Of a DNA stretch of 44,982 nucleotides, positions 1-44,982 are shown in pieces. The position numbers and the translations under genes were made by a program. The DNA is taken from the UHGV virus genome UHGV-0308808. The stretch is one strand, 5' to 3'. Positions within the stretch are counted from its first letter, which is position 1; each line of letters opens with the position of its first letter. This DNA comes from a virus. Under the pieces are notes generated by a model. The model did not search any database, was not told the DNA's origin, and saw nothing but the letters and a program-made list of their open reading frames with translations.

Positions 1-43
1 AGATATTTTTTATTTCAAAGAATGTTCTCTTTTTACTAGGCAT
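1..43 (-). CDS. N-terminal 14 codons of the ClpP-like prohead protease. The gene continues across the window end at 44982 (circular junction). The ATG at 43..41 is preceded by the RBS GGGGGA.
   Basis: Reading the minus strand through the 1/44982 junction gives a continuous ORF, MPSKKRTFFEIKNISDDVGEIRVYGDI..., in the same frame as 43940..44982. An RBS lies 7 nt upstream of the ATG. The ORF overlaps the portal stop by 8 nt, as B-C does in lambda. Confidence 0.6.
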   Translation of the reverse strand, partial: MPSKKRTFFEIKNI

Positions 44-1535
44 TTATATTTCCCCCTATTTCTCTTTTTAACTTTTCTATCTCTGCTATTTTTAGTTCCT
101 CATCTCTTCTTGCTTCAAGTATTTCATCAAAATCTAATCCAGCTTCAGCAGCTATTATTCCTCTTGTAGTTGTGTAGTTTTCAAGGCTTTTTTGATTAGC
201 ATTAGCTTCTTTTAAAGGGTCTAAAGATGATTTTCCACTTCCTACCCATATACATCTAGTAAAAGCATACCTAATTGCACTACTCTCAAAGAAATTTGGA
301 CAATCTATATCTCCATTTTTTATGAGTTCCAATATAAACTCTTCATAAACAGGTTGGCAGAAAGTTCTTTCTAATAACTTTCTACAAGCTAGAAATCTTT
401 GGTGTGCTTCTTCTAAAGCTGCTTTTGCAGCAGAGTATGAACTCTTGAAGGAACTCATTAATACTTCGTGAGGTATCTCTAATTGAGCTCCAACCTCTTC
501 ATAAATTGCATCCACAAAATCTTTATAAGATTTATTTGGTCTAGTGGTTGTAAACTCTTTTATAGTTTCTCCCTCTTTGGCAATTATTCCTAATCCATTT
601 TCTAGTTCTATTTTTTCAGTTCTCTCTTTTTTCTCTTCATCACTTTCACCACCAAAACTTTTATTTATAAATCCTTCAGGGTCTTTTGTTTCAACAATAA
701 ATCCTAGACTAGCATTTATTGCTGCTGCTTCTAATTCAGCTCCTTTAAATCTTCCTAATTTTTTTATAGGAGCTATAATCCCAGCTATAAGAGGAACACC
801 TCTTCTTTGCCCTATTCTCTCTGGTTCAAAAATATGTAAAATATTTCTTCTCCCTAAAGAGTTAAAAACTGGATATCCTGTTACTTTTGTATAACAATCT
901 CCAGGATGCTTATCTGCGATATAGTATTTTAATAAATCTCCCTTTTCTGAAAACTCTACCCCTGCCTTTACTAAATTATTAGAAACAGCATGAGGATTTA
1001 GAACTCTATCAGCTTCTATTAATTGCAGACATAAGTCTATATCTACTCCTGCTCTCTTTTTTCTTTTTGGGATAACAAAGGCATCTCCATTCATAACCCA
1101 ACTGAGCTGGATAAGAGCTTGAAGGGTAAAGAAGTCATGCATCCGATTATAATCAGCATTTGCTGATGAAGCCCAAGCATTGAATTTTGTTTTAATTATT
1201 TTTTCAATTTCTTGAGCTTTTTCTTTAGAGATACCTATGATATTGTAATTAATAGTTGGCTTTGGTAGTAATCCTGTTCCAACTATTTTGGTTCTCATTT
1301 TCCTTAGAGCAGCTCCAGCTAACTCATTATTCATATACAGATTTCTAGATTTTGCTCTTAAATCATCTAAATCCCATAAAATATCATTATCTGGACTTTC
1401 TGATGTTACATTCCAGGTTGAAAAACTAACATCATTTTTGTTACTATATCCAACACCATTTATCATTTTTATTCTTTGATAGGTTTCAGCTTTAGGAGTA
1501 TTTTTTATAACTCTTCTATTTCTTCTTTTTCCCAT
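36..1535 (-). CDS. phage portal protein (lambda gpB-like)
   Basis: 499 aa. It lies between gpW/TerL and the protease, matching the lambda order A-W-B-C. Sequence pattern is consistent with the lambda-family portal. Confidence 0.7.
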   Translation of the reverse strand: MGKRRNRRVIKNTPKAETYQRIKMINGVGYSNKNDVSFSTWNVTSESPDNDILWDLDDLRAKSRNLYMNNELAGAALRKMRTKIVGTGLLPKPTINYNIIGISKEKAQEIEKIIKTKFNAWASSANADYNRMHDFFTLQALIQLSWVMNGDAFVIPKRKKRAGVDIDLCLQLIEADRVLNPHAVSNNLVKAGVEFSEKGDLLKYYIADKHPGDCYTKVTGYPVFNSLGRRNILHIFEPERIGQRRGVPLIAGIIAPIKKLGRFKGAELEAAAINASLGFIVETKDPEGFINKSFGGESDEEKKERTEKIELENGLGIIAKEGETIKEFTTTRPNKSYKDFVDAIYEEVGAQLEIPHEVLMSSFKSSYSAAKAALEEAHQRFLACRKLLERTFCQPVYEEFILELIKNGDIDCPNFFESSAIRYAFTRCIWVGSGKSSLDPLKEANANQKSLENYTTTRGIIAAEAGLDFDEILEARRDEELKIAEIEKLKREIGGNINA

Positions 1536-1545
1536 TTACTCCACC

Positions 1546-1764
1546 TTAACCTTTTGGTATAAATTTGACAAATCTAGGACTTCCACTTCCTTTTACTCGT
1601 TCTAATCTGTCAGCCCAAGTTTCAATGTTTTTCGAAACTTCCGAAGCATTAACTCTTGTTATAGTTCTATTTCCTATCGTGTAGCTTTGCCCTTTAGCTA
1701 AGGCTTCTTCAGCTGCTAACCACATATCAAGGTGCCGTCTACATTGTTCTTCTGTGAATATCAT
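1546..1764 (-). CDS. head-tail joining protein, gpW-like
   Basis: 72 aa, sitting between TerL and portal exactly as lambda W does. The pattern L..WLAAEEAL..GQSY.IG.R..TR resembles the gpW family. Confidence 0.55.
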   Translation of the reverse strand: MIFTEEQCRRHLDMWLAAEEALAKGQSYTIGNRTITRVNASEVSKNIETWADRLERVKGSGSPRFVKFIPKG

Positions 1765-3533
1765 TTCTTTTCTCCCTTCTTATATTTTTTATTGTTCAAA
1801 TCTACTCCTAATAACTCTATTGCTGCCGTAGCATAGTTCATTAAATCCAGAGGTTCATTTCTCCGAGCTGGAAGTACTTGCCACTCTATCTTTTCTCCTT
1901 TAGAACTTCTTACCTTTACTTTAACCTCTGCTGTTAACCCTTTAAAGAAATCTATTCCGCAACCTTTTAAAGAATCTTTAGGGAAATGACAAGTTCCAGG
2001 ACCTTCTAAAATTGTCAGTCTTGCATAGACTAAATCTTTTAAGGCATTTACTCCTAAACTTAATAAGTTAATACTAGGGACTCCTTTTTTAGTTGTTTTT
2101 CTAAAACCATTAAGGATATTTACTCCATTAGTACCAATTCCTTTTATAGCAAAAATATTTCTACTTGATTTTCCATAAACATATTTATATGTATTTCCTG
2201 TATGATGTCCACCACTGTCTATTAAGCAACAAGCTATTGGTAAAGGTCGCTTATTTTTATCTTTGAATGAAAAAGTTCTTTTTAGATAATTATTTAGTTG
2301 TATCCAGACATCTTCTTTTCCAGGAGAGCCTGGGAAATCTCTATATTGAACTACATAACTTTCAAAACCATACCCCCACCCTACTACTAAGATCTCCAAT
2401 CTGTTATCTTGAACGTCTACCCCAGCTGTTAAGAAATGAATGTTGTCATGGAGTTCTGCTCCATACTCTTCTCTCCTTTCAAACAATGCTTCATAGTCTA
2501 ATTGCTCTTCAAGATGCAGAATAAATGTTTCTCCTAATACTGTGTTAGTGAAAGTTCTCATTCTCATCTCATCATCTTTTACTTGAAGATATTCTTCATA
2601 TATTTCCTTCCAGGTTGCCCAAGGAGAAGCTAAAGCATTGAGATGAAAACTTCTATTTTTTTTCTCTTTTGGAAATTTAGCAATCCATATCCCAGATTTT
2701 TGATTCTCTCTTTTCCATTCCTCTTCTGTTCCTAATGCTCCACAATGTCTACATTCTAATTTAACAACTCCTTCATCATCTCTTATATCTTCCCATTTGA
2801 GAGGTTGATACTCCCCACAATGTTTACATTGTAGGCACCACTCTTCCTGAGAACCTTCAAGGTATAATTTTTGTATTTTAGAGGTGGTATCATCAGTTGG
2901 TGTGGATACTCTTAGCATTTTTCTATTAAAAAATGTCGCAGTTCTACGTTCAGCTAGTTTTACTGGGTCCCCCTCATCTCCTGCAGATTGAGGAAATCTA
3001 TCTACCTCATCAAGAAGAGTTATTCTTATAGGTCTAGAAGCTAGACCAGAAGGAGAGTTAGCACCAACGAATCTAACGTATCCCCCTGGGAACATTTTTC
3101 CTTGTACTGTTCCTTCTCCTTTTTTATTCGCCTGTTTAATAAGAGTTTTTAAAACTTTTGTATCTCTTATCATTGGCTCAACTCTTTCCTTTGAGAAAGC
3201 GTTGGCATCATCAACAGTAGGTTGGACAAATAAAATTGAACAAGGGTCAAGGTGCATATATCTTCCCAGGATATTTAACAACATTTCTGTTTTTCCAATT
3301 TGGCTGGAACTTTTTATAGTTACAGACTCAGTATGGCTATCTGTTAAACAATTATATATTTCTACCATATATGGTGTTCTATCAGTTCTCCATTTACCAG
3401 CTTCAGCAGCTCCCTCTTGTGATAATATCCTATATTTATCTGCCCATTCTCCAATTGTTAAATTTGGAGCTGGTTTTAAGACTTTTAATAAATCTTCAAA
3501 AAAGCTAACTGTCCTCTGTTCCATCTGTTTCAA
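1761..3533 (-). CDS. terminase large subunit, lambda GpA family
   Basis: 590 aa with an N-terminal ATPase region and Cys-pair motifs (CLQCKHCG...CRHCG) typical of GpA-type terminases. It overlaps the upstream Nu1-like gene. Confidence 0.85.
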   Translation of the reverse strand: MKQMEQRTVSFFEDLLKVLKPAPNLTIGEWADKYRILSQEGAAEAGKWRTDRTPYMVEIYNCLTDSHTESVTIKSSSQIGKTEMLLNILGRYMHLDPCSILFVQPTVDDANAFSKERVEPMIRDTKVLKTLIKQANKKGEGTVQGKMFPGGYVRFVGANSPSGLASRPIRITLLDEVDRFPQSAGDEGDPVKLAERRTATFFNRKMLRVSTPTDDTTSKIQKLYLEGSQEEWCLQCKHCGEYQPLKWEDIRDDEGVVKLECRHCGALGTEEEWKRENQKSGIWIAKFPKEKKNRSFHLNALASPWATWKEIYEEYLQVKDDEMRMRTFTNTVLGETFILHLEEQLDYEALFERREEYGAELHDNIHFLTAGVDVQDNRLEILVVGWGYGFESYVVQYRDFPGSPGKEDVWIQLNNYLKRTFSFKDKNKRPLPIACCLIDSGGHHTGNTYKYVYGKSSRNIFAIKGIGTNGVNILNGFRKTTKKGVPSINLLSLGVNALKDLVYARLTILEGPGTCHFPKDSLKGCGIDFFKGLTAEVKVKVRSSKGEKIEWQVLPARRNEPLDLMNYATAAIELLGVDLNNKKYKKGEKK

Positions 3534-3969
3534 CCTCTATTGCCCTTAAATTTTTATATTCAGAAAGCTCTTCAAGTGCTTCTGAAATGTTTTTTCTCAA
3601 AATCTCTTCTATTTCTCTACGATTAGATTTATTTAAAAGTTCTATGCTTGCTTTAACAGGAATGGCTGTCATCTTTTGTTTAAATCTTATTAGCATATCT
3701 GTAACCAGGATAGCTATGTCATCTGCCCTGTGATACTCTCCTTGTAAGATGCTAAGTTTAAATTTTTTAGTTTCTGTTTCTACTTTTCTAGCTTCAGCCA
3801 CTTCATCATCTCCAGAGGTATTTTCCACATAGATTTGTATGACTTTCTCTAGGTCATACATTCCAGGTTGCACTCTGGCTTCTTTGAAGTAAGTTCTTAC
3901 TTTTCTTTCTGAAAAGCCAAATAGCTTGGAAAGTCTATTTTCAGATGCTATTACCTCTGGTTGATTCAT
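3505..3969 (-). CDS. terminase small subunit, Nu1-like (winged HTH)
   Basis: 154 aa. The N-terminal motifs LSKLFGFSERKVRTYF...GMYDLEKVIQIYVE match the Nu1 pattern (LA.IFGVS.RTI..W....YD...VI.WY). The gene sits immediately upstream of, and overlaps, the GpA gene. Confidence 0.55.
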   Translation of the reverse strand: MNQPEVIASENRLSKLFGFSERKVRTYFKEARVQPGMYDLEKVIQIYVENTSGDDEVAEARKVETETKKFKLSILQGEYHRADDIAILVTDMLIRFKQKMTAIPVKASIELLNKSNRREIEEILRKNISEALEELSEYKNLRAIEVETDGTEDS

Positions 3970-4039
3970 TTCTCTTTTCTCCTTTGCAAATTTCTTACTA
4001 ATTTTTCAAAAATTTTCTAAAAAAAATTTTGGCAAACTC

Positions 4040-4095
4040 CAAAAATCCTGGGGAACTGAAAACTTTCGGGGTCGCAAGCCCCTCGAGCTGTAATC
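4040..4095. promoter_or_regulatory. candidate cos / terminase recognition region. It is a GC-rich island containing a GGGG-TCGCAAG-CCCC hairpin, set in AT-rich non-coding DNA upstream of the Nu1-like gene.
   Basis: Read directly in the sequence. Its position matches the lambda layout, where cos lies immediately 5' of Nu1. The surrounding ~145 bp carries no ORF. Confidence 0.35.
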
Positions 4096-4114
4096 CTGTA
4101 GACAGTACCTTGAA

Positions 4115-4864
4115 TTATTTGAGGACTTTAGGTTGATTATCATCATCTTTTAACTCTTTTTCTAGCTTTTTAGCTTTTAACTCTGCTAACCTTTGCTGTG
4201 CTAACTCAACAGTATTTAACTCATGCTTAGCTTCTAACTTGCTATCATATCCTAAGAGTTTTGCTATATTGGTCCAACCATTTACTGCTGCAGATATACT
4301 TATCTCAACTTTCTTTTTAGCATTCTTGTAGACTTTTCTTCCATCTGGATTAGTTTCATCATGGTATTCTGTTTCTGTGTATTCAATCCCATGTTCTGCT
4401 TTCTCTGATACCTCTACAAGTTTATTTATTACACTTCTTGCACTTAGCTTCACATCATCTTTTAACTCTTCTCTTAGTTGAGCCATTACTCTTCTTACTT
4501 TAGGATTTTTTTCTATATCAGCAGCTTTTGTTTTAGGAGAGTATCCAGCTAACTCTTTGGCTTTCTCTGGACTATTTCCGTGCAGTCTTGCTATGATGTA
4601 TATTGACTGTTTTTCTGTCAAGCCCTCAAAATTAGATATTTTTGAATTTTCTTCTAATTCTTTGGCTTCTTGAAGATACACAAGATAGTCTTCATAATAT
4701 CTTCTTACCCAAGTGTTTATAGTATTTTCAGCTATCTTTAATCTTTTAGCTATCTCTCTATACTTTTCTTTCTTGGTTTTACCAAATTTGATGGATTCCA
4801 GCTGTAAATATAATCCTAGGACTTGGAGCTTCTGCTTGTCCAAGTTCTCTATTTTTTTACTCAT
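4115..4864 (-). CDS. DNA-binding protein carrying a Terminase_2-type (SPP1 G1P-like) small-terminase HTH motif
   Basis: 249 aa. The motif LHGNSPEKAKELAGYSPKTKAADIEKNPKVRRVMAQL matches the G.N...A...AGYS.K.A......NP.V signature of TerS HTH domains. Confidence 0.45.
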   Translation of the reverse strand: MSKKIENLDKQKLQVLGLYLQLESIKFGKTKKEKYREIAKRLKIAENTINTWVRRYYEDYLVYLQEAKELEENSKISNFEGLTEKQSIYIIARLHGNSPEKAKELAGYSPKTKAADIEKNPKVRRVMAQLREELKDDVKLSARSVINKLVEVSEKAEHGIEYTETEYHDETNPDGRKVYKNAKKKVEISISAAVNGWTNIAKLLGYDSKLEAKHELNTVELAQQRLAELKAKKLEKELKDDDNQPKVLK

Positions 4865-6176
4865 CTATTTCTCCAAAGTTAGATTTTATATCATTCCAAG
4901 AGTATTCCTTTCCATCTCTAAGAAGAGTTATATTTTTGTTCACACTTGCAAATCTTTTTACTATGACATCTGCAAATCTTGGATCATACTCCATTAAATA
5001 ACTTTTTCTACCCAGCTGTTCAGCAGTCATCATTGTACTTCCAGAGCCACCAAATAAATCTAGGATATTCCATTCTTTTTGAGAGCTATTAACCATTAAT
5101 CTTGCTAGTAGTTTCAATGGTTTCATTGTTGGGTGTACATCATTTTTTAAAGGTTTATTTTCTCTGATGATAGTGGAATGCTCTTCTAATATTTTTTGAA
5201 GAGTTAGATACATCTCTAAAAGCTCAGCTTTACTTTTTGATTTCAGACTTTCTATATCTTCTAAGATAGTATCTTGGGAGCGGTCTGCTATAAAATAATG
5301 TGCTGTTCCTAGTTTCCAACCATAAAGGCAAGGCTCATGCCTCCAATGGTAATCTTGCATTGAAAGATTAAAAGCATTTTTTACCCATATTAGACATTGA
5401 GATATCTTGAAACCTACTTCTTCACAAGCTCCCCTGAAAGCTTTTGTTTCACTATCAGCATGGAAAATATAAAAGGCTGCTCCATCTCTCATCACAGAAA
5501 AAGCATTTGTATAAAACTTTTTTAAAAATTCATAAAAGTCATTTGAACTCATATTATCATTTTTAATTTTTCCAGCAGTTGATTCATAGTTAACATTGTA
5601 TGGAGGATCTGTTATCATCAAATCAATAGTTGCTCCATCTACTAACTTTTCTACATCTTCTCTCTTGGTAGAATCTCCACACATCAATCTATGATTTCCT
5701 AGCAAATATATATCTCCAGGTTTAGAGAAGTATTCTTCCTCTATCTCTGGAGTATCAATTTCTTCTATCTCTTCTATTGTTTCAAAGGCATCTATTTCAG
5801 CTTTTAATTTATCAAAGTCAAATCCTGTTAAGCTTCTACTCTCTTCATCAAGGTTAGCAAGAATTTCATACAGAACTTCATTATCCCATTCTCCCATTTC
5901 AAAAGCTTTCATTTCAGCTACCCTTAATGTTTCAAGAGTGCTTTCTGGGAGCTCTTCTATTCTTATGGCTTTTATAGTTTTAAAACCTAATTGTTTCGCA
6001 GCTTCATATTTAGCTGTATCATATAGAATTTCATTATTTGAAGATATAAAGATTGGAATAATAAATCCTATCTTAGATAAAATCTTTTTATATTGTTCTA
6101 TCTGCTCTGGGGTAGATACTCTAGGATTTAACTTACTAAGTTTAATATTTTCTATTTTTATTTCTAGTATCTCCAT
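4857..6176 (-). CDS. fusion of a ParB-like N-terminal domain with a DNA methyltransferase (N6-adenine/N4-cytosine, DPPY motif)
   Basis: 439 aa. The N-terminal ParB/Srx-like fold is followed by ITDPPYNVNY (motif IV) and a later FGGSGSTMM (motif I), a beta-class arrangement typical of phage ParB-methylase fusions. Confidence 0.8.
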   Translation of the reverse strand: MEILEIKIENIKLSKLNPRVSTPEQIEQYKKILSKIGFIIPIFISSNNEILYDTAKYEAAKQLGFKTIKAIRIEELPESTLETLRVAEMKAFEMGEWDNEVLYEILANLDEESRSLTGFDFDKLKAEIDAFETIEEIEEIDTPEIEEEYFSKPGDIYLLGNHRLMCGDSTKREDVEKLVDGATIDLMITDPPYNVNYESTAGKIKNDNMSSNDFYEFLKKFYTNAFSVMRDGAAFYIFHADSETKAFRGACEEVGFKISQCLIWVKNAFNLSMQDYHWRHEPCLYGWKLGTAHYFIADRSQDTILEDIESLKSKSKAELLEMYLTLQKILEEHSTIIRENKPLKNDVHPTMKPLKLLARLMVNSSQKEWNILDLFGGSGSTMMTAEQLGRKSYLMEYDPRFADVIVKRFASVNKNITLLRDGKEYSWNDIKSNFGEIDE

Positions 6177-6352
6177 AAGGTTTCAACTCCTTTCGTTTTT
6201 TCTCGTTAGTTATTTTATATATTTTTTTATTTCACTTTTAGGATTGAAAAGCCCCACACATTATTATCACGCGAGGAAAGTATTTCAAAGTATTGATTTT
6301 CCTAAGTTTTTAATTTTTTTTGACACAAAAAAGGGACATATTTTTGACACCT

Positions 6353-7432
6353 TTAAGTGGCATTAAAAGTTAAACGCTCTTTGTATTTGCATTTAACTTT
6401 TACCTGATATAATAATATTTTATTTATAAAAAATTCTAATCTTTCTATGTTCCCAAAATTACTTCTTTTGGGACTTCCTTTATTCTGAAACTCTTCTAAA
6501 GCTATTTTTATTTTTTGTCTATATCTCTTTATTTGTCTTTCACTTGTTGTTGCTAATTTAGTTACAACATAGTTTACCGTTTCTTCATCAAGTATATGCT
6601 CTTGCAAATCTCTGACCAGAAGAGGTAAAGTTCTAGAAGTATAATTTTTTAACTTAACTTCAAGGATATCAATATCTCTTTGAATCTCAGCTTCAAGATA
6701 CTTAAAGAGCTGGACTCCAATTTTTTTCAATACTTTTTCTTTTAAAATATCTATAGATATTTCACTTACTCTTGAACTTTTACAAAAATAATTTAAGGCT
6801 GTACTAGTTAACCTATGTTCAAGCCTTATGTTTCCACCAAATATTTTGTTCTGGGAATTTTTTTTATTATGTTCATGAGTTTTACTGTATAATCTCATCT
6901 TCCAGCCTGGATTCATTTGAAAGACAAATCCTGTGCTATAAAAAAAATCAAGATTTAAGTCATAATTTTCAAATCTAACTCCTTGTTGATGTTGTATTGC
7001 TCTTCTCAATGATTTATAAAATGTTGAAATTATATTATGAAATTCATAGAAACTCTTTACTCCCTCTTGAGTACAAATTTCTATGTAGTCATAAAACAAG
7101 TCTGAACGAGTGATTTTGACAAGAGAAATATCCTCAATTATGTCTATCAATCTTTCTTCGACAATAATTTTGGATATTTCATTCTCTAAAGGGTATAAAT
7201 TATTTTCTTTTCCATACTTTGAATATGAAAAGTCTATCTTTATGATAGTTTTATCCATTTTTTCTTTTACTCTAATCTCATTAAGATTATTTTCATTTAA
7301 TTTAAAAGTCTGAGTATTCCCTGCAAGTTTTTTAGGTTTGACATCAGCAAATCTTTTTTGGATTCCCAATATGACAAGGTCAGCTTCCACTTCCAGTTGC
7401 ACCCAGACTGCCGCCCTGTCTAGCCCTACCAT
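6353..7432 (-). CDS. hypothetical protein; start uncertain (the first ~20 codons are atypically GC-rich, so the true start may be the MDKTIIK codon near 7258)
   Basis: A long ORF with the window's typical AT-rich composition, except for the 5' 60 nt. Confidence 0.45.
   Translation of the reverse strand: MVGLDRAAVWVQLEVEADLVILGIQKRFADVKPKKLAGNTQTFKLNENNLNEIRVKEKMDKTIIKIDFSYSKYGKENNLYPLENEISKIIVEERLIDIIEDISLVKITRSDLFYDYIEICTQEGVKSFYEFHNIISTFYKSLRRAIQHQQGVRFENYDLNLDFFYSTGFVFQMNPGWKMRLYSKTHEHNKKNSQNKIFGGNIRLEHRLTSTALNYFCKSSRVSEISIDILKEKVLKKIGVQLFKYLEAEIQRDIDILEVKLKNYTSRTLPLLVRDLQEHILDEETVNYVVTKLATTSERQIKRYRQKIKIALEEFQNKGSPKRSNFGNIERLEFFINKILLYQVKVKCKYKERLTFNAT
7375..7432. other. GC-rich island (second in the window) at the 5' end of, or upstream of, the 359-aa ORF
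   Basis: The sequence cagcttccacttccagttgcacccagactgccgccctgtctagccctacc has a composition very unlike the surrounding ~28% GC DNA. Confidence 0.3.
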
Positions 7433-7459
7433 TTTTTACCTCGCTTTTATTAAATACTA

Positions 7460-7574
7460 GATGAAACTCATTATTATGCAGCAGTTACATTTTTTATATC
7501 AAATTTCAGGAGAGTATTTTGGTTAAAAAAGATTAAACATAAATAATGAGTTTCACTTAATATTTAAGTGAAAC
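7460..7574. promoter_or_regulatory. cluster of GTGAAAC/GTTTCAC repeats. It holds an 11-bp-arm inverted repeat GTTTCACTTAA-tat-TTAAGTGAAAC at 7550-7574. It also holds a long-range inverted pair TGAAACTCATTATT (7462-7475) and AATAATGAGTTTCA (7542-7555).
   Basis: Read directly. The cluster lies in the 213-bp non-coding gap upstream (minus-strand sense) of the 359-aa gene and the packaging module. Confidence 0.45.
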
Positions 7575-7645
7575 CTACTAGTTAAAAACAATTTAAGAAA
7601 AAGATTTTTCGAATAGAGGAAGGACTAATAGGCTTCACCATAATA

Positions 7646-7879
7646 TTAAGTTCTAGTTGATACTACTTTCCAGCCTTCTCTATATCGTTGCTTTATTACT
7701 ATTTCTCTTTTAGGATAATTATTTTTAGAAAATTTTTTCTTTAATTTCTCAGCTATGCTTGTTGCTTTTTTCCAAGTTGCTGCTGTTTCTTTGCTAAGAA
7801 CTTCTTTAAAAGTTTCGCCATTATACTCCAATTTAGAATTATAGACGGTTACAACAAACTTATTTTTTTCAATCTCCAT
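7646..7879 (-). CDS. hypothetical small protein
   Basis: 77-aa ORF. The RBS AAGAGGAG lies upstream of the ATG at 7879. Confidence 0.4.
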   Translation of the reverse strand: MEIEKNKFVVTVYNSKLEYNGETFKEVLSKETAATWKKATSIAEKLKKKFSKNNYPKREIVIKQRYREGWKVVSTRT

Positions 7880-7898
7880 CTTATCTCTCCTCTTTATT

Positions 7899-7908
7899 GC
7901 TAATTAGC
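7899..7908. promoter_or_regulatory. palindrome GCTAATTAGC, copy a
   Basis: Perfect 10-bp palindrome, ~19 bp upstream of the 77-aa ORF start and 6 bp past the Cro-like ORF stop. Confidence 0.4.
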
Positions 7909-7913
7909 TTTTT

Positions 7914-8093
7914 TTAGATTAAAATTTTTTCAATACTATCTAAAACTTTAGGTTGTAAATTATTGATGGCATTTCTCAATCCCCATGGAGTATATCCTAA
8001 TTTTTTAGCTAACTCTCCAAATTTAAGATCTTTATCAATTAATTTCTTTTTTATTTCTTTCCATTTTTCTTTTGCTAATTCTTCTTTATCCAT
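7914..8093 (-). CDS. small HTH DNA-binding protein (Cro/excisionase-like), 59 aa; not in the supplied ORF track
   Basis: Manual translation gives MDKEELAKEKWKEIKKKLIDKDLKFGELAKKLGYTPWGLRNAINNLQPKVLDSIEKILI. An HTH-like segment is GELAKKLGYTPWGLRNAI. An operator-like palindrome sits in its upstream region. Confidence 0.45.
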   Translation of the reverse strand: MDKEELAKEKWKEIKKKLIDKDLKFGELAKKLGYTPWGLRNAINNLQPKVLDSIEKILI

Positions 8094-8125
8094 TTTTCAC
8101 TCCTTTACTTTCATCTCACAAAAAA

Positions 8126-8135
8126 GCTAATTAGC
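8126..8135. promoter_or_regulatory. palindrome GCTAATTAGC, copy b
   Basis: Lies ~33 bp upstream of the Cro-like ORF start on the minus strand. Confidence 0.4.
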
Positions 8136-8137
8136 AT

Positions 8138-8171
8138 TTTTTTCTTTAAAAAAAAGCTTTCACTAAATAAA
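8138..8171 (-). terminator. rho-independent terminator downstream of the repressor-like gene (minus strand)
   Basis: On the minus strand, an 8-bp stem GCTTTCAC/GTGAAAGC with a 10-nt loop is followed by a run of 8 T residues. Confidence 0.55.
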
Positions 8172-8229
8172 ATGTGAAAGCAATATCATTTTTCTATAAA
8201 ATATCATAAAATAAAAAATAAATCAAGTC

Positions 8230-8823
8230 TTATTCCAAAATAATTTTTCCAATAACTGTTCCATACTCTTTAACATTTTCTTCTATCTTAACAAAAATTG
8301 GGGGTGCAGCTTCTTCTCCTAACAAAATATATTCAGTTGGATTTATCATTCTTTTCTTTTTTATACAATATTCTCCTTTTATTTTATATACTCCACTTTG
8401 ATTATTTCCTACAAGTCTTGATTTTTCAATTAAAATTGTAATATTGTCAGTTTTTATTCCAACTATTTCACCTTTTAAATTTAAATCTATCTCCTCAAAA
8501 TATCTTTCTGGATTTAAAAAAGCTGTTGCTAATTCACTATATACTTTAATCTTATTTTTTTCTTTTTTTTCTGCATCTAAGTATCCAATCTCTTGGAATA
8601 ATTGTATAACATCTAAATCATATAAATTACATAAATTTTTTAACAGTATTGCATTTGGAGTTTTTCTTTCCCCTTTTTCCATTCTTAGAACATCACTAGT
8701 ATTTATAATAAATCCTGTTTCTTCCAACTTTGTTTTTACTTCCTCTAGTGTTAAATTAAGTTTTTGTCTTTCATTTCTCAACAAATTACCTAGTTTAATA
8801 ACTTCTGTTTCTGAAAGTTTCAT
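8230..8823 (-). CDS. XRE-family HTH repressor-like protein with a C-terminal CI/LexA-like region. The start is re-assigned to the internal ATG at 8823 (MKLSETEV...), which is preceded by GGAAGGGAGTGG.
   Basis: N-terminal HTH: LSETEVIKLGNLLRNERQKLNLTLEEVKTKLEETGFIINTSDVLRMEKGERKTPN. A strong RBS precedes the internal start. The ORF-track start at 8919 would add an unlikely hydrophobic leader. Confidence 0.55.
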   Translation of the reverse strand: MKLSETEVIKLGNLLRNERQKLNLTLEEVKTKLEETGFIINTSDVLRMEKGERKTPNAILLKNLCNLYDLDVIQLFQEIGYLDAEKKEKNKIKVYSELATAFLNPERYFEEIDLNLKGEIVGIKTDNITILIEKSRLVGNNQSGVYKIKGEYCIKKKRMINPTEYILLGEEAAPPIFVKIEENVKEYGTVIGKIILE

Positions 8824-8952
8824 AACAACCACTCCCTTCCTTTTCAACTTAATTATAGTATACCTCAATATTAATAAAAAAAATAGCTTTTTAGCAACTT
8901 TTTTATTTTTGTATTGCAAATTAACTTTTTTAGTGTTATTATTAAATTAATA

Positions 8953-8972
8953 AAATGCTAATTAGCATTTTT
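8953..8972. promoter_or_regulatory. 20-bp perfect palindrome AAAATGCTAATTAGCATTTT, copy c of the GCTAATTAGC core
   Basis: Read directly. It lies upstream of the repressor-like gene. Confidence 0.45.
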
Positions 8973-9010
8973 TAAAATAAAAAAAGACCCCGTAGGGTAT
9001 GAGGTCAGAA

Positions 9011-9118
9011 TTATCTGTACTTTCTAATCAACCATATCACAACGATAAGAAGCAATCCACCTAGAAGAATTGCTCCACCATCAAAGATGATAGTTAGTTG
9101 CTCGATTGTTACAGTCAT
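9011..9118 (-). CDS. small hydrophobic peptide (35 aa), type I toxin-like; not in the ORF track
   Basis: MTVTIEQLTIIFDGGAILLGGLLLIVVIWLIRKYR has one TM helix and a basic C-terminus. The RBS AAGGAGG lies 7 nt upstream of the ATG. Confidence 0.35.
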   Translation of the reverse strand: MTVTIEQLTIIFDGGAILLGGLLLIVVIWLIRKYR

Positions 9119-9291
9119 TTCTGTACCTCCTTAAATATTTGTTTGTCTACCTTGCTTAAGGGCAGAATAAAAGCCCCAATAAATTATTAGGGCTAATATT
9201 CTAAGCTTAATCAAACAAACATTTAAGTACCCATACGGGTTCTAGGTAATTAAATTATAGCAAGTTTTTGACAAAAAGTCAAATTGTGATT

Positions 9292-9365
9292 AATCTACTG
9301 AATAGAGTGTCCTAGAGTTAAATAAGACTTGGCAGTCGGTCTAGGATGCTCTCTTGAGTAGATTA
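9292..9365 (+). repeat. 74-bp direct repeat, copy 1. It is internally an imperfect hairpin (ATCTACTGAATAGAGTGTCCTAG ... CTAGGATGCTCTCTTGAGTAGAT).
   Basis: 72/74 identical to 11478-11551. Confidence 0.8.
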
Positions 9366-9391
9366 CTCAAATACTAAAAAGGTGGTGTCTT

Positions 9392-9637
9392 ATGAAAAAA
9401 TGGATTAGAAAATCCTTGATAAGAAAATTAAATAATTTTAAGGGATTAACTCCAGCTAATGTACATAGAGTAGAAACTACAACTATTACATTTTTAAATG
9501 ATAATAGAATAGTTAAAATCTGCACTATTAAAGATGATGAAGTTATTCTCATTCCTAAAAAAATTTCTAATATTATGGTATCCAGTAGATTTTTTGCTAT
9601 TAGAGATATTTTAAAAAATTTTTTTAATCAAAAATAA
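9392..9637 (+). CDS. hypothetical protein
   Basis: 81-aa ORF. The RBS AAAGGTGGTG lies upstream. Confidence 0.4.
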   Translation: MKKWIRKSLIRKLNNFKGLTPANVHRVETTTITFLNDNRIVKICTIKDDEVILIPKKISNIMVSSRFFAIRDILKNFFNQK

Positions 9638-9668
9638 ATAGTATTATATTTCTTTAAGTGGAGGATAT

Positions 9669-10031
9669 ATGAAAAAAAATAGAAATAAAAATAGAGAGCT
9701 ATTAATTTTAGGTAGAACTAAAAAAATAGTTTTAAAAAATAGCATTTCTTTTTTAAATGAAGTAAAAGAGGATAAGAGAAAATTTTATAATAGAAAAAAT
9801 ACAGAAACATTTTGGGATTTTCAAATAGCAGTAGCTAGGTGTCTAATAATTTACAAAAAAAGAATAATAAAACATAAATATTCCTGTATTTCTAAAAAAC
9901 GTATAAAGAAACAAAAGGGAATAAAATTAAAAAATAATTATTATTCTACTCAAGCTAAATTAACAAGTTTTTATATAAGCAGAGTTATGAACTTTATTAA
10001 CCAAAATTCACAAGGAGTTTATTATGAATAA
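9669..10031 (+). CDS. hypothetical lysine-rich protein
   Basis: 120-aa ORF. The RBS GGAGGA lies upstream. Confidence 0.35.
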   Translation: MKKNRNKNRELLILGRTKKIVLKNSISFLNEVKEDKRKFYNRKNTETFWDFQIAVARCLIIYKKRIIKHKYSCISKKRIKKQKGIKLKNNYYSTQAKLTSFYISRVMNFINQNSQGVYYE

Positions 10032-10264
10032 AGATTACTTGAATTATTTTATTTTTACTACATTTGAGCAAATTATTTACCAAATAATAGTTGTTATTAT
10101 CCTTGATTATTTATTATCAAAAAAATAAACCTTGCTCAATTAGCAAAGTTTATTCAATTTATTATTATTTTTGTATATTTTTACTCAATTGTATCCTTAT
10201 TAACTTATTTTGGAATTTTTATACTTGCATTTCTTAGCCATAATTATAGCTAAGAAATGAATGC

Positions 10265-11437
10265 TTAATCTTTATTTTCGGAAATATTTAGAATTACTTT
10301 AGCTTTATTTTTTTGTAAATCAATTTTATATTTTCCCATAAGAATAGAAGCCTTATAGTTTTTAGAATTAACAAAATTATCATAAAGAAAATTTAATTTA
10401 CTTAATATTGTACTATTTATTCTGAGGAAATTACATTCTGGATCCAAAACAAGAAAAGCTCTACTCATATCAGATAAGAATTTTTCATAATTTTCATCTG
10501 TATTATCTTCTGATACTATTGTAACTTTTGATAAATTTTGACTTTTAATATCAAAAGTATACTTAACATAATTTTTTTGTTTTGCTGGGATTATAAAATC
10601 AACAGTTGTTTTATTAACTTTTTCTAAATAATCCGCATTATCTATATCTCCCATACTTAAACGAGAATAATTTAATCTTTCTGGAAATTGTTTAATTGAA
10701 ATACTAAATGGATATATGTCATCTATCTCCTTTATTTTCAAGTCTGATAATGAGATATCTCCTGCTATATATTTTTCTATTTGAGATAACTGGTTTTCAT
10801 CAAAGTTTAAATTGTTTGAATAAAATGCGACATTAGAAATCTTACTATCATTTTCTTCTAAATAAAGAGTTCCAAAAGTTTGATTTCTATTATTGACAAT
10901 ATAATAAATATAAGTATTATCCTTTTTTTCTGAAGGATTTCCTAATTTAGAAAATATCTCATTTAATGAAGTTCCAACTTTTATTGGAGTTATATTTGAA
11001 ATTTGATTAATACCTAATTTACCAATAATATTTTTACTCAAAGTTAAATTATAATATTTCATTTGAGGATATAGAGCTTGAATTTCAAAATCATTTTTTC
11101 CTAATTTATTAATATTGTAATACAACTGAAAATTATTAGCATCTTTCTCAGGTCTTTTTTGAGTAAATGGAAATTTGAATGTAAAAAAATAATTTTCATA
11201 GTCTGGATTCTTCATAATTAAGTCTTCTGCAATATTTTTTAATTGCTCTTCTGTAGGAAGATTATTTTCAAATAGATTTAGAGAAACTATACCTTGTAAT
11301 TTTACTGAATTAGCTCTTTCCTGATAATAGTCATATGGAATAACTATTTTAGTATCAGGTACTTGAGATTTTTTCTCTTCATCTCCACATCCTAATAATA
11401 AACAAATAAAACAAATAAACAACGCGATTTTTTTCAT
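10265..11437 (-). CDS. lipoprotein (lipobox LLGCG), moron-like
   Basis: The N-terminus MKKIALFICFICLLLGCGDE is a signal peptide with a lipobox Cys. The gene is flanked by the 74-bp direct repeats. Confidence 0.6.
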   Translation of the reverse strand: MKKIALFICFICLLLGCGDEEKKSQVPDTKIVIPYDYYQERANSVKLQGIVSLNLFENNLPTEEQLKNIAEDLIMKNPDYENYFFTFKFPFTQKRPEKDANNFQLYYNINKLGKNDFEIQALYPQMKYYNLTLSKNIIGKLGINQISNITPIKVGTSLNEIFSKLGNPSEKKDNTYIYYIVNNRNQTFGTLYLEENDSKISNVAFYSNNLNFDENQLSQIEKYIAGDISLSDLKIKEIDDIYPFSISIKQFPERLNYSRLSMGDIDNADYLEKVNKTTVDFIIPAKQKNYVKYTFDIKSQNLSKVTIVSEDNTDENYEKFLSDMSRAFLVLDPECNFLRINSTILSKLNFLYDNFVNSKNYKASILMGKYKIDLQKNKAKVILNISENKD

Positions 11438-11477
11438 AAAAAATCTCCCCTTATAAAAAATATTTATTCAATAGCAT

Positions 11478-11551
11478 AATCTACTGAATAGAGTGTCCTA
11501 GAGTTAAAAAAGACTTGGCGGTCGGTCTAGGATGCTCTCTTGAGTAGATTA
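11478..11551 (+). repeat. 74-bp direct repeat, copy 2
   Basis: 72/74 identical to 9292-9365. Confidence 0.8.
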
Positions 11552-11776
11552 GTTCTGTGAAGTTTCTTCATCTGGGATATACTCGATTATATCTGTAATT
11601 TGACAATTAAAAAATTTACATAGTTTTGCAACTGTTTCAAAACTTACAGTTTCAAGTCTATCTCCATTATAAATTTTTCTTAAAGTTTCACGGCTAATAT
11701 TTACCTGTCTTGATAATTCAGTAACATTTTTAATTTTTTTATCAAGCATAATGTAACCAAGATTAGATTTTAGCAT
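11549..11776 (-). CDS. XRE-family HTH transcriptional regulator (repressor-like), divergent from the plus-strand early operon
   Basis: 75 aa. HTH segment: IKNVTELSRQVNISRETLRKI...VSFETVAKLCKFFNCQITDI. Confidence 0.65.
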   Translation of the reverse strand: MLKSNLGYIMLDKKIKNVTELSRQVNISRETLRKIYNGDRLETVSFETVAKLCKFFNCQITDIIEYIPDEETSQN

Positions 11777-11872
11777 AAATACCCCCTTTTATAATTTGTG
11801 CTTTTAATAATTATAACATAACTTTTTCTAAATCAATAATATTTTTTGCCTACTATAATAAGCAAAAATATA

Positions 11873-11902
11873 TTGACAATAGCATTTATAATATGCTAAA
11901 AT
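11873..11902 (+). promoter_or_regulatory. sigma70-like promoter (TTGACA, 18-bp spacer, TGcTAAAAT extended -10) for the rightward early operon. A 19-bp palindrome TAGCAT-TTATAAT-ATGCTA (11880-11898) overlaps it as a candidate operator.
   Basis: Read directly. The palindrome uses the same ATGCTA/TAGCAT hexamers as the AAAATGCTAATTAGCATTTT sites. Confidence 0.45.
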
Positions 11903-12040
11903 CAAAACATAAGATGTAAAAAGTTAATTATAATTAGTTTTTTACAAATTATAGTTATAATTAAAAATTTGAAAAATTATATAAAATAGCAGAAAAATTT
12001 TACAGAAAGGGGGTGCTAACAAATTACTTAGGAGGATGTT

Positions 12041-12280
12041 ATGAATAGAAAAACTTTTACAACAATTAAAAAAGCTGAGGAGGAAAAAATTTTAAAATTA
12101 AGCTCTTCTGAAAAAGTTGAACATGTCAATCAAAGTTTGTGTGATTTAATGCACTCACACAAGGGAGATACTCAACTTTTTAAAGCTTTATTTGATATTA
12201 CTGCTGAATTTCTAGCTGCTGTTGATGAAGTGAAAAGTGATTACTTTGAGTTAGGTAGAATTTATAAAGATGTTGAATAG
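12041..12280 (+). CDS. hypothetical protein
   Basis: 79 aa. RBS is AGGAGGA. Confidence 0.45.
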   Translation: MNRKTFTTIKKAEEEKILKLSSSEKVEHVNQSLCDLMHSHKGDTQLFKALFDITAEFLAAVDEVKSDYFELGRIYKDVE

Positions 12281-12293
12281 TAGTAATAAAAAA

Positions 12294-12315
12294 AGAGCAA
12301 CCTGCACGTTGCTCT
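12294..12315 (+). terminator. weak stem-loop AGAGCAAC-ctgcac-GTTGCTCT
   Basis: 8-bp stem after the 12280 stop, with no clear T-tract following. Confidence 0.25.
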
Positions 12316-12449
12316 CTCATCAGACATATAACTTAACCTAAGAAATAATGAGGACTAACTCATCTGCTATATGCCACTTATGTATTAAGTGTAGCATAAT
12401 TTATATAATAAATCAAATTTTTTTATCAAACTTTATTGGAGGTAAAAAA

Positions 12450-12557
12450 ATGGTAACAAATTATGCTCAATTACAAGAATTAATAAAAAAATATGGAAAA
12501 GATTTCCCTTTAGAAAAGGCTTTAGAGTTAGCTAAGGCTGGTGGTTTAGATGACTAA
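12450..12557 (+). CDS. small hypothetical protein (35 aa). The start is re-assigned from 12348 to the ATG preceded by GGAGGT.
   Basis: The RBS GGAGGTAAAAAAATG is convincing, whereas the upstream part of the 69-aa track ORF has no RBS. Confidence 0.35.
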   Translation: MVTNYAQLQELIKKYGKDFPLEKALELAKAGGLDD

Positions 12558-12780
12558 GGTATTCGATTCCGTTATATTTATAGTATGCAATCCAGATGGT
12601 GTTCCTATGAAAGCTTATACTAGAGAACAGTCTGCTAAAGACCATCTAGTTAAAGAAATGATGGAAAGAGGAGAGAGATTTTCTATTGAGCTTGTAAATT
12701 TGGATGTAGATTTAGACTTTGCTAAAAGAGCTAAATTTACTCTAGATGGAATCCCGTTAAAAGAGAAAAAGAAAAAATAA
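12550..12780 (+). CDS. hypothetical protein
   Basis: 76-aa ORF. Confidence 0.4.
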   Translation: MTKVFDSVIFIVCNPDGVPMKAYTREQSAKDHLVKEMMERGERFSIELVNLDVDLDFAKRAKFTLDGIPLKEKKKK

Positions 12781-12790
12781 GGAGGTTGAA

Positions 12791-13936
12791 GTGGAAAGAA
12801 TAAAATATACAATTGCTTCTGTGCAACAAGAAAAATTAATAGAACTTGATTTAGATATAAAAGATGCTTTCATTCTTTCATATCTAAAAGATACCATAGG
12901 AGCTAATAGTAAGTTCATTTCCAAGGTAGTAGACAATGAAATCTACTATTGGATTAAATATTCTAGTCTTATTGCTTACCTTCCTATTTTGAAGATAGAG
13001 AATGAAAAAGTTATAGCCAGAAGATTTTCAGAGTATGAAAAACTTGGGTTAATAAAAAGACATATTCACAAGGTTACCAACAAGATTACTAAAGCCTTTG
13101 TGGGTAATTATACTTTTATAAATTTAACAGATAAATTTTCAGAGCTATTTGAAGAGAATAAAATTGAAACTGATGTTGATGAGCTTGAAAAAGCTGCTAA
13201 AGAAATGGGGTTGAGTATTGAAAATAACCGAGAGAATTTTTCAGTACCTTCGGGTGAGCCGAGAGAACTTTTTAGTTCCTTCGGAGAAAATGGTGAGAAC
13301 TCCCAAAATATCGACATTTCAGATGAAATTTTTTTAAAGAGCCGAGGGTACTCAAAAGTTCCTTGTACCGAGGGTACTCAAAAGTTCCGCTATAATACTA
13401 CTATTAATAATACTAATATCAATAATAATACTACTACTAAGTTAGATAACCTAAATAAGATAGACCAAGAAGTTGAAGTTAGTAAAAAAATTAGTAGTAG
13501 TTCTAGTTTAAAAAATTTAGATAAAGATACTCTTTATCAAATTAAATCTGCTTTACATAGTCATGGTTTAACTGTTCCTACTTGTAAAAATATCATGACT
13601 TTGGTTGAACAAGGTAGTGTTGGTTTGGAGAGAATAAAGCTCGTTCTTATGACAGCTCAGTTAAAAAAATGGGATGATGGTGCTGTCTATCAAGCCTTGA
13701 GAGATAATTGGGAGATTAAAGCTGAAATTTCTCCTGCTGCTCCAGAGGATATGGAAGCTAAAATCAAATGGCTTAAATATTTTTCTGGTATCTATTCAGA
13801 TAAAGAATTGAGAAGTGAAATTGAAAAAATAATAATAAATATCCCTTTAGAAACTTTAAACAAAAATAAAAGCAAATTATCTAAGATGACTGTATTTGAA
13901 TTTAAGAGTCATCTATCTAGTTTAAAAGGAGCTTAA
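12791..13936 (+). CDS. putative replication initiator / replisome-organizer-like protein with an internal origin (iterons)
   Basis: 381 aa. The RBS AAGGAGGT lies upstream. Direct and inverted iterons sit inside the ORF at 13232-13388. The gene is followed by par genes. Confidence 0.5.
   Translation: MERIKYTIASVQQEKLIELDLDIKDAFILSYLKDTIGANSKFISKVVDNEIYYWIKYSSLIAYLPILKIENEKVIARRFSEYEKLGLIKRHIHKVTNKITKAFVGNYTFINLTDKFSELFEENKIETDVDELEKAAKEMGLSIENNRENFSVPSGEPRELFSSFGENGENSQNIDISDEIFLKSRGYSKVPCTEGTQKFRYNTTINNTNINNNTTTKLDNLNKIDQEVEVSKKISSSSSLKNLDKDTLYQIKSALHSHGLTVPTCKNIMTLVEQGSVGLERIKLVLMTAQLKKWDDGAVYQALRDNWEIKAEISPAAPEDMEAKIKWLKYFSGIYSDKELRSEIEKIIINIPLETLNKNKSKLSKMTVFEFKSHLSSLKGA
13232..13388 (+). 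repeat. iteron cluster (candidate ori). It holds two perfect 21-bp direct repeats CCGAGGGTACTCAAAAGTTCC (13342-13362 and 13368-13388), with a 26-bp period. It also holds two related 23-bp repeats GAGAAtTTTTcAGTaCCTTCGGg / GAGAAcTTTTtAGTtCCTTCGGa (13232-13254 and 13262-13284). The GTACC(T/C)TCGG motif occurs in both orientations.
   Basis: Read directly in the sequence. Confidence 0.6.
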
Positions 13937-14164
13937 ATGTCAATAAAAATTTCTGTAGAAAATTATAATAAAATTCATGAATTGTGTGATGAGTTAGGAA
14001 TTGATTCAGATAGATATAATTCTATCAAAGGTGACTTAGCTGGAAAATTAATCCTTGATTTAGTGAAGCTAAAAATGTTTCATCAAGGCGACTTAGCTGC
14101 TGGGAGAATTTTAGCTCCCATTCCAGCTGATTACATGGAAGGTGGTAAATATGACTGTAGATAA
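13937..14164 (+). CDS. hypothetical protein
   Basis: 75-aa ORF. Confidence 0.4.
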   Translation: MSIKISVENYNKIHELCDELGIDSDRYNSIKGDLAGKLILDLVKLKMFHQGDLAAGRILAPIPADYMEGGKYDCR

Positions 14165-14483
14165 TTTCTTTAAAGAAATTTCTTTTATGAATAGTTTTTT
14201 ATTAGATGTTCATGATCATGAAATTGATTTTCTTTTTAATCTGGCAGATAAATACAAAGTTAATAAACTTGAGTTGGCTCATCATATCTTAGATTATAGA
14301 GAAAAATATGTTAAAAGACCTAAGGTTTGTAGAAAAGTAATAGATTTAGAAACTGGATTTGAATATAGAGATATAAAAACTTATACCGAAGCTTTCGGTT
14401 TGGATTATCAAAAAGGTTATAGATTAGTAATGAATAATCCTAACAAATTTAAATTAGTAGAAATAGATAATGGAAGAATTTAA
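14142..14483 (+). CDS. hypothetical protein
   Basis: 113-aa ORF. Confidence 0.4.
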   Translation: MVNMTVDNFFKEISFMNSFLLDVHDHEIDFLFNLADKYKVNKLELAHHILDYREKYVKRPKVCRKVIDLETGFEYRDIKTYTEAFGLDYQKGYRLVMNNPNKFKLVEIDNGRI

Positions 14484-14501
14484 TTATTGGAGGGGAGTTA
14501 A

Positions 14502-14810
14502 ATGCTATTTAGAGATTTGTTTGAGAAATATAAAGATAAAATAATTGATTTCAAAGTTTTTCATCCTGCTTTTTATTTTCATGAGTATGATGTTGCAGAT
14601 AAATTTTTATTACAGATATTCAGTGAAAGTTCGATGCCAAGTTTGGCATTTGATAACACTATCTTTCTTCTAGAAAATGAAGATTTAGTAATAGAAGAAA
14701 CAGAATCTGAAAGAAAAATAAAAAGAGGAAAAGAATATGTAGAAATGATATTTAGAATTAGCCAAGATAGAAGAGTGAAGGTACAGTTGGAGGGAGATAT
14801 AAATGAGTAG
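14502..14810 (+). CDS. hypothetical protein
   Basis: 102 aa. The RBS GGAGGGGAG lies upstream. Confidence 0.4.
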   Translation: MLFRDLFEKYKDKIIDFKVFHPAFYFHEYDVADKFLLQIFSESSMPSLAFDNTIFLLENEDLVIEETESERKIKRGKEYVEMIFRISQDRRVKVQLEGDINE

Positions 14811-15495
14811 AGTGGTTCTAATCAAAGCAAATAAAGGAGGAGTTGGAAAATCTTGGATAACTCTTCAGTTAGCACATAAAGCTGCTCTTGATGGAAATAA
14901 AGTTATAATAATTACTTCTGATAGTCAAAATAATATTTTGGATTTTAGTGGGAATGGTAGTCTTACTCCACTAGGGTTAGATGAATGGCTTAAAAGTGGT
15001 AATGGTGGGTTCACAGAGTTAAGAAAAAACCTTTATTATATCCCATTTCACTCGGCTGTACTTCCAGAGGAATTAGAAGTAAGATTTGAGAGTTTTATCA
15101 ATGTTTTAAAAGGAGAGTTTGATTATATCTTCATTGATTCTACACCTGTGTTGAACTTGGATAAAAAATTTATAGACTTAGCAGATGAAGTAGTTATCCC
15201 AACTTTCCTTGATCAAGTAACTTTAGGTTCTATAATTACTTTAATGGAGCAAATAAGTCCTAAAAGTAAAGTTAAAGCTATTATTCCAAATCGTACTGGG
15301 AGAACCAAGCTTGAGAGAGAGTACTATGATAATTTAAAGAAGATTGTTTCTCAAAATATTTTACTTTCTGTTCCTATAAAACAAAGTTCTTTCATTTCAA
15401 AAGCTATTGATGAAGGAAAAACAATTTGGGAATACAGAGCAAAAGATGCTGTGACACTTCAAGAATTATTTTTACAGGTTCTGGAGGTGTTATGA
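14803..15495 (+). CDS. parA: ParA/MinD-family partition ATPase
   Basis: The deviant Walker A KGGVGKS appears in the sequence LIKANKGGVGKSWITLQLA. Length is 230 aa. Confidence 0.8.
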   Translation: MSRVVLIKANKGGVGKSWITLQLAHKAALDGNKVIIITSDSQNNILDFSGNGSLTPLGLDEWLKSGNGGFTELRKNLYYIPFHSAVLPEELEVRFESFINVLKGEFDYIFIDSTPVLNLDKKFIDLADEVVIPTFLDQVTLGSIITLMEQISPKSKVKAIIPNRTGRTKLEREYYDNLKKIVSQNILLSVPIKQSSFISKAIDEGKTIWEYRAKDAVTLQELFLQVLEVL

Positions 15496-16439
15496 TGTCA
15501 AATAAATTAGCTATGTTTGATAAATTAAAAAATACTATGCAGGAAGTAGAATGGCATTCAACTTTTGATTTCGAGAGTTACGAAATCAATGCAGAAGATA
15601 AAGCCTTCATTGAAAAAAAAGAGGAACTTATTTCAAATAGTTTTAAGAGATATAGTTCTTCCAAATATGATATCTGTATGGCACTTGTGGAAGTTAAAAT
15701 AAAACTTCAAAAAGCTAAAGAGGGTAGCTTCATGGCTTGGTATAGTCATCTTGGATTTACTAAAGATAAGGTAAGTGAGTTGCTAAAAACTTATGAGTTA
15801 TATATCCAAGCTCCCCACATGAAAGACTATATCAGTTCTCTATCTGGTGTAGCTGTTAGACTTCTAACTCATAAAGATGTTTCTCCTTTATTAGCTTTGG
15901 ATATTATGGAAAAAGGTGTGAAAAATATGGAGGATATAAGAGAGCTAATTGAATTGGCTCTTTCTCCAGAGGAACCTAAAAAGACTATTGAATACAAAGG
16001 CAGCATCTCCAAAAAATCTTTAGGAGCTATCAAAAGTATTGAAAAGCAGATAAAAAAATCATCCTCTCCTGCAGAACTAAGTTCAGCAAAAAAAGAGATT
16101 GAAGCTATGAAAAAACTTCTTTCTGAAATGGAAAAATCTATATCAGCTAAAGAGAAGGAATATGAAAATAAAAACAATCTAAAGCTTCCTACTGATGATA
16201 TTGTAGCTGAGGATGACTATGACAAATATGGTTCTTTTATAAATTTAAAAGGAAATGTATTTTTTATAAAGCTAGATACAGTTGGAAATTATGGTATTTA
16301 TGTAGCTTATAAGGATACTGATATAGATAGATCTCTAGCAAAGCCTTTAGATTTATGGTTCGATACTGAGGATGAAGCTTATGCAGCACTTATCAAATAT
16401 GCTAAAGATAATAAATTAGATCCTTGGGAGGCAAGATGA
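15492..16439 (+). CDS. putative partition partner (ParB-like/centromere-binding) protein. The start is re-assigned to ATGATG at 15492, after GGAGG.
   Basis: Sits immediately downstream of, and overlapping, parA. It has no recognisable catalytic motifs and a coiled-coil, lysine-rich C-terminal half. Confidence 0.35.
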   Translation: MMSNKLAMFDKLKNTMQEVEWHSTFDFESYEINAEDKAFIEKKEELISNSFKRYSSSKYDICMALVEVKIKLQKAKEGSFMAWYSHLGFTKDKVSELLKTYELYIQAPHMKDYISSLSGVAVRLLTHKDVSPLLALDIMEKGVKNMEDIRELIELALSPEEPKKTIEYKGSISKKSLGAIKSIEKQIKKSSSPAELSSAKKEIEAMKKLLSEMEKSISAKEKEYENKNNLKLPTDDIVAEDDYDKYGSFINLKGNVFFIKLDTVGNYGIYVAYKDTDIDRSLAKPLDLWFDTEDEAYAALIKYAKDNKLDPWEAR

Positions 16440-16530
16440 TAGCAAGATTAAAAAAATTACTTGGATATAAAATAAAATTTTATGGGAGATTTTAGAGGGA
16501 GCTTCCCTCTTCTCTCTCTTGGAGGAATAG

Positions 16531-16761
16531 ATGAGTAATACAGAATTTAGAAACTTACAAGTAGGAAAAACTTTTAAATCAGGAAATGTAATTTTAATTG
16601 TTGAAGAAGTTGATGCTTATGATTGTGAAGGTTGTATATTTCAATATAATATTTCAGATTGTAAATTTTTTCAAAAGAAAGGGATTATTCCAGAGTGTAG
16701 TTTTGATGAGAGAGAAGATAGAAAAAATATAATTTTTAAAGAGGTGAAAAATGACAGATAA
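16531..16761 (+). CDS. small Cys-rich protein, paralog 1
   Basis: MSNTEFRNLQVGKTFKSGN...CEGCIF...ISDCKFF...IIPECSF. It is a tandem paralog of the next ORF. Confidence 0.45.
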   Translation: MSNTEFRNLQVGKTFKSGNVILIVEEVDAYDCEGCIFQYNISDCKFFQKKGIIPECSFDEREDRKNIIFKEVKNDR

Positions 16762-17002
16762 AGAATTTAGAAATTTGGAAGTAGGAAAAAAATTTTCTTG
16801 TGGGAATAGGAAATTAAAAGTAGCAGAGTCAGCTTGGGAAGAATGTGGTGGCTGCATATTTGATGTTCCATTTATTTCTTGTGATGAATTGAAAGAATTG
16901 GGGATTATTCCTTGTTGCTATAAAAGTGAAAGAAAAGATGGAAAATATGTAGTATTTGAAGATGTAACAAATGAAGACATAGAACTAGAGGAGAGAATTT
17001 AA
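16751..17002 (+). CDS. small Cys-rich protein, paralog 2
   Basis: MTDKEFRNLEVGKKFSCGN...CGGCIF...ISCDEL...IIPCCY. It shares the same motifs as 16531..16761. Confidence 0.45.
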   Translation: MTDKEFRNLEVGKKFSCGNRKLKVAESAWEECGGCIFDVPFISCDELKELGIIPCCYKSERKDGKYVVFEDVTNEDIELEERI

Positions 17003-17265
17003 TGGATTTTAATTTAGTGTATAAAACAAATGAGGTAATGCAGGATATACCTAGGATTATAGAAGTTGAAGAAGGGGAATATACAACTGTTCTAAATGTT
17101 GAAGATGAGATAATTTTATCTGGAATACAGTTTGACAAAAGAGAAATAACAGAGCAGCAGAGATTAAAAATTCTTAGGCAACTCAATAAATTAGAAAAAA
17201 TTTTAAAAATAAATCATATGATAATCAATCAAAGAGGAGTCTTATTTCAAGGAGAAACTAAATGA
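17002..17265 (+). CDS. hypothetical protein
   Basis: 87-aa ORF. Confidence 0.35.
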   Translation: MDFNLVYKTNEVMQDIPRIIEVEEGEYTTVLNVEDEIILSGIQFDKREITEQQRLKILRQLNKLEKILKINHMIINQRGVLFQGETK

Positions 17266-17489
17266 AGAATAGTAAAAAAATATTAGAGCTAATAGCTATA
17301 TATGAAAATGATAAGGAAGTCTGTTTTGGTATTGATACTGATGTTTCTCTTACAGAAGAGGAATGCAATGAGATTATAAAAATATATAGTAGGGCTTTTG
17401 CCAGAAAGCATGGAATTGAAAAAGAAAAAATAGAAAAAATAGAAAATATGAAACCATACGAATTTATAGAAATTAAACACGATAATTAG
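17262..17489 (+). CDS. hypothetical protein
   Basis: 75-aa ORF. Confidence 0.35.
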   Translation: MKNSKKILELIAIYENDKEVCFGIDTDVSLTEEECNEIIKIYSRAFARKHGIEKEKIEKIENMKPYEFIEIKHDN

Positions 17490-17498
17490 AGGTGAAGG

Positions 17499-17705
17499 AT
17501 GAAGTTTAATGTAGACAATTTAGAACAGTATAAAAAAAATATCTTAAAAAAGAAAAAGGGGTGTAAATTTGACAATAATATATCTATTTATCTCTTAGAT
17601 GGACAATGGATTTTTGCTATAAGAAATAGAATAAGAGTTAGAAATAAAGATTGGGAAGAATTTAAATTGAGCGTTGCTGCTGTTGACTTGGGAGGTAAAA
17701 GATAA
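17499..17705 (+). CDS. hypothetical protein
   Basis: 68 aa. RBS is GAGGTGAAGG. Confidence 0.35.
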   Translation: MKFNVDNLEQYKKNILKKKKGCKFDNNISIYLLDGQWIFAIRNRIRVRNKDWEEFKLSVAAVDLGGKR

Positions 17706-18283
17706 TGAGAGATCTACAATTTAGAGGATTTGATTTAGAAACAAAGAGTTGGCATTATGGCTATTATATAAAACATATTGATTCTACTCCCTGCATATTC
17801 TCCTCAGAAGCAGAATGGGAAAAATGGCACGAAGAACATACTGAATATTTAATTGCTTTTGATGGGTTTTCAGATTGGTGGATGCCTAGAGGAATTAAAG
17901 TTGCAAATAAAATAGATCCAAAATCATTGGGACAAGATAGTGGTTGGAGAGATAAAAATTGTAAAAGTATTTATGAAGGTGATATTTTAAAAATAGAAAC
18001 AGAAGATGGAGAAACTGCTGTAGTTATTTGTAAATATGGAAAAATTAAAAGAAAGTTGTTACCTGAATTAGATTTAATTCCTACCTTGGAAGAATTATTA
18101 AATTCAATTTATAAATCTCCTGTGGTTGAAATTGATGGTTTTTATTTTGAAAGAGAAGATGGGACTAATACTTATCCAATAGTGTGTAATCATCTTGGAA
18201 AACATGATTGTCTTTCTATGGAAATTATTGGAAATGTTTATGAAAATAAAGATTTAGTAAAAGAGTTTTTTGAGGTTGATTAA
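17705..18283 (+). CDS. YopX-family phage protein
   Basis: The N-terminus MRDLQFRGFDLETKSWHYGYY matches the YopX signature (M.EIKFRAWDK...). Confidence 0.55.
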   Translation: MRDLQFRGFDLETKSWHYGYYIKHIDSTPCIFSSEAEWEKWHEEHTEYLIAFDGFSDWWMPRGIKVANKIDPKSLGQDSGWRDKNCKSIYEGDILKIETEDGETAVVICKYGKIKRKLLPELDLIPTLEELLNSIYKSPVVEIDGFYFEREDGTNTYPIVCNHLGKHDCLSMEIIGNVYENKDLVKEFFEVD

Positions 18284-18568
18284 ATGAGAATTTTAAAACT
18301 AGCAGTTAAAGAAAAGTATTTTAATGAAATAAAACAAGGTACTAAAACCGAAGAATATCGGCTAGTAAAAAAGTACTGGGGAAAAAGGCTCCTAAAAGAA
18401 TATGACGAAGTTCATATTACCCTAGGATATCCAAGAAAAGATGAAAAAGAAAAAATTTTAAAATTTAAATGGGCTAGTTATGAAGTAAAAACTATTCAAC
18501 ATGATGAATTTGGAGCTGCTCCTGTTAGAGTTTATGCTATCAAGCTGGAGGAAAGAATTTACGATTAA
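18284..18568 (+). CDS. ASCH/DUF3850-like protein
   Basis: MRILKLAVKEKYFNEIKQGTKTEEYRL resembles ASCH-like (DUF3850) N-termini. Confidence 0.4.
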   Translation: MRILKLAVKEKYFNEIKQGTKTEEYRLVKKYWGKRLLKEYDEVHITLGYPRKDEKEKILKFKWASYEVKTIQHDEFGAAPVRVYAIKLEERIYD

Positions 18569-18610
18569 ATAAAAAAGGACATTGGAAATTGAATAAAAAG
18601 TTGAGAAATA

Positions 18611-18690
18611 ACTTGTAATTAAAGGAATAGTAAGGTAATATACACACAACCTAAGAAATACAAGGCTAGAGAGCCAATAAGGAGGACATT
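18611..18690 (+). promoter_or_regulatory. conserved promoter-leader element, copy A. It comprises TTGTAA, a 17-bp spacer, TAATAT, and a 5'UTR with AAGGAGGA.
   Basis: Near-identical to 21584-21664 and 22084-22140. Confidence 0.5.
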
Positions 18691-19224
18691 ATGGAGTTTA
18701 TAACTAAATTAAAATTAGAGGATAAGGTTGTGGTCACAGATCCTTGCTACTGTTACGAACCACAAAGAGGGATAGTACTTTTGAATATCCAAGCTGGAGA
18801 ATATAAATGTTGTGTTATTTATAATAAAGAAAACAGAGTAAAAGAAGCAATAATTTTACATGAAAGCTTATCAATTTATGAGCAAGAAGGTTATTTGTGG
18901 TTACAGGATGGCTTCATTTATGTTGATGCTGCCATAGCTGGAGTGATTAATTATAGCTTACATGAAGAGATGAGAAGATGTAAAAATAGGAATGAAAAAA
19001 AATGGGAAGATAAATATTATAGAGAAATATGCGAGTTATTCTCCCAAGATACCGATGCTATATGTTTTAGAGAAAACTCTTTCATTACTAGTACTGGATG
19101 GGGTGATGGAAGATATGAAGTTTATGTTACTAAGAACAATAATAAAATCCTTGGTATAAAAATAATCTATGACGAGGATGAAGAAGAGTTTGAAGATGAC
19201 TGGGAAGATGAAGAAGAATACTAA
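18691..19224 (+). CDS. hypothetical protein with an acidic C-terminal tail (DEDEEEFEDDWEDEEEY)
   Basis: 177-aa ORF driven by promoter-leader copy A. Confidence 0.45.
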   Translation: MEFITKLKLEDKVVVTDPCYCYEPQRGIVLLNIQAGEYKCCVIYNKENRVKEAIILHESLSIYEQEGYLWLQDGFIYVDAAIAGVINYSLHEEMRRCKNRNEKKWEDKYYREICELFSQDTDAICFRENSFITSTGWGDGRYEVYVTKNNNKILGIKIIYDEDEEEFEDDWEDEEEY

Positions 19225-19243
19225 AAATAAAAATAAGTTATTT

Positions 19244-19270
19244 GAAGAGGGATTTTCCCTCTTCTTTTAA
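19244..19270 (+). terminator. rho-independent terminator
   Basis: GAAGAGGG-atttt-CCCTCTTC followed by TTTTAAT. Confidence 0.6.
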
Positions 19271-19375
19271 TACTGGAGGTAAATATGGATACTATTATTA
19301 GAAATGAAAATATAACACCTGAAGAGAAAAATACTATCTTAAGACTATTATTACAAGCAGCTAAAGAAGAATTAA

Positions 19376-20809
19376 ATGTCGAATAGTTCTTCTTTTCCTG
19401 CTAAAATTTCAGCTATTTATTGCAGGGAAAGCACAGAAAAGCAAAATATACAAAGTCTTATAGATATGTGTAAAAAAGCTGCTAAAAAAATAAATCTTCA
19501 AAATATAAAAGTTTATTATGATGTAGCATCTGGGTACAATAAAGACAGAGAACAATATAGTAAATTAAAAGAAGATATCCAAAATAATTTAGTTGATACT
19601 TTAGTATTGTATGAAAGTTCTAGGCTTACAAGAGATGAATTGGAGCATCATATATTTTATGGATTATTAAGAGTTCATAATGTTAAAGTTTATACTGTTA
19701 CACATGGTTGGTTAGACTTACAAGATGCTGATGATACCTTTCTGACTAATCTTTTAAATTTATTAGATGCTAGAGAGGGAAGGAAAACAGCTAAAAGAAG
19801 TAAGGACAGAATGACTGAATTAGCAGAGCAAGGGAGATGGACTGGAGGACCAGCTCCCTTGGGATATAAATTAGTTAATAAAGAGCTGGTAATAGTTCCA
19901 GAGGATGCAGAAAAGGTTAAAACTATTTTTAAACTTTTTCTTGATGGAAAAACCAGACAATCCATTGCTAATTTTTTTGGATATGAAGTAAAAAAGGTTA
20001 GAAGATTATTAGAAAATCCCGTCTACATTGGAAAATTAAAATTCCATTCTGTTGAAATAATTAATAAGAAAAAAATTCTTCATAAAGATTATAAAGTGTT
20101 GAATGGGATCCATGAGCCTATTATAGATGAAAGTACTTTTTCCCTGGTACAAGGTAAATTAAAAAATATTAAGGTTGAAAGAAATACAGATGTATATATC
20201 TTTAAAGATTTAATAAAATGTACTTGTGGAAGAAAGATGTATCGGGTTGTAAATAAATATAATTATTTAAAAAAATCAACCAATGAAATTTCTAGAAAAA
20301 CAGAGAACCTATATTATTGTAGAACTTCTGATAAATATAAAAGTCTTGGGTGTGGTGCTATTGGTATTCATGAAGAAGAGTTATTTGAAGAAGTTATGGC
20401 TTCTTTAAAAAAAATTATTTTTTCTTTAGAAGTAGAGAACATTGATACCAAATTTGATGATTATCAATCTCAATTAGTTCTTTATAAAAAAGAGTTGGCT
20501 TCTCTCTCTGGAAAAGAAGAACTCCTAGCCAGGCAGTTATTAAACTCTCTTATATCTGAGGAAGTTTTCGAAAAGTTAATGAAAGAGTTAAAAGAAAAAA
20601 AGGCGTTCCTGGAGGAAAAAATCAAAAATTTAACTACATTAATTACTAATAAAAAAAATACTAATAAAAATTCAGAGATATTAAAAAAATATTTTTTTAA
20701 ATTAGAAAAGGAAAAAGCTCCAGAAAAAATAAATAATTTTTTAAAACTTATAATAGATGAAATCGAAATGGTAAATGATTATAGATTCTACATCCATTTA
20801 AAATTTTAG
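19376..20809 (+). CDS. large serine recombinase (resolvase/invertase catalytic domain, recombinase domain and zinc ribbon)
   Basis: The N-terminus has AIYCRESTEKQ, the serine-recombinase catalytic motif. C-terminal Cys clusters are CTCGRKMY and YYCRTSDKYKSLGC. Length is 477 aa. Confidence 0.8.
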   Translation: MSNSSSFPAKISAIYCRESTEKQNIQSLIDMCKKAAKKINLQNIKVYYDVASGYNKDREQYSKLKEDIQNNLVDTLVLYESSRLTRDELEHHIFYGLLRVHNVKVYTVTHGWLDLQDADDTFLTNLLNLLDAREGRKTAKRSKDRMTELAEQGRWTGGPAPLGYKLVNKELVIVPEDAEKVKTIFKLFLDGKTRQSIANFFGYEVKKVRRLLENPVYIGKLKFHSVEIINKKKILHKDYKVLNGIHEPIIDESTFSLVQGKLKNIKVERNTDVYIFKDLIKCTCGRKMYRVVNKYNYLKKSTNEISRKTENLYYCRTSDKYKSLGCGAIGIHEEELFEEVMASLKKIIFSLEVENIDTKFDDYQSQLVLYKKELASLSGKEELLARQLLNSLISEEVFEKLMKELKEKKAFLEEKIKNLTTLITNKKNTNKNSEILKKYFFKLEKEKAPEKINNFLKLIIDEIEMVNDYRFYIHLKF

Positions 20810-20817
20810 GAGCGGCT

Positions 20818-21381
20818 ATGTTAATAATAAAAGAGAAAATTTTGGAAAAATATTCAATTTTGGAATTAAAAAAGATCTTTGGAAGTTGGTTCTTATATTT
20901 TAAAAGAAGTGATTTTAAAGGCGAGCTGTATAATATAACCTCTTATTTAACTATAAATAATTTGGATTATTCTCTTGAAGAATTTAAGAAAGATTATCCC
21001 AAATTATCAAATAATAAAGAGATAGCAACTATCTTTAAATTATATAAAAGCGGGTTTTCACTTCGTACCTGGGGTATTAAATTCAATAAAGATATTAATC
21101 ATTTAAAAAAACAATTGAAGGATGGTTATATTTACAACTCAACATCTATACCTAAAGAGTTTTTAAAATATGTAGATATAGCTATTGATACTTCAGATTT
21201 CAAAATAGAGTTATATAAAAAGCATATAGAACTCTATGGAGAAAAAGAAAAACTTGAAGCTTTTAGAAGAACATACTCTTTAAAAGAAAGAGTATATTTT
21301 GAAAAATATAAAAATTCTTATCACCTAGCTTTCAAAGGCTTCTTAGCTGATTATATTTCTTATAAAGAAAGAGAGGAATAA
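20818..21381 (+). CDS. hypothetical protein
   Basis: 187 aa. RBS is AGGAG. Confidence 0.4.
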   Translation: MLIIKEKILEKYSILELKKIFGSWFLYFKRSDFKGELYNITSYLTINNLDYSLEEFKKDYPKLSNNKEIATIFKLYKSGFSLRTWGIKFNKDINHLKKQLKDGYIYNSTSIPKEFLKYVDIAIDTSDFKIELYKKHIELYGEKEKLEAFRRTYSLKERVYFEKYKNSYHLAFKGFLADYISYKEREE

Positions 21382-21405
21382 TTTAATTATCCTCTCTTTT
21401 CTTTA
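21369..21405 (+). terminator. stem-loop AAGAGAGGA...TCCTCTCTT followed by a T-rich tract
   Basis: 9-bp stem spanning the stop codon of 20818..21381. Confidence 0.45.
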
Positions 21406-21583
21406 TGTTTTATTCGTTTGTATTTTCGGTTTTTTTCTTGCGGAAAAGACCAATTCCATCTCCAAATGGTTGCTGGTTTAATAAAAAAATAAATATATCT
21501 ATGCCCCCAGCATTTCTCCTTTATTACTAATTATAGCATTTCTAATTTTAATAAACAATATTTTTCTAATTTCCTTAGAAATG

Positions 21584-21664
21584 ACTTGTAATTAAAAGAA
21601 TAGTAAGGTAATATACACACAACCTAAGAAATACAAGGCTAGAGAGCCAATAAGGAGGATTATA
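21584..21664 (+). promoter_or_regulatory. conserved promoter-leader element, copy B
   Basis: ACTTGTAATTAAAAGAATAGTAAGGTAATATACACACAACCTAAGAAATACAAGGCTAGAGAGCCAATAAGGAGGA. Confidence 0.5.
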
Positions 21665-22045
21665 ATGGAATATAAAGATTATAGGGATTATATGTATGAT
21701 GATTTAGAAAAAAGAGAAGAAAATTTAAAAATAATAGCTGAAATTGCAGGAGATATGTTTGATGATTTCCTGGAAAAAACACAAAGGCAATATGAAAGAG
21801 GAAGCTTATATCTTGTGGCTGAACTAGAAGTGAATGATGAATTAGAAAATTATATTGAAATGGACAAAGAAGAATTAAAAGTTTTCTATGCTACTACATT
21901 AAGAACTTTAAAAAAGTTTTTAGGTGATGACCTAAATGGAATGGGAATTTTTGAAAGTTATTCAATAATTGAAAGGATTAAATATTCATATACGGGTAAA
22001 GTAAAAAAGATTATTTTAACTGTAGAAACAACTGTAAAAAGTTAG
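21665..22045 (+). CDS. hypothetical protein
   Basis: 126-aa ORF driven by promoter-leader copy B. Confidence 0.45.
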   Translation: MEYKDYRDYMYDDLEKREENLKIIAEIAGDMFDDFLEKTQRQYERGSLYLVAELEVNDELENYIEMDKEELKVFYATTLRTLKKFLGDDLNGMGIFESYSIIERIKYSYTGKVKKIILTVETTVKS

Positions 22046-22083
22046 TGGGAATCCACTAACTTTTATTTTACTTTTCATAAATA

Positions 22084-22140
22084 ACTTGCAATTAAGAGAA
22101 TAGTAAGGTAATATACACACAACCTAAGAAATATAGAGGA
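22084..22140 (+). promoter_or_regulatory. conserved promoter-leader element, copy C (truncated leader)
   Basis: ACTTGCAATTAAGAGAATAGTAAGGTAATATACACACAACCTAAGAAATA followed by TAGAGGAG. Confidence 0.45.
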
Positions 22141-22149
22141 GTGATGAAA

Positions 22150-22755
22150 ATGGAAATTAAAAAATTAAAATTTATTTCAAAAGTTAAAGATTTAAAAGAG
22201 TATATGGAAAGAGTTCAAGAACCAAAATATGTTGAAGAGGAAGAGGTAGCTATTATAAAAACTATAACACTTTCAATTAAAGAATTCAAAAAATTTACTA
22301 GTGATTTTTTTGAAACTCAAGATTTTTTAATAAATACTTGTGATTGGTTAGAACAAGAAAAAGTTTTCACGGCAGTAAGAGTAACTGATGGAGCTACTAA
22401 AATCGTAGTTTATACTTATGGAAATAAGTATGCTAGATATGTGGCTGTTGAAGTAGAACCAAAAATTGAAATAAAAACCTTATCCTTTGCTAGTAAACCT
22501 TCTGATATTGTAGAAGCCAAAAATACTAAATATAGAGAAAGAAGTACTGTGGCAATTGTAAAAACAATTATTTTATCTAAAAAAGAGTTTCTGGCTTTTA
22601 TAAATGACTTTTTCCATGAATGGAGTTTTTTAAAAGAAACTTGTATAGAATTAGAGGATGGTATTTTTACAGCTGTAAGAATAACTGATGGGGTTACTAA
22701 AATTGTAGTAGATACTCAAGGATTCAATTATGCTAGATATGTAGCACTAGAATAG
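22150..22755 (+). CDS. hypothetical protein made of two tandem ~95-aa homologous domains. The likely start is ATG at 22150 (MEIKK), since GTG 22141 and ATG 22144 are too close to the RBS.
   Basis: Internal duplication: VAIIKTITLSIKEFKKF...FTAVRVTDGATKIVVYTYGNKYARYVAVE versus VAIVKTIILSKKEFLAF...FTAVRITDGVTKIVVDTQGFNYARYVALE. Confidence 0.45.
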   Translation: MEIKKLKFISKVKDLKEYMERVQEPKYVEEEEVAIIKTITLSIKEFKKFTSDFFETQDFLINTCDWLEQEKVFTAVRVTDGATKIVVYTYGNKYARYVAVEVEPKIEIKTLSFASKPSDIVEAKNTKYRERSTVAIVKTIILSKKEFLAFINDFFHEWSFLKETCIELEDGIFTAVRITDGVTKIVVDTQGFNYARYVALE

Positions 22756-22785
22756 GAAAAGCCTAGCTGAGCTAGGCTTTTTTTA
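22756..22785. terminator. bidirectional rho-independent terminator between the convergent plus-strand early operon and the minus-strand lysis operon
   Basis: AAAAGCCTAGC-tga-GCTAGGCTTTTTTT, with an A-tract 5' and a T-tract 3'. Confidence 0.65.
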
Positions 22786-23250
22786 CTTTTTCTTATATTC
22801 TTGATATTGCACCAGAACTTTTTTTAACTTTTCTGGAATAGGTAACCCACATAATGAGGCATTTTCTAATATTGATAAGCCTTCATTAGAGATAAAAACT
22901 CCTATTGCTAAAGTTTTAATAGCAAGTTTCCCATTGAAAAGAATATCTAATTGATAAGCTAAAACTATAACTAATATTATCATAACTTTTTTCAAAATTC
23001 CTATTACTCCAGCTTTAGAATTAGCTGTACAAGTAACAAATGCTTTAATAACTCCCGATAGATAGTCTACAGTCATAAGAATTAGAAGAATTCTCATTGC
23101 TTCATCTTGCCCCCCTGTAACAAGAAAAATAAAAGCTACTAGACTTCCAAACCCTATTGTTATACCATTACCTAATATTTTAATAACATCAACTATAAGA
23201 AGAATAAAATTCCCAAATATTTCTCCTATTGTTTTAATAATTTCTCCCAT
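22783..23250 (-). CDS. holin (Phage_holin_4 / phiLC3-TcdE-like family)
   Basis: 155 aa with multiple TM segments. The LTGGQDEAMRILLILMTVDYLSG segment is typical of this holin family. It is adjacent to the endolysin. Confidence 0.6.
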   Translation of the reverse strand: MGEIIKTIGEIFGNFILLIVDVIKILGNGITIGFGSLVAFIFLVTGGQDEAMRILLILMTVDYLSGVIKAFVTCTANSKAGVIGILKKVMIILVIVLAYQLDILFNGKLAIKTLAIGVFISNEGLSILENASLCGLPIPEKLKKVLVQYQEYKKK

Positions 23251-23265
23251 ACTTCCCTCTCTTCT

Positions 23266-23520
23266 TTAATTGCCAAGTGCATAATTTATTAATTTATCTA
23301 ATACTTCAAACCAATAAGGTGTAATAGCTAGTTTAGGGAATAACGAAGCTAATACACACATTAAAAATGTTCCTACGAAAATAAAAATCAATCCTTTAGA
23401 AAAAGCATTTATTTTTTTTATTTCAATGTCTTGAGATTTTTCTCCACTCTTTGCTTTTTTAGAAAATAAGTCAATTAATTTATTAGCACAAAATCCCATA
23501 AAAGCTATTATTTTAGACAT
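23266..23520 (-). CDS. small membrane protein (possible second holin/antiholin)
   Basis: 84 aa with two hydrophobic segments. It lies between endolysin and holin. Confidence 0.35.
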   Translation of the reverse strand: MSKIIAFMGFCANKLIDLFSKKAKSGEKSQDIEIKKINAFSKGLIFIFVGTFLMCVLASLFPKLAITPYWFEVLDKLINYALGN

Positions 23521-23543
23521 AACTCTCTCCTTCCATCTATTTT

Positions 23544-23972
23544 TTATTTATTTATCCAATTCATACCTCTTTCTTGAGATTTGTCTAGTTTAAATCCAAA
23601 ATGCACAAAGTTTTGTCTTGGGTAGTAAATCAACTGGTCAAATTGAATTTTCCCTTCTTGCTTTAATTTAAGAGCCTTCTCATAGATTTTTTTTGAAGTC
23701 ATCTTATTACTATGAACATCTACTGCCAATCCAAATCTATGAGCTGAAGTTTTAGAGCCGTCAACAGCTTTGTTTAACTCTTCACATCTAAACCAAGATA
23801 AAACTATTAAAGGAACTCCTAAAAGTTCTCTAATATAATCCATTCTAGTAGCTGTGTATTGGATATAATTTTTTTCTTGTTCATTAGGGATATTTTTAAT
23901 TTTTAATGCTTTTCCTGTTGCTGATACTGTTGTTTCTTTTTCTGTAAAATATTTACTATTTAACATCTTCAT
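23544..23972 (-). CDS. endolysin, peptidase M15 (D-Ala-D-Ala / L-Ala-D-Glu peptidase-like)
   Basis: SWFRCEELNKAVDGSKTSAHRFGLAVDV matches the M15 zinc-binding signature (SGYRS..N..VGG...SQH..G.A.D). Confidence 0.7.
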   Translation of the reverse strand: MKMLNSKYFTEKETTVSATGKALKIKNIPNEQEKNYIQYTATRMDYIRELLGVPLIVLSWFRCEELNKAVDGSKTSAHRFGLAVDVHSNKMTSKKIYEKALKLKQEGKIQFDQLIYYPRQNFVHFGFKLDKSQERGMNWINK

Positions 23973-24126
23973 CTTCTCCTTTTTTAGCTTTTAATTTAAA
24001 ACTATCTATATAATCTTTAGTTCCTTCTTTAAAAGGTCTTTTAAAAAAGTTGGCTCTTATATGTAGTACTTCAAGTGCACTTAAAATTACTAAAAATATT
24101 GTTATTATTATCCATACTTTTGTCAT
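23956..24126 (-). CDS. small TM protein (56 aa) overlapping the endolysin start; not in the ORF track
   Basis: MTKVWIIITIFLVILSALEVLHIRANFFKRPFKEGTKDYIDSFKLKAKKGEDEDVK has an N-terminal TM helix and a charged tail. Confidence 0.3.
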   Translation of the reverse strand: MTKVWIIITIFLVILSALEVLHIRANFFKRPFKEGTKDYIDSFKLKAKKGEDEDVK

Positions 24127-24139
24127 TTATCTTCACTCC

Positions 24140-24673
24140 TTATAAACTTTTTACTATGTCTGCTATCTTATTGATTTCAACTTCTAGTTCTTGCATCTTT
24201 TCTATAATTAGTTGTATTTCCTCTTGAGTACTAAATTTAGAATTTTCCAAAGCTTTTTTATTCTCCTCAAGCTTTGAATATTCCAGTATCTTATCAGCTC
24301 TCATTTTAACAAACTCATCATGTGTAGTTCCTTCATACCAGATATGATTTTCTTTATCCCAAGCCTTTTTGTAATATCCTAATTTCTCATCATACTCAAC
24401 TTTAATAAGCTTTCCATTTTCTATATATTCTCCATCATCAAGAACTATAATTCCCTCTATTTTTAGTTCTTCTTGAGTTTTTTCTCTAATCAAATTAGTT
24501 TCTTTATCTATAATAGGATATTGTAATTTATCTTTAGAAGCATACATTCCCTCTTCATTCCAAATTGGATAAAACTCTTGAGGATTCTCTATAAACTCTT
24601 CATAATTAGTAACATATGGTTGCCCTATTAGTTCAAGTTCTTTGTTGTAAATGTAAACTATTATATTCTCCAT
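24140..24673 (-). CDS. hypothetical protein
   Basis: 177-aa ORF between the recombinase and the lysis genes. Confidence 0.4.
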   Translation of the reverse strand: MENIIVYIYNKELELIGQPYVTNYEEFIENPQEFYPIWNEEGMYASKDKLQYPIIDKETNLIREKTQEELKIEGIIVLDDGEYIENGKLIKVEYDEKLGYYKKAWDKENHIWYEGTTHDEFVKMRADKILEYSKLEENKKALENSKFSTQEEIQLIIEKMQELEVEINKIADIVKSL

Positions 24674-24920
24674 GATTTTCTCCTTTTTTTCTTATTTTAT
24701 GTGTAAATTATTGAATTTCATCAAAGATTAAAAAAATTTAAAATGTAAAACTCTTTATAAAATATAGATTTCTAAACTTTCGAAATAAATTAGCAAATAC
24801 TTTTTGAAGTAGAAGTAATTTTTATTAAAAAATATAGAAAGCTAAGTAAAATAAGACTTTTTAATCTTTAAAAAATTTTAGTTTATGCATAAATTCAATA
24901 ATTTATTCAAATTTTTAGGC

Positions 24921-25880
24921 TTAAATTAGCCCTTTTTCTCTCTTTAATTGCCTAATTTTTTCTCTATTTTCTGCCCCTGTTTTTGCTTTAATATAATGCT
25001 CTCTAGTAGTATTTATATTATTATGATTAGCAAATTCAGAAGCTGTATTTATATCTGCTATATTCTTTAAAAGGTTTATAGCTGTTTTTCTGAGAGTATG
25101 AGGGTATAACTTATCATTTCCTAATAACTCTCCTATCTTTTTTATTCTACTTCTAATAGTAGATTGAGCCATCTGTCTACATTGTCCACCTTCCTTTGTT
25201 ATAAATAAATAATCTGATACTAAATTATTCTCTTTTCTATACTCTAGCCATTCTTGTAACACCTTTTCAGTATTATCAAGAAAAATTACATCAACTATCT
25301 TATTACCTTTTTCTTTTACATCTTTAAAATACCCCTCTTTTAAGTTTAATTGTGAAAGTTTTAAATTTTGTATTGCTGAAATTCTATTAGCACTTTCTAG
25401 GAATAATTCCCAAAGTAATCTAGATTGAATATCAAATTTCTTTGAATTATGTTGCATAAGTATTCTAGCTTTGATTATGTCCTCTATTGTAAGATAATAG
25501 CTTTCTCTTCTCTTATCAAAACTACCTTTTTTTAACCTATCTAATTTATGCTGAAATGGATGATGAGATATTAAATCTCTTTTCACACACCAGATATAGA
25601 ATGAAGAGATAGCTGTAAGCTTGTTATTTATTGTCTGATTATTGTTACCAGCTTCCCTACAATGATTTATATACCTCTCTAAAATAGAGACACAATTTTT
25701 TATTGTACTATCGCTTAATAATAGTCTATTCCCTTCATATTTCTGTAAATACTTCATATACTGTTTCATATTACTCTTATAAACTCTATAAGTAGTATTT
25801 AAAGTTTCATAGTTCCTTGCTTTGTTACTCTCTAAATACATTTGATAAACTTCCATATTAGCTTTGTTAAATTTTTCCAT
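24921..25880 (-). CDS. tyrosine site-specific recombinase, proposed shufflon recombinase (Rci-like role). The start is re-assigned to ATG 25880 (MEKFNK), preceded by AGGAGGA.
   Basis: Catalytic residues are conserved: the Arg in ESANRIS, the His/Arg in HTLRKTAIN, and the Tyr in REHY. The gene sits immediately next to the half-site at 25934-25947. Confidence 0.75.
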   Translation of the reverse strand: MEKFNKANMEVYQMYLESNKARNYETLNTTYRVYKSNMKQYMKYLQKYEGNRLLLSDSTIKNCVSILERYINHCREAGNNNQTINNKLTAISSFYIWCVKRDLISHHPFQHKLDRLKKGSFDKRRESYYLTIEDIIKARILMQHNSKKFDIQSRLLWELFLESANRISAIQNLKLSQLNLKEGYFKDVKEKGNKIVDVIFLDNTEKVLQEWLEYRKENNLVSDYLFITKEGGQCRQMAQSTIRSRIKKIGELLGNDKLYPHTLRKTAINLLKNIADINTASEFANHNNINTTREHYIKAKTGAENREKIRQLKREKGLI

Positions 25881-25933
25881 TTTGTTAAAATCCTCCTGTA
25901 ATTTAATTTTGACACTATATTGTATCAAATTTT

Positions 25934-25947
25934 AAATTACAGAATTT
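25934..25947 (+). repeat. crossover site 1 (boundary half-site, AAATTACAGAATTT on the plus strand)
   Basis: Read directly. The left arm is degenerate. Confidence 0.8.
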
Positions 25948-26245
25948 CATTATATCTAGTGGTTCTAACACTAATGGATATTATAGAAAATATTCAGATG
26001 GATTTATAGAACAATTTGGTACTTTTAATTTTAGTGGTGGAACTAATGCTTCTATTAAAAGAACTTTACCTATAAGTATGAAAACTACAAATTATATTAT
26101 AGTATGTAATCCTAATTTTGCTTTAGAGCGAAACTCAGCCGCTTGGGGTATTGTTAATCCTACAGCTAAAACAACTACAACAATAACTTTTAAAAAAGCT
26201 CATTCAGAAACTACAGATGTTTACTGGTATGTATGTGGATATTAA
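25934..26245 (+). other. silent fiber C-terminal cassette D (+), 103 aa: KLQNFIISSGSNTNGYYRKYSDGF...VYWYVCGY
   Basis: In-frame from site 1, with no start codon or RBS. Confidence 0.7.
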
Positions 26246-26550
26246 GTACCTAAAGTTCTCCAATAAATTTTATTCCCTCTTTCAGCTTGAACTTTAAAAT
26301 TATTTAATGTAATACTATGTATTAGAAATTCTGCTGATTCAGTCCAAAATTCTGTATTTCCTCTGTTTGTAGCACTAATATTATAATTAATATTAGTATA
26401 TTTTATAGGAAGAGTAATTAAAGTTGCACGAGTTCCACCATTAGGATATGATACAATACCACCTTGTTCAATTATTCCATTAGAATATTTTATATAATAT
26501 GTTCCATCACTATTAAACTTCATATCAAGTATCTGAGGTAAATTCTGTAA
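26242..26550 (-). other. silent cassette E (-), 102 aa: LQNLPQILDMKFNSDGTYYIKYSNGIIEQGG...WRTLGT. It is convergent with D.
   Basis: In-frame from the minus-strand arm of site 2. It includes track ORF 26242..26523. Confidence 0.7.
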
Positions 26551-26561
26551 TTACAGAATTT
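26540..26561. repeat. crossover site 2, perfect 22-bp palindrome AAATTCTGTAATTACAGAATTT
   Basis: Read directly. Confidence 0.85.
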
Positions 26562-26823
26562 CATTAATGTTGGAACAAGTTATTGTTATATAGGAGGTAT
26601 CTTAATCCAATGGGGAACATTAAGCGGATTGAAAGCTAGTACTACTATTTACCAAACTTTTCCTAAAGCATTTAAAAATACTAATTATTCTGTTGTATAT
26701 CAAAAAATTAGTGCTGACCACAGCAATAATACTCCTATGAAAACTTCTGTAAAAGAAACAACTAGATTTGGAGTATATTCTTATGGAGTTTCTAGTGTAG
26801 ACTGGTTAGCAATAGGGGTTTAA
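26551..26823 (+). other. silent cassette F (+), 90 aa: LQNFINVGTSYCYIGGILIQWG...VDWLAIGV
   Basis: In-frame from site 2. It includes track ORF 26629..26823. The codon before the L codon is TAA. Confidence 0.7.
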
Positions 26824-27062
26824 TATCCGATTGCTAACCAAGGAATAGATCTTGGCTTCGAACTAGCTCCAAAGTTCATATCATTAAAATAAAAATATTC
26901 ATTAGTCCAACTTATAGTAGGATTAGCACCAGCAGTAACAATTGTAAAACAGGTATTAAATTTCACTGGAAAAGTTACTTTACTAGAACCAGATTTACCC
27001 CACTGTAATAACAGTTTTCCAATATAACAATAATTACTGTTCATTGTAGTTAAATTCTGTAA
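26820..27062 (-). other. silent cassette G (-), 80 aa: LQNLTTMNSNYCYIGKLLLQWG...IPWLAIGY
   Basis: In-frame from site 3. It includes track ORF 26820..27044. It is convergent with F, with the stops overlapping. Confidence 0.7.
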
Positions 27063-27073
27063 TTACAGAATTT
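27052..27073. repeat. crossover site 3, perfect 22-bp palindrome
   Basis: Read directly. Confidence 0.85.
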
Positions 27074-27353
27074 AAATAATAATTTTTATGAATACTATCC
27101 TAACACAAGAGAATTTAATATTCCTATAGAATTTAACAATGCTTTAATTTCAGTATGGACTTACAATACAACTACTGCTAGTATGGAAGATACTCCAATG
27201 TATCTTTTTACTTTTTTAGTAAAAGATATTGATGTTTTTAAATTCTATAATGGTGTTAGTGGTGGATATGCTTCAATTGATTATAATAATAAAAAATTAA
27301 TTAGTTCATCTATTCATTACATAAGAAAGATAAATATTTTTATATTTAATTAA
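27063..27353 (+). other. silent cassette H (+), 96 aa: LQNLNNNFYEYYPNTREF...IRKINIFIFN
   Basis: In-frame from site 3. Confidence 0.65.
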
Positions 27354-27357
27354 ATAT

Positions 27358-27627
27358 TTAAATACCAATAGCTATCCAGTCAAAACTCATTGTTCCAGAA
27401 ACTCCACCAACGTCTTGAGAATAATATGTAAAATAAGTAGAAGTAACATTAGTTACTTGTAATATATTATCTATGTTTGAAGGTTTTTCTGTCCTTAAAC
27501 TTTGGGAAGTTAAGACTACAATATTTTTTTTAATAAAAGGAGATGAAAATATAAGTTTTCCAGTTTTAGCATTTGTTATATTTTCTAATCTACCTATTTT
27601 TATTTCAATACCAAGTAAATTCTGTAA
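27358..27627 (-). other. silent cassette I (-), 89 aa: LQNLLGIEIKIGRLENITNAK...MSFDWIAIGI
   Basis: In-frame from site 4, convergent with H. Confidence 0.65.
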
Positions 27628-27638
27628 TTACAGAATTT
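27617..27638. repeat. crossover site 4, perfect 22-bp palindrome
   Basis: Read directly. Confidence 0.85.
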
Positions 27639-27927
27639 AGGCGATATCAATAAAAATACAATAGGACATTTTACGGATATAACAGGAATTAAATTTTGTT
27701 GGGGAACAACAGGAACATTATCTGCCTCAAGTAATACTTTAATAACTTTTTCAGAGGCATTTAAAGAAAAAGTTTTTTCTATTCAAGCTACAATATTATC
27801 TAATTCAGGAATAGCAGGAAATAAGTCAGATTATGTTTTTGTAAACTCCATAACTTTATCTAATTTTAAATTAAAAATTGGTTCTGATTATGGATTTGCA
27901 GTATCTTGGTTAGCAATAGGCTATTAA
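27628..27927 (+). other. silent cassette J (+), 99 aa: LQNLGDINKNTIGHFTDITGIKFCWGTTG...FAVSWLAIGY
   Basis: In-frame from site 4. Confidence 0.7.
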
Positions 27928-28178
27928 ATTCCAATTGCTAGCCAAGGAATTTTTACACTATTAGGTTTCCCAGATACTCCCCAGTTTGTATCGTTAAAAT
28001 TAAAACTAGTTAAAGTCCATGAAATAGTTGGAGTATTACCAGATGTTATAACAGTAAAAACTGAACTTTTAAAAGGAATAGGAAAACTTTTACTTCCAGT
28101 TGTTGTAGCTCCAGTTTGAATAATAAGTCCATTGGTAAATTGGATATATTTACCAATGGAGTTAGAATTTAATACCTG
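27924..28178 (-). other. orphan cassette C (-), 84 aa: TGLNSNSIGKYIQFTNGLIIQTG...KIPWLAIGI. It is homologous to cassette G but lacks its own crossover site, and begins 1 nt after the cassette B stop in the +1 frame.
   Basis: Manual translation. It shares SK.FP.PF and TPTISWT motifs with G. Confidence 0.5.
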
Positions 28179-28512
28179 TTATTTTAAAGATAGATGAACC
28201 ACCATCTTTACCAAAAATATAAAAGGATTGTTTATTAGCTAAAAATCTATAATCAAGACTCCCACCTTTTGGTAATAAATATCTATCTCCAATTTGATTA
28301 TCACTAGTACCATCAGAATATTTTAAATCAGTTACTAAAATAAATTGACTTTCTTCATCTACTTGTCTTGTTCCAGTCCAATTGCCATAAGTAATTATAA
28401 TAGCATCAAAGTTAGTAAGTGGTTTATTTAAATTCAATACAGTATTATTTGGAGATTGTGAAGTTGTATTATATAAAATTTCTATTTTAAATGTAGATAA
28501 ATTCTGTAATTT
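28162..28512 (-). other. silent cassette B (-), 116 aa: KLQNLSTFKIEILYNTTSQSPNNTVLNLNKPLTNFD...ITGIKF. It lies directly 3' of the fiber stop, in the same orientation.
   Basis: In-frame from site 5. It includes track ORF 28162..28437. Confidence 0.65.
28499..28512 (-). repeat. crossover site 5 (half-site AAATTACAGAATTT on the minus strand), immediately after the fiber stop codon
   Basis: Read directly. Confidence 0.8.
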
Positions 28513-30498
28513 TTATATATATGGGAAAAAGGTTATAGATTGAGAGTCATACCCTCCTGCACAATAGATTACGTCTTCTTTCTTTACGGGATATATTAAT
28601 CTAGTAGCAGAACTATCTCTTGTTCTATAATCTAGATTAGTACCATTTATCCTTATTGTAGTAGTTATATCATTTGAACCATAGAAGTGTATCTGAATAA
28701 TTCCATCTTGAAGTATTGTGTTATTTTTACTCCAATTTAATTTTTGTCCTTTTGAATAGTCAGGAGTTCTATTGAAATTCTGTAATTTACCCAATAAATC
28801 ATTATTAGATATTGCTTCAAAGTAATTTGCGTCTGCATAGTTTATACTTGTAGCTTTTATACATTTGTAAACTTTTTTTGTGGTACTATCATAATAGGCA
28901 TAGTTTACTGTCTTTGCACTAGAAGTATTAAGACTTCCTCCGTATGTAAGTCCTAATATCTCGGCTAATTTAGCTCCTTCTAATACTGTATTTGAAGTAG
29001 TTCCAAAATTTTTATTAAAAGCTCCATTTTTTTTGAAGGCTGGTTCTGCTCCTATTCCACTAGCTGTAATATTAATACTTTTAGCTGCTGCTCCATCATA
29101 GCTCACTGGATTTTGTCCATTCATCTTTATTTCAAGAGCATTAGGATTTTTCATACTTGTTGGAAAATCTGTAATATTTGCTTTTGTATGAGTATGACTA
29201 GAATCAGCAGCTCCTATGCTAGCTGGAGTAATATTAATATTTTTAGTAGCTGCTCCATCATATGTATAAGCAGTTCCACTATTTAATTGAATAGATAAGG
29301 CATAAGGATTTTTCATACTAGCAGGAAAGTCTGTGATATTTGCTTTTGTATGAGTATGACTGCTTGGAGTAAAAGAATTAGGTTTTCCTGTAATATCACT
29401 CCAAGTAATATTTGTCCATTGAGCAGCTCCAGATGATAACCATTTTAGAAAATTTCCACTAACCCCATTTGCAGGTATATGATTATTTCCATTCCCAGTA
29501 GGATGAGTATATTCAGGAGTTCCATGTAATGTTCCATCTTCATCAACTGTTAAATTATTCCCTACCTTTATTCTTCCTAATTGTGTTTTAGTTGCTTTTT
29601 TTACTAGCTCATTATAAAGTTCATTAATGGCTCCAACTATTGTTTTTACCACGGTTTTTAGAGTGCTATCTTCTTTATTTTGTTTAGTTTCATTTAAAAT
29701 TTTTCCTTGTTTACCTGAAAGAGCTTTTGTAGTACTATCAGTTGTAAGATTATCTACTACATTTAATTGAATATCATTATCATTAACAATAATACCATCA
29801 TTTTTAGATACAATAGAGGTCCTTCCAGAACTATCAACAGTTAATCCTTTACCTATAATTATTCTTCCTAATATAGTTTTTGATGCTATTTTAGAAATTT
29901 CTGTTAATAAGTTCTGTGCAGTACCAGTATAACCACCTTTATCTAATTTATTAGTAAAAAGTTCATTTATTGCTTCCCAAACAATTTTGGCAGCTGTCAA
30001 TAATCTATTTTCATGTAAATTTTGTTTTTTAGCCAATTCTTTATCTAAATATTCTTTATCTACCCATAATTCTTTTCCTGTCCAGTTAACTATTGTAGTT
30101 TCATTATTAGTAGCCATTATATTAACATAATATCTAAATTTGATTGGTGTCTTGCTTGCTGGCGGCATCCAGGTAGCTTCATCACCTTCATTTATATACC
30201 AGTACAGAATTTCTTCTTCTTCATCTAATGCGTATATTCCTATTTCTCTTGGAAAGTATCCAGTTTCAATATCTTCATTACTAAATAGTACAGTTAATTT
30301 CAAATTATTTTCTATTTGTTTTTTTTCTAATATTTCAACTTCTTGTTTTATTGCTTTTATATTAGTAAATGTGCTAGGATCCTCATCATCTGATATTTTT
30401 CCATCTCCTATTTTTACTTTAACTAATTTTATTCCTTCTCCTGTTGCTTGGCATTTTGCTAAATATTCGCTCCCTCTCTTTGTAATACCATCAAACAT
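28513..30498 (-). CDS. tail fiber protein. The currently expressed variable C-terminus (cassette A) runs 28513-28788.
   Basis: 661 aa, Ser/Thr/Gly/Asn-rich. It contains internal near-repeats HTHTKANITDFP[AT]SMKNP. It lies downstream of the baseplate genes and is followed by the shufflon. Confidence 0.75.
   Translation of the reverse strand: MFDGITKRGSEYLAKCQATGEGIKLVKVKIGDGKISDDEDPSTFTNIKAIKQEVEILEKKQIENNLKLTVLFSNEDIETGYFPREIGIYALDEEEEILYWYINEGDEATWMPPASKTPIKFRYYVNIMATNNETTIVNWTGKELWVDKEYLDKELAKKQNLHENRLLTAAKIVWEAINELFTNKLDKGGYTGTAQNLLTEISKIASKTILGRIIIGKGLTVDSSGRTSIVSKNDGIIVNDNDIQLNVVDNLTTDSTTKALSGKQGKILNETKQNKEDSTLKTVVKTIVGAINELYNELVKKATKTQLGRIKVGNNLTVDEDGTLHGTPEYTHPTGNGNNHIPANGVSGNFLKWLSSGAAQWTNITWSDITGKPNSFTPSSHTHTKANITDFPASMKNPYALSIQLNSGTAYTYDGAATKNINITPASIGAADSSHTHTKANITDFPTSMKNPNALEIKMNGQNPVSYDGAAAKSINITASGIGAEPAFKKNGAFNKNFGTTSNTVLEGAKLAEILGLTYGGSLNTSSAKTVNYAYYDSTTKKVYKCIKATSINYADANYFEAISNNDLLGKLQNFNRTPDYSKGQKLNWSKNNTILQDGIIQIHFYGSNDITTTIRINGTNLDYRTRDSSATRLIYPVKKEDVIYCAGGYDSQSITFFPYI
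28775..28788 (-). repeat. crossover site 6 (half-site), inside the fiber gene, encoding KLQNF at the constant/variable boundary
   Basis: Minus-strand reading gives ggt AAA TTA CAG AAT TTc, translating GKLQNF. Confidence 0.8.
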
Positions 30499-30558
30499 TT
30501 CTTATAACCTCCTCTATTTTATATGGTGTTAAATTGAGATTATTATTTATTGTTATTT

Positions 30559-31134
30559 TTATAACCCCCCAGTGAATTCTTTTTCTATTTCTTTAACTTG
30601 AAAAGAAGCGAATTTCATTTTACTTATTTCTCTGGTGATTTCAATATCTGTAGTATCAATAACACTTCTACAATTTTTATATTTGCCAATAATTTCAATT
30701 AATTTATCAATCCAATTTGGGTCAGAATTTATATGGTTGATAGTTACTTTAAAAGTATAAGGTTTCCCATCATATTCAAACCATTCATGCAAAGTAATTG
30801 GATAACCTAATTTTTCAAGGTTCTCTTCAATTATCTTTTTAGTCCCTTTTTTAGAATATGACCAATATGCATTTTTAATTAATTTTATTTTAACCTCTCT
30901 ATCTAAATTCTCTTGCCAATTATCTACCATATATTGATAAGCTAATTCTGATAAAACTTCATCTGTCTGTAATTCTAAATTTTTAAATATTGCTAATTTC
31001 GGAAGTTGCGAAATTATCTCTTTTTTTAATTGCTTTTCTAATTCTAAAGACAAAGATTTTAAATTTTTATATTTTTTTAAATTTTCTGGGAAAAAAAATT
31101 GGTAATCAGTATCACATAGATTATATTTACTCAT
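30559..31134 (-). CDS. phage tail protein, XkdU/YmfQ (DUF2313) or P2 gpI-like
   Basis: 191 aa. It sits between baseplate J and the fiber, as in the PBSX/P2 order. Confidence 0.45.
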   Translation of the reverse strand: MSKYNLCDTDYQFFFPENLKKYKNLKSLSLELEKQLKKEIISQLPKLAIFKNLELQTDEVLSELAYQYMVDNWQENLDREVKIKLIKNAYWSYSKKGTKKIIEENLEKLGYPITLHEWFEYDGKPYTFKVTINHINSDPNWIDKLIEIIGKYKNCRSVIDTTDIEITREISKMKFASFQVKEIEKEFTGGL

Positions 31135-32224
31135 CTTCTACTCCTTGATAACTAACAGTAATACTTGAAGTTTCTTGTGCAATTTTTGTCTTATCTAATT
31201 TAGTAAAAGTAGGTTCAATTATCTCAACTCTCTTTGCTCCAGCACCAATTAAAAGTTGTATTAATTTATTTGGATTGATATCTCTACCTAATTTTTCTTT
31301 TTGCCAAGCTCTATATTCAAAAACAGCATTATTTATATTCTGAGTTACAGTGCTTACATCATTTTCTTTGCTTAACCACCATTTTAAATTTATATTATAT
31401 GGCGTAGATGTTGGTGCAAAGACTTCAACTTTATCAGTAAAAGGTCTAACACTATCATCTTGTAGTCTTTTTTCTACAATTTCAAGAATACTTCTTTCAG
31501 GAATAGCTCCATTTTTTAACAAAGGAATAACTTTTACTACTCCTGGAGATTCTTCTGGAGTATAAATGTGGACATCTATTATATCTTGATGTGCAGTTAA
31601 AACATGATATTTATAAGCTTCAACAGGTCCTGCAGTACTAAATGCAGTTGGTCTTAACTGAATTCTAGTTCTTAAACTTTCATCATCTTCTTGATTTACT
31701 CCACCACTACTTATGCTTGTATTACTCACAGATAAAAGAAAGGGTATATCGTCAACGATTATATTTATTTCTCCTATTTGTAAATCATTCCCTATAACTC
31801 CAGGAGTTAAACAAGTTACAACTCCACTAACTTCTCTCTCCCCAATTTTTAGCTCTATATTCTCATCAGCTCCGAAATAAAGATTCCCAGCTGCAACCTT
31901 ATATCCTTTTGGAATAGTTACTACACTTGGAAATGTCTTAGAAAAAGTATATTTAATAGTTGCTTTTGCTCCTTTTTCTTGTATTCTTTCTACTCCTACA
32001 AGTTCTCCTATTGCTTCTAGATATTCTTTTTCTGCATATCTTAATAAATTCATTCTTCCAGTATGATTAATATCATTCTTTACAATAGTAAAAATATAAG
32101 TTACCCAACCAATAAAATCATTAATAGGGTCCCCATCTTTGATAGTTATTCCCATAATTTCCTCATAGCCTTCTTTTAAGGCTATTTCAATATTATTAAT
32201 ATTTTCATCTATAAATTTAATCAT
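31127..32224 (-). CDS. baseplate J-like protein
   Basis: 365 aa. The call rests on position and size within the baseplate cluster. Confidence 0.6.
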   Translation of the reverse strand: MIKFIDENINNIEIALKEGYEEIMGITIKDGDPINDFIGWVTYIFTIVKNDINHTGRMNLLRYAEKEYLEAIGELVGVERIQEKGAKATIKYTFSKTFPSVVTIPKGYKVAAGNLYFGADENIELKIGEREVSGVVTCLTPGVIGNDLQIGEINIIVDDIPFLLSVSNTSISSGGVNQEDDESLRTRIQLRPTAFSTAGPVEAYKYHVLTAHQDIIDVHIYTPEESPGVVKVIPLLKNGAIPERSILEIVEKRLQDDSVRPFTDKVEVFAPTSTPYNINLKWWLSKENDVSTVTQNINNAVFEYRAWQKEKLGRDINPNKLIQLLIGAGAKRVEIIEPTFTKLDKTKIAQETSSITVSYQGVEDE

Positions 32225-32534
32225 CTATTATTTCTCCTTTCACACTAGCTTGCACTAGTGTCTTTACTTCATTGTTAGATGTTAAATTAATTTCAGATAC
32301 TTTAAATCTTTTCTCTTCTCTTTCTATTTCCTCAACTGTATCAGCAGTCATTTCTGCTTCTATAATAAGTTGAGGTTTATCAATATTTTCTGCTATTATT
32401 CCTTTATGCCTTGCCAAAGGAACATTTCCTTTTATTCTAGTTACTATATTTTCTATATTTTGAGCGATTTCTTCATTCAAATTTTTAGGCTTAAATACAT
32501 AGTTTTTTTCATTTTGAGTAATTTCCATTTCCAT
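32217..32534 (-). CDS. baseplate wedge protein, gpW/gp25-like
   Basis: 105 aa, immediately upstream of the J-like gene. Confidence 0.45.
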   Translation of the reverse strand: MEMEITQNEKNYVFKPKNLNEEIAQNIENIVTRIKGNVPLARHKGIIAENIDKPQLIIEAEMTADTVEEIEREEKRFKVSEINLTSNNEVKTLVQASVKGEIIDD

Positions 32535-32920
32535 TAGTTATACTCCTTTAATTGAATAGATAAGTCGATTTTTGTAACAGTCCCTAAAGCAGTATAAGCT
32601 TTATATAATTCAGAAATATTTTCTATAACATAAGTACCAATAACTTTACCCCCAAGAATAAATCTAAGGTGTTCTCCCTTTTTTCCATACTCTTTTAAGT
32701 CTTGGGCTGATTTACTGGGATTAACATTAAAAGCAGCATTTAAATGTATGTTAAATTTTATATTTTCTAAGTTTTCTCCATCAAATTGAAGCTTAGGTTT
32801 GCTTCCTATTATTTGATGCTCTGTCCATCTATAGCTTGCATCTCTATTTAAAGAGTCAAGAGTTTTTATATAAAAGCTACTACAAGCAAAGATTACTTTA
32901 CCTAAACTTCCTACAACCAT
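32534..32920 (-). CDS. hypothetical baseplate-associated protein
   Basis: 128-aa ORF within the baseplate cluster. Confidence 0.35.
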   Translation of the reverse strand: MVVGSLGKVIFACSSFYIKTLDSLNRDASYRWTEHQIIGSKPKLQFDGENLENIKFNIHLNAAFNVNPSKSAQDLKEYGKKGEHLRFILGGKVIGTYVIENISELYKAYTALGTVTKIDLSIQLKEYN

Positions 32921-32935
32921 AGTTATTCTCCTTTC

Positions 32936-33457
32936 TTATTTTTGAGGTGGTCCTGAGATCTCTCCACCTGCCTTGACTCCTGTTGTTTTATGATTTATTA
33001 ATGAAACTCCAGCTGCTTTGACATCTTCAGTTGTTGTCATTCCACCTTCTACAATTATATTCCCTTTAATACTTATATCCCCAGTAATTGATATTTGAGG
33101 ACAGATTATTTCTATATTTTTTTTACAATCTATATATAGTTTAGAGGTATTTTCATCAAATATCAGCTTAGTTCCATCTGGATATAAAGTTATATATTTC
33201 CCTTCTCCTGCTTCTTTCATCACAGGATCTTGTATGTTATAACCACTTCCTAAATAATATCCACTATTCCCTGTTGTAGCTATTAAACAAAGTCCTTTTT
33301 CATTGATTTTAGGCATACTATATTGTTTAACTCCTTGATTTCTTCCCTGAAATACTGTGAGAATAGCACTAGAAATATTTAAATCTTCAAATTCTACTTT
33401 TACTCGACCTTCATCATGGAATACATGGGATACTGTTCCATATCTTATTTCATTCAT
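32936..33457 (-). CDS. baseplate assembly/spike protein, gpV-like
   Basis: MNEIRYGTVSHVFHDEGRVKVEFEDLNISS resembles the Phage_base_V N-terminus. Length is 173 aa. Confidence 0.55.
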   Translation of the reverse strand: MNEIRYGTVSHVFHDEGRVKVEFEDLNISSAILTVFQGRNQGVKQYSMPKINEKGLCLIATTGNSGYYLGSGYNIQDPVMKEAGEGKYITLYPDGTKLIFDENTSKLYIDCKKNIEIICPQISITGDISIKGNIIVEGGMTTTEDVKAAGVSLINHKTTGVKAGGEISGPPQK

Positions 33458-34532
33458 CTAACACCATCCTAATTTCTAAAGTTAAATCATAAATTTTTAA
33501 ATCAGTATTTATACTTGTTATTAAATATTTTCCCGTAAAAATACCAAAATTTTCTAAAAATATAGTATCTCCTACACATATAAGTTCCTCTTTACCTATA
33601 ATTTCTATTGTTCCTCTTATAGCTTGTTTATTTTTTTCTCTTAAAGCTTTTTCAGCTATTTTTGATAAGTATTCTCTTTTTTGTGCCTTAGTATCTCCAG
33701 GTGGTTCTTTTTCCTGGTTGATAAATAAAACTCTTTGAGTATTTCTTTTATAACCTGGTCTTTGTTTAGTAAAAAAGCTTTCTTCTATTTTTTCTCCCAG
33801 GTAACTATCATAGTAAGTAATTTTACACCCTGCATATGTATCAGTATCATCAGTTTCTAAAGAATAATTTTTAATATTATTTCTATGAAAAATAAATTTA
33901 TAATCTTTTTCTTCATATACCTTTTCCTCAAAAATAATTAATCTATCATTGTAAAGTTTGATAATTACTCCTATCTCATTCCCTAGTCTTTTTAAAAAAT
34001 TGAAATATGATTCAAGTTTTTGTTCAACTCTTTTATATTCTCGATTGAAATTACATTCATATATAAGTTCAAGACTACATTCCTTAGCAATATCTTTAGC
34101 AATTTTTTCAAAAGTTACAGCTTCCCATACTCTGTTTTTCTTGTCATCCATAATATTAGAAACAATGTCTACAGATAGTGCAGATATAGTTACTATATCT
34201 GGAGGTCCAGAATATGAAACTCTATCAATATAAAAGGTCCCAATATATATTTCTACTTCACTATTAGTTTCCCAATTATATAGATACAACCAACATTCAA
34301 GTTTATCCCCCTTCAAAGGATTCCAGTCATTCATCCAAAGCAATTCTCTATTTTGAATAGTTAAATCCAGGCTATCAAATTCATTTAAGGAGTCTGAATA
34401 ACTAAAACTAATTAAATCCTGGTCTATATACTTAGTTATATCTGTATTTTCATATAATACTTTTAACTTTAATTTTCTACTGTTAGAAACCATTTTTTTT
34501 ACTTCTTCACTTAGATTCATCTTCTTCTCCAA
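33450..34532 (-). CDS. late control gene D (gpD)-like tail/baseplate hub protein
   Basis: 360 aa. It sits between the LysM-like gpX and the gpV-like gene, as in the P2/PBSX order (XkdQ-like). Confidence 0.55.
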   Translation of the reverse strand: MEKKMNLSEEVKKMVSNSRKLKLKVLYENTDITKYIDQDLISFSYSDSLNEFDSLDLTIQNRELLWMNDWNPLKGDKLECWLYLYNWETNSEVEIYIGTFYIDRVSYSGPPDIVTISALSVDIVSNIMDDKKNRVWEAVTFEKIAKDIAKECSLELIYECNFNREYKRVEQKLESYFNFLKRLGNEIGVIIKLYNDRLIIFEEKVYEEKDYKFIFHRNNIKNYSLETDDTDTYAGCKITYYDSYLGEKIEESFFTKQRPGYKRNTQRVLFINQEKEPPGDTKAQKREYLSKIAEKALREKNKQAIRGTIEIIGKEELICVGDTIFLENFGIFTGKYLITSINTDLKIYDLTLEIRMVLDE

Positions 34533-34726
34533 GGTGCTACTTTTTCTTCATAAGTTTTAGGAATTTCCTGGTATTTTATTTTGATACCAGCTTCAAAAAT
34601 TAAAGTTCCATGATATCCTGGATTTTTTTCTAATAAAGTATTATATAGTTTCGAATCTCCAAATAGCTTATAAGAGATACTATCCCAGGTATCCCCTAAT
34701 ACCGTTATATATATTTTATCTTCCAT
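34517..34726 (-). CDS. tail protein X-like (LysM-like)
   Basis: 69 aa. ITVLGDTWDSISYKLFGDSKLYNTLLEKNP matches the Phage_tail_X/LysM pattern. It lies immediately after the tape measure gene. Confidence 0.5.
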   Translation of the reverse strand: MEDKIYITVLGDTWDSISYKLFGDSKLYNTLLEKNPGYHGTLIFEAGIKIKYQEIPKTYEEKVAPWRRR

Positions 34727-37700
34727 AACCTCTCCTAAATCTTTCTTTCTCGTATTTATTCATACTTTCTTTAAACCAACGTTCAAAATCTCCTTTATCT
34801 TTTTTCAAAGTTGTTTCTAAACTGTTGCTATCATTAGCATAAATAGTTGGAGAATAAGAAAAAGTAATAGTTGCTGATGAATTGTTATTAGTTGTAGAAG
34901 TAGGTTTATAAGCTCCGAGTAATTTCCCTGTTTTTTCCCATAAGTTTAGGCTTTTAGGAGTTCTTTCGTGGGGAATTATACTTTCAGAACTTCCACCTTC
35001 TCCAATTAAAGCAAGTGTTGGAGAATTAACTACTCCCCCTGTTGCAAATTGTGGAATATTAAATTGTTCTCCAAGCCAGGAAGCTCCATTTTTTATGCTA
35101 TCTGTTATACTAAAATTCTTTATTTTTTCATAAATCTCTAATACTCCATCAAGCATATGTCCTCCTTTTTCCTTTATTCCTTCTATTTTTTTATCTAACC
35201 AATCAAAAGGAATTCCTAATATTGCTAAACTTTTCTCTTTGAATATATTCCACTGCTCAATTGCTCCAGTGACCATATTTACAATTTTATCTTTTAATTC
35301 ACCAGCTTTTAATTTTATAGTATCCCAATTTTCGTATAAAGCTTTTCCACCTTTAATCATATAACCAATAGGACCAAGTAAATACCAATATTTGTCTACT
35401 AATTCAACTACTTTACCTTTGAGCTGAACTGCTTTTTCTTTAACTGTATCCCAATTCTTATAAAGCATATATCCTGCTGCGATTAAAGCGGTTATACCTA
35501 AAATAACCCAAGTGATAGGACTAGCTAAAGCAGCCATACCAAGACTTCCTAACTTAGCTAAACCACCTATTAAAAATTTACCACCATTTAGTATCCCAAG
35601 ACCAATTGTTTTTCCTACTTGAAGTCCAGTACTTCCTAATAGTTTTAAATATTGAATGCTCATTTTAGTGAATTTAACAAGTCCATTACTTACAAGTTTA
35701 CCCCCATTCAATATTCCACTTCCTATTACTTTTCCTACTTGAAGCCCAGCACTTCCTAAATTTTTAAATTGTTGTGTTATTGTTTTAGCAGCTCTTATAG
35801 TTTTAAGTCCTAATTCTTTTTCAGTTGCTAATCCTACTAAATTAACAATACCAGCATAGCCGTGTAATAACCCACCTATAAGTTTTAAAGCCCCTCCAAA
35901 CCCATACAAAGCTCCAGTTCCATAAACAAAGAGTTTTACCATTCTTTTAAATCCTTCTGGATCTTCTTTCATTATTTTTAAAAGTTTTTCTAAAAAAGCT
36001 TTGAGATATGTAGCTCCTTCTTTTACAAGAGGTAACAATTCTGTTCCTAGGTCTGCTTTGATTACATCAAATTCTGTCTTTAAAACCTGTAGTTGATTAG
36101 CAGCTGTATTTTTTTGAATTTCAGCTTCTTTATTAGTTGCTCCAGAATAAATATTAGAGTCTTTTGCTAAATTTATATTTCTTTTTAATCTATCAAAAGC
36201 TCCCATTATATTAGCAGCAGCTACTTTCCCCTCTTCTCCAAAAAGCATAGTCATAACTGCCCCTTGTTCATGTTCTTTTAACTTACTTAACTTAAAAAAT
36301 ACAGTTTCTAATGCTTTTTCTGGGTCCTCTAATGTAGCTTTTGCCAAATAGTCTGGGTCTAATCCTAGTATATTTAATGCTTCTTTTTCACTTCCTGTTG
36401 CTGCCATACCTTTATTTAAAATAGTTAACAGTCTTTTTGCCCCTGTTGCTGCTATTTCAGGTGCCATTCCCATTTCCATTAAAGAAGCTCCAAGAGCTGC
36501 TGTTTGATTAGTAGTCATTCCTACTACAGTTGGAAGGTTTCCCATTCTTGTTATAAATTCTGCTATTTTAATTTCACTAGCTCCTGTATTATTCCCTAAA
36601 GTATTAATTTGATCTGTTAATTCTTTTAATTGAGTCAGATTCATTTCAAAGGTATTTCTCCAGGCAAACATATACTCAGAAGCTTGTTCTCTGCTCATAT
36701 TAAAAGCCATTCCCATATTGGCAGCAGCTTCTATATAGTCTACTGCTTCATCTTTATTCAAACCACTTTGACCAGCATTAGCAGCCATGCCATATAATTC
36801 CTCTAAGGAAACTGCTATCCTTTTTTCTGCAACAAGTTTTAATAAATCTTCTTTGAATTTAGCTTCTTCTTCAGCCGTTTCAAAATCAAATTGCTTTTTT
36901 ACTCCTGCAAAAGCTGTTTCTGCTCTTATAGCTTCCGAAAGTGCTCCAGCTCCAGCAACAGTTGCAACACCAGCAGCTTTTAAAGGTAAATTTCCATAAG
37001 ATGCTATTTTACTACCTTTTTCTTTTATAGCATTAGCTTTTTGGTAGTGTTCTAAAGCTTTATTATATGCATTTGCCTTTTTTTCAAGTTCTTCATAAGA
37101 TTTTGCTGTATCTTTAATTGAAATACTTTGTTCTTTTAATTGTTTTGTAGTTTCTCTAATTTCATTTATATTTTTCTTTTGTTTTTCTCTTAGAGATTGA
37201 ATTTTATTTTCTAAATTAAGCTGTTGTTTTCCTAGATTAGTACTTTCTTTTGAATTAGAAGAAAGTTCTTTCCCAACTTCATTCAATCTTTTTTTTAAAG
37301 GAGTTAATTCGTTAGTAATTCCTTTAGTTTCTTTTTGTAGTTTTCGATACTCTTCTTGTAACTTTTTGTTATCTCCCTTCCCTTCTTTCATTTCAATTGC
37401 AACCATTGCCATTCTATCTTTTAAAAGTTTTTCTTTAGAAGAGAGTTGATTGATCTCTTTTTCTAAAAGTTTATAAGTAGATCCAAGAGTTCTTCCCTCT
37501 TTATCTACCTCTAATAATCTATTTTTTAATTTAACCAATTCCTTTTGGGAATAAATTATTTCACTCCTAGTTTCTTTTCTAATAAGCTGCATATTTTCAT
37601 ATTTCTTTAAATCTCTTTGAGTTTTTTTTAAATCCGAGGTCTTATTTTTTAATTGATCCATCAAAGTTCCAGCACTTTTAATATTTTTACTAAAACTTGT

Positions 37701-37775
37701 AGATAATGCAGCTCCTATCCCAATAGATATTGCCAGTTCCTTTAATGCCATTTTTCCTCCAAATAAAAAAGCCAC
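34716..37775 (-). CDS. tail tape measure protein
   Basis: 1019 aa. The N-terminus has a long coiled coil (KE repeats). The mid-region has Gly/Ala-rich hydrophobic repeats (LGSTGLQVGKTIG). The position is right for a tape measure. Confidence 0.8.
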   Translation of the reverse strand: MAFLFGGKMALKELAISIGIGAALSTSFSKNIKSAGTLMDQLKNKTSDLKKTQRDLKKYENMQLIRKETRSEIIYSQKELVKLKNRLLEVDKEGRTLGSTYKLLEKEINQLSSKEKLLKDRMAMVAIEMKEGKGDNKKLQEEYRKLQKETKGITNELTPLKKRLNEVGKELSSNSKESTNLGKQQLNLENKIQSLREKQKKNINEIRETTKQLKEQSISIKDTAKSYEELEKKANAYNKALEHYQKANAIKEKGSKIASYGNLPLKAAGVATVAGAGALSEAIRAETAFAGVKKQFDFETAEEEAKFKEDLLKLVAEKRIAVSLEELYGMAANAGQSGLNKDEAVDYIEAAANMGMAFNMSREQASEYMFAWRNTFEMNLTQLKELTDQINTLGNNTGASEIKIAEFITRMGNLPTVVGMTTNQTAALGASLMEMGMAPEIAATGAKRLLTILNKGMAATGSEKEALNILGLDPDYLAKATLEDPEKALETVFFKLSKLKEHEQGAVMTMLFGEEGKVAAANIMGAFDRLKRNINLAKDSNIYSGATNKEAEIQKNTAANQLQVLKTEFDVIKADLGTELLPLVKEGATYLKAFLEKLLKIMKEDPEGFKRMVKLFVYGTGALYGFGGALKLIGGLLHGYAGIVNLVGLATEKELGLKTIRAAKTITQQFKNLGSAGLQVGKVIGSGILNGGKLVSNGLVKFTKMSIQYLKLLGSTGLQVGKTIGLGILNGGKFLIGGLAKLGSLGMAALASPITWVILGITALIAAGYMLYKNWDTVKEKAVQLKGKVVELVDKYWYLLGPIGYMIKGGKALYENWDTIKLKAGELKDKIVNMVTGAIEQWNIFKEKSLAILGIPFDWLDKKIEGIKEKGGHMLDGVLEIYEKIKNFSITDSIKNGASWLGEQFNIPQFATGGVVNSPTLALIGEGGSSESIIPHERTPKSLNLWEKTGKLLGAYKPTSTTNNNSSATITFSYSPTIYANDSNSLETTLKKDKGDFERWFKESMNKYEKERFRRGYGR

Positions 37776-37813
37776 TTACTCATTTCTGAATAAGTGGCTT
37801 TTGATACCTAATT

Positions 37814-38152
37814 TTAAATTATTTTTGATAGTATACATCCAATTATTATGGATAGAATCAATGTAATAACTACCCAATAAAAAGTTCCTATTATAGCTAG
37901 AATAATGCAAATCAAAACAGCTACAACCCAAAATATTTTTGGAATAAATACTATAAATTTCTCAAGAAGTGTCAATTTAACTTTTTTATTTCCAGCTAAG
38001 TATTCATCAATTCTTTTAGAGGATTCATAGGTTTCCTTTTCTATTCTGTCTTTAGCTTTGGCAGAGTTTTCCTTATATTCCAAAGAAATTTGTTTTATAT
38101 CTGTTTTTACTCTTCTCCATTCTTCTTTTAAGCTATTTACCATACCATCCAC
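37814..38152 (-). CDS. membrane protein (N-terminal coiled coil, C-terminal TM helices)
   Basis: 112-aa ORF between the chaperone and the tape measure gene. Confidence 0.35.
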   Translation of the reverse strand: MDGMVNSLKEEWRRVKTDIKQISLEYKENSAKAKDRIEKETYESSKRIDEYLAGNKKVKLTLLEKFIVFIPKIFWVVAVLICIILAIIGTFYWVVITLILSIIIGCILSKII

Positions 38153-38267
38153 CTCTTACTATGATTATACTGTATAAACATAATAAGAGCAACCACTTAT
38201 TTATTTTTTTCATCTAGTATTTCATTAATAGTTTCTAGCCATTCAGCCCACTCATAAACTGGGAGAT

Positions 38268-38651
38268 CTAGCCAATATTCGAGGCTTGTTCTTGTTTCTT
38301 TAGCGATAATAACTCCGACTTTTCTGATATCAGATCCGTTAAGATTTCCCAGTCCAAGCCATCTAAGAAACCCTTGACTACCCCCACAATTTTTAAGAAG
38401 TCATCTCCAGGTAATCCTGATAACTCATTATATCTACACCCTATTATTCTAGCTGCTATATATCCTTGATAAGATTTTAAATTTTCAAATGGGACATTAC
38501 CAGGAAGTCCAAGTCCTTCATTCAATAAGAATTCTCTTTCTGCTTCTAATACGGCTCTTGCAGTAAAATTCTCTTTAGTTATATTTACTTCCTCTATTCT
38601 TTTCTCTGAACCATCAAAATTTTTAATAATAATTGGTTTACTTAATTTCAT
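38268..38651 (-). CDS. tail assembly chaperone-like protein
   Basis: 127 aa, between the tube and tape measure genes (the gpE/gpG position). Confidence 0.35.
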   Translation of the reverse strand: MKLSKPIIIKNFDGSEKRIEEVNITKENFTARAVLEAEREFLLNEGLGLPGNVPFENLKSYQGYIAARIIGCRYNELSGLPGDDFLKIVGVVKGFLDGLDWEILTDLISEKSELLSLKKQEQASNIG

Positions 38652-38660
38652 TTGTCCCCC

Positions 38661-39179
38661 TTACATTCCCATAGCAGCTTTTATATCCGCTAAATAATCT
38701 ACTCCATTTATTTTGCAAATCATATTTAATTTATCTATTTCAAGTACTTCTTTTCCATCATACTCAATTTTTAAATAATCAACAGCAAATTCTTTTTTAC
38801 TATCCATAGCTTTTCCAACTGATACCTTTCCTAAAGACATTGTTTTTGGAATCCCTCTTGCAAAAACACTTAATCTTCCTTGCTCAATTTTCCCAGCTGT
38901 CTTATCTAAAGATTGTATTCCAGCTTTTATTTCTAGGTTATAAGCTCTTGGTTGAAGAAGTGTAAAATCTTCTCCTATCAAAGCCCTTATATTCAATCCT
39001 AAAGTTAAAGGAGAGGTATGTCCTGCAGTTATTGATTCAATCTCTCCTGCAATTCCAGCTCCTGAAATTGTTTCTGTCATAAATTGTAACTCTGGTAGAT
39101 CAACATCTACTAAAGCAGTTTGTGTTCTACTACCATCAGTATATAGCATATAGTTACTTAGTTTTTCTGGTATAAGCAT
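38661..39179 (-). CDS. tail tube protein
   Basis: 172 aa, immediately downstream of the sheath gene. Confidence 0.6.
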   Translation of the reverse strand: MLIPEKLSNYMLYTDGSRTQTALVDVDLPELQFMTETISGAGIAGEIESITAGHTSPLTLGLNIRALIGEDFTLLQPRAYNLEIKAGIQSLDKTAGKIEQGRLSVFARGIPKTMSLGKVSVGKAMDSKKEFAVDYLKIEYDGKEVLEIDKLNMICKINGVDYLADIKAAMGM

Positions 39180-39203
39180 TATTTATCACTCCTCAAATTG
39201 TTT

Positions 39204-40622
39204 TTAAGCTGAAAATAGATTATTATAATAGTTTGTATCTATTTCACAATCAAACTCAGCATATTCCATAGGTAATGCTGGACTAAAATAAATTTTAAAT
39301 TTTACTTTTCCATCTAATAATGATGTTATAGGGTTATCCTCTTCTCTGAACTCTATTCTTCCACCTATTAGCATTCCAGAGGCTTGTAAACCATTCAACC
39401 ATATATTTATACTATCTTTAAAGTTCTTTATGAGATTATTATTTGTAGGTTTATCTATTTTATCCCAGAAGTTTGTAATTAAAGTATTATTCAAGAAATT
39501 AAACATCATTCTTGAAGCTATAAAATTATCTTTAGCATCCATCACTGCTGGATAGCATCCTGTTCTATTCCCCCAAGCTTTCCATCCACCTATCCAGTTA
39601 ATAACTGTTCCTATTCCATTACCATTAAGATAATTTGCCTGATTAATAGCTAATAAAACATCTGTGCCATTTGCTAGACAAGTTCTATCAGCTTTTATAT
39701 TAATATTTGATGGAGAACGATAAGGTACACCATTAGACTCAGATGCTAATTGTTGAATTAAACAAGCTATTTGAGTAGAAATATGGTATTGTAATTCACC
39801 AAGTGCCACTTTAGGATAATATACTGCTAAATTAGTTGAACTTAGATTATTAGTTTCTTTAGTAGCAGGAGCTTCTGTATATTTAGTAATTGTTTTAGTG
39901 TCTATATCTACTAAAGCCAATGCTTTAAAATGTCCATTTATCAATTTCGCTTTTGTTTCCATGACAGCAGCAACTGTGCTATCAGTAGAATATTTTGGAG
40001 CTAGTACTAAGTTTGGAACTAATCTAGTTACTGGGAATACATCTTCTATACATTCCAATCCTTTATTTCTACCTGTTCCTGCATCTATTCCCCCAATGAT
40101 ATCATCAGCTTCTATCATGCTTGGGTCTAATTTATCAAAAGCTATTTGAATATTATTTCCTTCTGGCAATTCTTCAGCAGTTATTATTAAGTCAACATAT
40201 CCATCATCATCAAAAGTTGCTATAAACTCCTTTTCTGGAGTTAATTGGATAGTTTCTTTTATAATCCCTAGTTCTTTTATTTTTATAGTTTTATCCTCTC
40301 CAATTGGTACACTATCTTGAGTTACACTTTTCTTATGTGTTCCAGGGTCAAGGACATTTATAAGTACAATAGGTGCTACTCCAAATTTGCTAAAATGTGC
40401 ATCTATGGCTTCACACAAAGTGTAATTCTCAAAGTCTTTTACATATCCAAATGCAGCTATTGCTTCAGCATAAGTATTACATAAAACTACTTTATTTATA
40501 TTTTTTTCTTCACATAAATTTATAGGAGCTGTTCCTACATAAACAGGTGTTATCCCATCAACTTTTATTGCTGTTATAGCTGTAGGTGTCTCTGTAGTTC
40601 CTATTCCATGTTTAAATGCCAT
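39204..40622 (-). CDS. tail sheath protein
   Basis: 472 aa. The N-terminus is MAFKHGIGTTE. Confidence 0.75.
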   Translation of the reverse strand: MAFKHGIGTTETPTAITAIKVDGITPVYVGTAPINLCEEKNINKVVLCNTYAEAIAAFGYVKDFENYTLCEAIDAHFSKFGVAPIVLINVLDPGTHKKSVTQDSVPIGEDKTIKIKELGIIKETIQLTPEKEFIATFDDDGYVDLIITAEELPEGNNIQIAFDKLDPSMIEADDIIGGIDAGTGRNKGLECIEDVFPVTRLVPNLVLAPKYSTDSTVAAVMETKAKLINGHFKALALVDIDTKTITKYTEAPATKETNNLSSTNLAVYYPKVALGELQYHISTQIACLIQQLASESNGVPYRSPSNINIKADRTCLANGTDVLLAINQANYLNGNGIGTVINWIGGWKAWGNRTGCYPAVMDAKDNFIASRMMFNFLNNTLITNFWDKIDKPTNNNLIKNFKDSINIWLNGLQASGMLIGGRIEFREEDNPITSLLDGKVKFKIYFSPALPMEYAEFDCEIDTNYYNNLFSA

Positions 40623-40939
40623 TATTTACCTCCTATTTGTTTTAACACTTGACTATATAAGATATTTTCCTTTGTTCCTTTTTGTGCAAATCTTTCTTTT
40701 ACTTTTGGAAAATTTTTATCTATTTTCACAAACAAATTATCTAGTCCTTTAATTTCTGAGATAGCATTTTTTACATTTGAATGCTCTCCCTCGTATATTT
40801 GTCCTGTAATAAGTCCATATTTTTTTAAATTTGGACCCAAATACATCTTTTTTTCAGCTTTTTTTATTACTTTTTTCTCTTCGCTTTTAGTTGTCTTATT
40901 CGCCATTTTTCCCCCAATCTTTTCCGTATATAAAATCAT
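40622..40939 (-). CDS. hypothetical lysine-rich protein. The start is probably the internal ATG (MANKTTK) near 40906.
   Basis: The ORF overlaps the upstream gene if started at 40939. Confidence 0.3.
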   Translation of the reverse strand: MILYTEKIGGKMANKTTKSEEKKVIKKAEKKMYLGPNLKKYGLITGQIYEGEHSNVKNAISEIKGLDNLFVKIDKNFPKVKERFAQKGTKENILYSQVLKQIGGK

Positions 40940-41396
40940 CTACATCTGTTCTGTAAATATTCTTTGTAACTATATGGAAATTTAAGTTTCCTGCCCAGAA
41001 TGGATACATTTCTTCATCAGAAATATTCCATTCATATGTTGGTAATATTTCAAACTCTTGTAGAATTACTCCTTTTTCTATAATAGCAGTAGATATTTTA
41101 TCTATGATTTCATATATTGTTTTATATGCTGTACTAGTTTCAGTTTCATAGATAACTACACTTACAGTTAGTGTTAGTAATTTTTCTAAGAGAGTATTTT
41201 TCCCATTAGGAGTTTTTATAATAACACAAGGGATAATATTTTGTAGTACTTCTCTTGGCTGATTTCCAATAATCACAATCGGAGCTCTTGGCTCACTTTC
41301 ATTTTCACTTTCTGGATGTACATTTAATTTATATTCTTTGGTATTCTCTTTTATTATTGCTTTTAATTCCTCTTCTAAGTCAAATATCTTCATCAT
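40896..41396 (-). CDS. hypothetical head-tail/tail completion protein
   Basis: 166 aa, at the gpU-equivalent position. Confidence 0.35.
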   Translation of the reverse strand: MMKIFDLEEELKAIIKENTKEYKLNVHPESENESEPRAPIVIIGNQPREVLQNIIPCVIIKTPNGKNTLLEKLLTLTVSVVIYETETSTAYKTIYEIIDKISTAIIEKGVILQEFEILPTYEWNISDEEMYPFWAGNLNFHIVTKNIYRTDVDDFIYGKDWGKNGE

Positions 41397-41965
41397 ACAT
41401 GTCCTTTTAAAATTCTATTTATCTCTCTTTCAAGATTTTTTTCTAGGATATCATCCACTTTTCCGCTATTTTTTATATATTCCATAATAGTTTTACTTCC
41501 AAGCATTTGAGGAATGCTTAAAGTTTTCAGTTCTTGAATTTTATTATCTTCTTTTCTCTGAAAGATCCCTTTATGCCCATTCATCATTCTAGCTATGAAT
41601 GGTTGTCCTTTTAAATTCTTTTTACCTTGAACTTTTCTCTTTCCGTCAATTTTTTTTACTAAAACATAAATTTCATCATCATTAGTAGAATTAAGAAATT
41701 TATGTAGTGATAGTAAGGGAGACTTTGCCTTAATATTTCCTCTTAAATTTGTCCATGTAGCTTTTTGAGTAACCATCGCTTTTTCAACATCTGATGCTTT
41801 TATTCCATAATTATCTGTTACTTCTTTTTTTACATCTCTTTTCAAAGTAACTAAGCTTCTGTTAATTGCACTACTTGTAGCTCTCTCTACTCCATTAGGA
41901 ATGCCTTTTAATAATTTTTCTACTTTTGCAAGGTTTCTTATCTCAATAAAATCTTCTCTTGACAT
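41393..41965 (-). CDS. tail completion protein, gpZ-like
   Basis: 190 aa. ERATSSAINRSLVTLKRDVKKEV resembles the lambda Z N-terminus (AAMAINRVASSAISQ...). Position is as in lambda. Confidence 0.4.
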   Translation of the reverse strand: MSREDFIEIRNLAKVEKLLKGIPNGVERATSSAINRSLVTLKRDVKKEVTDNYGIKASDVEKAMVTQKATWTNLRGNIKAKSPLLSLHKFLNSTNDDEIYVLVKKIDGKRKVQGKKNLKGQPFIARMMNGHKGIFQRKEDNKIQELKTLSIPQMLGSKTIMEYIKNSGKVDDILEKNLEREINRILKGHV

Positions 41966-41966
41966 A

Positions 41967-42320
41967 TTAATACCCTCTATTTTCAGATAGTTTTATTATT
42001 CTCATTCCTTCCTCTACATAACTATCATTTATAATATATTGTGAAGAGTTAACAGTAATACTTTTACCAGTTTTAAATTTTTTAAACTCATCTTTTTCTT
42101 TTAAGTAAAGTATAATGGCAATAGCTTCAGCTATTCCATCTTCTACAATTGAAAAATCTTTCTCTGGATGCTCTATTACTGCAGTATACTCTATATCATT
42201 GATAGTTATATTTTCTCCAAATTCATCAATGTTAAGGAAGATATCAATATCTTCCCTTAACATTTTTTTAAATGGAGATAATTCACTACTCCTTTTTTCC
42301 ACCTTTTCCTCTTCCACCAT
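41967..42320 (-). CDS. head-tail connector, FII-like
   Basis: 117 aa, at the FII position after the capsid gene. Confidence 0.35.
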   Translation of the reverse strand: MVEEEKVEKRSSELSPFKKMLREDIDIFLNIDEFGENITINDIEYTAVIEHPEKDFSIVEDGIAEAIAIILYLKEKDEFKKFKTGKSITVNSSQYIINDSYVEEGMRIIKLSENRGY

Positions 42321-42528
42321 TTTTTACCTCTTTTTCTTCATTCTCTTCTGGAACTACTACTTTTGGAATTTCTTCTGTGGTTTTTTCAGTAACTTCCTCA
42401 ATATCATCTTCTAAAATAATAAGAGTTCCTGTTTTAATCACATATTCTTTTTCCTTTTTATCTAAAGAAATTTCAGTAACTTCTCCAATTTTATATTTTC
42501 CATATTTTCTTAAAAATTTTACTTTCAT
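42286..42528 (-). CDS. hypothetical small protein with an acidic/basic tail
   Basis: 80 aa. The RBS AAGGAG lies upstream. Confidence 0.35.
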   Translation of the reverse strand: MKVKFLRKYGKYKIGEVTEISLDKKEKEYVIKTGTLIILEDDIEEVTEKTTEEIPKVVVPEENEEKEVKNGGRGKGGKKE

Positions 42529-42558
42529 GTTCTAACTCCTTTTTCGTAACTTTCGAAA

Positions 42559-43584
42559 TTACTCTGCATCACATACTACAACTGAGAAATAAGCATCCAA
42601 ATCCATTGGTTGTAATACTGGTCTTGATTCAGTAGAAATAATTTTAGATTTTTTATTTGGTGTAGAAACATCACTAAATCTCTGAACTATATGCATGTCT
42701 GTTTCTCCCATATTGATAATTGGTGCATATAATATTTCCCCACCGACAGGAGCTCCTATTATCATATTTGTAGGCATTAATTGAATTGGTTTGCCATCAT
42801 GCCCAATTACTTTTCTTGAATATCTAAATAATTCGACACCATATGTTTTATATGTTCCTAACCACACTACCCCTGGGTATTCTCTAACAACTGTTTTTAC
42901 AAATTCGGATTGTAAATCTTTACTCAACATATCCTTTTTAAATTCAGAAGAGTTCATAAATTTTTCAGCAGCTGCCATTCCCATAACAACATTTCTTATA
43001 ATTATTCCACTCTCTTCAGCTTCTGCTAATATTTTGTCTAAAGATACAAGAGGATTTACTCCAGATTCTCCCCATTTACTTCCCCCAGACAGAGTTGATT
43101 GATTTTCTAATCCATAATCTACTTCATAACTCTCTTCTCCTGTAGTAGAAGTTACTTTCCCTGTTGTTAAAAATTGTGCAACCATTAATTCTTCTTTGTT
43201 TGAAATATATTTTTCCTGGTCAGCTAATATTTCAGCAATTCTTTTTCCTATTCTTTGTGATGGATTATATTCTCCAGTAACATTCATTCCAGCTTCTCTG
43301 ACAAAGTAATCTTTAGGACCTAAAGTTCTCTCAACAGCAATATTAGGTGCTGTAATTAAATTAGTTTTTGTTTTTCTATCTACTATTGGTTTTCCTAGCT
43401 CTAAAGGTGTTACAAATGCAGCTATATGTTCTCCTGATTTAGTAATTTCAAGCATAATCTCTTCAGTTGTAACAGTAGAACTTTTACTAAAAAATAAATC
43501 TTTTAAAAAGTTTTTTCTTATTGGAGCCTGTTCTCTTATTTTTCTTATTGTTTTTGGTGTATATAAATCAAATCCTTGTGGCAT
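42559..43584 (-). CDS. major capsid protein, lambda gpE-like
   Basis: 341 aa. It follows a ~110-aa decoration-like gene and a protease, as the lambda order C-Nu3-D-E. Confidence 0.65.
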   Translation of the reverse strand: MPQGFDLYTPKTIRKIREQAPIRKNFLKDLFFSKSSTVTTEEIMLEITKSGEHIAAFVTPLELGKPIVDRKTKTNLITAPNIAVERTLGPKDYFVREAGMNVTGEYNPSQRIGKRIAEILADQEKYISNKEELMVAQFLTTGKVTSTTGEESYEVDYGLENQSTLSGGSKWGESGVNPLVSLDKILAEAEESGIIIRNVVMGMAAAEKFMNSSEFKKDMLSKDLQSEFVKTVVREYPGVVWLGTYKTYGVELFRYSRKVIGHDGKPIQLMPTNMIIGAPVGGEILYAPIINMGETDMHIVQRFSDVSTPNKKSKIISTESRPVLQPMDLDAYFSVVVCDAE

Positions 43585-43596
43585 TTTTTCCTCCTA

Positions 43597-43929
43597 TTAT
43601 CTTAAAAATATTCCTATTTTTCTTAATTCTTGTTTAAGTTTCAGTTTTTTACCTGCATCTGATGGGAGTAAAACAAAACTTTCCATTAAATATGCTGCCA
43701 ATATACATTCACAATTTACTGGATCACTTGAAAAAGTAACTCCTTGAGTGGCTACTGCATATGGTGTTGTATATGTACTTTCATCATATTTGCCATAATT
43801 ACCTTCAGCATCTACTCCTATTACATCTCCTTCAATTACTGTTGTTTTAAGAGGCAAACTTTGAGCGACTAAGGGATAATCTCCATAGAAAATTTGTTTT
43901 TCCTCATTTGTGAATTTAGTATTATTCAT
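43597..43929 (-). CDS. head decoration protein, gpD-like
   Basis: 110 aa, between the protease/scaffold and the capsid gene. Confidence 0.45.
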   Translation of the reverse strand: MNNTKFTNEEKQIFYGDYPLVAQSLPLKTTVIEGDVIGVDAEGNYGKYDESTYTTPYAVATQGVTFSSDPVNCECILAAYLMESFVLLPSDAGKKLKLKQELRKIGIFLR

Positions 43930-43939
43930 TTTAAACCTC

Positions 43940-44982
43940 CTATTTTATTCCTAATTCTGCTAATGCAGCACTTACAATGTCATTTTCCATTTGCTCTTTA
44001 GAGTTTCCTAGTGTTCCAGATTGAATATCATAAATTCCAGCATCTTTTTTCTCTTCTTCAATAAGATTTATTTCTCTTCCAGCTTTTTCAGCATTTAAGT
44101 TGTATAAATCAACTATTACATCTCTATAATCTCTTACTTCATCAAATTTAGCTTTATTTACTATTTCTCTTGCAGCTTCTGAAGTAACTTTTATATTATC
44201 TAGTGCTTTTATTCTTTTTCTTTCTTCCTTAATAGCTGCATCAATAGCATTTTTTACAGTGTCTGTTCCTTTGATTTTGTCAATTACCTCTTTCTCATAA
44301 GCTTGTAAAAGTTCTGGGTGTTGCACTTTTAAATCTTGCAGTGTCATTTTTTCCTCCTTGTTTTCTTGTAAAATATCTTTTAATTTTTCTGGGATAGCTA
44401 GATTTTTAAGTTCTGGGGTAAATACATTTGAAATGTTTAAATTACTTATAGAACTATCATAATTAGCTATCTCATCTATAAAACCAGCTTGTAAAGCTTC
44501 TTCAGCTGTATACCAAGTTGTTTTATCCATTTTTTCTGCTATCTCATCTCTTGATAATTTGCATTTCTCTTCATATAAGTCTAAAAGATTGTCTTTTGTT
44601 TTATTCAAGTGTTCAATAGCTTCGTTCATTTCTTCGACATTAGCATACCCCATATACATTAATGGGTTATGTATCATAAAATAGCACCCTTTCCCCATTA
44701 TTGTTTTATTAGCTGCCAATGTTAATATCGTGGCAGCTGAAGCAGCCATTCCGTCTATATAAGCTGTTACTTCTTTTCCTTGAGCAAATCTTTTTATTTC
44801 GTGATACATAGCAACAGCTTCAAACACATCTCCACCAGGAGAGTTTATTTTTAGTTCTAATTTTTTTACATTTTTAAGATTTGCTAGTTGCTTAGAAAAT
44901 GTTACTGAACTTGTTTCTCCATACTCTTCCCAAGCCCATTTACAAATATCTCCATATACTCTTATTTCTCCTACATCATCAG
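43940..44982 (-). CDS. ClpP-like (S14) prohead protease fused to a scaffold-like C-terminal domain. The 5' end continues across the window end to the ATG at position 43.
   Basis: The motifs LKINSPGGDVFEAVAMY, GMAASAATIL and FMIHNP are ClpP Ser/His-region signatures. The C-terminal ~150 aa is charged and coiled-coil. Confidence 0.75.
   Translation of the reverse strand, partial: DDVGEIRVYGDICKWAWEEYGETSSVTFSKQLANLKNVKKLELKINSPGGDVFEAVAMYHEIKRFAQGKEVTAYIDGMAASAATILTLAANKTIMGKGCYFMIHNPLMYMGYANVEEMNEAIEHLNKTKDNLLDLYEEKCKLSRDEIAEKMDKTTWYTAEEALQAGFIDEIANYDSSISNLNISNVFTPELKNLAIPEKLKDILQENKEEKMTLQDLKVQHPELLQAYEKEVIDKIKGTDTVKNAIDAAIKEERKRIKALDNIKVTSEAAREIVNKAKFDEVRDYRDVIVDLYNLNAEKAGREINLIEEEKKDAGIYDIQSGTLGNSKEQMENDIVSAALAELGIK

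Follow-up and report, generated by a model that had tools for sequence, protein, structure and literature searches.

Short conserved stem-loop motifs, known as promoter-early stem-loops (PeSLs), are repeated between non-essential genes in the hyperplastic region of T4-type phages, where each ORF has its own copy composed of a strong σ70-type early promoter and a terminator (Arbiol et al. 2010, PMC2839356; Comeau et al. 2014, PMC4122927). Insertions, deletions and replacements between closely related phages end in these motifs, which are thought to serve both as regulatory signals and as portable homology for modular shuffling. Integron attC sites, including those found in clusters lacking an integrase (CALINs), are imperfect palindromes in which the stem framework is conserved, the unpaired positions are fixed and the terminal structure varies; one co-oriented copy lies at the ORF 3’ end of each cassette, and most cassettes lack a promoter and depend on a single upstream one for expression. 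Enterobacterial REP and BIME elements are also imperfect palindromes, located between cistrons or immediately after stop codons, and they act on the mRNA stability or translation of the flanking genes as well as being substrates for recombination. Liang, Rudd and Deutscher are said to have found in 2015 that REPs no more than 15 nt from a stop codon lower expression of the upstream gene. RNase III sites, such as the R sites of phage T7 and those of SP82, are repeated, related hairpins longer than 20 bp that contain an internal loop and lie between cistrons in one orientation, and at the sib/tI site of lambda a longer stem, formed only when transcription reads through, encloses a terminator.

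We analyzed the 44,982-nt viral genome UHGV-0308808 (hereafter, the window), in which two 75-nt direct repeats, identical at 73/75 positions, bracket a segment of cargo genes (Table 1). Both repeats belong to a conserved, previously undescribed type of hairpin found after a small repressor gene in Funu1-like temperate phages of Fusobacterium. The sequence-only reading had placed a 74-bp repeat pair at 9292 and 11478; the pair is real, and each copy extends one base further to the left. A 27-nt arm probe matched exactly these two sites in the window and had no match in 100 dinucleotide shuffles. Each copy forms a long imperfect hairpin with 26-nt arms (TAATCTACTGAATAGAGTGTCCTAGA / TCTAGGATGCTCTCTTGAGTAGATTA), and the stem-loop capacity proposed earlier was borne out by RNA folding, with z-scores of -4.0 to -6.0 for the window copies and no shuffle matching the native fold. 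A search for tRNA and tmRNA returned nothing.

Table 1. Positions of the hairpin copies and of the genes and predicted signals discussed in the text.
Feature	Position	Strand	Evidence or description
HP1 (hairpin copy 1)	9291..9365	-	Covariance model R1, 69.4 bits on minus strand
HP2 (hairpin copy 2)	11477..11551	-	Covariance model R1, 68.6 bits on minus strand, 28.9 bits on plus strand
Small Cro/CI-type HTH_26 repressor gene, 75 aa	11549..11776	-	PF13443, E 1.7e-20; PHROG transcriptional repressors
Lipoprotein gene, 390 aa, first cargo gene after repressor and hairpin	10265..11437	-	ORF list; signal peptide/lipobox
Terminator-like 14-bp hairpin and T-run, between the converging lipoprotein gene and plus-strand small ORFs	10123..10155	.	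Terminator scan
Reverse-oriented cargo	9392..10128	+	ORFs of 81 aa (9392-9637), 120 aa (9669-10031) and 34 aa (10024-10128)
Putative promoter for reverse cargo	9268..9296	+	TTGACA, 17 nt, TAATCT; read by eye from the sequence
Strong predicted promoter just beyond HP1	9254..9282	-	TTGACT, 17 nt, TATAAT, with TG; promoter scan
Divergent promoter region upstream of repressor	11852..11902	.	Promoter scan
Tyrosine recombinase, the only one in the window	24921-25928		XerC/D-like; XerC 97 bits; 13 kb from the array

The hairpin family is tied to the HTH_26 repressor gene. The first three minus-strand bases of HP2, TAA, are the stop codon of this gene, and 39 nt separate HP2 from the ATG of the downstream lipoprotein gene. 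The ORFs reported earlier between the repeats were all found, namely lysine-rich ORFs of 81 and 120 aa on the plus strand and, on the minus strand, the 390-aa ORF with a signal peptide and the lipobox LLGC. The lipoprotein gene had been described as opposite to its neighbors, which is correct with respect to the two small ORFs but not with respect to the repressor gene, which is on the same strand. Nor is it an odd reverse-oriented insert, as the order repressor, hairpin, lipoprotein is common to hairpin families A to D.

The lipoprotein gene is probably co-transcribed with the repressor gene, because the consensus promoter scan predicted no σ70-type promoter between HP2 and the lipoprotein ATG. 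The predicted promoter on the repressor side of the divergent region is on the minus strand (TTGTCA/TATAGT, 11879-11852), and that on the early-gene side is on the plus strand (TTGACA/TAAAAT, 11873-11902). The repressor-lipoprotein transcript probably ends at the terminator-like hairpin, and HP1 may be absent from it because HP1 lies downstream of that terminator. HP1 lies distally in the cargo segment, flanked on one side by the start region of the plus-strand 81-aa ORF, whose SD and ATG abut it, and on the other by the strong minus-strand promoter; the flank carrying this promoter is a conserved backbone that closes the variable region in L001, L158, L165, L166, L169 and L173. Homologues of the reverse-oriented cargo are found in other arrangements (L161, L171, L166 and L173), and homologues of the lipoprotein occur at the equivalent position in L165, L209, L236, L203, L229, L241 and L243. 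The lipoprotein has only seven homologue clusters and no match in Pfam, NCBIfam, PHROG or PADLOC, and its AlphaFold model (pLDDT 75) gave no match in a fold search of the PDB. For the cargo genes as a whole, function searches of Pfam, NCBIfam, PHROGs and PADLOC yielded only SWIM, DUF2321 and weak matches.

About 72 related hairpins were found at repressor-linked loci in Fusobacterium phage contigs, scoring 52-80 bits with covariance model R1 and all lying on the repressor strand. In 0.89 Mb of unrelated viral DNA, consisting of viral contigs from two loose-palindrome scans that gave only chance palindromes, R1 produced a single match of 21.7 bits; a generic inverted-repeat finder was too noisy in DNA of 27% G+C. 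The repeats are members of a family and not a scar specific to this cassette, and what they primarily accompany is the small HTH_26 repressor gene, at its 3’ end, rather than the cargo. A bracket of two hairpins is likewise present in the published phage Funu1 of F. nucleatum 7_1 (KR131710, 9184-9264 and 10837-10921), where the hairpins are unannotated, and this phage is the only one among 50,697 GenBank phage records with a family B hairpin. The window’s cassette has no DNA match among GenBank phages. No Rfam 15 family matched the window at gathering score, searches of Rfam with hairpins of families A to F at E values up to 10 or 1 gave only noise, and a literature search for the hairpin sequences and for Fusobacterium prophage repeats returned nothing relevant.

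The sequence-only reading had itself asked whether the repeat might be a generic REP element of the host. A degenerate inner-stem pattern, based on family A arms only, was run once against 185,579 species genomes and returned one Fusobacterium prophage-like locus and one chance palindrome, and a host REP is rejected on this result. Enterobacterial REPs are found on the chromosome by the hundred, in either orientation, and are mobilized by RAYTs, whereas the Fusobacterium hairpins all share one orientation and a single region of one phage group, with no RAYT found. Correia elements and similar MITEs provide another comparison, being intergenic elements of ~100 nt with 26-bp imperfect terminal inverted repeats and TA ends that are transcribed into hairpin RNA. 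The hairpins could accordingly be viewed as a miniature selfish element, either MITE/Correia-like or REPIN-like, that inserts between genes and has no function for the phage. Their conserved inverted-repeat ends and variable interior, the TA at both ends and the GTAG motif of family A arms, and the presence or absence of a hairpin next to similar genes (e.g., repressor paralogues 2 and 3 of L152) are all in keeping with such an element, but we consider this origin highly improbable. The copies show no dispersal, mixing of orientation or parent IS, and no further copies were found elsewhere in two complete phage genomes. Target-site duplications are absent, the flanks of 39 copies showing only the palindrome’s own TA, and no transposase or RAYT (Y1 transposase) was detected among the 30 window ORFs scanned with Pfam. 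The hairpin has also co-evolved with one gene family, and its compensatory evolution across deeply diverged families that remain attached to that gene points to vertical descent under selection, not transposition.

The hairpins are imperfect and 57-97 nt in length, with a stem of 26-28 bp and a highly variable apical part of 5-41 nt, and families with different arm sequences retain this one architecture. In families A to E taken together, the paired share of stem cells is 93.2% versus 70.9% in shuffles, a value reached by none of 500 shuffles, and double compensatory changes are present in 15 of the 24 stem pairs; when the partner column was slid as a control, pairing was 31-45%. Pairing in the stem is under selection. 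Every copy collected has a C·C mismatch and a CA/CA internal loop, although the search pattern partly selected for both. The unpaired positions are symmetric (C·C, G·A and the 2x2 CA/CA loop) and are not bulged bases, the sole asymmetry being a bulge on the loop side whose position varies. Family A stems have TAATCTAC...GTAGATTA at their base, other families TTAATCTTT...AAAGATTAA or similar, and no GTT triplet is conserved.

Family A, to which the window copies belong, has arms that are near-100% identical and loops that vary freely. This pattern could result from a sequence-specific protein, such as a recombinase, which weighs against the reading we favor below. A repressor operator is rejected as the explanation because identical arms occur across at least five repressor specificity groups of 27-60% identity. 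The long stem, the 2x2 internal loop and the flanking stop codon and SD are the structural features of an RNase III site, and the small hairpin and T-run nested in family A loops resemble lambda sib. Unlike these sites, to which they have no sequence similarity, the Fusobacterium hairpins are ambiguous as to the strand favored for folding.

The strand opposite to the repressor folds more stably in 19 of 22 representative hairpins, by 8-11 kcal/mol in the window, which counts against the reading we favor below; genomic context and folding energies indicate opposite strands. The functional RNA might then be made from the window’s plus strand, as a 5’-UTR or intercistronic element of the reverse cargo or as an antisense transcript into the repressor gene. 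In the plus sense, the recurrent CA/CA loop becomes a tandem G·U and the u3 C·A mismatch also becomes a G·U pair, about ten contexts including HP1 have a reverse-strand SD and ATG ~20-27 nt past the hairpin, and the putative plus-strand promoter overlaps HP1. This promoter is below the threshold of the promoter scan, however, and its -10 hexamer is formed by the first six bases of HP1; a transcript from it would start inside the left arm, and the full hairpin therefore could not form. In most copies the plus-sense flank is antisense to coding sequence, leaving no gene to serve, and it is in the repressor sense that the hairpin is tightly linked to a preceding stop codon and a following SD. Families B and C have U-tracts in that sense only, and families D and E carry G·U pairs, and fold better, in it as well. 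Both G·U and C·A substitutions occur in the family. Overall, a functional opposite-strand RNA appears unlikely.

The placement of the copies is highly regular. The first copy starts at the repressor stop codon or within 4 nt of it, and further copies separate the downstream cargo genes, which are mostly promoterless. In 50 distinct contexts, an upstream ORF was co-directional with the hairpin in 42, and in 34 of these 42 its stop codon was at hairpin position 0 or -4. An ORF with an SD and ATG followed at 10-69 nt downstream in 37/50 contexts, the SD and start codon usually being within 10-40 nt after the hairpin. About ten contexts have the hairpin between divergent gene starts.

Such positions might also be expected of plain intrinsic terminators for the repressor gene and each cargo unit, in which case each cargo unit would need a promoter of its own and recombination at the hairpins would be a mere side effect. 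Canonical terminators do stand where the hairpin would sit in distant relatives of the repressor gene, a T-run directly follows the stem in all contexts of families B and C (15/15, with no A-run before the hairpin), and the loops of family A hold a small hairpin followed by a T-run. Families A, D and E, however, have no U-tract after the stem; family A has a mean of 3.3 T in the 10 nt that follow versus a background of 3.6. Neither window copy has a T-run after its stem, was called by the terminator scan, or has the combination of a G+C-rich stem and U-tract that defines an intrinsic terminator. The SD of the next gene often begins 1-15 nt past the hairpin and therefore leaves no room for a promoter, and, as noted above, none is predicted ahead of the window’s lipoprotein gene. 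An AT-rich stem of 26-28 bp with conserved internal mismatches also exceeds the needs of a terminator, and we regard simple termination as an improbable role.

Related phages lose homology to one another at the hairpins or within them, and these points mark where accessory genes have been swapped. Through the repressor, L167 and the window share 96% identity, and the homology ends at 11476, the hairpin end, with different cargo beyond. L165 has 49-69% identity over the repressor and operators and 98-100% from 11503 leftward, carrying the window’s lipoprotein cargo with a different repressor. HP2 is a mosaic junction on both its sides. Homology between L169 and the window begins exactly at 9365, and a 97.7% match between L211 (355-1710) and L203 (3856-5210) begins at the hairpin’s first base. 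The array of L158 is empty: its repressors, a single hairpin and the backbone flank are present, but no cargo. Some insertions and deletions comprise exactly one cassette plus one hairpin, and crossovers map to both arms, in one case ~23 nt inside the 5’ arm. As an exception, the replacement between the window and OWPF01000288 has its right end at ~9635, which is a gene end and not a hairpin. The earlier proposal of a variable cargo segment bracketed by the repeat pair stands, and the comparison it suggested, of related phages with and without the cargo, found both kinds. Its suggestion of att-like scars of a mobile cassette is not supported, and no att-type core sites or target-site duplications were seen.

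One-cassette-plus-one-hairpin exchange and the empty array would also fit attC-like sites that fold as single-stranded DNA or a cruciform and are acted on by a site-specific recombinase (a phage XerC/D-like or serine enzyme, or a host enzyme), forming an integron-like capture platform served by the repressor promoter. The hairpins resemble attC sites in length, in being imperfect palindromes whose arms are conserved, whose non-Watson-Crick positions are fixed and whose apical part varies, and in their co-orientation, one per cassette, 3’ of ORFs whose stop codons they often contain. The cargo is mostly promoterless in both systems, and the window encodes a large serine recombinase in addition to the tyrosine recombinase. 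The latter is not an integron integrase by its score with TIGR02249 (18.6 bits versus a cutoff of 265), however, and is distant from the array. Its relatives were not found on other hairpin-bearing viral contigs, a weak test given that most returned contigs were short, and arrays of families B to E have no recombinase gene within 2.5 kb. A canonical integron attC is rejected, since there is no IntI and there are no R boxes: the R’’/R’ core sequences RYYYAAC and GTTRRRY are absent, as are L boxes and the GTT crossover triplet. In contrast to attC sites, the mismatches are symmetric and not extrahelical, crossovers occur at no single fixed point, and the array is led by a repressor gene instead of intI and attI. 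We therefore consider attC-like sites unlikely, and it is equally doubtful that a non-IntI recombinase recognizes the folded palindromes and allows the phages to acquire, stack and reorder promoterless cargo behind the repressor promoter.

The explanation we favor, with confidence and doubt about evenly balanced, is that of an intercistronic punctuation hairpin in a repressor-led operon, doubling as portable homology for cassette exchange. The repressor promoter would give rise to a polycistronic lysogenic transcript in which the hairpin would act in cis as an intercistronic structure. It may function as a leaky terminator or attenuator, as a stabilizer or processing site at mRNA 3’ ends, or as an insulator of the next ribosome-binding site, and any such role would set the repressor-to-cargo expression ratio and free the cargo unit from its context. 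As direct repeats with nearly identical arms within a phage population, the copies would also be open to homologous recombination, and recombination between copies in one genome or in co-infecting phages could insert, delete or replace whole cargo units. In the window, HP2 lies between the repressor and lipoprotein genes and HP1 closes the cargo segment, and recombination between HP1 and HP2 would cleanly remove the 2.19-kb segment. The T-runs of families B and C and the canonical terminators of distant repressor relatives also speak for this explanation. The missing U-tracts of the window copies, the position of HP1 past a terminator, the contexts between divergent gene starts and the OWPF01000288 junction at a gene end speak against it. 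Among the three options offered by the sequence-only reading, a structured RNA or stem-loop boundary comes closest to this explanation.

The punctuation hairpin is best read as analogous to the PeSLs of T4-type phages. Both are conserved stem-loops repeated between accessory genes, and indels and replacements between close relatives end within them. Unlike PeSLs, the Fusobacterium hairpins have no predicted internal promoter: the consensus scan found none inside either window copy, and by eye only weak -10-like hexamers (TAGATT or TAATCT) were seen, which are not conserved in other families. Of these, only the first hexamer of HP1 could serve as a weak -10 to a flanking -35. The Fusobacterium hairpins also differ in belonging to the lysogeny operon of temperate phages, where they are anchored to the repressor stop codon, in their much longer stem with conserved non-canonical positions, and in having no sequence similarity to PeSLs.

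The structured element is absent from Rfam, from the annotation of Funu1 (the one published genome that carries it) and from the papers searched. It combines strong covariation with a very specific placement, in which the repressor stop codon leads into the hairpin and the hairpin into a ribosome-binding site. A specific partner, either a protein or an RNase, is predicted from the recurrent C·C and CA/CA positions. The hairpins would explain how lysogeny-expressed accessory genes are exchanged as units among phages of a medically relevant genus, and the exchanged cargo includes lipoproteins, membrane proteins and SWIM or zinc-ribbon proteins, for which exclusion or defense functions are plausible. 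They may be a naturally evolved genetic insulator, or punctuation mark, through which cassettes become interchangeable. Should the hairpin adjust the ratio of repressor to cargo, or should its folding respond to translation terminating at its base, it would bear on how the lysogenic state is set in these phages.

The window contains a single pair of 75-nt direct repeats, the hairpin copies HP1 and HP2, which are identical at 73 of 75 positions. Each copy is an imperfect palindrome with two 26-nt arms around a 23-nt centre, and it folds much more stably than shuffled sequence (z-scores of -4.0 to -6.0). A 27-nt arm probe matched just these two sites in the window and had no match in 100 shuffles. 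The window appears to be a complete temperate phage genome, encoding a portal, large terminase, methylase, ParA, holin and endolysin as well as a large serine recombinase and an XerC/D-like tyrosine recombinase, and among published phages its nearest relative is Funu1, a Fusobacterium phage whose large terminase is 68% identical.

Read in repressor sense, i.e., along the minus strand, the parts of this region follow in the order repressor, HP2, lipoprotein, terminator, reverse cargo, HP1 and backbone. The first three bases of HP2 are TAA, the stop codon of the repressor, whose ORF faces predicted divergent promoters and the early operon. The lipoprotein ATG lies 39 nt past HP2 with an SD ahead of it, and no promoter was predicted between HP2 and this ATG. 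Three plus-strand ORFs (81, 120 and 34 aa) converge on the lipoprotein gene, the first of them starting 26 nt from HP1; the ORFs that the sequence-only reading had placed between the repeats were borne out by an ORF check of the interval. Directly beyond HP1 is a strong minus-strand promoter, TTGACT-17-TATAAT, which is part of the conserved backbone. The promoter and peptide unit listed in the table, most of which (8975-9133) is 98.7% conserved in the related contig L001, may be a leader/attenuator; alternatively, it may comprise a small RNA together with a peptide resembling a toxin or holin.

Coordinates of the hairpins, neighbouring genes and other repeats in the window
Feature	Position	Strand	Details
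HP1	9291-9365		
HP2	11477-11551		
Small repressor gene	11549-11776	minus	75 aa, Cro/CI-type HTH_26, PF13443 E 1.7e-20
Terminator-like hairpin	10123-10155		end of lipoprotein gene, common to converging plus-strand ORFs
Promoter and peptide unit	8980-9282	minus	strong promoter TTGACT/TATAAT; ~55 nt on, terminator-like hairpin 9194-9172; then SD, 35-aa hydrophobic peptide 9118-9011, terminator
Palindrome GCTAATTAGC	7898-7924, 8125-8151, 8956-8982		flanking A-/T-runs
cI-like HTH gene	8230-8919		
83-nt direct repeat	18604-18686, 21577-21659, 22077-22159		98% and 73% identity
Large serine recombinase gene	19376-20809		
Palindrome AAATTCTGTAATTACAGAATTT	26536-26568, 27048-27080, 27613-27645		perfect, 22 bp; spacing ~510-565 bp
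40-nt inverted pair	26803-26846, 27905-27950		
Internal direct repeats	29048-29361, 35551-35788		53-118 nt, 70-90% identity
Large ORFs with internal repeats	28513-30498, 34716-37775	minus	

Other repeats were also observed in the window. The three GCTAATTAGC palindromes surround the cI-like HTH gene and may be operators or bidirectional terminators. The 83-nt repeats, each of which contains a promoter-like TTGTAA-17-TAATAT and ends in AAGGAGGA just ahead of an ORF start, enclose a DUF4241 gene, the large serine recombinase gene and a 187-aa ORF, and are a second repeat-bracketed module of a kind unlike the hairpins. The AAATTCTGTAATTACAGAATTT palindromes and the inverted pair lie in a small-ORF region approximately 0.6-2 kb from the XerC/D-like recombinase gene and may be protein-binding, partition or resolution sites. 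The repeats inside the two large ORFs are probably repeated tail or fibre protein domains.

Pattern scans found the arms of the window copies (family A) in four viral contigs, 18 human-gut metagenome contig stretches and one Fusobacterium ulcerans MAG, and 39 extracted copies gave 31 distinct sequences. In repressor sense the 5' arm is near-invariant and the 3' arm varies in its last few bases; the centres are of at least six unrelated types (5-37 nt), each of which folds into a small hairpin of its own, usually with unpaired T-rich sequence after it. Within a locus, all copies are oriented like the small repressor gene, and arrays built as repressor-HP-[gene(s)-HP]n reach four or five copies per contig (e.g., L167+L173, L161, L154 and L170). 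Two or three tandem HTH_26 repressor paralogues stand in a row in L152 (2108-2920), L158 (5572-6260) and L235 (2501-3060), with a hairpin after some and none after others, and in L169 (1850-1953) the distal hairpin is preceded by 30 nt left over from the 3' end of a repressor. Positions 1-1500 of L159 (OFMH01000275.1) are 40-48% G+C with non-Fusobacterium-like ORFs, approximately 100 nt from a hairpin, the rest of this phage contig being 20-30% G+C; the G+C-richer DNA reflects either chimerism in the assembly or foreign cargo that adjoins a hairpin boundary.

When 37 viral loci were retrieved with an alignment of their repressors, most repressors had a long imperfect hairpin at the stop codon or a few nt off, with arms unlike those of family A. 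Five families of arms, A to E, can be aligned in register. From the base upward they share 8-9 bp of basal stem, a mismatch (C·C or C·T), 7 bp of middle stem, a CA/CA internal loop (2x2), 7-9 bp of upper stem and a variable apex, often with a TTGGGGAA or TTGGCAG loop. In this alignment 93.2% of stem cells are paired compared to 70.9% when shuffled (0 of 500 shuffles as high) and 31-45% in slid controls, and 15 of 24 stem pairs show compensatory double changes. Invariance of CA/CA and the core is in part built in, because the regular expression that collected the copies prescribed the CA/CA positions and some of the core; families F, G and H, which are more distant and were located by position alone, are different at these sites. 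A covariance model made from the A to E alignment scored approximately 72 copies at 52-80 bits, without exception on the strand of the repressor. In the window it found the two known copies and no others, and 0.89 Mb of unrelated viral DNA yielded a single match, of 21.7 bits. The two copies that the model found in Funu1 (KR131710), at 9184-9264 and 10837-10921, are unannotated and enclose four CDS, the first lying directly after an annotated 'transcriptional regulator'. An unannotated ORF start at Funu1 10949, 28 nt beyond the second hairpin, probably opens an ORF with an SD and signal peptide (MKKLILTFFLLLTV...). Among 50,697 GenBank phage records the hairpin sequence occurred in Funu1 only, and an Rfam search returned no family matching the hairpins. 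A MITE/REPIN-like element is a rival reading, and intercistronic REPs are placed alike, but the hairpins are not dispersed. The feature is real and not ordinary: a selected structure tied to the repressor 3' end.

Over its N-terminal 242 residues the lipoprotein shows 40-50% identity to lipoproteins of families B, C and D, which occupy the first position after repressor and hairpin. The same residues match two further contig groups, and in one of these a second hairpin is again present, following a small reverse gene. A homologue behind an S24-type repressor has no hairpin, so the hairpin goes with the HTH_26 gene and not with the lipoprotein. Function searches assigned no role to the lipoprotein or to either small ORF. 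Among the other cargo are multi-pass membrane proteins, SWIM zinc-finger proteins and DUF2321; a role in superinfection exclusion or defence is plausible.

Over 50 distinct contexts, a co-directional ORF ends beside the hairpin in 42, its stop codon starting at hairpin position 0 or -4 in 34 of these, and an SD plus ATG ORF follows 10-69 nt downstream in 37 (with modes around 14 and 24 nt). The repeat unit of families B and C extends over the T-run, SD and ATG (TTATTTTTTATTGAGGGGGTTATTATG); a T-run of at least 4 follows the stem in 15/15 contexts and an A-run precedes it in none. These T-runs, and the ordinary terminator found at the same position in more distant repressor relatives, would suit a plain terminator; in family A a T-run follows the stem at background level. 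Gene context and U-tracts point to the repressor sense as the acting strand. That the RNA acts from the opposite strand is the reading to which computed folding energy points (19/22 representatives): the strands of the window copies differ by 8-11 kcal/mol over the 75-nt element and by about 8.5 and 12 kcal/mol on 88-nt stretches, the CA/CA loop and a C·A mismatch turning into G·U pairs on the opposite strand. In repressor sense, G·U pairs occur in families D and E, and derived single substitutions showed no significant strand bias. In approximately ten contexts, HP1 among them, the SD and ATG of a reverse-strand gene abut the other side of the hairpin, which thus lies between divergent gene starts with no space for promoters. 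The hairpin may also act through both strands, or as DNA.

The sequence-only reading had the repeats bracket a lipoprotein cassette, and comparison of related phages with and without the window's cargo agreed with this, as homology mostly breaks at hairpins. OWPF01000288 (L167 and L173) carries the window's repressor and backbone at 96-99% identity; its homology ends at 11476, given as the last base of HP2, and its cargo continues as 184 aa-HP-71 aa-HP-137 aa. L165 shares cargo at 98-100% identity but repressor and operators at just 49-69%, the switch falling between 11503 and 11600, and homology of L169 begins exactly at 9365. Three tandem repressor paralogues in L158 are followed by a single hairpin and then by the backbone flank, as would be expected of an HP1 x HP2 deletion; L001 has other cargo and no distal hairpin. 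In family B, L211 355-1710 matches L203 3856-5210 at 97.7% from the first base of a hairpin, the two differing by an indel of one cassette plus one hairpin, and another homology block stops approximately 23 nt into a 5' arm. An exception is the right end of the replacement between the window and OWPF01000288, which is the 3' end of the 81-aa gene, where there is no hairpin. The hairpin marks where cargo begins and ends and where recombination junctions fall. A rival reading makes it an attC-like site for site-specific recombination; it resembles attC sites in anatomy and array logic, but the features that define attC, namely IntI, R boxes and extrahelical bases, were not found here.

Most likely, we infer, the hairpin is a cis-acting intercistronic RNA structure in a repressor-led operon, which might act as a leaky terminator/attenuator, be a site of processing or stabilisation, or insulate the ribosome-binding site that comes next. 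As direct repeats with near-identical arms, the copies would also supply homology through which cassettes are gained, lost or replaced. T4-type PeSLs are closest in working, although their promoter is absent from these hairpins; phage RNase III sites are alike in placement. That the hairpins are a new family of structured elements is well supported, and their general kind has precedents, phages being known to carry conserved intergenic stem-loops through which genes are regulated and modules exchanged.

Follow-up and report, generated by a model that had tools for sequence, protein, structure and literature searches.

The closest described system, the Rin shufflon, belongs to prophages of Bifidobacterium and Eggerthella (PMC6109161, PMC8778435). 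There, a phage tyrosine recombinase without an arm-binding domain is encoded beside alternative C-terminal cassettes of a receptor-binding or tail-fibre protein, short crossover repeats lie between the cassettes, and integration is left to a separate enzyme encoded elsewhere in the prophage. All of these traits recur in the DNA analysed here, a viral stretch of 44,982 nucleotides (UHGV virus genome UHGV-0308808, hereafter the window), which would represent the circular form of a temperate myovirus of ~45 kb with a host among the Fusobacteriaceae; a circular contig of 45,123 bp has the same gene order. The two systems differ in host phylum (Actinomycetota versus Fusobacteriota), in cassette arrangement (tandem cassettes, each with an asymmetric 11-bp rix site in front of it, versus mostly convergent pairs with 22-bp palindromic double sites), in the mode of integration (a lambda-type tyrosine integrase versus a large serine recombinase, or a Mu-type transposase in phage phiRTG5) and in the presence here of a second small invertible element after the recombinase gene. 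By layout and domain content, the window system may be likened to a Rin-type phage shufflon; among the 55 phage records matched, Bifidobacterium was not one of the ten commonest organism names. Tyrosine-invertase phage shufflons would in this way be extended from Actinomycetota to Fusobacteriota, which include Fusobacterium species, whose phages are of therapeutic interest.

Multiple inversion by a tyrosine recombinase is also a property of the Rci shufflon of R64/IncI1 plasmids, which acts on the pilV tip adhesin. As in R64, the recombinase gene is situated at the shufflon end far from the constant region, alternative C-termini are convergent, and terminal sites possess one conserved and one degenerate arm. 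In contrast to R64, the target is a phage tail fibre instead of a pilus adhesin, the enzyme is no relative of Rci, internal sites are fully palindromic and deletion derivatives are common. In the G segment of Mu (Gin), the C segment of P1 (Cin) and p15B (Min), inversion likewise swaps tail-fibre C-termini, presumably affecting host range, and the invertase gene directly follows the fibre region; in phiRTG5, the arrangement seen here occurs within a Mu-type transposable phage. Gin, Cin and Min are small serine recombinases that require Fis as well as an enhancer and recombine 26-bp sites with a 2-bp crossover, whereas the putative invertase of the window is a tyrosine recombinase and the only serine recombinase of the phage is a putative integrase. 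No small (~190 aa) serine recombinase was found in or near the shufflon.

We consider it highly probable that the phage employs two site-specific recombinases, each with a separate task: the tyrosine enzyme would exchange fibre tips and operate the second small switch, and the large serine recombinase would act as integrase. The same division of labour between shufflon and integration had been proposed in a sequence-only reading of this DNA, and it is now supported by natural rearrangements and by the mapping of attP. Both the attP position and the rearrangements at the shufflon sites are evident from comparison of sequences; which enzyme catalyses which reaction we infer from the neighbouring position of genes and sites, a layout that is conserved, site sequences that vary along with the recombinase clade and independence of the shufflon from the integration mode. 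PHROG matches and precomputed Pfam matches, which covered the larger called genes outside the head and tail region (~37800-44900), revealed no further recombinase or transposase family, in agreement with the earlier statement that the serine recombinase is the only other such enzyme.

The tyrosine recombinase gene, encoding a putative tail-fibre invertase of 319 aa, occupies positions 24921..25880 on the minus strand. The longest ORF (24921-25928, minus strand) would give 335 aa from a TTG start; the start favoured previously, the ATG at 25880 (MEKFNK), has GGAGG 11 nt upstream and was also picked by gene callers on at least ten public contigs (319 aa). Pfam detected Phage_integrase (8e-26) and SAM-like core-binding domains, at residues 28-126 and 157-315 of the 335-aa ORF (12-110 and 141-299 of the 319-aa protein). 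N-terminal to the core-binding domain there are only about 11 residues, too few to accommodate an arm-binding domain. The catalytic RHRY residues already recognized in the sequence were found in a 19-sequence family alignment as invariant R166, K191, H261, R264, H286 and Y296. The gene indeed abuts the first shufflon site, S1, from which its start is separated by 55 nt. The identical protein is encoded on many contigs, also in elements inserted at other chromosomal loci, and no more than 1-3 kb separate its gene from host-like DNA in public contigs L006, L009, L011 and L012 (such labels denote individual loci below). That automatic annotation would call this enzyme an integrase had been foreseen, and GenBank records of Funu1 and phiRTG5 do label its homologues in this manner. 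Counting PF00589 as an integrase mislabels the family and skews inference on phage integration mode.

Nine exact copies of the 13-mer AAATTCTGTAATT were present in the window. With up to one mismatch allowed, ten matches of this core were obtained against 0.73 expected, and this number was reached in none of 100 shuffles. Every one of the nine cores is followed by an in-frame ORF of 80-115 codons to the stop, i.e. by alternative tail-fibre C-termini. The tail-fibre tip family Gp53-like_C was matched by six of the nine cassettes and by an orphan cassette, the weakest match lying 1.4 bits under the Pfam cut-off. Sites S2, S3 and S4 consist of back-to-back core pairs forming perfect 22-bp palindromes, whereas S1, S5 and S6 are asymmetric, with one conserved arm and crossover region and a variable second arm, and match the description of the sfx-type sites of Rci.

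The recombinase-proximal half-site S1 (25935..25947, minus strand), with the same core and a degenerate second arm, is a breakpoint in L004, L006, L009 and L010. Segment A (25937..26550) comprises two convergent silent cassettes of 102 aa each, at 25937-26245 (plus) and 26242-26550 (minus), which continue the reading frame of the site (LQN[FL]), stay open to the stop and both match Gp53-like_C in Pfam; it is inverted in L010 and L004. It is followed by S2 (26540..26561), the perfect palindrome AAATTCTGTAATTACAGAATTT made up of two back-to-back cores and a breakpoint in L005. Segment B (26551..27062), inverted in L004, again contains convergent cassettes matching Gp53-like_C (26551-26823, plus, 90 aa; 26820-27062, minus, 80 aa), and the palindromic 22-bp double site S3 (27052..27073) is a breakpoint in L004 and L006. 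In segment C (27063..27627), the cassettes are located at 27063-27353 (plus, 96 aa) and 27358-27627 (minus, 89 aa); the latter scores just under the Pfam cut-offs for H_lectin (23.8 vs 24 bits) and Gp53-like_C (23.5 vs 24.9 bits). The double site S4 (27617..27638), also a 22-bp palindrome, is a breakpoint in L005 and L006.

Segment D (27628..28509) is composed of cassettes at 27628-27927 (plus, 99 aa) and 28162-28509 (minus, 115 aa) and of the orphan cassette (~27924-28160, minus), whose own site has decayed; its plus-strand cassette and the orphan match Gp53-like_C. In L005 and L006, this segment is joined to the constant region of the fibre gene. The half-site S5 (28499..28511, plus) is in direct orientation with S6, and L005 carries a deletion between the two. 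Segment E (28513..28785, minus) is the currently expressed C-terminal cassette of 90 aa; it is relocated in L006, and in L009 it is found inverted beside the recombinase gene. Finally, S6 (28775..28787, plus), a breakpoint in L004, L005 and L006, lies within the tail-fibre ORF at the junction of its constant and variable parts, where it encodes KLQNF. In the present configuration, the tail-fibre gene (28513..30498, minus; Pfam Phage_fiber_rpt) specifies 661 aa, has its constant part at 28788-30498 and is located downstream of Baseplate_J and Tail_P2_I genes; the fibre repeat, whose copy number varies, was not detected by TRF. Inversion between S6 and an oppositely oriented site would fuse the constant N-terminal 570 residues to one of the nine tips (80-115 residues), mostly of the Gp53-like_C type. 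Such an exchange presumably alters receptor specificity, and up to nine fibre tips per phage may bring about a broader or shifting host range. Since the internal sites are palindromic, deletion of segments would be possible by the same chemistry, and frequent deletion is predicted.

We examined which known recombinases the tyrosine enzyme resembles. The best NCBIfam matches were XerC, XerA and XerD, all far under the curated equivalog cutoffs (97 vs 335, 94 vs 220 and 82 vs 330 bits, respectively). BLASTP similarity was weak for FimE (8e-6) and FimB (5e-5), and lambda Int was not matched at E <= 10. For Rci, taken from the R64 sequence NC_005014, BLASTP gave E = 2.1 and hhalign a probability of 62% (E = 7e-5) over 109 columns of the catalytic core only; no IncI plasmid was present among 300 plasmid matches to the enzyme. 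In the tree, Rci and lambda Int were grouped together (92% bootstrap), apart from the family of the window enzyme. Judged from these comparisons, the family is a Xer/Fim-like clade of its own, neither Rci-like nor lambda-Int-like. The earlier designation of the gene's place as the rci position therefore holds as an analogy of position and not as homology, given the similarity confined to the catalytic fold, the BLASTP result and the separate clade. The clustering with Rci-type shufflon recombinases for which a phylogeny had been suggested did not appear, and the enzyme is equally separate from lambda Int, with attP located beside the serine recombinase gene, so that the refuting case named at the same time (clustering with canonical integrases, together with an att site of its own) did not materialize. 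More distant homologues occur in the large plasmid-prophages phiCD211, c-st and Sundance.

Homologues at 46-55% identity keep the layout of fibre, cassettes and recombinase, whatever the integration machinery. In Funu1, the enzyme has the same fibre-adjoining position, and the prophage end contains a serine-recombinase remnant unrelated to the serine recombinase of the window (25% identity). In phiRTG5, a phage with Mu-type transposase and no annotated serine recombinase, the tyrosine enzyme is likewise kept after the fibre gene. The L006-type elements have yet another backbone with a Mu_Gp48-type baseplate protein; the idea that this backbone is Mu-like was rejected, its baseplate genes showing no similarity to those of phiRTG5. 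The site sequence varies with recombinase clade. Clades whose enzyme is 48-55% identical to that of the window, most of it the Funu1 clade, supplied 52 loci; in 46 of them, one site copy preceded the recombinase start by 54-80 nt and a copy in opposite orientation was located in the fibre gene, and site density was 1.54 per kb there versus 0.10 per kb elsewhere. A generic statistic of 13-mer inverted repeats (one mismatch at most) was not discriminating in this AT-rich DNA (50/54 upstream regions vs 42/56 controls); it was replaced by counts of clade-specific sites and by inverted repeats without mismatch, 12 nt or longer.

Given its nearest characterised relatives XerC, XerA and XerD, one may ask if the tyrosine enzyme resolves phage dimers at the palindromic sites, in addition to or instead of inverting cassettes. 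This would be compatible with the invertase role, and the distant homologues in plasmid-prophages, the resemblance of the perfect 22-bp palindromes to dif-type sites and the ParA-like gene of the phage speak for it. We nevertheless regard it as unlikely: all nine sites are in frame inside fibre cassettes, the gene has a conserved place after the fibre gene and not beside genes for replication or partition, many assemblies contain the prophage in integrated form, and the best Xer score remains at 97 against the 335 bits needed. A related idea, prompted by the ParA-like gene and a ParB-domain gene, was that of a plasmid-prophage in which the serine recombinase would be the resolvase; it was rejected, as the prophage is commonly found integrated between host sequences.

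The evidence for fibre-tip inversion is drawn from assemblies compared with each other. Public contigs encoding the identical enzyme contain the same segments, 100% identical, in inverted, reordered or deleted form. Six different arrangements of such segments were found beside the identical recombinase, and every breakpoint in the rearranged contigs falls on a 13-nt site. In L028 and L029, two records of one genome, the flanks are 100% identical while the entire shufflon of 2,277 bp is oppositely oriented. The core motif is confined to the shufflon zone (27 loci) and was absent from every prophage-host junction examined. For the order D-E-C in L006, excision followed by reinsertion was considered and found not to be needed: by reasoning only, three inversions and one deletion suffice, as palindromic sites would be able to act in either orientation.

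All of this evidence is comparative; repeats may be joined wrongly in short-read assembly, and the ends of several contigs coincide with sites (L010 begins exactly at one). The contig differences might in principle reflect assembly artefacts or homologous recombination by the host at short repeats. To this we attach very little probability, because the repeats measure just 13-22 bp and yet all breakpoints coincide with them, including those in L004, a 2.78-Mb long-read-polished contig. Moreover, the layout with clade-specific sites recurs in dozens of independent loci, the reading frame is kept in all nine cassettes and a dedicated recombinase gene is always found alongside.

The large serine recombinase gene (19376..20809, plus), a putative phage integrase gene found at the end of the prophage in nine integrated contigs, encodes 477 aa with the Pfam domains Resolvase, Recombinase and Zn_ribbon_recom. 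The protein matches PHROG 95 'integrase' at 2e-75, with a secondary PHROG match to 'DNA invertase', and its YCRESTEKQ motif contains the presumed catalytic serine S19; a PDB sequence search returned no solved structure at E <= 1e-5. Downstream of it lies an ORF of 187 aa (20818..21381, plus), which is always co-located with the serine recombinase and had no family match in Pfam, PHROG and NCBIfam searches; its product is possibly an accessory or directionality factor. The attP common core of 14 bp, ATTCCATCTCCAAA, was identified at 21453..21466 from the alignment of attP, attL, attR and attB, 72 nt past this two-gene operon and ~3.5 kb from the tyrosine recombinase gene.

Homology of integrated contigs to the window stops at 21466 in the left arm and at 21444 in the right arm. 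The latter applies to the integrated L004, L005 and L010. As for the former, in nine contigs (L014-L020, L022 and L023) the 187-aa gene is followed by host genes at a distance of 29 nt, and homology ends at 21466 in the four of them for which an alignment with the window was made; all nine carry the identical serine recombinase at the same host junction, despite mosaic early regions. Both attL and attR were recovered, and the reconstructed attB, whose sequence includes TAGTCCTATTCCATCTCCAAAAGGAAGAAG, is present uninterrupted in Fusobacterium sp. MAG069, at the 3' end of a SAM-dependent methyltransferase ORF adjoining rsmB. According to this model, the serine recombinase would join attP with attB in the 3' end of the host methyltransferase gene, and the phage would supply replacement C-terminal codons. 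The serine enzyme had been thought to be either integrase or dimer resolvase; with attP, attL, attR and attB recovered, the former role is favoured and the latter is not. The attP core falls inside the region where an attachment site had been suspected (21400-21540), but the imperfect palindrome expected there does not rise above background (best dyad symmetry of attP and attB 10-11/20 positions, background mean 11.1), and attP was located by comparative junction mapping, not by a palindrome criterion.

With the integrases of phiC31, Bxb1, A118 and TP901-1, the enzyme has in common the Resolvase, Recombinase and zinc-ribbon domains, a simple adjacent attP and a specific host gene as target. 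It differs from them in that no directionality factor was identified here and in the 14-bp attP/attB identity, which is at the long end for large serine recombinases. By itself, an identity of this length fits either recombinase class. The reaction of attP with attB would be catalysed by the large serine recombinase, and the well-defined attP/attB pair comes from a group that is very AT-rich and hard to manipulate genetically.

The classical invertases of phage tail fibres belong to the serine recombinases (PMC6109161), and together with the secondary match to 'DNA invertase' this might suggest that fibre inversion in the window is the work of its serine recombinase, by analogy with Gin of Mu, Cin of P1 and Min of p15B. 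Such a role is very improbable for a protein of 477 aa with Recombinase and zinc-ribbon domains, as opposed to a small invertase of ~190 aa, whose gene lies beside attP and ~5 kb from the nearest shufflon site (S1). In addition, the shufflon module occurs together with an unrelated serine recombinase in Funu1 (25%) and with a Mu-type transposase in phiRTG5, and it is the clade of the tyrosine recombinase with which the site sequence co-varies. The reverse assignment, with the tyrosine enzyme as phage integrase and the serine enzyme as resolvase or in another role, is hardly credible: the Pfam family name Phage_integrase, the GenBank labels of the Funu1 and phiRTG5 homologues, an att core that would suit a tyrosine integrase too and the closeness of the gene to host-like DNA in L009, L011 and L012 are in its favour, but attP adjoins the serine recombinase operon and not the distant tyrosine gene, the nine sites bear no relation to the att core, a shufflon-type core is missing from all junctions examined, the identical enzyme resides in elements at other chromosomal loci and the enzyme also in a Mu-type transposable phage, and it has neither an arm-binding domain nor similarity to lambda Int.

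A second invertible element, missed by the sequence-only reading, is situated just downstream of the tyrosine recombinase gene. It spans 24704..24903, with the recombinase stop codon on one side and the next gene's RBS on the other, and consists of a core of ~170 bp (24719-24888) bounded by perfect 15-nt inverted repeats at 24704-24718 (TAAATTATTGAATTT) and 24889-24903. The repeat equals the shufflon core at 11 of 13 positions. L010 and L024 carry the element in inverted orientation with the core 100% identical, inversion is also seen in L012 and L025, and L028 and L029 differ by its inversion, too. Most likely, the tyrosine enzyme also flips this element. The small armless tyrosine recombinases FimB and FimE of E. 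coli, and the order of recombinase gene, short invertible element flanked by inverted repeats and RBS of the next gene in fimE-fimS-fimA, are shared features. On the other hand, fimS measures 314 bp versus ~170 bp here, the present element is phage-borne, the same enzyme probably serves a coding-sequence shufflon as well, and no promoter could be demonstrated in the element. In scans of the window and of both orientation states of the Funu1 clade, no promoter or terminator around S1 or in the second element exceeded shuffled controls.

The gene just downstream of the element (24140..24673, minus, 177 aa) is possibly tail-fibre related and accompanies the recombinase gene in every context. Longer relatives of its product (~250 aa) carry DUF4376, and the phiRTG5 counterpart has weak PHROG matches to tail, tail fibre and tail fibre assembly families. 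We tentatively propose, as a possibility on the doubtful side, that one Xer/Fim-like invertase runs two coupled switches around its own gene, the tip shufflon and a fimS-like on/off control of the next gene (possibly for a DUF4376-type tail-fibre-assembly protein, with lysis genes behind), or alternatively a feedback on recombinase expression. If this is true, Fusobacteriaceae phages would phase-vary the receptor-binding tip and a second tail or lysis function, and the module of cassettes, invertase and switch would be passed on as a whole among unrelated phage backbones, be they serine-recombinase-integrating, Mu-type or others. The second element is conserved in 48 of 78 family loci, as judged by the perfect inverted repeats (12 nt or longer), with both orientations common, and makes a compact candidate for a phage-borne fim-like switch.

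The 13-mer AAATTCTGTAATT occurs in nine exact copies, all within 25935-28787, and if up to one mismatch is allowed there are ten matches against 0.73 expected, a number reached by no shuffle. The cores make up the recombination sites S1-S6. S1 (25935, minus orientation), S5 (28499, plus) and S6 (28775, plus) consist of one conserved and one degenerate arm, and S6 lies within the tail-fibre ORF, where it encodes KLQNF. S2, S3 and S4 are perfect 22-bp palindromes (AAATTCTGTAATTACAGAATTT) formed by two back-to-back cores. An ORF of 80-115 codons, counted to its stop, follows nine of nine cores, always in the KLQNF frame; since all nine lead into in-frame ORFs, the constant fibre region (28788-30498) could be fused to nine different tips. 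In the present arrangement, the cassette expressed is that of segment E (28513-28785). The Pfam family Gp53-like_C, a putative tail-fibre C-terminal domain, is matched by six cassettes and by an orphan cassette. Among the six, the one on the minus strand of segment C falls 1.4 bits under the cut-off and also matches an H-type lectin domain, just under the cut-off of that family. The orphan (~27924-28160, minus strand), a tenth Gp53-like_C tip, can probably no longer be expressed, because its upstream site (~28159-28180) has decayed to AAATTCT alone.

Searching for the exact 319-aa tyrosine recombinase retrieved public contigs in which the same segments, 100% identical, were rearranged. The order const-E-D-C-B-A-recombinase (const being the constant fibre part) is shared by the window, L007, L013 and L021. 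Segment A is inverted in L010; L004, a 2.78-Mb polished contig, reads const-A'-B'-recombinase (the B-A block inverted and C, D and E lost); L005 reads const-D-A-recombinase and L006 const-D-E-C-recombinase; and in L009 segment E is inverted and adjoins the recombinase gene. Every breakpoint is located at the 13-nt sites. The core motif is absent from the prophage-host junctions of 27 loci and confined to the shufflon zone. Some of the variants have lost segments, as they should if pairing of the palindromic internal sites is possible in both orientations. In a clade whose recombinase is 74% identical to that of the window, the site is AAATTCTCTAAT, and two loci from one genome of this clade (L028 and L029) have 100% identical flanks around a 2,277-bp shufflon that is inverted as a whole. 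Fibre length also differs among otherwise near-identical phages, in region 29134-29361 of the constant part: L007 carries one additional 162-nt (54-aa) repeat (715 versus 661 aa) with the same cassette arrangement, and the duplication recurs in the alignments of L004 and L005. No such 162-nt repeat was reported in the fibre by TRF. In L006, L009, L011 and L012, an identical recombinase and identical cassettes, together with all or the N-terminal part of the 177-aa gene, sit in other genomic surroundings; among these are another baseplate module (Mu_Gp48-type) and, as host neighbours, a nucleoside transporter with peptidase S13, fucose utilisation genes and an opine-type metallophore locus.

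We infer that the tyrosine recombinase (24921-25880, minus strand) moves the segments, because of four lines of evidence: i) adjacency, ii) co-change of site and recombinase clade, iii) independence from the integration machinery, and iv) the armless protein. As for i), the gene always adjoins the shufflon. Among 52 IMG/VR loci from clades with 48-55% identity to the window enzyme (mostly that of the phage Funu1), 46 have the proximal site 54-80 nt ahead of the recombinase start and an opposite copy in the fibre gene; loci with more segments have additional back-to-back site pairs. Sites number 1.54 per kb over the upstream 2 kb and 0.10 per kb elsewhere. As for ii), the site varies by clade (AAATTCTGTAATT, AAATTCTCTAAT, GGAAAATYT and, in phage phiRTG5, ATTGAATAATCT). 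As for iii), the tyrosine enzyme directly follows the fibre cassettes both in Funu1, whose prophage end bears a serine-recombinase remnant (25% identity to the serine recombinase of the window), and in phiRTG5, which has Mu-type transposase A and B genes. The shufflon module is independent of the integration machinery, and the recombinase-cassette module appears to have been exchanged between prophages.

As for iv), the enzyme is an armless 'simple' recombinase, with SAM-like core-binding and Phage_integrase catalytic domains. Its ORF runs from an ATG at 25880, with GGAGG 11 nt upstream, to 24921 (319 aa); gene callers picked the same start in at least ten public contigs. R166, K191, H261, R264, H286 and Y296 are invariant in a 19-member alignment with identities down to 38%. 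The start and catalytic residues read from the sequence alone are thus confirmed. Its top NCBIfam matches are XerC, XerA and XerD, all far under their cutoffs, and its PDB matches are XerA and XerD. BLASTP gave XerD (4e-13), FimE (8e-6), FimB (5e-5) and Rci (2.1), with no match to lambda Int or Cre, and in a neighbour-joining tree the family is separate from the pair of Rci and lambda Int. By tree and BLASTP, the enzyme does not group with canonical integrases, nor was an att site of its own found.

Integration most likely falls to the other enzyme. The 477-aa large serine recombinase proposed at 19376-20809 was borne out by its Resolvase, Recombinase and zinc-ribbon domains and its catalytic motif R-E-S19-T; as had been supposed, it is the only other recombinase found, no further family turning up among the recorded matches, which cover the larger genes of the window outside the head and tail region at ~37800-44900. 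It is predicted to be the phage integrase. In nine contigs with an identical serine recombinase, host genes (SAM methyltransferase, rsmB, mgtE) start 29 nt past the 187-aa gene (20818-21381, plus strand) that follows it, and in the four of these aligned to the window homology stops at 21466. At the other prophage end, homology stops at 21444 in three contigs found via the tyrosine recombinase, and different host genes follow; L010 and L015 come from the same sample. The alignments give attP as ...GACCA-ATTCCATCTCCAAA-TGGTTG... and attB as ...TAGTCCT-ATTCCATCTCCAAA-AGGAAGAAG..., with a common core of 14 bp (21453-21466) that has no similarity to the shufflon core. The sequence-only reading had named 21400-21540 as a candidate region for an attP-like imperfect palindrome; attP does lie in this interval, but its dyad symmetry is not above background. 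The reconstructed 36-nt attB is uninterrupted in a Fusobacterium sp. MAG, inside the orthologous methyltransferase ORF, at its 3' end and beside rsmB. Integration splits the 3' end of the host SAM-dependent methyltransferase gene. Because the phage arm of attP (21410-21466, minus-strand frame) encodes the same C-terminal residues FGDGIGLFRKK, plus KTENTNE, the interrupted gene would be restored and its frame would stay open. The division of labour originally suggested, tyrosine enzyme for the shufflon and serine enzyme for integration or resolution, is supported and essentially right.

A second invertible element, which the sequence-only reading had missed, lies directly past the tyrosine recombinase stop codon, where 15-nt perfect inverted repeats (24704-24718, TAAATTATTGAATTT, and 24889-24903) enclose ~170 bp and end 16 nt short of the RBS of the 177-aa gene (24140-24673, minus strand). 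Of the 13 positions of the shufflon core, 11 recur in the repeat AAATTCAATAATT. Nine loci have the element in the window orientation, and L010, L012, L024 and L025 have it inverted, its core being 100% identical in L010 and L024; the 168-bp counterpart is inverted between L028 and L029 too. In 48 of 78 family loci, but in just one control region, a perfect inverted repeat (12 nt or longer) begins 7-16 nt past the stop codon, with arms 135-190 nt apart. In the Funu1 clade the repeat is AGATTTTYAAATTTAT, sharing AGATTTTC with the shufflon site of that clade, and the well-conserved inner sequence has one orientation in 23 loci and the other in 15 (11 of the 15 clear-cut). In L081 of this clade (~6990-7090), the element core is an almost perfect palindrome with a 40-nt stem; in other loci the halves are related but distinct, each TTTGAG...TATAAT/TATAAA-like. 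Scans could demonstrate no promoter or terminator in the ~170-bp element. As in fimE-fimS-fimA, the recombinase gene is followed by the invertible element and then by the RBS of the next gene. The element may act as a fimS-like switch. The protein encoded downstream (177 aa) is a member of a Fusobacteriaceae family in which several proteins of 250 aa carry DUF4376; its phiRTG5 counterpart weakly matches PHROG tail, tail fibre and tail fibre assembly families.

The finding is real, and its core claim concerns an already known kind of system. The Rin system, known from Bifidobacterium prophages since 2018 and reported later for Eggerthella, follows the same logic: an armless tyrosine invertase drives shufflons of receptor-binding proteins, and the integrase is a separate enzyme (PMC6109161, PMC8778435), and programmed inversions have been widely predicted in tail-fibre genes (PMC9881135). 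The present system departs from Rin in five respects: its host is of another phylum, its cassettes form R64-like convergent pairs linked by double sites that are perfect palindromes, its partner enzyme is a serine integrase, derivatives with deletions are evident, and there is an additional candidate switch. Rci/R64 and Gin/Cin/Min are analogous, not homologous. No description of a Fusobacterium phage shufflon of this type was found in the searchable literature; the system is a new version of the known kind by virtue of how its sites are built and of its second, conserved invertible element. The findings bear on annotation practice and on the host-range biology of Fusobacterium phages; they also yield a well-delimited att pair for a serine integrase, as well as a candidate switch of compact size.

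The window (28% G+C) contains a complete temperate myovirus gene set, and its named relatives come from Fusobacterium and Cetobacterium. The head-to-tail morphogenesis operon enters from the other end of the window and runs through the tail fibre and the recombinase gene to the lysis genes; portal, large terminase and small terminase occupy 36-3969 (minus strand), and the early and replication operon (plus strand) ends with the serine recombinase. Most likely, the window represents a metagenomic phage genome closed into a circle, either excised or replicating, because at its ends (1-35 and 44828-44982) the head-gene frame is still open on the right and is followed directly across the junction by the 3' end of the portal gene in another frame, and because its 44,982 nt equal the 45,123 bp of the k141 MEGAHIT contig L008/L021 minus a 141-bp terminal overlap, with 100% identity across the 19.6 kb fetched. 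A ParB-like nuclease domain is fused to a DNA methyltransferase (4857-6176, minus strand) in this integrating phage, and the replication module includes a ParA-like ATPase (14803-15495, plus strand), also present in Funu1. Near-identical prophages (L014-L023) differ from the window in two variable slots. The slot beside the repressor (8230-11437) holds a 390-aa protein without family match in the window and SWIM or DUF2321 proteins in relatives, and the slot upstream of the serine recombinase (18691-19224) holds DUF4241 in the window and HicAB with a Bro-N/ANT protein in relatives.

Follow-up and report, generated by a model that had tools for sequence, protein, structure and literature searches.

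The window, i.e., the whole 44,982-bp stretch of viral DNA that was analysed, carries a tail-fibre gene and a tyrosine recombinase gene, and between them an array of short repeats and open reading frames. The two genes and the six repeat sites are the following:

24921..25880, minus strand: Xer-like tyrosine recombinase, 319 aa, putative invertase (Pfam Phage_integrase, 8e-26)
25934-25947, plus strand: S1, boundary site, opens cassette D; 53 bp from the recombinase start codon
26540..26561, unstranded: S2, double palindrome, opens cassettes E (-) and F (+)
27052..27073, unstranded: S3, double palindrome, opens G (-) and H (+); a breakpoint of the block inverted in L034
27617..27638, unstranded: S4, double 22-nt perfect palindrome, opens I (-) and J (+)
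28499..28512, minus strand: S5, immediately after the stop codon of A, oriented as S6
28775..28788, minus strand: S6, AAATTACAGAATTT read as K L Q N F, junction of constant fibre and expressed tip
28789..30498, minus strand: tail-fibre constant part, ~570 aa, ending ...ISNNDLLG right before the site

The identity of the tail fibre is confirmed by Pfam (Phage_fiber_rpt, 5.5e-10), by PHROG tail-fibre families (6e-46 and 2e-29) and by the baseplate gene context, the gene lying after those for Tail_P2_I and Baseplate_J. The complete ORF (28513-30498, minus strand) reads ...NNDLLGKLQNF and then continues for 86 residues to the stop; an earlier note on this DNA had placed the KLQNF junction correctly at the sixth site and differed only trivially in giving the variable tail 87 aa. 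In database proteins, this constant end is joined to many different tails.

Recombinase and crossover sites

The recombinase starts with an ATG at 25880, preceded by AGGAGG; its distance from S1 had been put at ~50 bp. Its domain content, according to Pfam, is limited to a catalytic domain preceded by a SAM-like N-terminal one. It scores far under the XerC/XerD NCBIfam cutoffs, and those of its PDB sequence matches that are named as recombinases are XerA, an XerC-like protein and XerD. The R...HxxR...H...Y signature is intact: the motifs SANRIS, HTLRK and NH were aligned to their counterparts in a homologous PDB chain, and the catalytic Tyr (REHY) was read from the sequence just beyond the end of that alignment. 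All of the related loci examined have a homologue beside a boundary site. We considered that this enzyme might be an integrase or serve Xer-type dimer resolution, with another enzyme, e.g., a large serine recombinase, performing the inversion. GenBank labels the homologues of Funu1 and phiRTG5 ‘integrase’, and the large serine recombinase of the window (19376-20809; 477 aa, with Recombinase and zinc-ribbon domains) has a secondary PHROG match to ‘DNA invertase’. However, the best PHROG of the serine enzyme is an integrase family (2.4e-75), and its gene adjoins the point (~21444) where prophage copies diverge from the window; judged by these features, it is likely to be the prophage integrase. 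Moreover, the tyrosine recombinase and the shufflon occur together on other backbones with differing flanking genes (L036, L039, L040, L042), and no small serine invertase was found among the ORFs scanned. We give this explanation almost no credence; that the tyrosine recombinase is not the integrase agrees with its Xer-like domain content and with the presence of the separate serine enzyme. The most likely reading is that the tyrosine recombinase encoded beside the array is the agent that swaps silent tips onto the fibre by DNA flipping.

The 11-mer core TTACAGAATTT is present in nine copies in the window, all of them inside 25934-28788. The 14-mer AAATTACAGAATTT is exact at S1, S5 and S6, and occurs with T as its first base in back-to-back copies at S2, S3 and S4, so that the six sites comprise three single and three palindromic double ones; the coordinates of the earlier note were reproduced throughout. 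With up to two mismatches allowed, the 14-mer has 17 matches in the window versus 4.9 +/- 2.1 in shuffled sequences, none of 100 shuffles reaching 17. Each double site is a perfect 22-nt palindrome, AAATTCTGTAATTACAGAATTT, in which two cores share 6 bp. The 14-bp recombination core, AAATT-ACAG-AATTT, encodes K-L-Q-N-(F/L), and natural junctions always fall inside AATTACAGAATTT.

It should be noted that the conserved part spans merely 13-14 bp; this is short for a tyrosine-recombinase site and counts against such an assignment.

Cassettes and natural rearrangements

Behind each of the nine cores, and in register with it, an open frame starts (K/*)LQN(F/L) and extends over 81-116 codons to the stop (80-115 aa), in accord with the frames claimed earlier for every site. 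The probability of such a frame arising by chance is 1.5e-4 to 2e-3 per cassette, given the base composition (7.3% stops per codon). The cassettes are the following:

25934..26245 (including S1), plus strand: D, 102 aa, Pfam Gp53-like_C 1.4e-5
26242..26553, minus strand: E, 102 aa, Gp53-like_C 2.3e-5
26548..26823, plus strand: F, 90 aa, Gp53-like_C 1.2e-10
26820..27065, minus strand: G, 80 aa, Gp53-like_C 1.8e-6
27060..27353, plus strand: H, 96 aa, no Pfam match
27358..27630, minus strand: I, 89 aa, H_lectin 4.8e-5 and Gp53-like_C 8.5e-5
27625..27927, plus strand: J, 99 aa, Gp53-like_C 1.1e-8
27924..28184, minus strand: C, relic with a degenerate site and an intact Gp53-like tip ORF, Gp53-like_C 5.8e-7
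28162..28498, minus strand: B, 115 aa, in tandem behind A
28513..28774, minus strand: A, the tip now on the fibre, 86 aa after KLQNF plus stop

Beyond the core, the nine tips have 76-111 aa and pairwise identities of 13-45%. Eight tips and one relic lie silent downstream of the expressed tip, none with a start signal of its own and each opened by the same core, in the convergent layout D/E, F/G, H/I and J/(C,B) that had been described before. The tail-fibre C-terminal domain Gp53-like_C is matched by 7 of the 10 cassettes, one of which additionally matches an H-type lectin, whereas the Pfam search recognised no domain in A, B and H. The tips may be determinants of receptor specificity. Where the earlier note counted nine or ten cassettes, nine are intact. 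The tenth, C, is a relic, because an intact site is absent and the remnant at 28171-28184, AAATAACAGGTATT (K*QVL), is degenerate, its Leu codon being replaced by a stop, and shares bases with the end of B. L003 has this cassette in intact form, opened by a KLQNL site, and P0003 is a fibre protein with a C-like tail.

Contigs or database proteins document fibre fusions of the C-like tail and of all intact cassettes but two, i.e., of A, B, D, E, F, G and H: B in L035 and L036; D in L034 and in the NCBI protein P0001 of Fusobacterium mortiferum; E in P0008; F in L002, L051 and many database proteins; G in P0006/L046; and H, as a 97%-identical tail, in P0014. In the database proteins, one and the same constant region bears the C-like tail and those of E, F, G and H, and the constant end is additionally fused to more than 10 further tails in nature. 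For I and J, no fibre fusion was found among the contigs and database proteins compared.

All evidence of rearrangement comes from comparison between different samples. Ten contigs that encode an identical recombinase protein contain 99-100%-identical cassettes in at least six arrangements; all junctions lie within the core, and the left flanks are invariant. Alternative junctions with breakpoints exactly at the sites are therefore present in nature. The order is fibre-D/E-F/G in L034, fibre-B..J-E/D in L035, and fibre-B..J-A,I..H in L036. Cassette A is 100% identical but internal, unfused to the fibre, in L036, where the site after A is followed by I rather than by B. The D/E segment is inverted in L041, relative to the window, and E lies beside the recombinase; this position is taken by B in L039 and by A in L040 and L042. 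A 1,132-bp block, with S1 and S3 as its exact limits, aligns to L034 in reverse and is 100% identical. At S6, the left flank TTATTGGGTAAA is constant, whereas the sequence 3' of the core varies by cassette in L034, L035 and L002. L034, L035 and L051 have fewer cassettes and resemble deletions between same-direction cores; some of these reduced variants could be chimeric paths in short-read assemblies.

Could these differences instead reflect an exchange of modules among related phages, or homologous recombination of the ordinary kind, with the repeats being conserved coding sequence (KLQNF)? Exchange between phages does occur, as indicated by the 100%-identical cassette blocks of L036 in a backbone whose fibre constant part is 87-89% identical, and the cassette sets of L002 and L003 are partly different. 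However, segments are inverted and not merely replaced, and the breakpoints lie in 13 bp of identity, less than RecA needs to recombine efficiently. A conserved protein motif fails to account for three features: the perfection of the 22-nt palindromes, the location of the boundary site beside the recombinase in non-coding DNA, and the copy that follows the stop codon of A. Furthermore, a dedicated boundary recombinase is kept in four clades, with a matching site sequence in each. Taken together, these observations make this explanation highly improbable.

A fossil shufflon, in which the arrangement differences record past events and inversion has ceased in the window phage, is unlikely as well, if somewhat less so. 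The window arrangement is unchanged in four loci (L037, L043 and L038, i.e., the window itself, among these), which may mean that inversion is slow or that this state is favoured; cassette C has already decayed; and heterogeneity within a sample could not be shown. Conversely, the recombinase ORF is intact with its catalytic motifs present, all nine cores are perfect, and the rearrangements must be very recent because the permuted copies share 100%-identical cassettes and an identical recombinase protein. In addition, the L039 and L041 contigs terminate exactly at a double site, which is the expected behaviour of assemblers at a structurally heterogeneous locus.

We conclude that a 45-kb P2/Mu-like temperate phage of Fusobacterium mortiferum very probably has a shufflon, i.e., a multiple-inversion system, at the 3' end of its tail-fibre gene. 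This supports the earlier interpretation; none of the outcomes that would speak against it (lack of alternative junctions, an ordinary integrase, cassettes out of frame) was found, each being addressed at least indirectly. In the proposed mechanism, the Xer-like recombinase would pair two oppositely pointing cores, and strand exchange, presumably inside the shared 13 bp, would invert the intervening DNA. The core half on the constant side would be stationary and the cassette-side half would travel with its cassette; hence, a cassette opposite to the fibre direction would be fused in frame after one inversion, whereas a cassette in the fibre direction would require at least two. A phage or lysogen population would then contain a mixture of receptor-binding tips, which might hedge its host range.

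A second invertible element and related loci

Two further features lie beyond the recombinase stop codon:

24140..24673, minus strand: 177-aa gene, directly downstream of the switch
24705..24904, unstranded: second invertible element (the switch), a 172-bp inner segment (24719-24890) between inverted repeats

The inverted repeats, AAATTATTGAATTT, at 24705-24718 (+) and 24891-24904 (-), occur in two exact copies in the window versus 0.02 expected, and equal the shufflon site at 12 of 14 positions. The switch lies between the recombinase stop and the 177-aa gene; its orientation varies among loci with identical or near-identical inner sequence, and all clades examined have a counterpart of it. 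Read in frame, the repeats would yield just short stubs, KLLNFIKD* and KLLNLCIN*. The 177-aa gene belongs to no cassette and accompanies the recombinase across different phage backbones. The AlphaFold2 model of its product (pLDDT 94) has no fold match in the PDB and resembles a DUF4376 protein weakly in fold (Foldseek E 2.6e-4). The switch alone resembles fimS/FimB-FimE of E. coli and the promoter invertons of Bacteroides in being a 120-200 bp segment with short inverted repeats, with a tyrosine recombinase gene beside it and a further gene closely downstream, and in occurring in both orientations in nature. Unlike in those elements, no promoter or terminator was identified in the 172-bp segment, and the repeats are near-copies of the shufflon site.

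The same layout, with its own site sequences, is found in Fusobacterium nucleatum (Funu1), F. necrophorum (phiRTG5) and Cetobacterium phages, with the boundary site just upstream of the recombinase promoter in all clades. The site covaries with the recombinase clade: KLQN in the window, KLKNL in Cetobacterium (77% recombinase identity), (L/V/M)ENL in the F. nucleatum/Funu1 clade (49%), and LNNL in phiRTG5 (46%).

Comparison with known systems

The resemblance to the shufflon of the IncI1 plasmid R64 that had been pointed out holds for architecture. In both systems, the target gene, invertible segments and recombinase share order and strands (pilV-shufflon-rci in R64), the convergent promoterless C-terminal cassettes are each opened by a short repeat, and the boundary repeat lies ~50 bp from the recombinase start. 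In R64, one tyrosine recombinase acts at many sites, as proposed for the window. The resemblance does not extend to kinship of the enzymes: Rci (384 aa) and the window enzyme (319 aa) have only the Pfam superfamily in common (BLASTP E = 0.14), so that, by sequence comparison, the latter is not an Rci orthologue. The 19-bp sfx sites of R64 are paired 8 bp apart, whereas the 14-bp cores overlap by 6 bp; the R64 target is a conjugative pilus adhesin, not a phage tail fibre; and R64 has seven sfx-started ORFs versus 9-10 cassettes. Deletion-like variants are seen in the window family, unlike in R64, whose Rci reportedly makes no deletions between same-direction sites.

Min (p15B), Gin (Mu), Cin (P1) and Pin likewise exchange the C-terminal portion of a tail fibre by DNA inversion, with an altered host range as the result; in Min, the crossover sites are multiple. 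As the earlier note held, these are small serine invertases; they use 26-bp sites, an enhancer and Fis, and a tail-fibre assembly gene is switched together with the tip. The window differs in its tyrosine recombinase and in the downstream 177-aa gene, which lies outside all cassettes.

The rarity that had been claimed for tyrosine-recombinase fibre shufflons needs correction, since Rin, a shufflon in which a phage tyrosine invertase varies a receptor-binding protein, is already published (PMC6109161, 2018; PMC8778435, 2022). Rin, known from Bifidobacterium and Eggerthella prophages, is the closest described phage system. It is similar to the window in that (i) it is phage-encoded; (ii) a constant N-terminal receptor-binding part is followed by variable C-terminal cassettes after a short asymmetric repeat; (iii) the invertase, by description, is Xer-like, without an arm-binding domain, at the array end and distinct from the phage integrase; and (iv) the evidence comes from comparing arrangements, prophage versus virion in the case of Rin (PMC6109161; PMC8778435). 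Rin belongs to siphovirus-type phages of Actinobacteria, whereas the window phage, of Fusobacteriota, has a P2/Mu-like baseplate; five receptor-binding variants are reported for Rin versus nine here; the 11-bp rix repeat, TTCCCTAACCC, is absent from the window; and the descriptions of Rin mention neither palindromic double sites that overlap, nor cassettes in tandem, nor a second switch (PMC6109161; PMC8778435). In the literature that could be searched, no published description of the Fusobacterium shufflon family was found. This kind of system is already known from plasmid R64 and from the Bifidobacterium ‘Rin’, and the Fusobacterium phage is a further example.

Sites, frames and cassettes at the end of the fibre gene

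The earlier note had defined the recombination sites at the end of the tail-fibre gene by a 14-mer, and both the 14-mer and the positions were confirmed: allowing up to two mismatches, the whole window contains 17 matches, compared to 4.9 +/- 2.1 in shuffles. The sites and the reading frames attached to them are as follows.

25934 (+), 28499 (-) and 28775 (-): single sites, exact matches to the 14-mer AAATTACAGAATTT; respectively S1, beside the recombinase gene, S5, after the stop of cassette A, and S6, at the fibre junction
26540-26561, 27052-27073 and 27617-27638: double sites S2-S4, motif matches consisting of back-to-back 14-mers with first base T
28513-30498 (-): fibre ORF, 661 aa, containing one core at ...NNDLLG-KLQNF-
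..TTATTGGGTAAATTACAGAATT: constant end of the fibre, the flank to which cassettes join
27924-28184 (-): cassette C, third behind A and B, with the site decayed to AAATAACAGGTATT and a stop at the Leu codon

Of the 11-mer core TTACAGAATTT, the 44,982-bp window contains nine copies, none of them outside 25934-28788. Four cores are on the plus strand and five on the minus strand, so that repeats in both orientations bound four segments and one tandem pair. Each double site reads as a perfect 22-nt palindrome, AAATTCTGTAATTACAGAATTT, in which two 14-bp cores overlap by sharing TAATTA. Translated from the codon before TTA, every one of the nine cores leads into an open frame (K/*)LQN(F/L)... that continues for 81-116 codons to the stop, as had been claimed, and the frames are laid out as the convergent pairs described previously. 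Under a composition-based null model (29% G+C, 7.3% stops per codon), the chance of each cassette frame is about 1e-3 to 1e-4. An empirical null model, in which at least 80 open codons were found from 10% of random start points in the window, was set aside because the window is mostly coding, and the composition-based model was used instead. The cores are in frame with the fibre gene and the cassettes are promoterless, an arrangement suited to swapping of the 3' end.

The 661-aa ORF is a tail fibre, with matches to Pfam Phage_fiber_rpt and to PHROG tail-fibre families, and is located downstream of the Tail_P2_I, Baseplate_J and GpU genes. The tip expressed now is cassette A, and cassette B begins directly 3' of the A stop, in the same direction (TAA AAA TTA CAG...). 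The degenerate site of cassette C overlaps the 3' end of B, and its Gp53-like ORF is intact; because the site is decayed, with a stop at the Leu codon, C is considered a relic. Thus, of the nine or ten cassettes proposed, nine are live, and the tenth is not intact as a cassette. A relative (L003) has C intact, with a site that reads KLQNL, and in the database protein P0003 the fibre carries a C-like tail. The ten cassettes share only 13-45% identity pairwise. The homology check suggested for the cassettes succeeded in part: Pfam Gp53-like_C, a tail-fibre C-terminal domain, was matched by seven of the ten, with an additional H-type lectin match for I, and the same search gave no match for A, B and H. 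Judged from domain homology, the tips would determine receptor specificity.

The fibre constant part itself contains a 162-bp (54-aa) repeat unit, SHTHTKANITDFP..., at 29048-29361 (-), in two copies in the window and in three copies in three public loci (L034, L035 and L037), giving constant parts of 570 aa versus 624 aa. This difference is either copy-number variation or assembly collapse.

Natural rearrangements in public contigs

An exact look-up of the recombinase protein returned 58 blocks of the public collection. Ten loci (labelled L) were fetched, and the cassettes were mapped in each.

Cassette arrangements, written from the fibre to the recombinase (rec)
Window, L037, L038 and L043: fibre-A, B, (C), J/I, H/G, F/E, D-rec
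L034: fibre-D, E/F, G-rec (2.78-Mb contig, the name of which suggests a polished long-read assembly)
L035: fibre-B, J/E, D-rec
L036: fibre-B, J/A, I, H-rec (different baseplate genes)
L039: ...J, B-rec
L040: ...A-rec
L041: D, E-rec (D/E segment inverted)
L046: fibre-G/F (additional to the ten loci)
L051: fibre-F/G (additional to the ten loci)

Across the ten loci, the cassettes are 99-100% identical in protein, and the aligned DNA blocks are likewise 99-100% identical. In L034, a 1,132-bp block corresponding to window 25933-27064 is 100% identical to it, lies in the orientation opposite to that of the flanks, and ends exactly at S1 and S3. The left flanks are invariant at every junction, namely TTATTGGGTAAA at the fibre, TCAAATTTTAAA at S1 and TATATATAAAAA after the A stop, and the sequence 3' of TTACAGAATT varies with the cassette at every junction; therefore, the exchange is placed within AATTACAGAATTT. 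The order in L036 can be reached from that of the window by three inversions between oppositely oriented cores, as derived by hand.

A protein search with the fibre recovered the constant end ISNNDLL[GS]K-LQN with D, F, G, E, H, a C-like tail or N3 attached, and about ten further tails on the same constant end. One D fusion (P0001) is an NCBI protein of Fusobacterium mortiferum, and this name identifies F. mortiferum as the phage host. Fusions to the fibre are found in nature for seven of the nine live window cassettes (A, B, D, E, F, G and H) and for a C-like tail; among the contigs and database proteins examined, no such fusion was found for I and J.

These comparisons are between samples: look-ups of the different fibre fusions each led to a different sample, with none sharing one. 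We infer from them that inversion is probably ongoing within one population. The assembly of two contigs, L039 and L041, breaks off precisely at a double site, which is what heterogeneity of the locus in those samples would be expected to produce. Three variants (L034, L035 and L051) hold fewer cassettes. Their patterns fit deletions between cores of the same direction, a product that Rci of R64 reportedly does not make; alternatively, the same patterns can represent ancestral differences among the loci or chimeric assembly paths. A separate locus, L050:170-3900, carries a fibre with the F tail and ABC-transporter genes within 270 bp, with no shufflon or recombinase, and is probably a truncated prophage remnant.

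The recombinase, its relatives and the second invertible element

The genes and the second pair of repeats adjoining the cassettes are the following.

24921-25880 (-): tyrosine recombinase, 319 aa; ATG preceded by AGGAGG, 53 bp from S1
24705-24718 and 24891-24904: inverted repeats AAATTATTGAATTT, two exact copies versus 0.02 expected by chance
24140-24673 (-): 177-aa gene, located after the recombinase and the second invertible element even on other backbones, with lysis genes next
19376-20809 (+): large serine recombinase, 477 aa, with Resolvase, Recombinase and Zn-ribbon domains and a PHROG integrase match (2e-75)

A single tyrosine recombinase gene lies beside the boundary repeat, and its start codon, 53 bp from S1, agrees with the distance of about 50 bp reported in the earlier note. 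The protein matches Pfam Phage_integrase (8e-26) and has a SAM-like N-terminal domain and a catalytic domain; no arm-binding domain was found in its 319 aa by the Pfam search. The NCBIfam XerC and XerD matches are far under their cutoffs, and in the PDB sequence search the hits that carry a recombinase name are XerA, an XerC-like protein and XerD. All the catalytic motifs (Arg, His-x-x-Arg, His and Tyr) are readable, with the PDB alignment spanning all but the Tyr. Identity as a lambda-Int-like integrase was considered and rejected, given the lack of an arm-type domain and the location of the gene between the fibre and lysis modules.

The claim that this enzyme is not an ordinary integrase is further borne out by the separate 477-aa serine recombinase. 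Agreement of the integrated copies (L034, L035 and L041) with the window ends at about 21444, near the serine recombinase gene and about 3.5 kb from the tyrosine recombinase gene; hence, the serine enzyme, not the tyrosine enzyme, is likely to be the phage integrase. Beyond this point, the copies run into genes that are absent from the window (DUF6173, DUF1904 and Peptidase_M16) and probably belong to the host, suggesting that attP is near 21444. L038, to which the window is 100% identical, is 45,123 bp long and exceeds the 44,982 bp of the window by a k-mer overlap of 141 nt; the window thus has the appearance of a complete circular phage genome. Genes for a portal, a terminase, a ParA-like ATPase, the serine integrase, lysis and a P2/Mu-like tail are present. 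A 93-bp direct repeat (94.6% identical) is present at 18604-18695 and 21577-21669, with a third, 55-bp copy at 22079-22133; each copy is just upstream of a plus-strand gene, two are on either side of the serine-recombinase block, and the repeats may be repeated regulatory regions. The early/regulatory region contains a 75-bp direct repeat (97% identical) at 9291-9365 and 11477-11551.

Relatives of the tyrosine recombinase are associated with sites of their own.

Related recombinases and the peptides encoded at their sites
Cetobacterium MAG (L030): recombinase 77% identical to that of the window; KLKNL (AAATTAAAGAATTT)
F. nucleatum clade, including Funu1: about 49%; (L/V/M)ENL (xGGAAAAT[CT]T)
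F. necrophorum phage phiRTG5: 46%; LNNL

The Cetobacterium locus contains five cassettes in tandem runs, and loci of the F. nucleatum clade, many of which are oral-metagenome contigs, contain 2-10 cassettes each. The site of the latter clade was found by k-mer enrichment upstream of the recombinase. In the DNA comparison, the window site motif is absent from Funu1, because the F. nucleatum clade uses the different site xGGAAAAT[CT]T. This clade-specific pairing of enzyme and site is the best evidence at hand that the recombinase would act on the shufflon sites. In every related case, the boundary site is just upstream of a conserved -10 element and the RBS of the recombinase gene. In GenBank, the homologues in Funu1 and phiRTG5 are annotated as 'integrase'; the Fusobacterium-phage papers mentioning Funu1 in the literature searched contain no word of inversion, and no description of such a fibre shufflon in Fusobacterium phages was found there. 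The recombinase of Lysinibacillus phage LC76P1 is 37.5% identical to that of the window, with no obvious shufflon in the annotated gene layout.

The promoter region of the window recombinase, 25881-25933 (-), abuts S1. It contains the extended -10-like element TGATACAAT, 9 bp from the core, and the -35 region of the gene therefore overlaps S1; a recombinase bound at S1 could repress its own gene. In the F. nucleatum clade, a conserved TATAAT is found at the matching position.

The second invertible element, or switch, is bounded by the repeats AAATTATTGAATTT, which flank a 172-bp segment; the recombinase stop (24921) lies on one side of the element and the RBS of the 177-aa gene (24673) on the other. 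These repeats equal the shufflon site at 12 of 14 positions, and the centre alone differs (ATTG vs ACAG). The orientation of the window is shared by L034-L040 and L043; the switch is inverted in L041, with a 100% identical inner sequence and an identical recombinase, and in L042, L002 and L003. In L002, the inner segment is 100% identical and the flanks are 91% identical. In each of the other clades examined (F. nucleatum, F. necrophorum and Cetobacterium), the recombinase stop is immediately followed by a counterpart of 120-140 bp, the repeats of which depart from the clade's own shufflon site at one or two central positions. The two orientations were observed 11 and 13 times in the F. nucleatum clade, including pairs with identical inner sequence. 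We infer that the same recombinase probably flips the switch. Variants of lox and FRT spacers serve as a model for insulated site sets and, by this analogy, the altered centre would keep the switch from recombining with the shufflon. If the two did recombine, the recombinase gene would be inverted or deleted. A promoter and terminator scan of 24100-26100 was uninformative for the switch, with 18 promoter-like matches versus 14 expected and zero terminators.

The confident AlphaFold2 model of the 177-aa protein (pLDDT 94) is beta-rich in its N-terminal domain and also contains a long helical hairpin. The protein matched no Pfam or PHROGs family, and the PDB sequence search gave one chance-level match (E 0.74); the model had no significant PDB fold match, and the only signals were a weak fold resemblance to DUF4376 and an uncharacterised viral protein. 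Its 250-aa relatives have the N-terminal ~120 residues in common and a different C-terminus. A fibre chaperone would be a guess at its role.

In a related phage (L045:7300-7600), the fibre ends ...NNDLLSKLLNLCIN* at a switch-type site, read as KLLNLCIN*, and is directly followed by the 172-bp segment and a 176-aa gene, with no cassettes and no recombinase. This locus represents an 'empty' state or else a product of deletion. The end of its fibre at a switch-type site suggests that the shufflon and recombinase block lies between two site-like sequences, like an insertion.

Exchange between phages and comparison with known systems

Compared to window 27617-28787, L036 has a fibre constant part that is 87-89% identical, whereas blocks B..J and A are 100% identical, and identity shifts exactly at the sites. 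Thus, cassettes move between phage backbones at the sites, and this may happen by two site-specific exchanges or through an excised circle. The block identity in L036 suggests that co-resident prophages pass cassettes to one another at these sites, perhaps in the form of integron-like excised circles. The same four cassettes are found in different orders in two prophages of a single Fusobacterium genome (L032 and L033). These prophages belong to Fusobacterium sp. oral taxon C10, are about 47 kb apart on one chromosome and have (L/I)ENL cassettes; their post-recombinase switches are in opposite orientations. The combined reading, that the recombinase serves two mutually insulated site sets and that the cassettes form an inter-phage pool, is put forward tentatively, at somewhat less than an even chance. 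If the pool is indeed shared, F. mortiferum phages would have more than 25 tips.

The system described here would allow a phage in a lineage far from Actinobacteria to vary its receptor-binding tip by a tyrosine-recombinase shufflon, not by a serine invertase or a retroelement, and its natural permutations are already in public data. The same module is present in F. nucleatum and F. necrophorum phages (Funu1 and phiRTG5), and the presence of a recombinase gene such as theirs, annotated as an integrase, is no proof of an integration function. In phage therapy against the colorectal-cancer-associated F. nucleatum, a lysate of these phages is expected to be a mixture of host-range variants. Possibly useful parts for multiplexed inversion are the 14-bp core, which is short for a tyrosine-recombinase site, and the second site set with its apparent insulation.

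The classical phage systems Gin, Cin, Min and Pin differ in having a small serine invertase (~190 aa) beside the invertible DNA. None was found among the scanned ORFs of the window; of these, only the 477-aa gene has a Resolvase domain, and this sole serine recombinase is located about 5 kb from the invertible DNA. The match to the R64 shufflon (NC_005014; Rci at L044:27003-28157) stands for the layout: the order and strands (pilV, shufflon, rci) are the same, and the boundary sfx is about 50 bp from rci. It does not extend to orthology of the recombinases: Rci has 384 aa compared to 319 aa, BLASTP gave no meaningful alignment (E = 0.14), and the likeness is limited to PF00589. Furthermore, paired sfx sites are 8 bp apart in R64, whereas the cores in the window overlap. 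R64 has seven sfx-started ORFs, compared to nine live cassettes here. The same layout without significant similarity to Rci indicates an R64-like mode of working without membership in the Rci family.

Tyrosine-recombinase fibre shufflons have indeed seldom been described, as the earlier note remarked, yet a precedent has existed since 2018: the Rin shufflon of Bifidobacterium prophages, presented as the first phage-encoded tyrosine DNA invertase (PMC6109161) and found again in Eggerthella prophages in 2022 (PMC8778435). Rin is defined by a phage-encoded constant N-terminal receptor-binding part followed by repeat-preceded variable C-terminal cassettes, with an 11-bp rix repeat and five receptor-binding variants (PMC6109161). 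The nine live cassettes of the window exceed the numbers in both Rin and R64. The rix repeat, TTCCCTAACCC, has zero matches in the window, even with one mismatch, and a tblastn search of the phage collection (E <= 1e-10), which may not contain those prophages, returned no Bifidobacterium or Eggerthella record. The window shares with Rin a constant fibre part with repeat-started variable C-terminal cassettes, and an Xer-like invertase that has no arm-type domain and is distinct from the phage integrase. The window system is a further example of the established phage tyrosine-recombinase shufflons, for which Rin is the precedent.

Follow-up and report, generated by a model that had tools for sequence, protein, structure and literature searches.

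Region 25935-28787 of the 44,982-nt stretch of DNA analysed here (the window) is very probably the tail-fibre shufflon of a P2-like prophage from a Fusobacterium-type host. The system is a known kind of host-range switch, in which DNA inversions swap the tip of a tail fibre, here in a phage of Fusobacterium type. The locus, at 29% G+C, comprises nine interchangeable C-terminal cassettes of 80–115 codons, each in frame after a 13-mer that is read as K-L-Q-N (Table 1). An open stretch of this length follows every 13-mer on its own strand, which is remarkable at such a base composition. The tail-fibre gene is located downstream of homologues of baseplate J and P2 gpI and matches Pfam Phage_fiber_rpt (5.5e-10) and a PHROG tail fiber protein (6.4e-46). 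In PHROG, the silent cassettes match tail-fibre families at their very C-terminal ends. Promoterless and situated between the constant tail gene and a recombinase gene, these cassettes are silent because they have no start codon and are missing the first 570 codons of the fibre gene.

Table 1. Features of the shufflon locus and its surroundings, in window coordinates.
Feature	Position	Strand	Description
Second invertible element	24706..24903	.	172-bp non-coding segment 24719-24890 between inverted AATTATTGAATTT cores
Xer-like tyrosine recombinase	24921..25880	-	319 aa from ATG at 25880, RBS AGGAGG
Site 1, solitary core	25935..25947	+	Fixed boundary, 55 bp upstream of recombinase start codon
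Cassette c1	25937..26245	+	102 codons + stop; silent; PHROG tail-fibre C-terminus 4.4e-6; expressed in L103
Cassette c1'	26242..26550	-	102 codons + stop; silent; expressed in L094; at recombinase boundary in L110
Site 2, 22-bp palindrome	26540..26561	.	Two overlapping cores
Cassette c2	26551..26823	+	90 codons + stop; silent; expressed in L003/L009
Cassette c2'	26820..27062	-	80 codons + stop; silent; PHROG tail-fibre C-terminus; at recombinase boundary in L103
Site 3, 22-bp palindrome	27052..27073	.	Two overlapping cores
Cassette c3	27063..27353	+	96 codons + stop; silent; at recombinase boundary in L105
Cassette c3'	27358..27627	-	89 codons + stop; silent; expressed in L090
Site 4, 22-bp palindrome	27617..27638	.	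Cores 27617-27629(-) and 27626-27638(+), AATT common to both
Cassette c4	27628..27927	+	99 codons + stop; silent; PHROG tail-fibre C-terminus 2.3e-5
Cassette X remnant	27925..28160	-	5' end lost, no crossover site; read from sequence; probably dead
Cassette c5	28162..28509	-	115 codons + stop; silent here; expressed in L104, L105
Site 5, solitary core	28499..28511	-	Direct orientation to site 6; directly after TAA stop of c6
Cassette c6	28513..28785	-	90 codons + stop; currently expressed
Site 6, core in expressed gene	28775..28787	-	GGT AAA TTA CAG AAT TTC
Tail-fibre gene, present state	28513..30498	-	ORF of 661 aa; constant as far as 28788, followed by K-L-Q-N and cassette c6

The preliminary description of this DNA read sites 2, 3 and 4 as perfect 22-bp palindromes, each composed of two inverted 13-mers overlapping by AATT, and both observations hold. 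The 22-mer AAATTCTGTAATTACAGAATTT is present in three copies with zero mismatches and occurs in none of 100 dinucleotide-preserving shuffles; the 13-mer AATTACAGAATTT has nine exact copies, all within the shufflon, where 0.01 would be expected by chance. Six of the nine are halves of the three palindromes and the rest are the solitary sites 1, 5 and 6. Related loci also bear out the suggestion that each palindrome serves one cassette per strand, given that L094 and L090 express the cassettes that follow the minus halves of sites 2 and 4, and L003 expresses the one that follows the plus half of site 2. Each palindrome comprises two full 13-bp sites of opposite orientation with four bases in common, and is not one symmetric site.

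Natural isomers, in near-identical prophages sampled elsewhere, support the proposal that the palindromes are crossover sites, with the junctions of natural recombinants all lying inside the 13-mer. Ten loci encode an identical recombinase protein, found beside rearranged shufflons, and seven of the ten (L103-L108 and L110) have cassettes that match those of the window at 100% identity. The cassette order of the window is shared by L106, L107 and L112 and differs in the others. Breaks between Megablast blocks fall at 25933/25935, 25947, 26561, 27064, 27615/27617, 28512 and 28775, all of them edges of the 13-mer. The constant fibre flank has been seen joined to six of the nine cassettes: c6 in the window, and c1, c1', c2, c3' or c5 at the position of site 6 in other loci. 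Conversely, c6 is silent in L003, L096, L097, L099, L105, L109 and L111, led there either by a palindrome or by the boundary site next to the recombinase. The fixed flank of site 1 (ttgtatcaaatttta) is joined elsewhere to c1, c1', c2', c3, c5 or c6, and the upstream flank of site 5 (tcccatatatataaa) to five different cassettes, while intact homologues of the cassette X remnant, complete with a site, are present in L004 (5257-), L092 and L097. These junctions show solitary 13-mers recombining with palindromic ones. Position -1 stays with the upstream flank and the T13A variant stays with its cassette in two upstream contexts; exchange therefore takes place within AATTACAGAATT, and natural junctions confine it to 12 bp.

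The preliminary description also raised the possibility of deletions besides inversions, and two loci bring evolutionary evidence showing that deletion or insertion between directly repeated sites appears to occur as well. L103 is without 27065-28774, and L104 is without both 28513-28774 and 26562-27614; in each case the breaks lie at directly oriented cores in DNA that is otherwise 99.6–100% identical. The arrangement in L090 was considered as proof of deletion and rejected, since two inversions from the order of the window suffice to produce it, and the argument therefore rests on L103 and L104, where cassettes are missing outright. Many of the loci are short-read metagenome contigs, in which mixed populations can give chimeric paths, so that some arrangements, though not the junctions, may not exist on one molecule. 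To judge from its record name ('polypolish') and its 2.78-Mb contig, L103 appears to derive from a long-read assembly and should escape this problem.

The core is conserved as DNA and not as protein, because its codons run against preference: glutamine in the sites is encoded by CAG, which accounts for 18% of Gln codons in the ORFs of the window, and cassettes that begin with phenylalanine use TTC, 20% of Phe codons. Among 48 distinct cassettes, the flank on the cassette side is A or C at position 14 in all 48, C or T at position 17 in 43 and A at position 18 in 38, and the opposite flank displays no conservation beyond AATT. The likeness to Rci sfx sites, where one arm is better conserved, gains some support from these three positions. 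The accompanying argument, that asymmetry must lie in the flanks of half-sites, does not follow, as the ACAG centre of each 13-mer is itself asymmetric and is most likely what gives direction. The 13-mer also has dyad arms of its own. Tyrosine recombinases usually contact 9–13 bp per arm; conserved arms of 4–5 bp are short for such an enzyme, and the true site must therefore include DNA that is not conserved. An Rci-like reading, with AATTA as spacer and CAGAATTT as the single specific arm, is possible.

We propose that crossover takes place at a short core, (A/T)AATT-ACAG-AATTT, with two inverted arms of 4–5 bp, an asymmetric 4-bp centre and a weakly conserved extension on the cassette side. 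This core encodes K-L-Q-N, where the fibre passes from its constant part to the variable tip. The neighbouring Xer-like enzyme, the putative invertase, would recombine any two inverted cores, and inversion of the DNA between them would place a different tip of 80–115 codons on the fibre, nine tips being usable. Strand exchange would span the central ACAG, at cleavage positions whose exact placement is presumed, and the centre would set both direction and the choice of partner. Neighbouring invertible segments each begin with a core pointing inward and, because the left arm AATT is self-complementary, two cores can pack head to head with a 4-bp overlap, which automatically yields a perfect 22-bp palindrome and a TAA before each cassette. 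The palindrome would then be two sites, used one at a time. As a whole, this explanation (a tail-fibre shufflon, a 13-bp core, an Xer-like enzyme and overlapped sites) is one that we hold with considerable confidence.

The principal competitor, which was also the preliminary reading, treats each 22-mer as a single symmetric site built of half-sites, with arms of 8–9 bp (AAATTCTG / CAGAATTT) that flank a TAATTA spacer, itself palindromic; solitary 13-mers would be half-sites with one degenerate arm, and the flanks would give direction. Such a site has the arm-spacer-arm shape canonical for tyrosine recombinases, and the conserved cassette-side positions 14, 17 and 18 agree with it, as does the fact that symmetric sfx sites allow both inversion and excision (PMC11852207), given the segment-less copies seen here. 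Several observations nevertheless make it improbable. The 13-mer works alone at the expressed site, at the boundary on the recombinase side and in tandem positions; indeed, the key site, that of the expressed gene, is solitary in every case, and recombining partners would carry supposed spacers that begin with different bases (A versus T). Imperfect palindromes, with T13A in one half, coexist with intact cassettes in L003, L089, L094 and L095. In Funu1-like relatives, back-to-back sites are 3, 6, 7, 8, 9 or 10 nt apart, varying even within one locus (L046), and a Cetobacterium lineage with 77% recombinase identity has tandem sites only and none back to back. Furthermore, the two site sets that accompany one recombinase gene (see below) differ at the position of ACAG and not at AATTA.

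Fusobacterium phage Funu1 itself (KR131710) is also closely comparable: its 'integrase' AKC57555 is a 49%-identical homologue of the recombinase of the window in the same position, and its gene order is alike, with baseplate J, tail protein I, fibre, small convergent ORFs and recombinase. Its core belongs to the same family (TGGAAAATCTA), with one copy only in the record by a strict pattern; where cores in other Funu1-like loci stand 3–10 nt apart, those of the window overlap. The record labels the enzyme an integrase and the neighbours hypothetical, with no shufflon annotated, and we found none described for Funu1 in the searchable literature. A C/T polymorphism of Funu1-like cores was tried for mapping crossovers and dropped, as it does not segregate cleanly with cassettes.

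A second alternative holds that the palindromes are selected for another task, either as in-frame TAA 'caps', as first suggested, or as hairpins or terminators that insulate cassettes from read-through. The triplet before TTA is indeed TAA in all six palindromic halves and AAA at the three solitary sites, and the associated claim that recombination puts AAA (Lys) before an incoming cassette is supported. In tandem arrangements the upstream cassette does end on T+AA as its stop codon, and the 22-mers fold as hairpins of 9–11 bp with z-scores of -3.8 to -6.1. The TAA is, however, an arithmetic result of the overlap, because a 4-nt overlap makes position -1 the complement of position 5 (A) and so gives T+AA; it is missing from relatives with other spacings, including the back-to-back sites of Funu1-like loci, which have no in-frame stop, and is therefore no evidence of a silencing cap. 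Silent cassettes have neither start codon nor promoter to silence in any case. These hairpins are weak (-6.5 to -8.5 kcal/mol), rich in A+T and without a T-run, and a terminator scan finds none at the palindromes; searches of the window also returned no Rfam match and no relevant tandem repeats. We consider this alternative very unlikely. Least credible of all is the idea that the arrangements are assembly artefacts or the outcome of general homologous recombination between related phages: although many loci are short-read metagenome contigs and several end at palindromes, the identity at junctions (13–22 bp) is shorter than the usual assembly k-mers, so that each junction must have read support, and is too limited for RecA to recombine efficiently, junctions obey the same rules in independent samples and in the apparent long-read assembly L103, and a dedicated recombinase co-varies with core sequence across lineages.

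The enzyme encoded beside site 1 is presumably the shufflon invertase, an assignment suggested by its adjacency to the sites and its co-variation with them. It has a Pfam Phage_integrase domain (8e-26) and a SAM-like N-terminal domain, that is, core-binding and catalytic domains without an arm-type domain, and ends 23 residues past the catalytic Tyr312. The catalytic residues (R, H-x-x-R, H and Y) show no variation across four relatives; its best solved relatives are XerA and XerD, and its best NCBIfam and PDB matches are to XerC, XerD and XerA only. The only serine recombinase in the window, a large enzyme of integrase type (19376-20809, 477 aa), is 4 kb away and can account for prophage integration, freeing the tyrosine enzyme to act as invertase. 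A TTGATA-17-TAAATT match lies between site 1 and the recombinase start. Promoter-like matches in 24000-31000 number 42 against 44.8 in shuffles, with no excess, so that this match is not relied upon and no promoter is assigned to the 172-bp switch described below.

By layout and description, the closest known system is the Rin shufflon of Bifidobacterium prophages, in which inversions between 11-bp rix repeats distinguish related prophages (Mavrich et al. 2018, PMC6109161). Both have a phage-encoded XerD-like tyrosine recombinase without an arm-binding domain on one side, a constant N-terminal receptor-binding or tail gene on the other and promoterless C-terminal cassettes between them, each preceded by a short asymmetric repeat (PMC6109161); the window likewise has an Xer-like enzyme beside its cassettes, repeat-led cassettes and alternative orders with breakpoints at the repeats. 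Unlike Rin, it belongs to a different phylum and phage type (a P2-like myovirus baseplate), and its core is unrelated in sequence (13–14 bp, AATT-ACAG-AATTT) and forms part of the reading frame, where it is read as K-L-Q-N. Other differences are that its cores overlap head to head into perfect palindromes, its convergent cassettes share overlapping stops, and a second non-coding switch with another core centre adjoins the recombinase.

The R64/IncI shufflon (Rci, sfx, pilV) is similar in its multiple inversions by a tyrosine recombinase and in its convergent partial ORFs, which supply one gene with alternative C-termini. Wild-type Rci has been reported to support inversion only, in contrast with the evolutionary evidence here of segment-less copies with breaks at direct repeats. 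Sites of the sfx type combine a conserved spacer and one conserved arm with a variable second arm, a short one-sided design that the site of the window may share, but Rci has an extra C-terminal domain that the recombinase of the window does not have (PMC11852207). The target also differs, being a phage tail fibre, encoded downstream of baseplate J and gpI, and not the pilV pilus-tip adhesin of a conjugative plasmid, and among 300 records from a tblastn search against plasmids there were no IncI-type matches and no Escherichia or Salmonella among the leading organisms. Inversion also selects alternative tail-fibre C-termini, and with them host range, in the Gin, Cin and Min systems of Mu, P1 and p15B, of which Min is likewise multi-segment. 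Gin, Cin and Min are serine recombinases acting on 26-bp sites, where the crossover spans 2 bp, with the aid of a Fis-dependent enhancer, and a matching chaperone gene is carried on the invertible segment. Here, unlike Gin, Cin, Pin and Min, the adjacent enzyme is a tyrosine recombinase, with no small serine recombinase beside the segments, and the cassettes are tips of ~90 codons without chaperones of their own.

A Megablast search of the locus against 50,697 phage records returned no match, and a scan of genome contigs found none for the 22-mer and four loci only with the recombinase protein. At least 179 loci were found in IMG/VR, and the system may be widespread in Fusobacterium prophages. 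Fusobacterium phages and prophages are under study as a means of combating F. nucleatum in colorectal cancer and periodontitis, and a switch among nine receptor-binding tips would directly affect host-range prediction and the design of phage therapy. The locus offers a natural junction series, a very short conserved core, overlapping bidirectional sites and an apparent code in the centre sequence, and its cores may be useful as compact orthogonal inversion modules.

The second invertible element lies between the recombinase stop and the next gene, and an exact inverted isomer of its 172-bp segment is present in L110 and L009, with 0 mismatches and unchanged flanks. Its sites have the same arms as the shufflon cores and a different centre (ATTG). 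Five lineages show this pattern, with two site sets beside the single recombinase gene seen per locus, sharing arms and differing in centre: ACAG/ATTG, ACAG/ATTC, AAAG/ATCG, AAAT/TTGA, and GGAA or AGAA versus TTCA or TTTA. Both site sets are seen inverted in nature, and hybrid junctions between them were found in none of the loci examined. This pattern suggests that the centre carries partner specificity. Tentatively, and with rather less assurance than for the shufflon itself, we suggest that one Xer-like recombinase may run two independent programmes from a 14-bp core, AAATT-NNNN-AATTT, in which the 4-bp centre would serve as a natural orthogonality code: ACAG would shuffle nine tips and ATTG flip the 172-bp switch without cross-reaction, while overlapped, bidirectional double sites would support both inversion and precise excision. 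If true, this would be a very compact, naturally multiplexed recombination toolkit, and a so far undescribed switch of host range and regulation, widespread in Fusobacterium prophages. The 172-bp switch sits between the recombinase gene and a downstream 177-aa gene and lysis genes.

The window holds a tail-fibre shufflon that is working or was working recently. P2-type baseplate genes (Baseplate_J, Tail_P2_I) are followed by a fibre gene on the minus strand, and the crossover core, a 13-mer AATTACAGAATTT, is present in nine exact copies against 0.01 expected, every copy within 25935-28787. Six of the nine build three palindromes, as pairs of inverted copies overlapping by AATT, and the resulting 22-mer AAATTCTGTAATTACAGAATTT, matched with zero mismatches each time, had no copy across 100 shuffles of the window. 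The codon before TTA is TAA at palindromic 13-mers and AAA at the three solitary ones; the preliminary description of the 22-mers and of the codons before TTA is correct. Within the 13-mer, inverted arms of 4–5 bp, (A/T)AATT...AATTT, flank the centre ACAG. All core copies use CAG and all Phe-initial cassettes use TTC, although these represent 18% of Gln and 20% of Phe codons respectively in the window's ORFs, indicating that it is the DNA sequence of the core that is conserved.

Coordinates of shufflon, switch and associated features in the window
Feature	Position	Strand	Details
Large serine recombinase gene	19376-20809	+	477 aa; Resolvase, Recombinase and Zn ribbon
Switch cores AATTATTGAATTT	24706, 24891	+, -	inverted pair; element 24706-24903
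Switch segment	24719-24890		172 bp, non-coding
Xer-like tyrosine recombinase gene	24921-25880	minus	319 aa; catalytic Arg, His-x-x-Arg, His and Tyr present
Degenerate core trace AATTACAGGAGGA	25892-25904	minus	overlaps recombinase RBS
Site 1, solitary 13-mer	25935 (start)	+	
Palindromic 22-mers (sites 2, 3, 4)	26540, 27052, 27617 (starts)		
TTAA stop overlaps	26242-26245, 26820-26823		TAA on both strands
Remnant X	27925-28160	minus	ends ...PWLAIGI*
Site 5, solitary 13-mer	28499 (start)	-	
Tail-fibre gene	28513-30498	minus	661 aa
Site 6, solitary 13-mer	28775-28787	-	inside fibre gene; GGT AAA TTA CAG AAT TTC = G-K-L-Q-N-F
Fibre shaft repeat	~29134-29361		54-codon unit (...SHTHTKANITDFP.SMKNP...)

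An open stretch of 80–115 codons runs on from every core, in its frame and on its strand, for all nine copies, and several silent cassettes match the final ~90 residues of PHROG tail-fibre families. Segments between palindromes contain two convergent cassettes each (c1/c1', c2/c2', c3/c3'), whose stop codons overlap in TTAA at two places; with AATT shared head-to-head and TTAA tail-to-tail, almost no base of the shufflon is non-coding. The last segment comprises c4, the site-less remnant X, c5 and the expressed c6. Remnant X is joined straight behind the c5 stop without a crossover core and ~10 N-terminal codons, and has a 15-nt internal deletion; intact core-bearing copies of this cassette occur in the related loci L004, L092 and L097. 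The window is one shaft repeat short of L103, L104 and L106, and repeat number combined with cassette length produces fibres of 661 versus 715, 727 and 740 aa. The tyrosine recombinase gene starts 55 bp from site 1. The large serine recombinase, probably the prophage integrase, sits near the end of the region common to other copies; below ~21444 the sequences of L103 and L104 depart from the window.

Scans for the 22-mer identified four IMG/VR loci and 13 metagenome loci, and a protein look-up placed the exact recombinase on contigs from many samples. Where the enzyme is identical, cassettes are 100% identical to those of the window but their order is changed, and Megablast blocks break at 25933/25935, 25947, 26561, 27064, 27615/27617, 28512 and 28775, all of them edges of the 13-mer. 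The cassette abutting the constant fibre flank is c6 in the window, L106, L107 and L112, c1 in L103, c5 in L104 and L105, c3' in L090, c1' in L094 and c2 in L003; the fixed flank on the recombinase side is joined to c1, c1', c2', c3, c5 or c6 across loci. Since c1' and c3' lie behind minus palindrome halves and c2 behind a plus half, both halves are used, which bears out the proposal that each palindrome serves both strands. Position -1, the base preceding the core, remains with the upstream flank in rearranged loci, and a core variant with T replaced by A at position 13 (T13A) keeps with its cassette in two upstream contexts (L089, L097). Exchange is thereby confined to AATTACAGAATT. These natural junctions in effect supply the junction sequencing proposed in the preliminary description, and they do not refute its placing of crossover within the sites.

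Loss or gain of segments occurs besides inversion; deletion was a possibility also raised in the preliminary description. L103 has c1/c1' and c2/c2' only, with block 25933-27064 inverted and 27065-28774 missing; it lies on a 2.78-Mb contig that seems to come from polished long reads, judging by the word 'polypolish' in its record name. L104, being a short-read contig and so possibly a chimeric path through a mixed population, matches the window at 99.7–100% identity apart from two missing stretches, 28513-28774, bounded by sites 6 and 5 in direct orientation, and 26562-27614, enclosed by palindromes 2 and 4. Both loci show that cores in direct orientation have also recombined, either by excision or by the reverse event. 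At least eight metagenome contigs (L090, L091, L092, L095, L099, L100, L108, L110) begin or end no more than ~60 nt from a 22-mer palindrome, as assemblers behave when a population holds several arrangements, and contigs shorter than 2 kb occur in 35 of 58 index blocks holding the recombinase; these observations fit the coexistence of several arrangements within samples.

L105 (ERZ27258817 k141_36932) combines an identical recombinase and 100%-identical c3, c3', c4, c5 and c6 with a different backbone, having a 545-aa fibre and a baseplate of Phage_Mu_Gp48 type; the cassette and recombinase module apparently moves between phage backbones. L002/L093 has a related fibre gene, one palindrome and three cassettes but no recombinase gene, its shufflon directly abutting the counterpart of window 24140-24673; such a copy must be frozen unless a recombinase acts on it in trans.

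The symmetry of the 22-mer had been read as that of one fully symmetric site, but two complete sites that overlap fit the evidence better. A solitary 13-mer is a full recombination partner, and the expressed gene in every case carries a solitary one. In L003, L089, L094 and L095, palindromes made imperfect by T13A in one of their halves stand beside intact cassettes. The recombinase family spans at least 179 IMG/VR loci, most ~49% identical and of the phage Funu1 type; in this Funu1 branch the core reads T(G/A)GAAAAT(C/T)TA, and divergent cores placed back to back have gaps of 3, 6, 7, 8, 9 or 10 nt, two different gaps occurring within the single locus L046. In a Cetobacterium lineage (77% recombinase identity) five cores (AATTAAAGAATTT) are all in tandem and none back to back. 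Two overlapping sites suffice to produce the palindrome: the left arm, AATT, reads identically on both strands and can thus belong to two divergent cores at once, and because each 13-mer is invariant, perfect symmetry follows without further selection.

The same overlap accounts for the TAA that had been taken to cap silent cassettes. With 4 nt of overlap, the base ahead of the core has to complement the A at core position 5, which yields T+AA in frame. The TAA is therefore incidental: it is a matter of arithmetic and does not by itself point to design. Back-to-back sites of the Funu1 type lack any in-frame stop, and silent cassettes in any case have neither a start codon nor the 570 upstream codons. 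In tandem arrangements T+AA, or TAA just before AAA (site 5), does terminate the cassette ahead of it.

A second, non-coding invertible element, the switch, lies between the recombinase stop and a 177-aa gene preceding the lysis genes. Its cores have the arms of the shufflon core with the centre ATTG, and it is exactly inverted in L110 and L009, with 0 mismatches and unchanged flanks. A counterpart is present in every lineage examined; that of the Funu1 branch measures 121 bp and takes one orientation in 17 loci and the other in 20. Shufflon and switch sites of any one lineage have common arms and different 4-bp centres, shufflon ACAG being paired with switch ATTG in one lineage and with ATTC in another, AAAG with ATCG, AAAT with TTGA, and GGAA or AGAA with TTCA or TTTA, and hybrid shufflon/switch junctions were not seen in the loci examined. 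Spacer heterology in Cre/lox and Xer/dif offers a model for such a centre effect. On the simplest reading, the arms would be recognised by the enzyme and the centre, within the strand-exchange region, would set both orientation and compatibility of partner sites. Asymmetry had been assigned to Rci-like flanks; across 48 distinct cassettes there is indeed one-sided, cassette-side conservation (position 14 A/C in 48/48, 17 C/T in 43/48, 18 A in 38/48), a pattern followed by both switch cores of the window, but the centre already makes each 13-mer asymmetric. In the Funu1 branch (L028 6925-7012; likewise L044, L046, L054, L088; L102 5002-5012) a core copy within the recombinase's first ~10 codons, encoding ...L-E-N-L-K-K-E-N..., is inverted relative to a boundary site ~66 bp upstream, an arrangement that could allow the enzyme to invert the beginning of its own gene.

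As a class, programmed inversions affecting tail-fibre genes are already known (PMC9881135). The closest described system, the Rin shufflon of Bifidobacterium prophages, shares layout and enzyme type and uses an 11-bp asymmetric rix site (PMC6109161). The R64 Rci shufflon works similarly, but our enzyme lacks Rci's extra C-terminal domain, its target is a tail fibre and it is not strictly inversion-only; the one-sided flank conservation resembles Rci's one-armed sfx sites (PMC11852207). Gin, Cin and Min serve the same purpose but are serine recombinases. Notable in the present system are its overlapping bidirectional cores, a very short core and a second switch with a different centre. Palindromic junctions may occur elsewhere unexamined, as Katalinic et al. 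mention having left out two homologues of Rci whose repeats are palindromic (PMC11852207). We found no description of a shufflon in Fusobacterium phages in the literature; in the Funu1 record (L102, KR131710.1 31789-39921) the homologue, at 49% identity, carries the label 'integrase', the fibre and adjacent small convergent ORFs are labelled 'hypothetical protein', and the inversion system is unrecognised. A plasmid search detected no similarity of the recombinase to IncI plasmid genes; among its hits, H28-H39 were 31–40%-identical homologues on large plasmids (~108–148 kb) of Bacillus, Limosilactobacillus, Ligilactobacillus and Vagococcus, which are possibly phage-plasmids.

Follow-up and report, generated by a model that had tools for sequence, protein, structure and literature searches.

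Funu1 (KR131710), a prophage of Fusobacterium nucleatum 7_1, is the nearest described phage to the one analysed here. Its deposited record is linear, 39.9 kb long and has an undivided protease gene; it carries terS, terminase, a 72-aa adaptor, portal, protease, a decoration protein of ~105 aa, capsid E, sheath, tube and tape measure in that order. Lambda has its packaging and head genes arranged as Nu1-A-W-B-C/Nu3-D-E, with the scaffold Nu3 nested in gene C; the lambda protease gpC is an S49 enzyme, the tail is non-contractile (siphovirus) and Int is a tyrosine recombinase. Large terminases of the gpA type go with cos ends, as in lambda. Other phage head proteases are ClpP-related and are covered by the families NF045542 and PF00574. 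For phage contigs assembled from metagenomes, a k-mer overlap between the two ends is a standard completeness criterion, and MEGAHIT at k = 141 leaves an identical 141-nt overlap at both ends of a circular contig. In the literature we found no paper describing the Fusobacterium mortiferum phage that is the subject of this analysis.

We analysed the whole of UHGV virus genome UHGV-0308808, a stretch of 44,982 nucleotides with a G+C content of 29.1% (hereafter the window). We put a probability of about 90% on the window being a rotated, overlap-trimmed circular contig that represents the excised or replicating attP form of a 45-kb temperate myophage of F. mortiferum. It is like other circular metagenome-assembled phage genomes in its genome-plus-k length arithmetic, its full set of phage modules and its intact attP, but differs in that the origin of the record has been moved off the contig end and into the protease gene.

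The head and packaging genes lie on the minus strand and follow the Funu1 order. A small terminase gene, terS (3505..3969; phrog_57 terminase small subunit, 2e-20), is followed by a large terminase gene, terL, of the lambda gpA type (1761..3533; GpA_ATPase 1.4e-76, GpA_nuclease 3.5e-76), a 72-aa head-tail adaptor at the position of lambda gpW (1546..1764; DUF6148 1.8e-13, phrog_118 1.3e-19) and a lambda-family portal gene (36..1535; Phage_portal_2 2.2e-82, TIGR01539 209.7 bits against a cut-off of 172.7). Beyond the protease gene come a head decoration protein at the gpD position (43597..43929; phrog_19421 head decoration, 9.6e-14), a major capsid protein of the lambda E family (42559..43584; Phage_cap_E 1.4e-29) and the tail sheath (39204..40622; phrog_23 6.9e-81), all likewise on the minus strand, and the late operon continues with tube, tape measure, P2 GpU-, gpJ- and gpI-type baseplate proteins and fibre. 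Compared with Funu1, the terminase is 68% identical, and the nucleotide identity of the head and packaging genes is ~68-73%. The two genomes align as DNA only in parts, and the host also differs, being F. mortiferum and not F. nucleatum.

The sequence-only reading had described a lambda-like gene order, which is correct for the packaging and head genes: these are arranged as in lambda, the TerL, portal (TIGR01539) and Phage_cap_E families are alike, and a small decoration protein and a small adaptor occupy the D and W positions. The likeness does not extend to the protease, which is of the ClpP type (S14) and not an S49 gpC, or to the tail, which has a sheath as well as Phage_tube, P2_GpU, Baseplate_J and Tail_P2_I domains and is contractile with a P2-type baseplate, whereas that of lambda is not contractile. 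In addition, the protein at the W position matches DUF6148 and not Pfam gpW, and a large serine recombinase is found here where lambda has a tyrosine recombinase.

The protease gene is divided between the two ends of the record. With the circle closed, a minus-strand ORF runs from an ATG at 43..41 to base 1 and on from base 44982 to a stop at 43942..43940, giving 361 codons (361 aa, 1086 nt) with no internal stop. The 5' end of the gene (1..43, minus strand) is a 43-nt left-end piece with codons 1-14 and base one of codon 15, preceded by the RBS GGGGGA at 56..51, and the rest (43940..44982, minus strand) is a right-end piece of 1043 nt that reaches from the last two bases of codon 15 to the stop and encodes the ClpP-like domain and a charged C-terminal domain; the 44982/1 boundary thus cuts codon 15 (Ser, T|CT) after its first base. 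The start context AATAGGGGGAAATATAAATG consists of GGGGGA, a 7-nt spacer and the ATG, and the portal stop TAG at 38..36 places the two genes in an 8-nt overlap (ATGCCTAG). The joined protein begins MPSKKRTFFEIKNISDDVGEIRVYGDICKW and contains the ...LKINSPGGDVF motif. No terminal repeat was found between the two window ends. The uninterrupted ORF across the boundary, the ribosome-binding site 7 nt before the ATG, the 8-nt overlap with the portal stop and the N-terminal architecture leading to INSPGGDVF had all been proposed from the sequence before; on recomputation every coordinate and sequence given for the junction was correct, and the joined protein aligns with its family from its start.

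Treating the record as linear costs the protease its first 66 residues: the mechanical ORF list of the linear window holds only a 295-aa fragment (43940..44827, GTG start), which reaches 102.3 bits against NF045542.1 (NCBIfam 'head maturation protease, ClpP-related'), below the curated cut-off of 120, with profile coverage limited to positions 48-165. With 150.5 bits, the joined protein clears the cut-off and spans profile positions 2-165 of 165. Treating the record as circular returns a whole protease gene and an unbroken late operon. Pfam CLP_protease (PF00574) matches the joined protease at 5.2e-28 (98.6 bits against a cut-off of 20.2), and PHROG head-maturation-protease families match it down to 1e-60 (phrog_94), with the match starting at residue 3. 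The Funu1 protease aligns end to end, from residue 1, at 46% identity (E 3e-104), with no gap across the residues at the boundary. For a lambda-type S49 protease, the Peptidase_S49 score was 23.5 bits, below its cut-off of 24.9; the best match was CLP_protease, which belongs to the same clan. Alignment to 1y7o (Streptococcus pneumoniae ClpP) pairs GMAASAAT with GMAASMGT, MIHNP with MIHQP and an Asp with the RD motif, and gives Ser96-His119-Asp167 as the predicted catalytic triad, whose three codons all lie in the right-end piece of the gene. Judged by family membership, the split gene is a ClpP-type (S14) head-maturation protease. It passes the family cut-off over the full profile, has the Ser-His-Asp motifs and lies between the portal and capsid genes, an order found again in at least 13 contigs, and nothing notable sets it apart from the ClpP-related phage proteases. 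Close members of its cluster are named 'head maturation protease, ClpP-related [Fusobacterium mortiferum]' by NCBI (WP_204715622.1).

The C-terminal ~135-170 residues of the protein are not part of the protease domain, and the charged fraction of the last 135 is 37%; this part is presumably a scaffold. The only in-frame start with a Shine-Dalgarno sequence in the gene is an ATG at 44347..44345 (Met227), which follows AAGGAGG, and Funu1 has a conserved internal AGGAGG and ATG at the homologous position, although the surrounding residues differ. The ORF that would start there (43940..44347, minus strand) encodes 135 aa in the 3' third of the protease gene, and by analogy with Nu3 in lambda gene C it is a probable nested, in-frame scaffold.

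We evaluated the continuity of the junction in independent assemblies with a probe made of the last 600 nt and the first 600 nt of the window. In ten ENA metagenome contigs (68-235 kb) it gave a gapless alignment over its full 1200 nt, at 99.2-99.5% identity; three IMG/VR contigs likewise matched without a gap, one over 1200 nt at 96.7%, one over 1195 nt at 99.2% and one over the 969 nt available at 99.0%. When the whole window is aligned, base 1 and base 44982 fall side by side in each of these 13 independent contigs, and a frameshift or extra bases at 44982/1 are unlikely given that all 13 are gapless. Fourteen codons can be open by chance, and the window could in principle be a segment of a chromosomal prophage with a coincidental in-frame join. 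However, the exact 361-aa joined protein has been recorded from 170 contigs, of which the longest is chromosome-scale (2,783,165 bp), the junction is gapless in 13 contigs, and the window carries no recognised host genes and has an intact attP where integrated copies have host DNA. This reading was rejected on the 170-contig protein, the 13-contig junction and the intact attP, and we regard it as extremely improbable.

The boundary at 44982/1 is not where the assembler closed the circle. An ENA contig, ERZ27267859:k141_143944, is 100.00% identical to the window over the 19,643 nt seen (window 9376-29018), and its length of 45,123 bp, less 141, gives 44,982, the exact size of the window. Base 1 of this source contig maps to window position 29,018, inside the tail-fibre gene. 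From the length arithmetic we infer that its 141-nt end overlap corresponds to window 28878..29018, also inside the tail-fibre gene, and that the real closure point of the assembly is at ~28,878-29,018. The segment occurs only once in the window, and independent contigs (L042 and L032-L039) run across it. The 44982/1 boundary is an interior position in the source contig and in every integrated copy; hence, the split gene shows that the record was rotated and linearised. The division of the protease gene is an artefact of where the circular record was opened and has no biological meaning.

A second contig of nearly the same size, ERZ17988949 NODE_805 (L042; 45,158 bp, five samples), is 99.96-100% identical to the window over the 23 kb seen, crosses 44982/1 internally and bridges 28,878-29,018. 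It has one extra 162-nt fibre-gene repeat compared with the window (fibre of 715 versus 661 aa), and its length fits, as arithmetic, a phage unit bounded by the att core (45,158 = 44,982 + 162 + 14). Given the 162-nt difference, the exact genome size may depend on the assembler. Tandem Repeats Finder did not report the 162-nt unit in the fibre gene, because the window has only ~1.4 copies of it.

What separates a circle from a prophage is the attachment site. The 14-bp core ATTCCATCTCCAAA occurs once in the window, at 21453..21466, where host DNA interrupts the integrated copies, and it is common to attP (window), attR (L015-L021 and others) and attL (L023-L030 and others). Among 70 fetched loci, for which the longest contigs were listed first and integrated copies thereby favoured, attR was found in 27, attL in 14 and a predicted empty attB in 8, all of them in F. 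mortiferum chromosomes; attP was present only in the window and its source contig, and every other copy was integrated. At the right junction, all 27 loci that reach it have the serine-recombinase gene and a 187-aa gene, followed by host genes for an O-methyltransferase, rsmB, mgtE, a LacI regulator, a GH42 beta-galactosidase, an MFS transporter and a melibiase. At the left junction, host genes precede a 126-aa gene (21665..22045) in all 14 loci that reach it, and these include metH, minCDE, peptidase M29, a PRK-family kinase, peptidase M16, DUF1904 and DUF6173. The predicted attB, with the core between CTAAATAGTCCT and AGGAAGAAGTACAA, has an exact match in 8 further metagenome contigs, and four of these were examined: their flanks match the host sides of attL and attR and contain no phage DNA. 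The set attP x attB <-> attL + attR is thus consistent, with one shared 14-bp core.

The window itself lacks attL, attR and attB, and no host DNA was recognised in it. Its aligned segments fall inside the attL-attR interval of the integrated copies, and some variable stretches (for example, 16,200-17,490) were seen only in the source contig. A 37-mer spanning attP had no match in IMG/VR. Around attP the window has no repeated 21-mers, so the 14-bp core cannot create the join in a de Bruijn graph with k >= 21, and it follows by inference that reads containing attP must have existed. The recurrent contigs of ~70 kb, which might have indicated a larger genome, proved to be prophage with host flanks.

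The integrated copies also identify the host. NCBI names proteins of the host flanks as F. mortiferum (RsmB AVQ18864.1, O-methyltransferase AVQ18865.1 and MinD AVQ18935.1), and a close portal variant, AVQ18895.1, belongs to the same accession series, so a deposited F. mortiferum genome, the record of strain ATCC 9817, appears to contain the prophage as well. Among the integrated copies, one is in a polished contig of 2.78 Mb. The integration site is the 3' end of the O-methyltransferase gene adjoining rsmB in the F. mortiferum chromosome. A tRNA scan found none, and attP is hence not tRNA-derived. When the serine recombinase was compared with genome contigs, the only match was 27% identical and came from an unrelated MAG, which means that the GTDB species representative is apparently without this prophage. 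The phage is an integrating temperate phage that is usually chromosomal in F. mortiferum.

A large serine recombinase (19376..20809, plus strand; Resolvase 7.3e-23, Recombinase 1.5e-13, Zn_ribbon_recom 9.8e-07, phrog_95 integrase 2.4e-75) is the likely integrase, as judged from its adjacency to attP: the gene ends 644 nt before the core and always adjoins attR in integrated copies. A tyrosine recombinase gene at 24921..25928 was considered as the main integrase candidate and set aside, as 3.5 kb separate it from attP and it directly adjoins inversion cassettes. For this phage, the analysis thus provides attP, attB, a likely integrase and the host.

These results bear on the claim, made from the sequence alone, that the split gene marks a complete circular genome and not a chromosomal segment. 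The conclusion is supported by the intact attP, the lack of recognised host DNA and the continuity of the junction in 13 contigs. The reasoning needs amendment: the closure is real, but the split gene shows only a rotation, and it is attP at 21453-21466 that distinguishes the circle from the prophage. Since integrated copies are broken at attP, the biologically meaningful closure is attP, and 44982/1 is only a linearisation point. A search for host-flank junctions had been suggested together with that claim; it located them in F. mortiferum at the 27 attR and 14 attL loci, with the window itself attP-intact.

An attP join could also come from a head-to-tail tandem double prophage from which the assembler emitted a circular-looking unit. 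Tandem polylysogens are known for site-specifically integrating phages, and a double lysogen in tandem would also hold an attP junction; integration is, moreover, the usual state, as the 27 attR and 14 attL loci show. However, no fetched contig has attP together with attL or attR, and the source contig closes on itself without host DNA. The core-bounded NODE_805 contig fits either model, tandem or free circle. We consider a tandem origin to be very unlikely.

Even less probable, in our assessment, is that the circle was an extrachromosomal plasmid-prophage in this sample, partitioned by a ParA-like ATPase. The contig is circular with attP intact, and the window has a gene for a ParA/CbiA-type ATPase (14803..15495; AAA_31 2.6e-13, CbiA 5.8e-12), but this protein scores 57.8 bits against the ParA_partition (NF041546) cut-off of 180 and has only generic CbiA/AAA_31 matches. 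The serine integrase and the full attP/attB/attL/attR set also speak against this reading, as does the integrated state of the phage in every other contig. A broader proposal would give the phage two lysogenic lifestyles, integration at the O-methyltransferase/rsmB attB and a stable 45-kb episome maintained through the ParA-like ATPase, with the window as an episome from a gut community; we hold it to be a very doubtful one.

The form of the virion DNA was approached through the terminase. The sequence-only reading had called the genome circular or circularly permuted, and the first term stands. The second would apply if the circle reflected the circularly permuted, terminally redundant virion DNA of a headful-packaging phage. 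Assemblies of headful-packaged phages also close into circles. The argument against this reading is indirect: TerL carries both the ATPase and the nuclease domain of lambda gpA, the portal and head genes belong to lambda families, and a G+C-rich island is present upstream of terS. Given the gpA-type TerL, permutation is the less likely alternative, and we judge headful packaging to be very improbable. The virion DNA is probably linear, with cohesive ends expected near terS because TerL is of the lambda gpA type. The G+C-rich island (CAGCTCGAGGGGCTTGCGACCCCGAAAG; 4060..4095, minus strand) lies in a 146-nt gap (~3,970-4,115) upstream of terS and is flanked by the motifs AAGGTACTGTC and AGTTTGCCAAAA, both conserved in Funu1; with low confidence, it is a candidate cos site or a terminator.

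In the preferred reading, that of an excised or replicating circle, the contig would represent a Funu1-related myophage with its attP intact. Its record would have been cut open after base one of codon 15 of the protease gene, leaving a stub on the left and the large piece on the right, and rejoining the ends would restore terS, terL, adaptor, portal, protease with its probable nested scaffold, decoration, capsid and the contractile-tail genes. In lysogens, attP (21453-21466) would be the point where the circle opens, presumably through the action of the neighbouring large serine recombinase, and the opened phage would insert at the 3' end of the O-methyltransferase gene beside rsmB; the virion would probably carry linear DNA with cohesive ends near terS.

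The window is usable as a complete reference genome for a temperate F. mortiferum phage. The index of the assembly collection lists one phage protein in 1000 blocks, and the phage appears to be widespread in metagenomes. Its proteins are already in public databases under correct names, and nothing in these results should come as a surprise to phage biologists. An orphan 390-aa ORF and its neighbours had no match in PADLOC, Pfam or PHROG.

Of the other features of the window, the most striking is a multi-site inversion system (25,933-28,790) for the C-terminus of the tail fibre, with six crossover sites built on AAATTCTGTAATT. In other copies of this phage, its segments appear in inverted or permuted form, and the resulting fibre proteins range from 661 to 740 aa. 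The tyrosine recombinase gene adjoins the inversion cassettes; its called product is 319 aa, and the mechanical TTG start is probably not the called start. Among described inversion systems, the Rin shufflon found in Bifidobacterium prophages (PMC6109161) comes closest.

In the host flanks of the fetched loci (L015-L070), the 14-bp att core, which in the window is attP (21453-21466), falls at the 3' terminus of an O-methyltransferase gene that neighbours rsmB in the host. In lysogens the stop codon of this gene is found within phage-derived DNA, and therefore the phage replaces the 3' end of the gene that it enters. The empty attB site was recovered in eight metagenome contigs. By arithmetic, both ends of the near-identical contig L042 (ERZ17988949 NODE_805; 5 samples) would lie exactly on the att core, its 45,158 bp being equal to 44,982 + 162 + 14. 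Such ends are what would be expected if attP and attL/attR junctions co-occurred in its samples, that is, if these contained a mixture of excised and integrated phage.

The 162 nt in this sum are one unit of a 54-aa repeat in the fibre gene (28513..30498). The repeat is present in approximately 1.4 copies in the window (29134-29361), giving a fibre of 661 aa, and in approximately 2.4 copies in L042, giving a fibre of 715 aa; the two sequences are otherwise near-identical. The difference may be a true polymorphism or a collapse of the repeat during short-read assembly, and hence the true genome size could be 45,144 bp.

The region at 24921-28790 is a tail-fibre shufflon. Six crossover sites with the common core AAATTCTGTAATT / AATTACAGAATTT are located at 25933-47, 26539-62, 27051-74, 27616-39, 28492-511 and 28770-87, including three back-to-back pairs. 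The cassettes between them encode alternative fibre C-termini, with weak matches to Gp53-like_C and with small ORFs ending in ...WLAIGY or ...WLAIGV. In four other copies of the phage (L023, L032, L037 and L039) the segments are permuted or inverted, and the fibres from rearranged segments measure 661, 673, 715, 727, 728 or 740 aa. The gene that adjoins the cassettes, at 24921..25928, encodes a tyrosine recombinase (Phage_integrase, 8e-26). The arrangement is similar to that of the Rin shufflon in prophages of Bifidobacterium (PMC6109161), rather than to Gin, Cin and Min, which rely on serine invertases. The shufflon probably explains why several assemblies break in this region.

Two parts of the early region differ in content between copies. 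The first, a cargo island at ~7,900-11,500 adjoined by a Cro/CI-type HTH gene (11549..11776), was compared with L002-L011, L016-L021 and L051-L060. In the window it holds ORFs of 120 and 81 aa and an orphan 390-aa ORF (10265..11437) with no match in Pfam, PHROG or PADLOC; in other copies the place of these ORFs is taken by a 401-aa AAA_15/SMC_N ATPase and its partner of 308 aa, by a SWIM-domain protein, by DUF2321 or by YjcQ. The island has the appearance of a hotspot for defence or moron genes. In the window, the second spot (~16,200-19,260) is occupied by a DUF4241 protein (18691..19224) together with a number of small ORFs; other copies have a HicA/HicB toxin-antitoxin pair and a Bro-N/ANT antirepressor-like gene at this place.

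Upstream of terS on the minus strand, a G+C-rich island, CAGCTCGAGGGGCTTGCGACCCCGAAAG (4060-4095), stands out against the 29% G+C of the genome, and the motifs that flank it, AAGGTACTGTC and AGTTTGCCAAAA, are common to the window and Fusobacterium phage Funu1. The island is a candidate cos site or, alternatively, a candidate terminator of the 249-aa HTH/terminase-small-like gene upstream of it (4115..4864). The terminase genes are immediately preceded by an N6/N4 DNA methyltransferase (4857-6176; PADLOC MTase_II, 1.9e-96), a placement shared with Funu1; it is probably an orphan, anti-restriction methylase.

Nested in frame inside the protease gene is a 135-aa ORF (43940-44347). Its internal ATG is preceded by an AAGGAGG motif and the internal-start arrangement is conserved in Funu1; judged from sequence, it is a probable scaffold gene. 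This integrating phage also carries a ParA/CbiA-type ATPase gene; the 230-aa product, followed by a 314-337-aa protein without assigned function (together 14803-16439), scores 57.8 bits against NCBI ParA_partition, far under the cut-off of 180.
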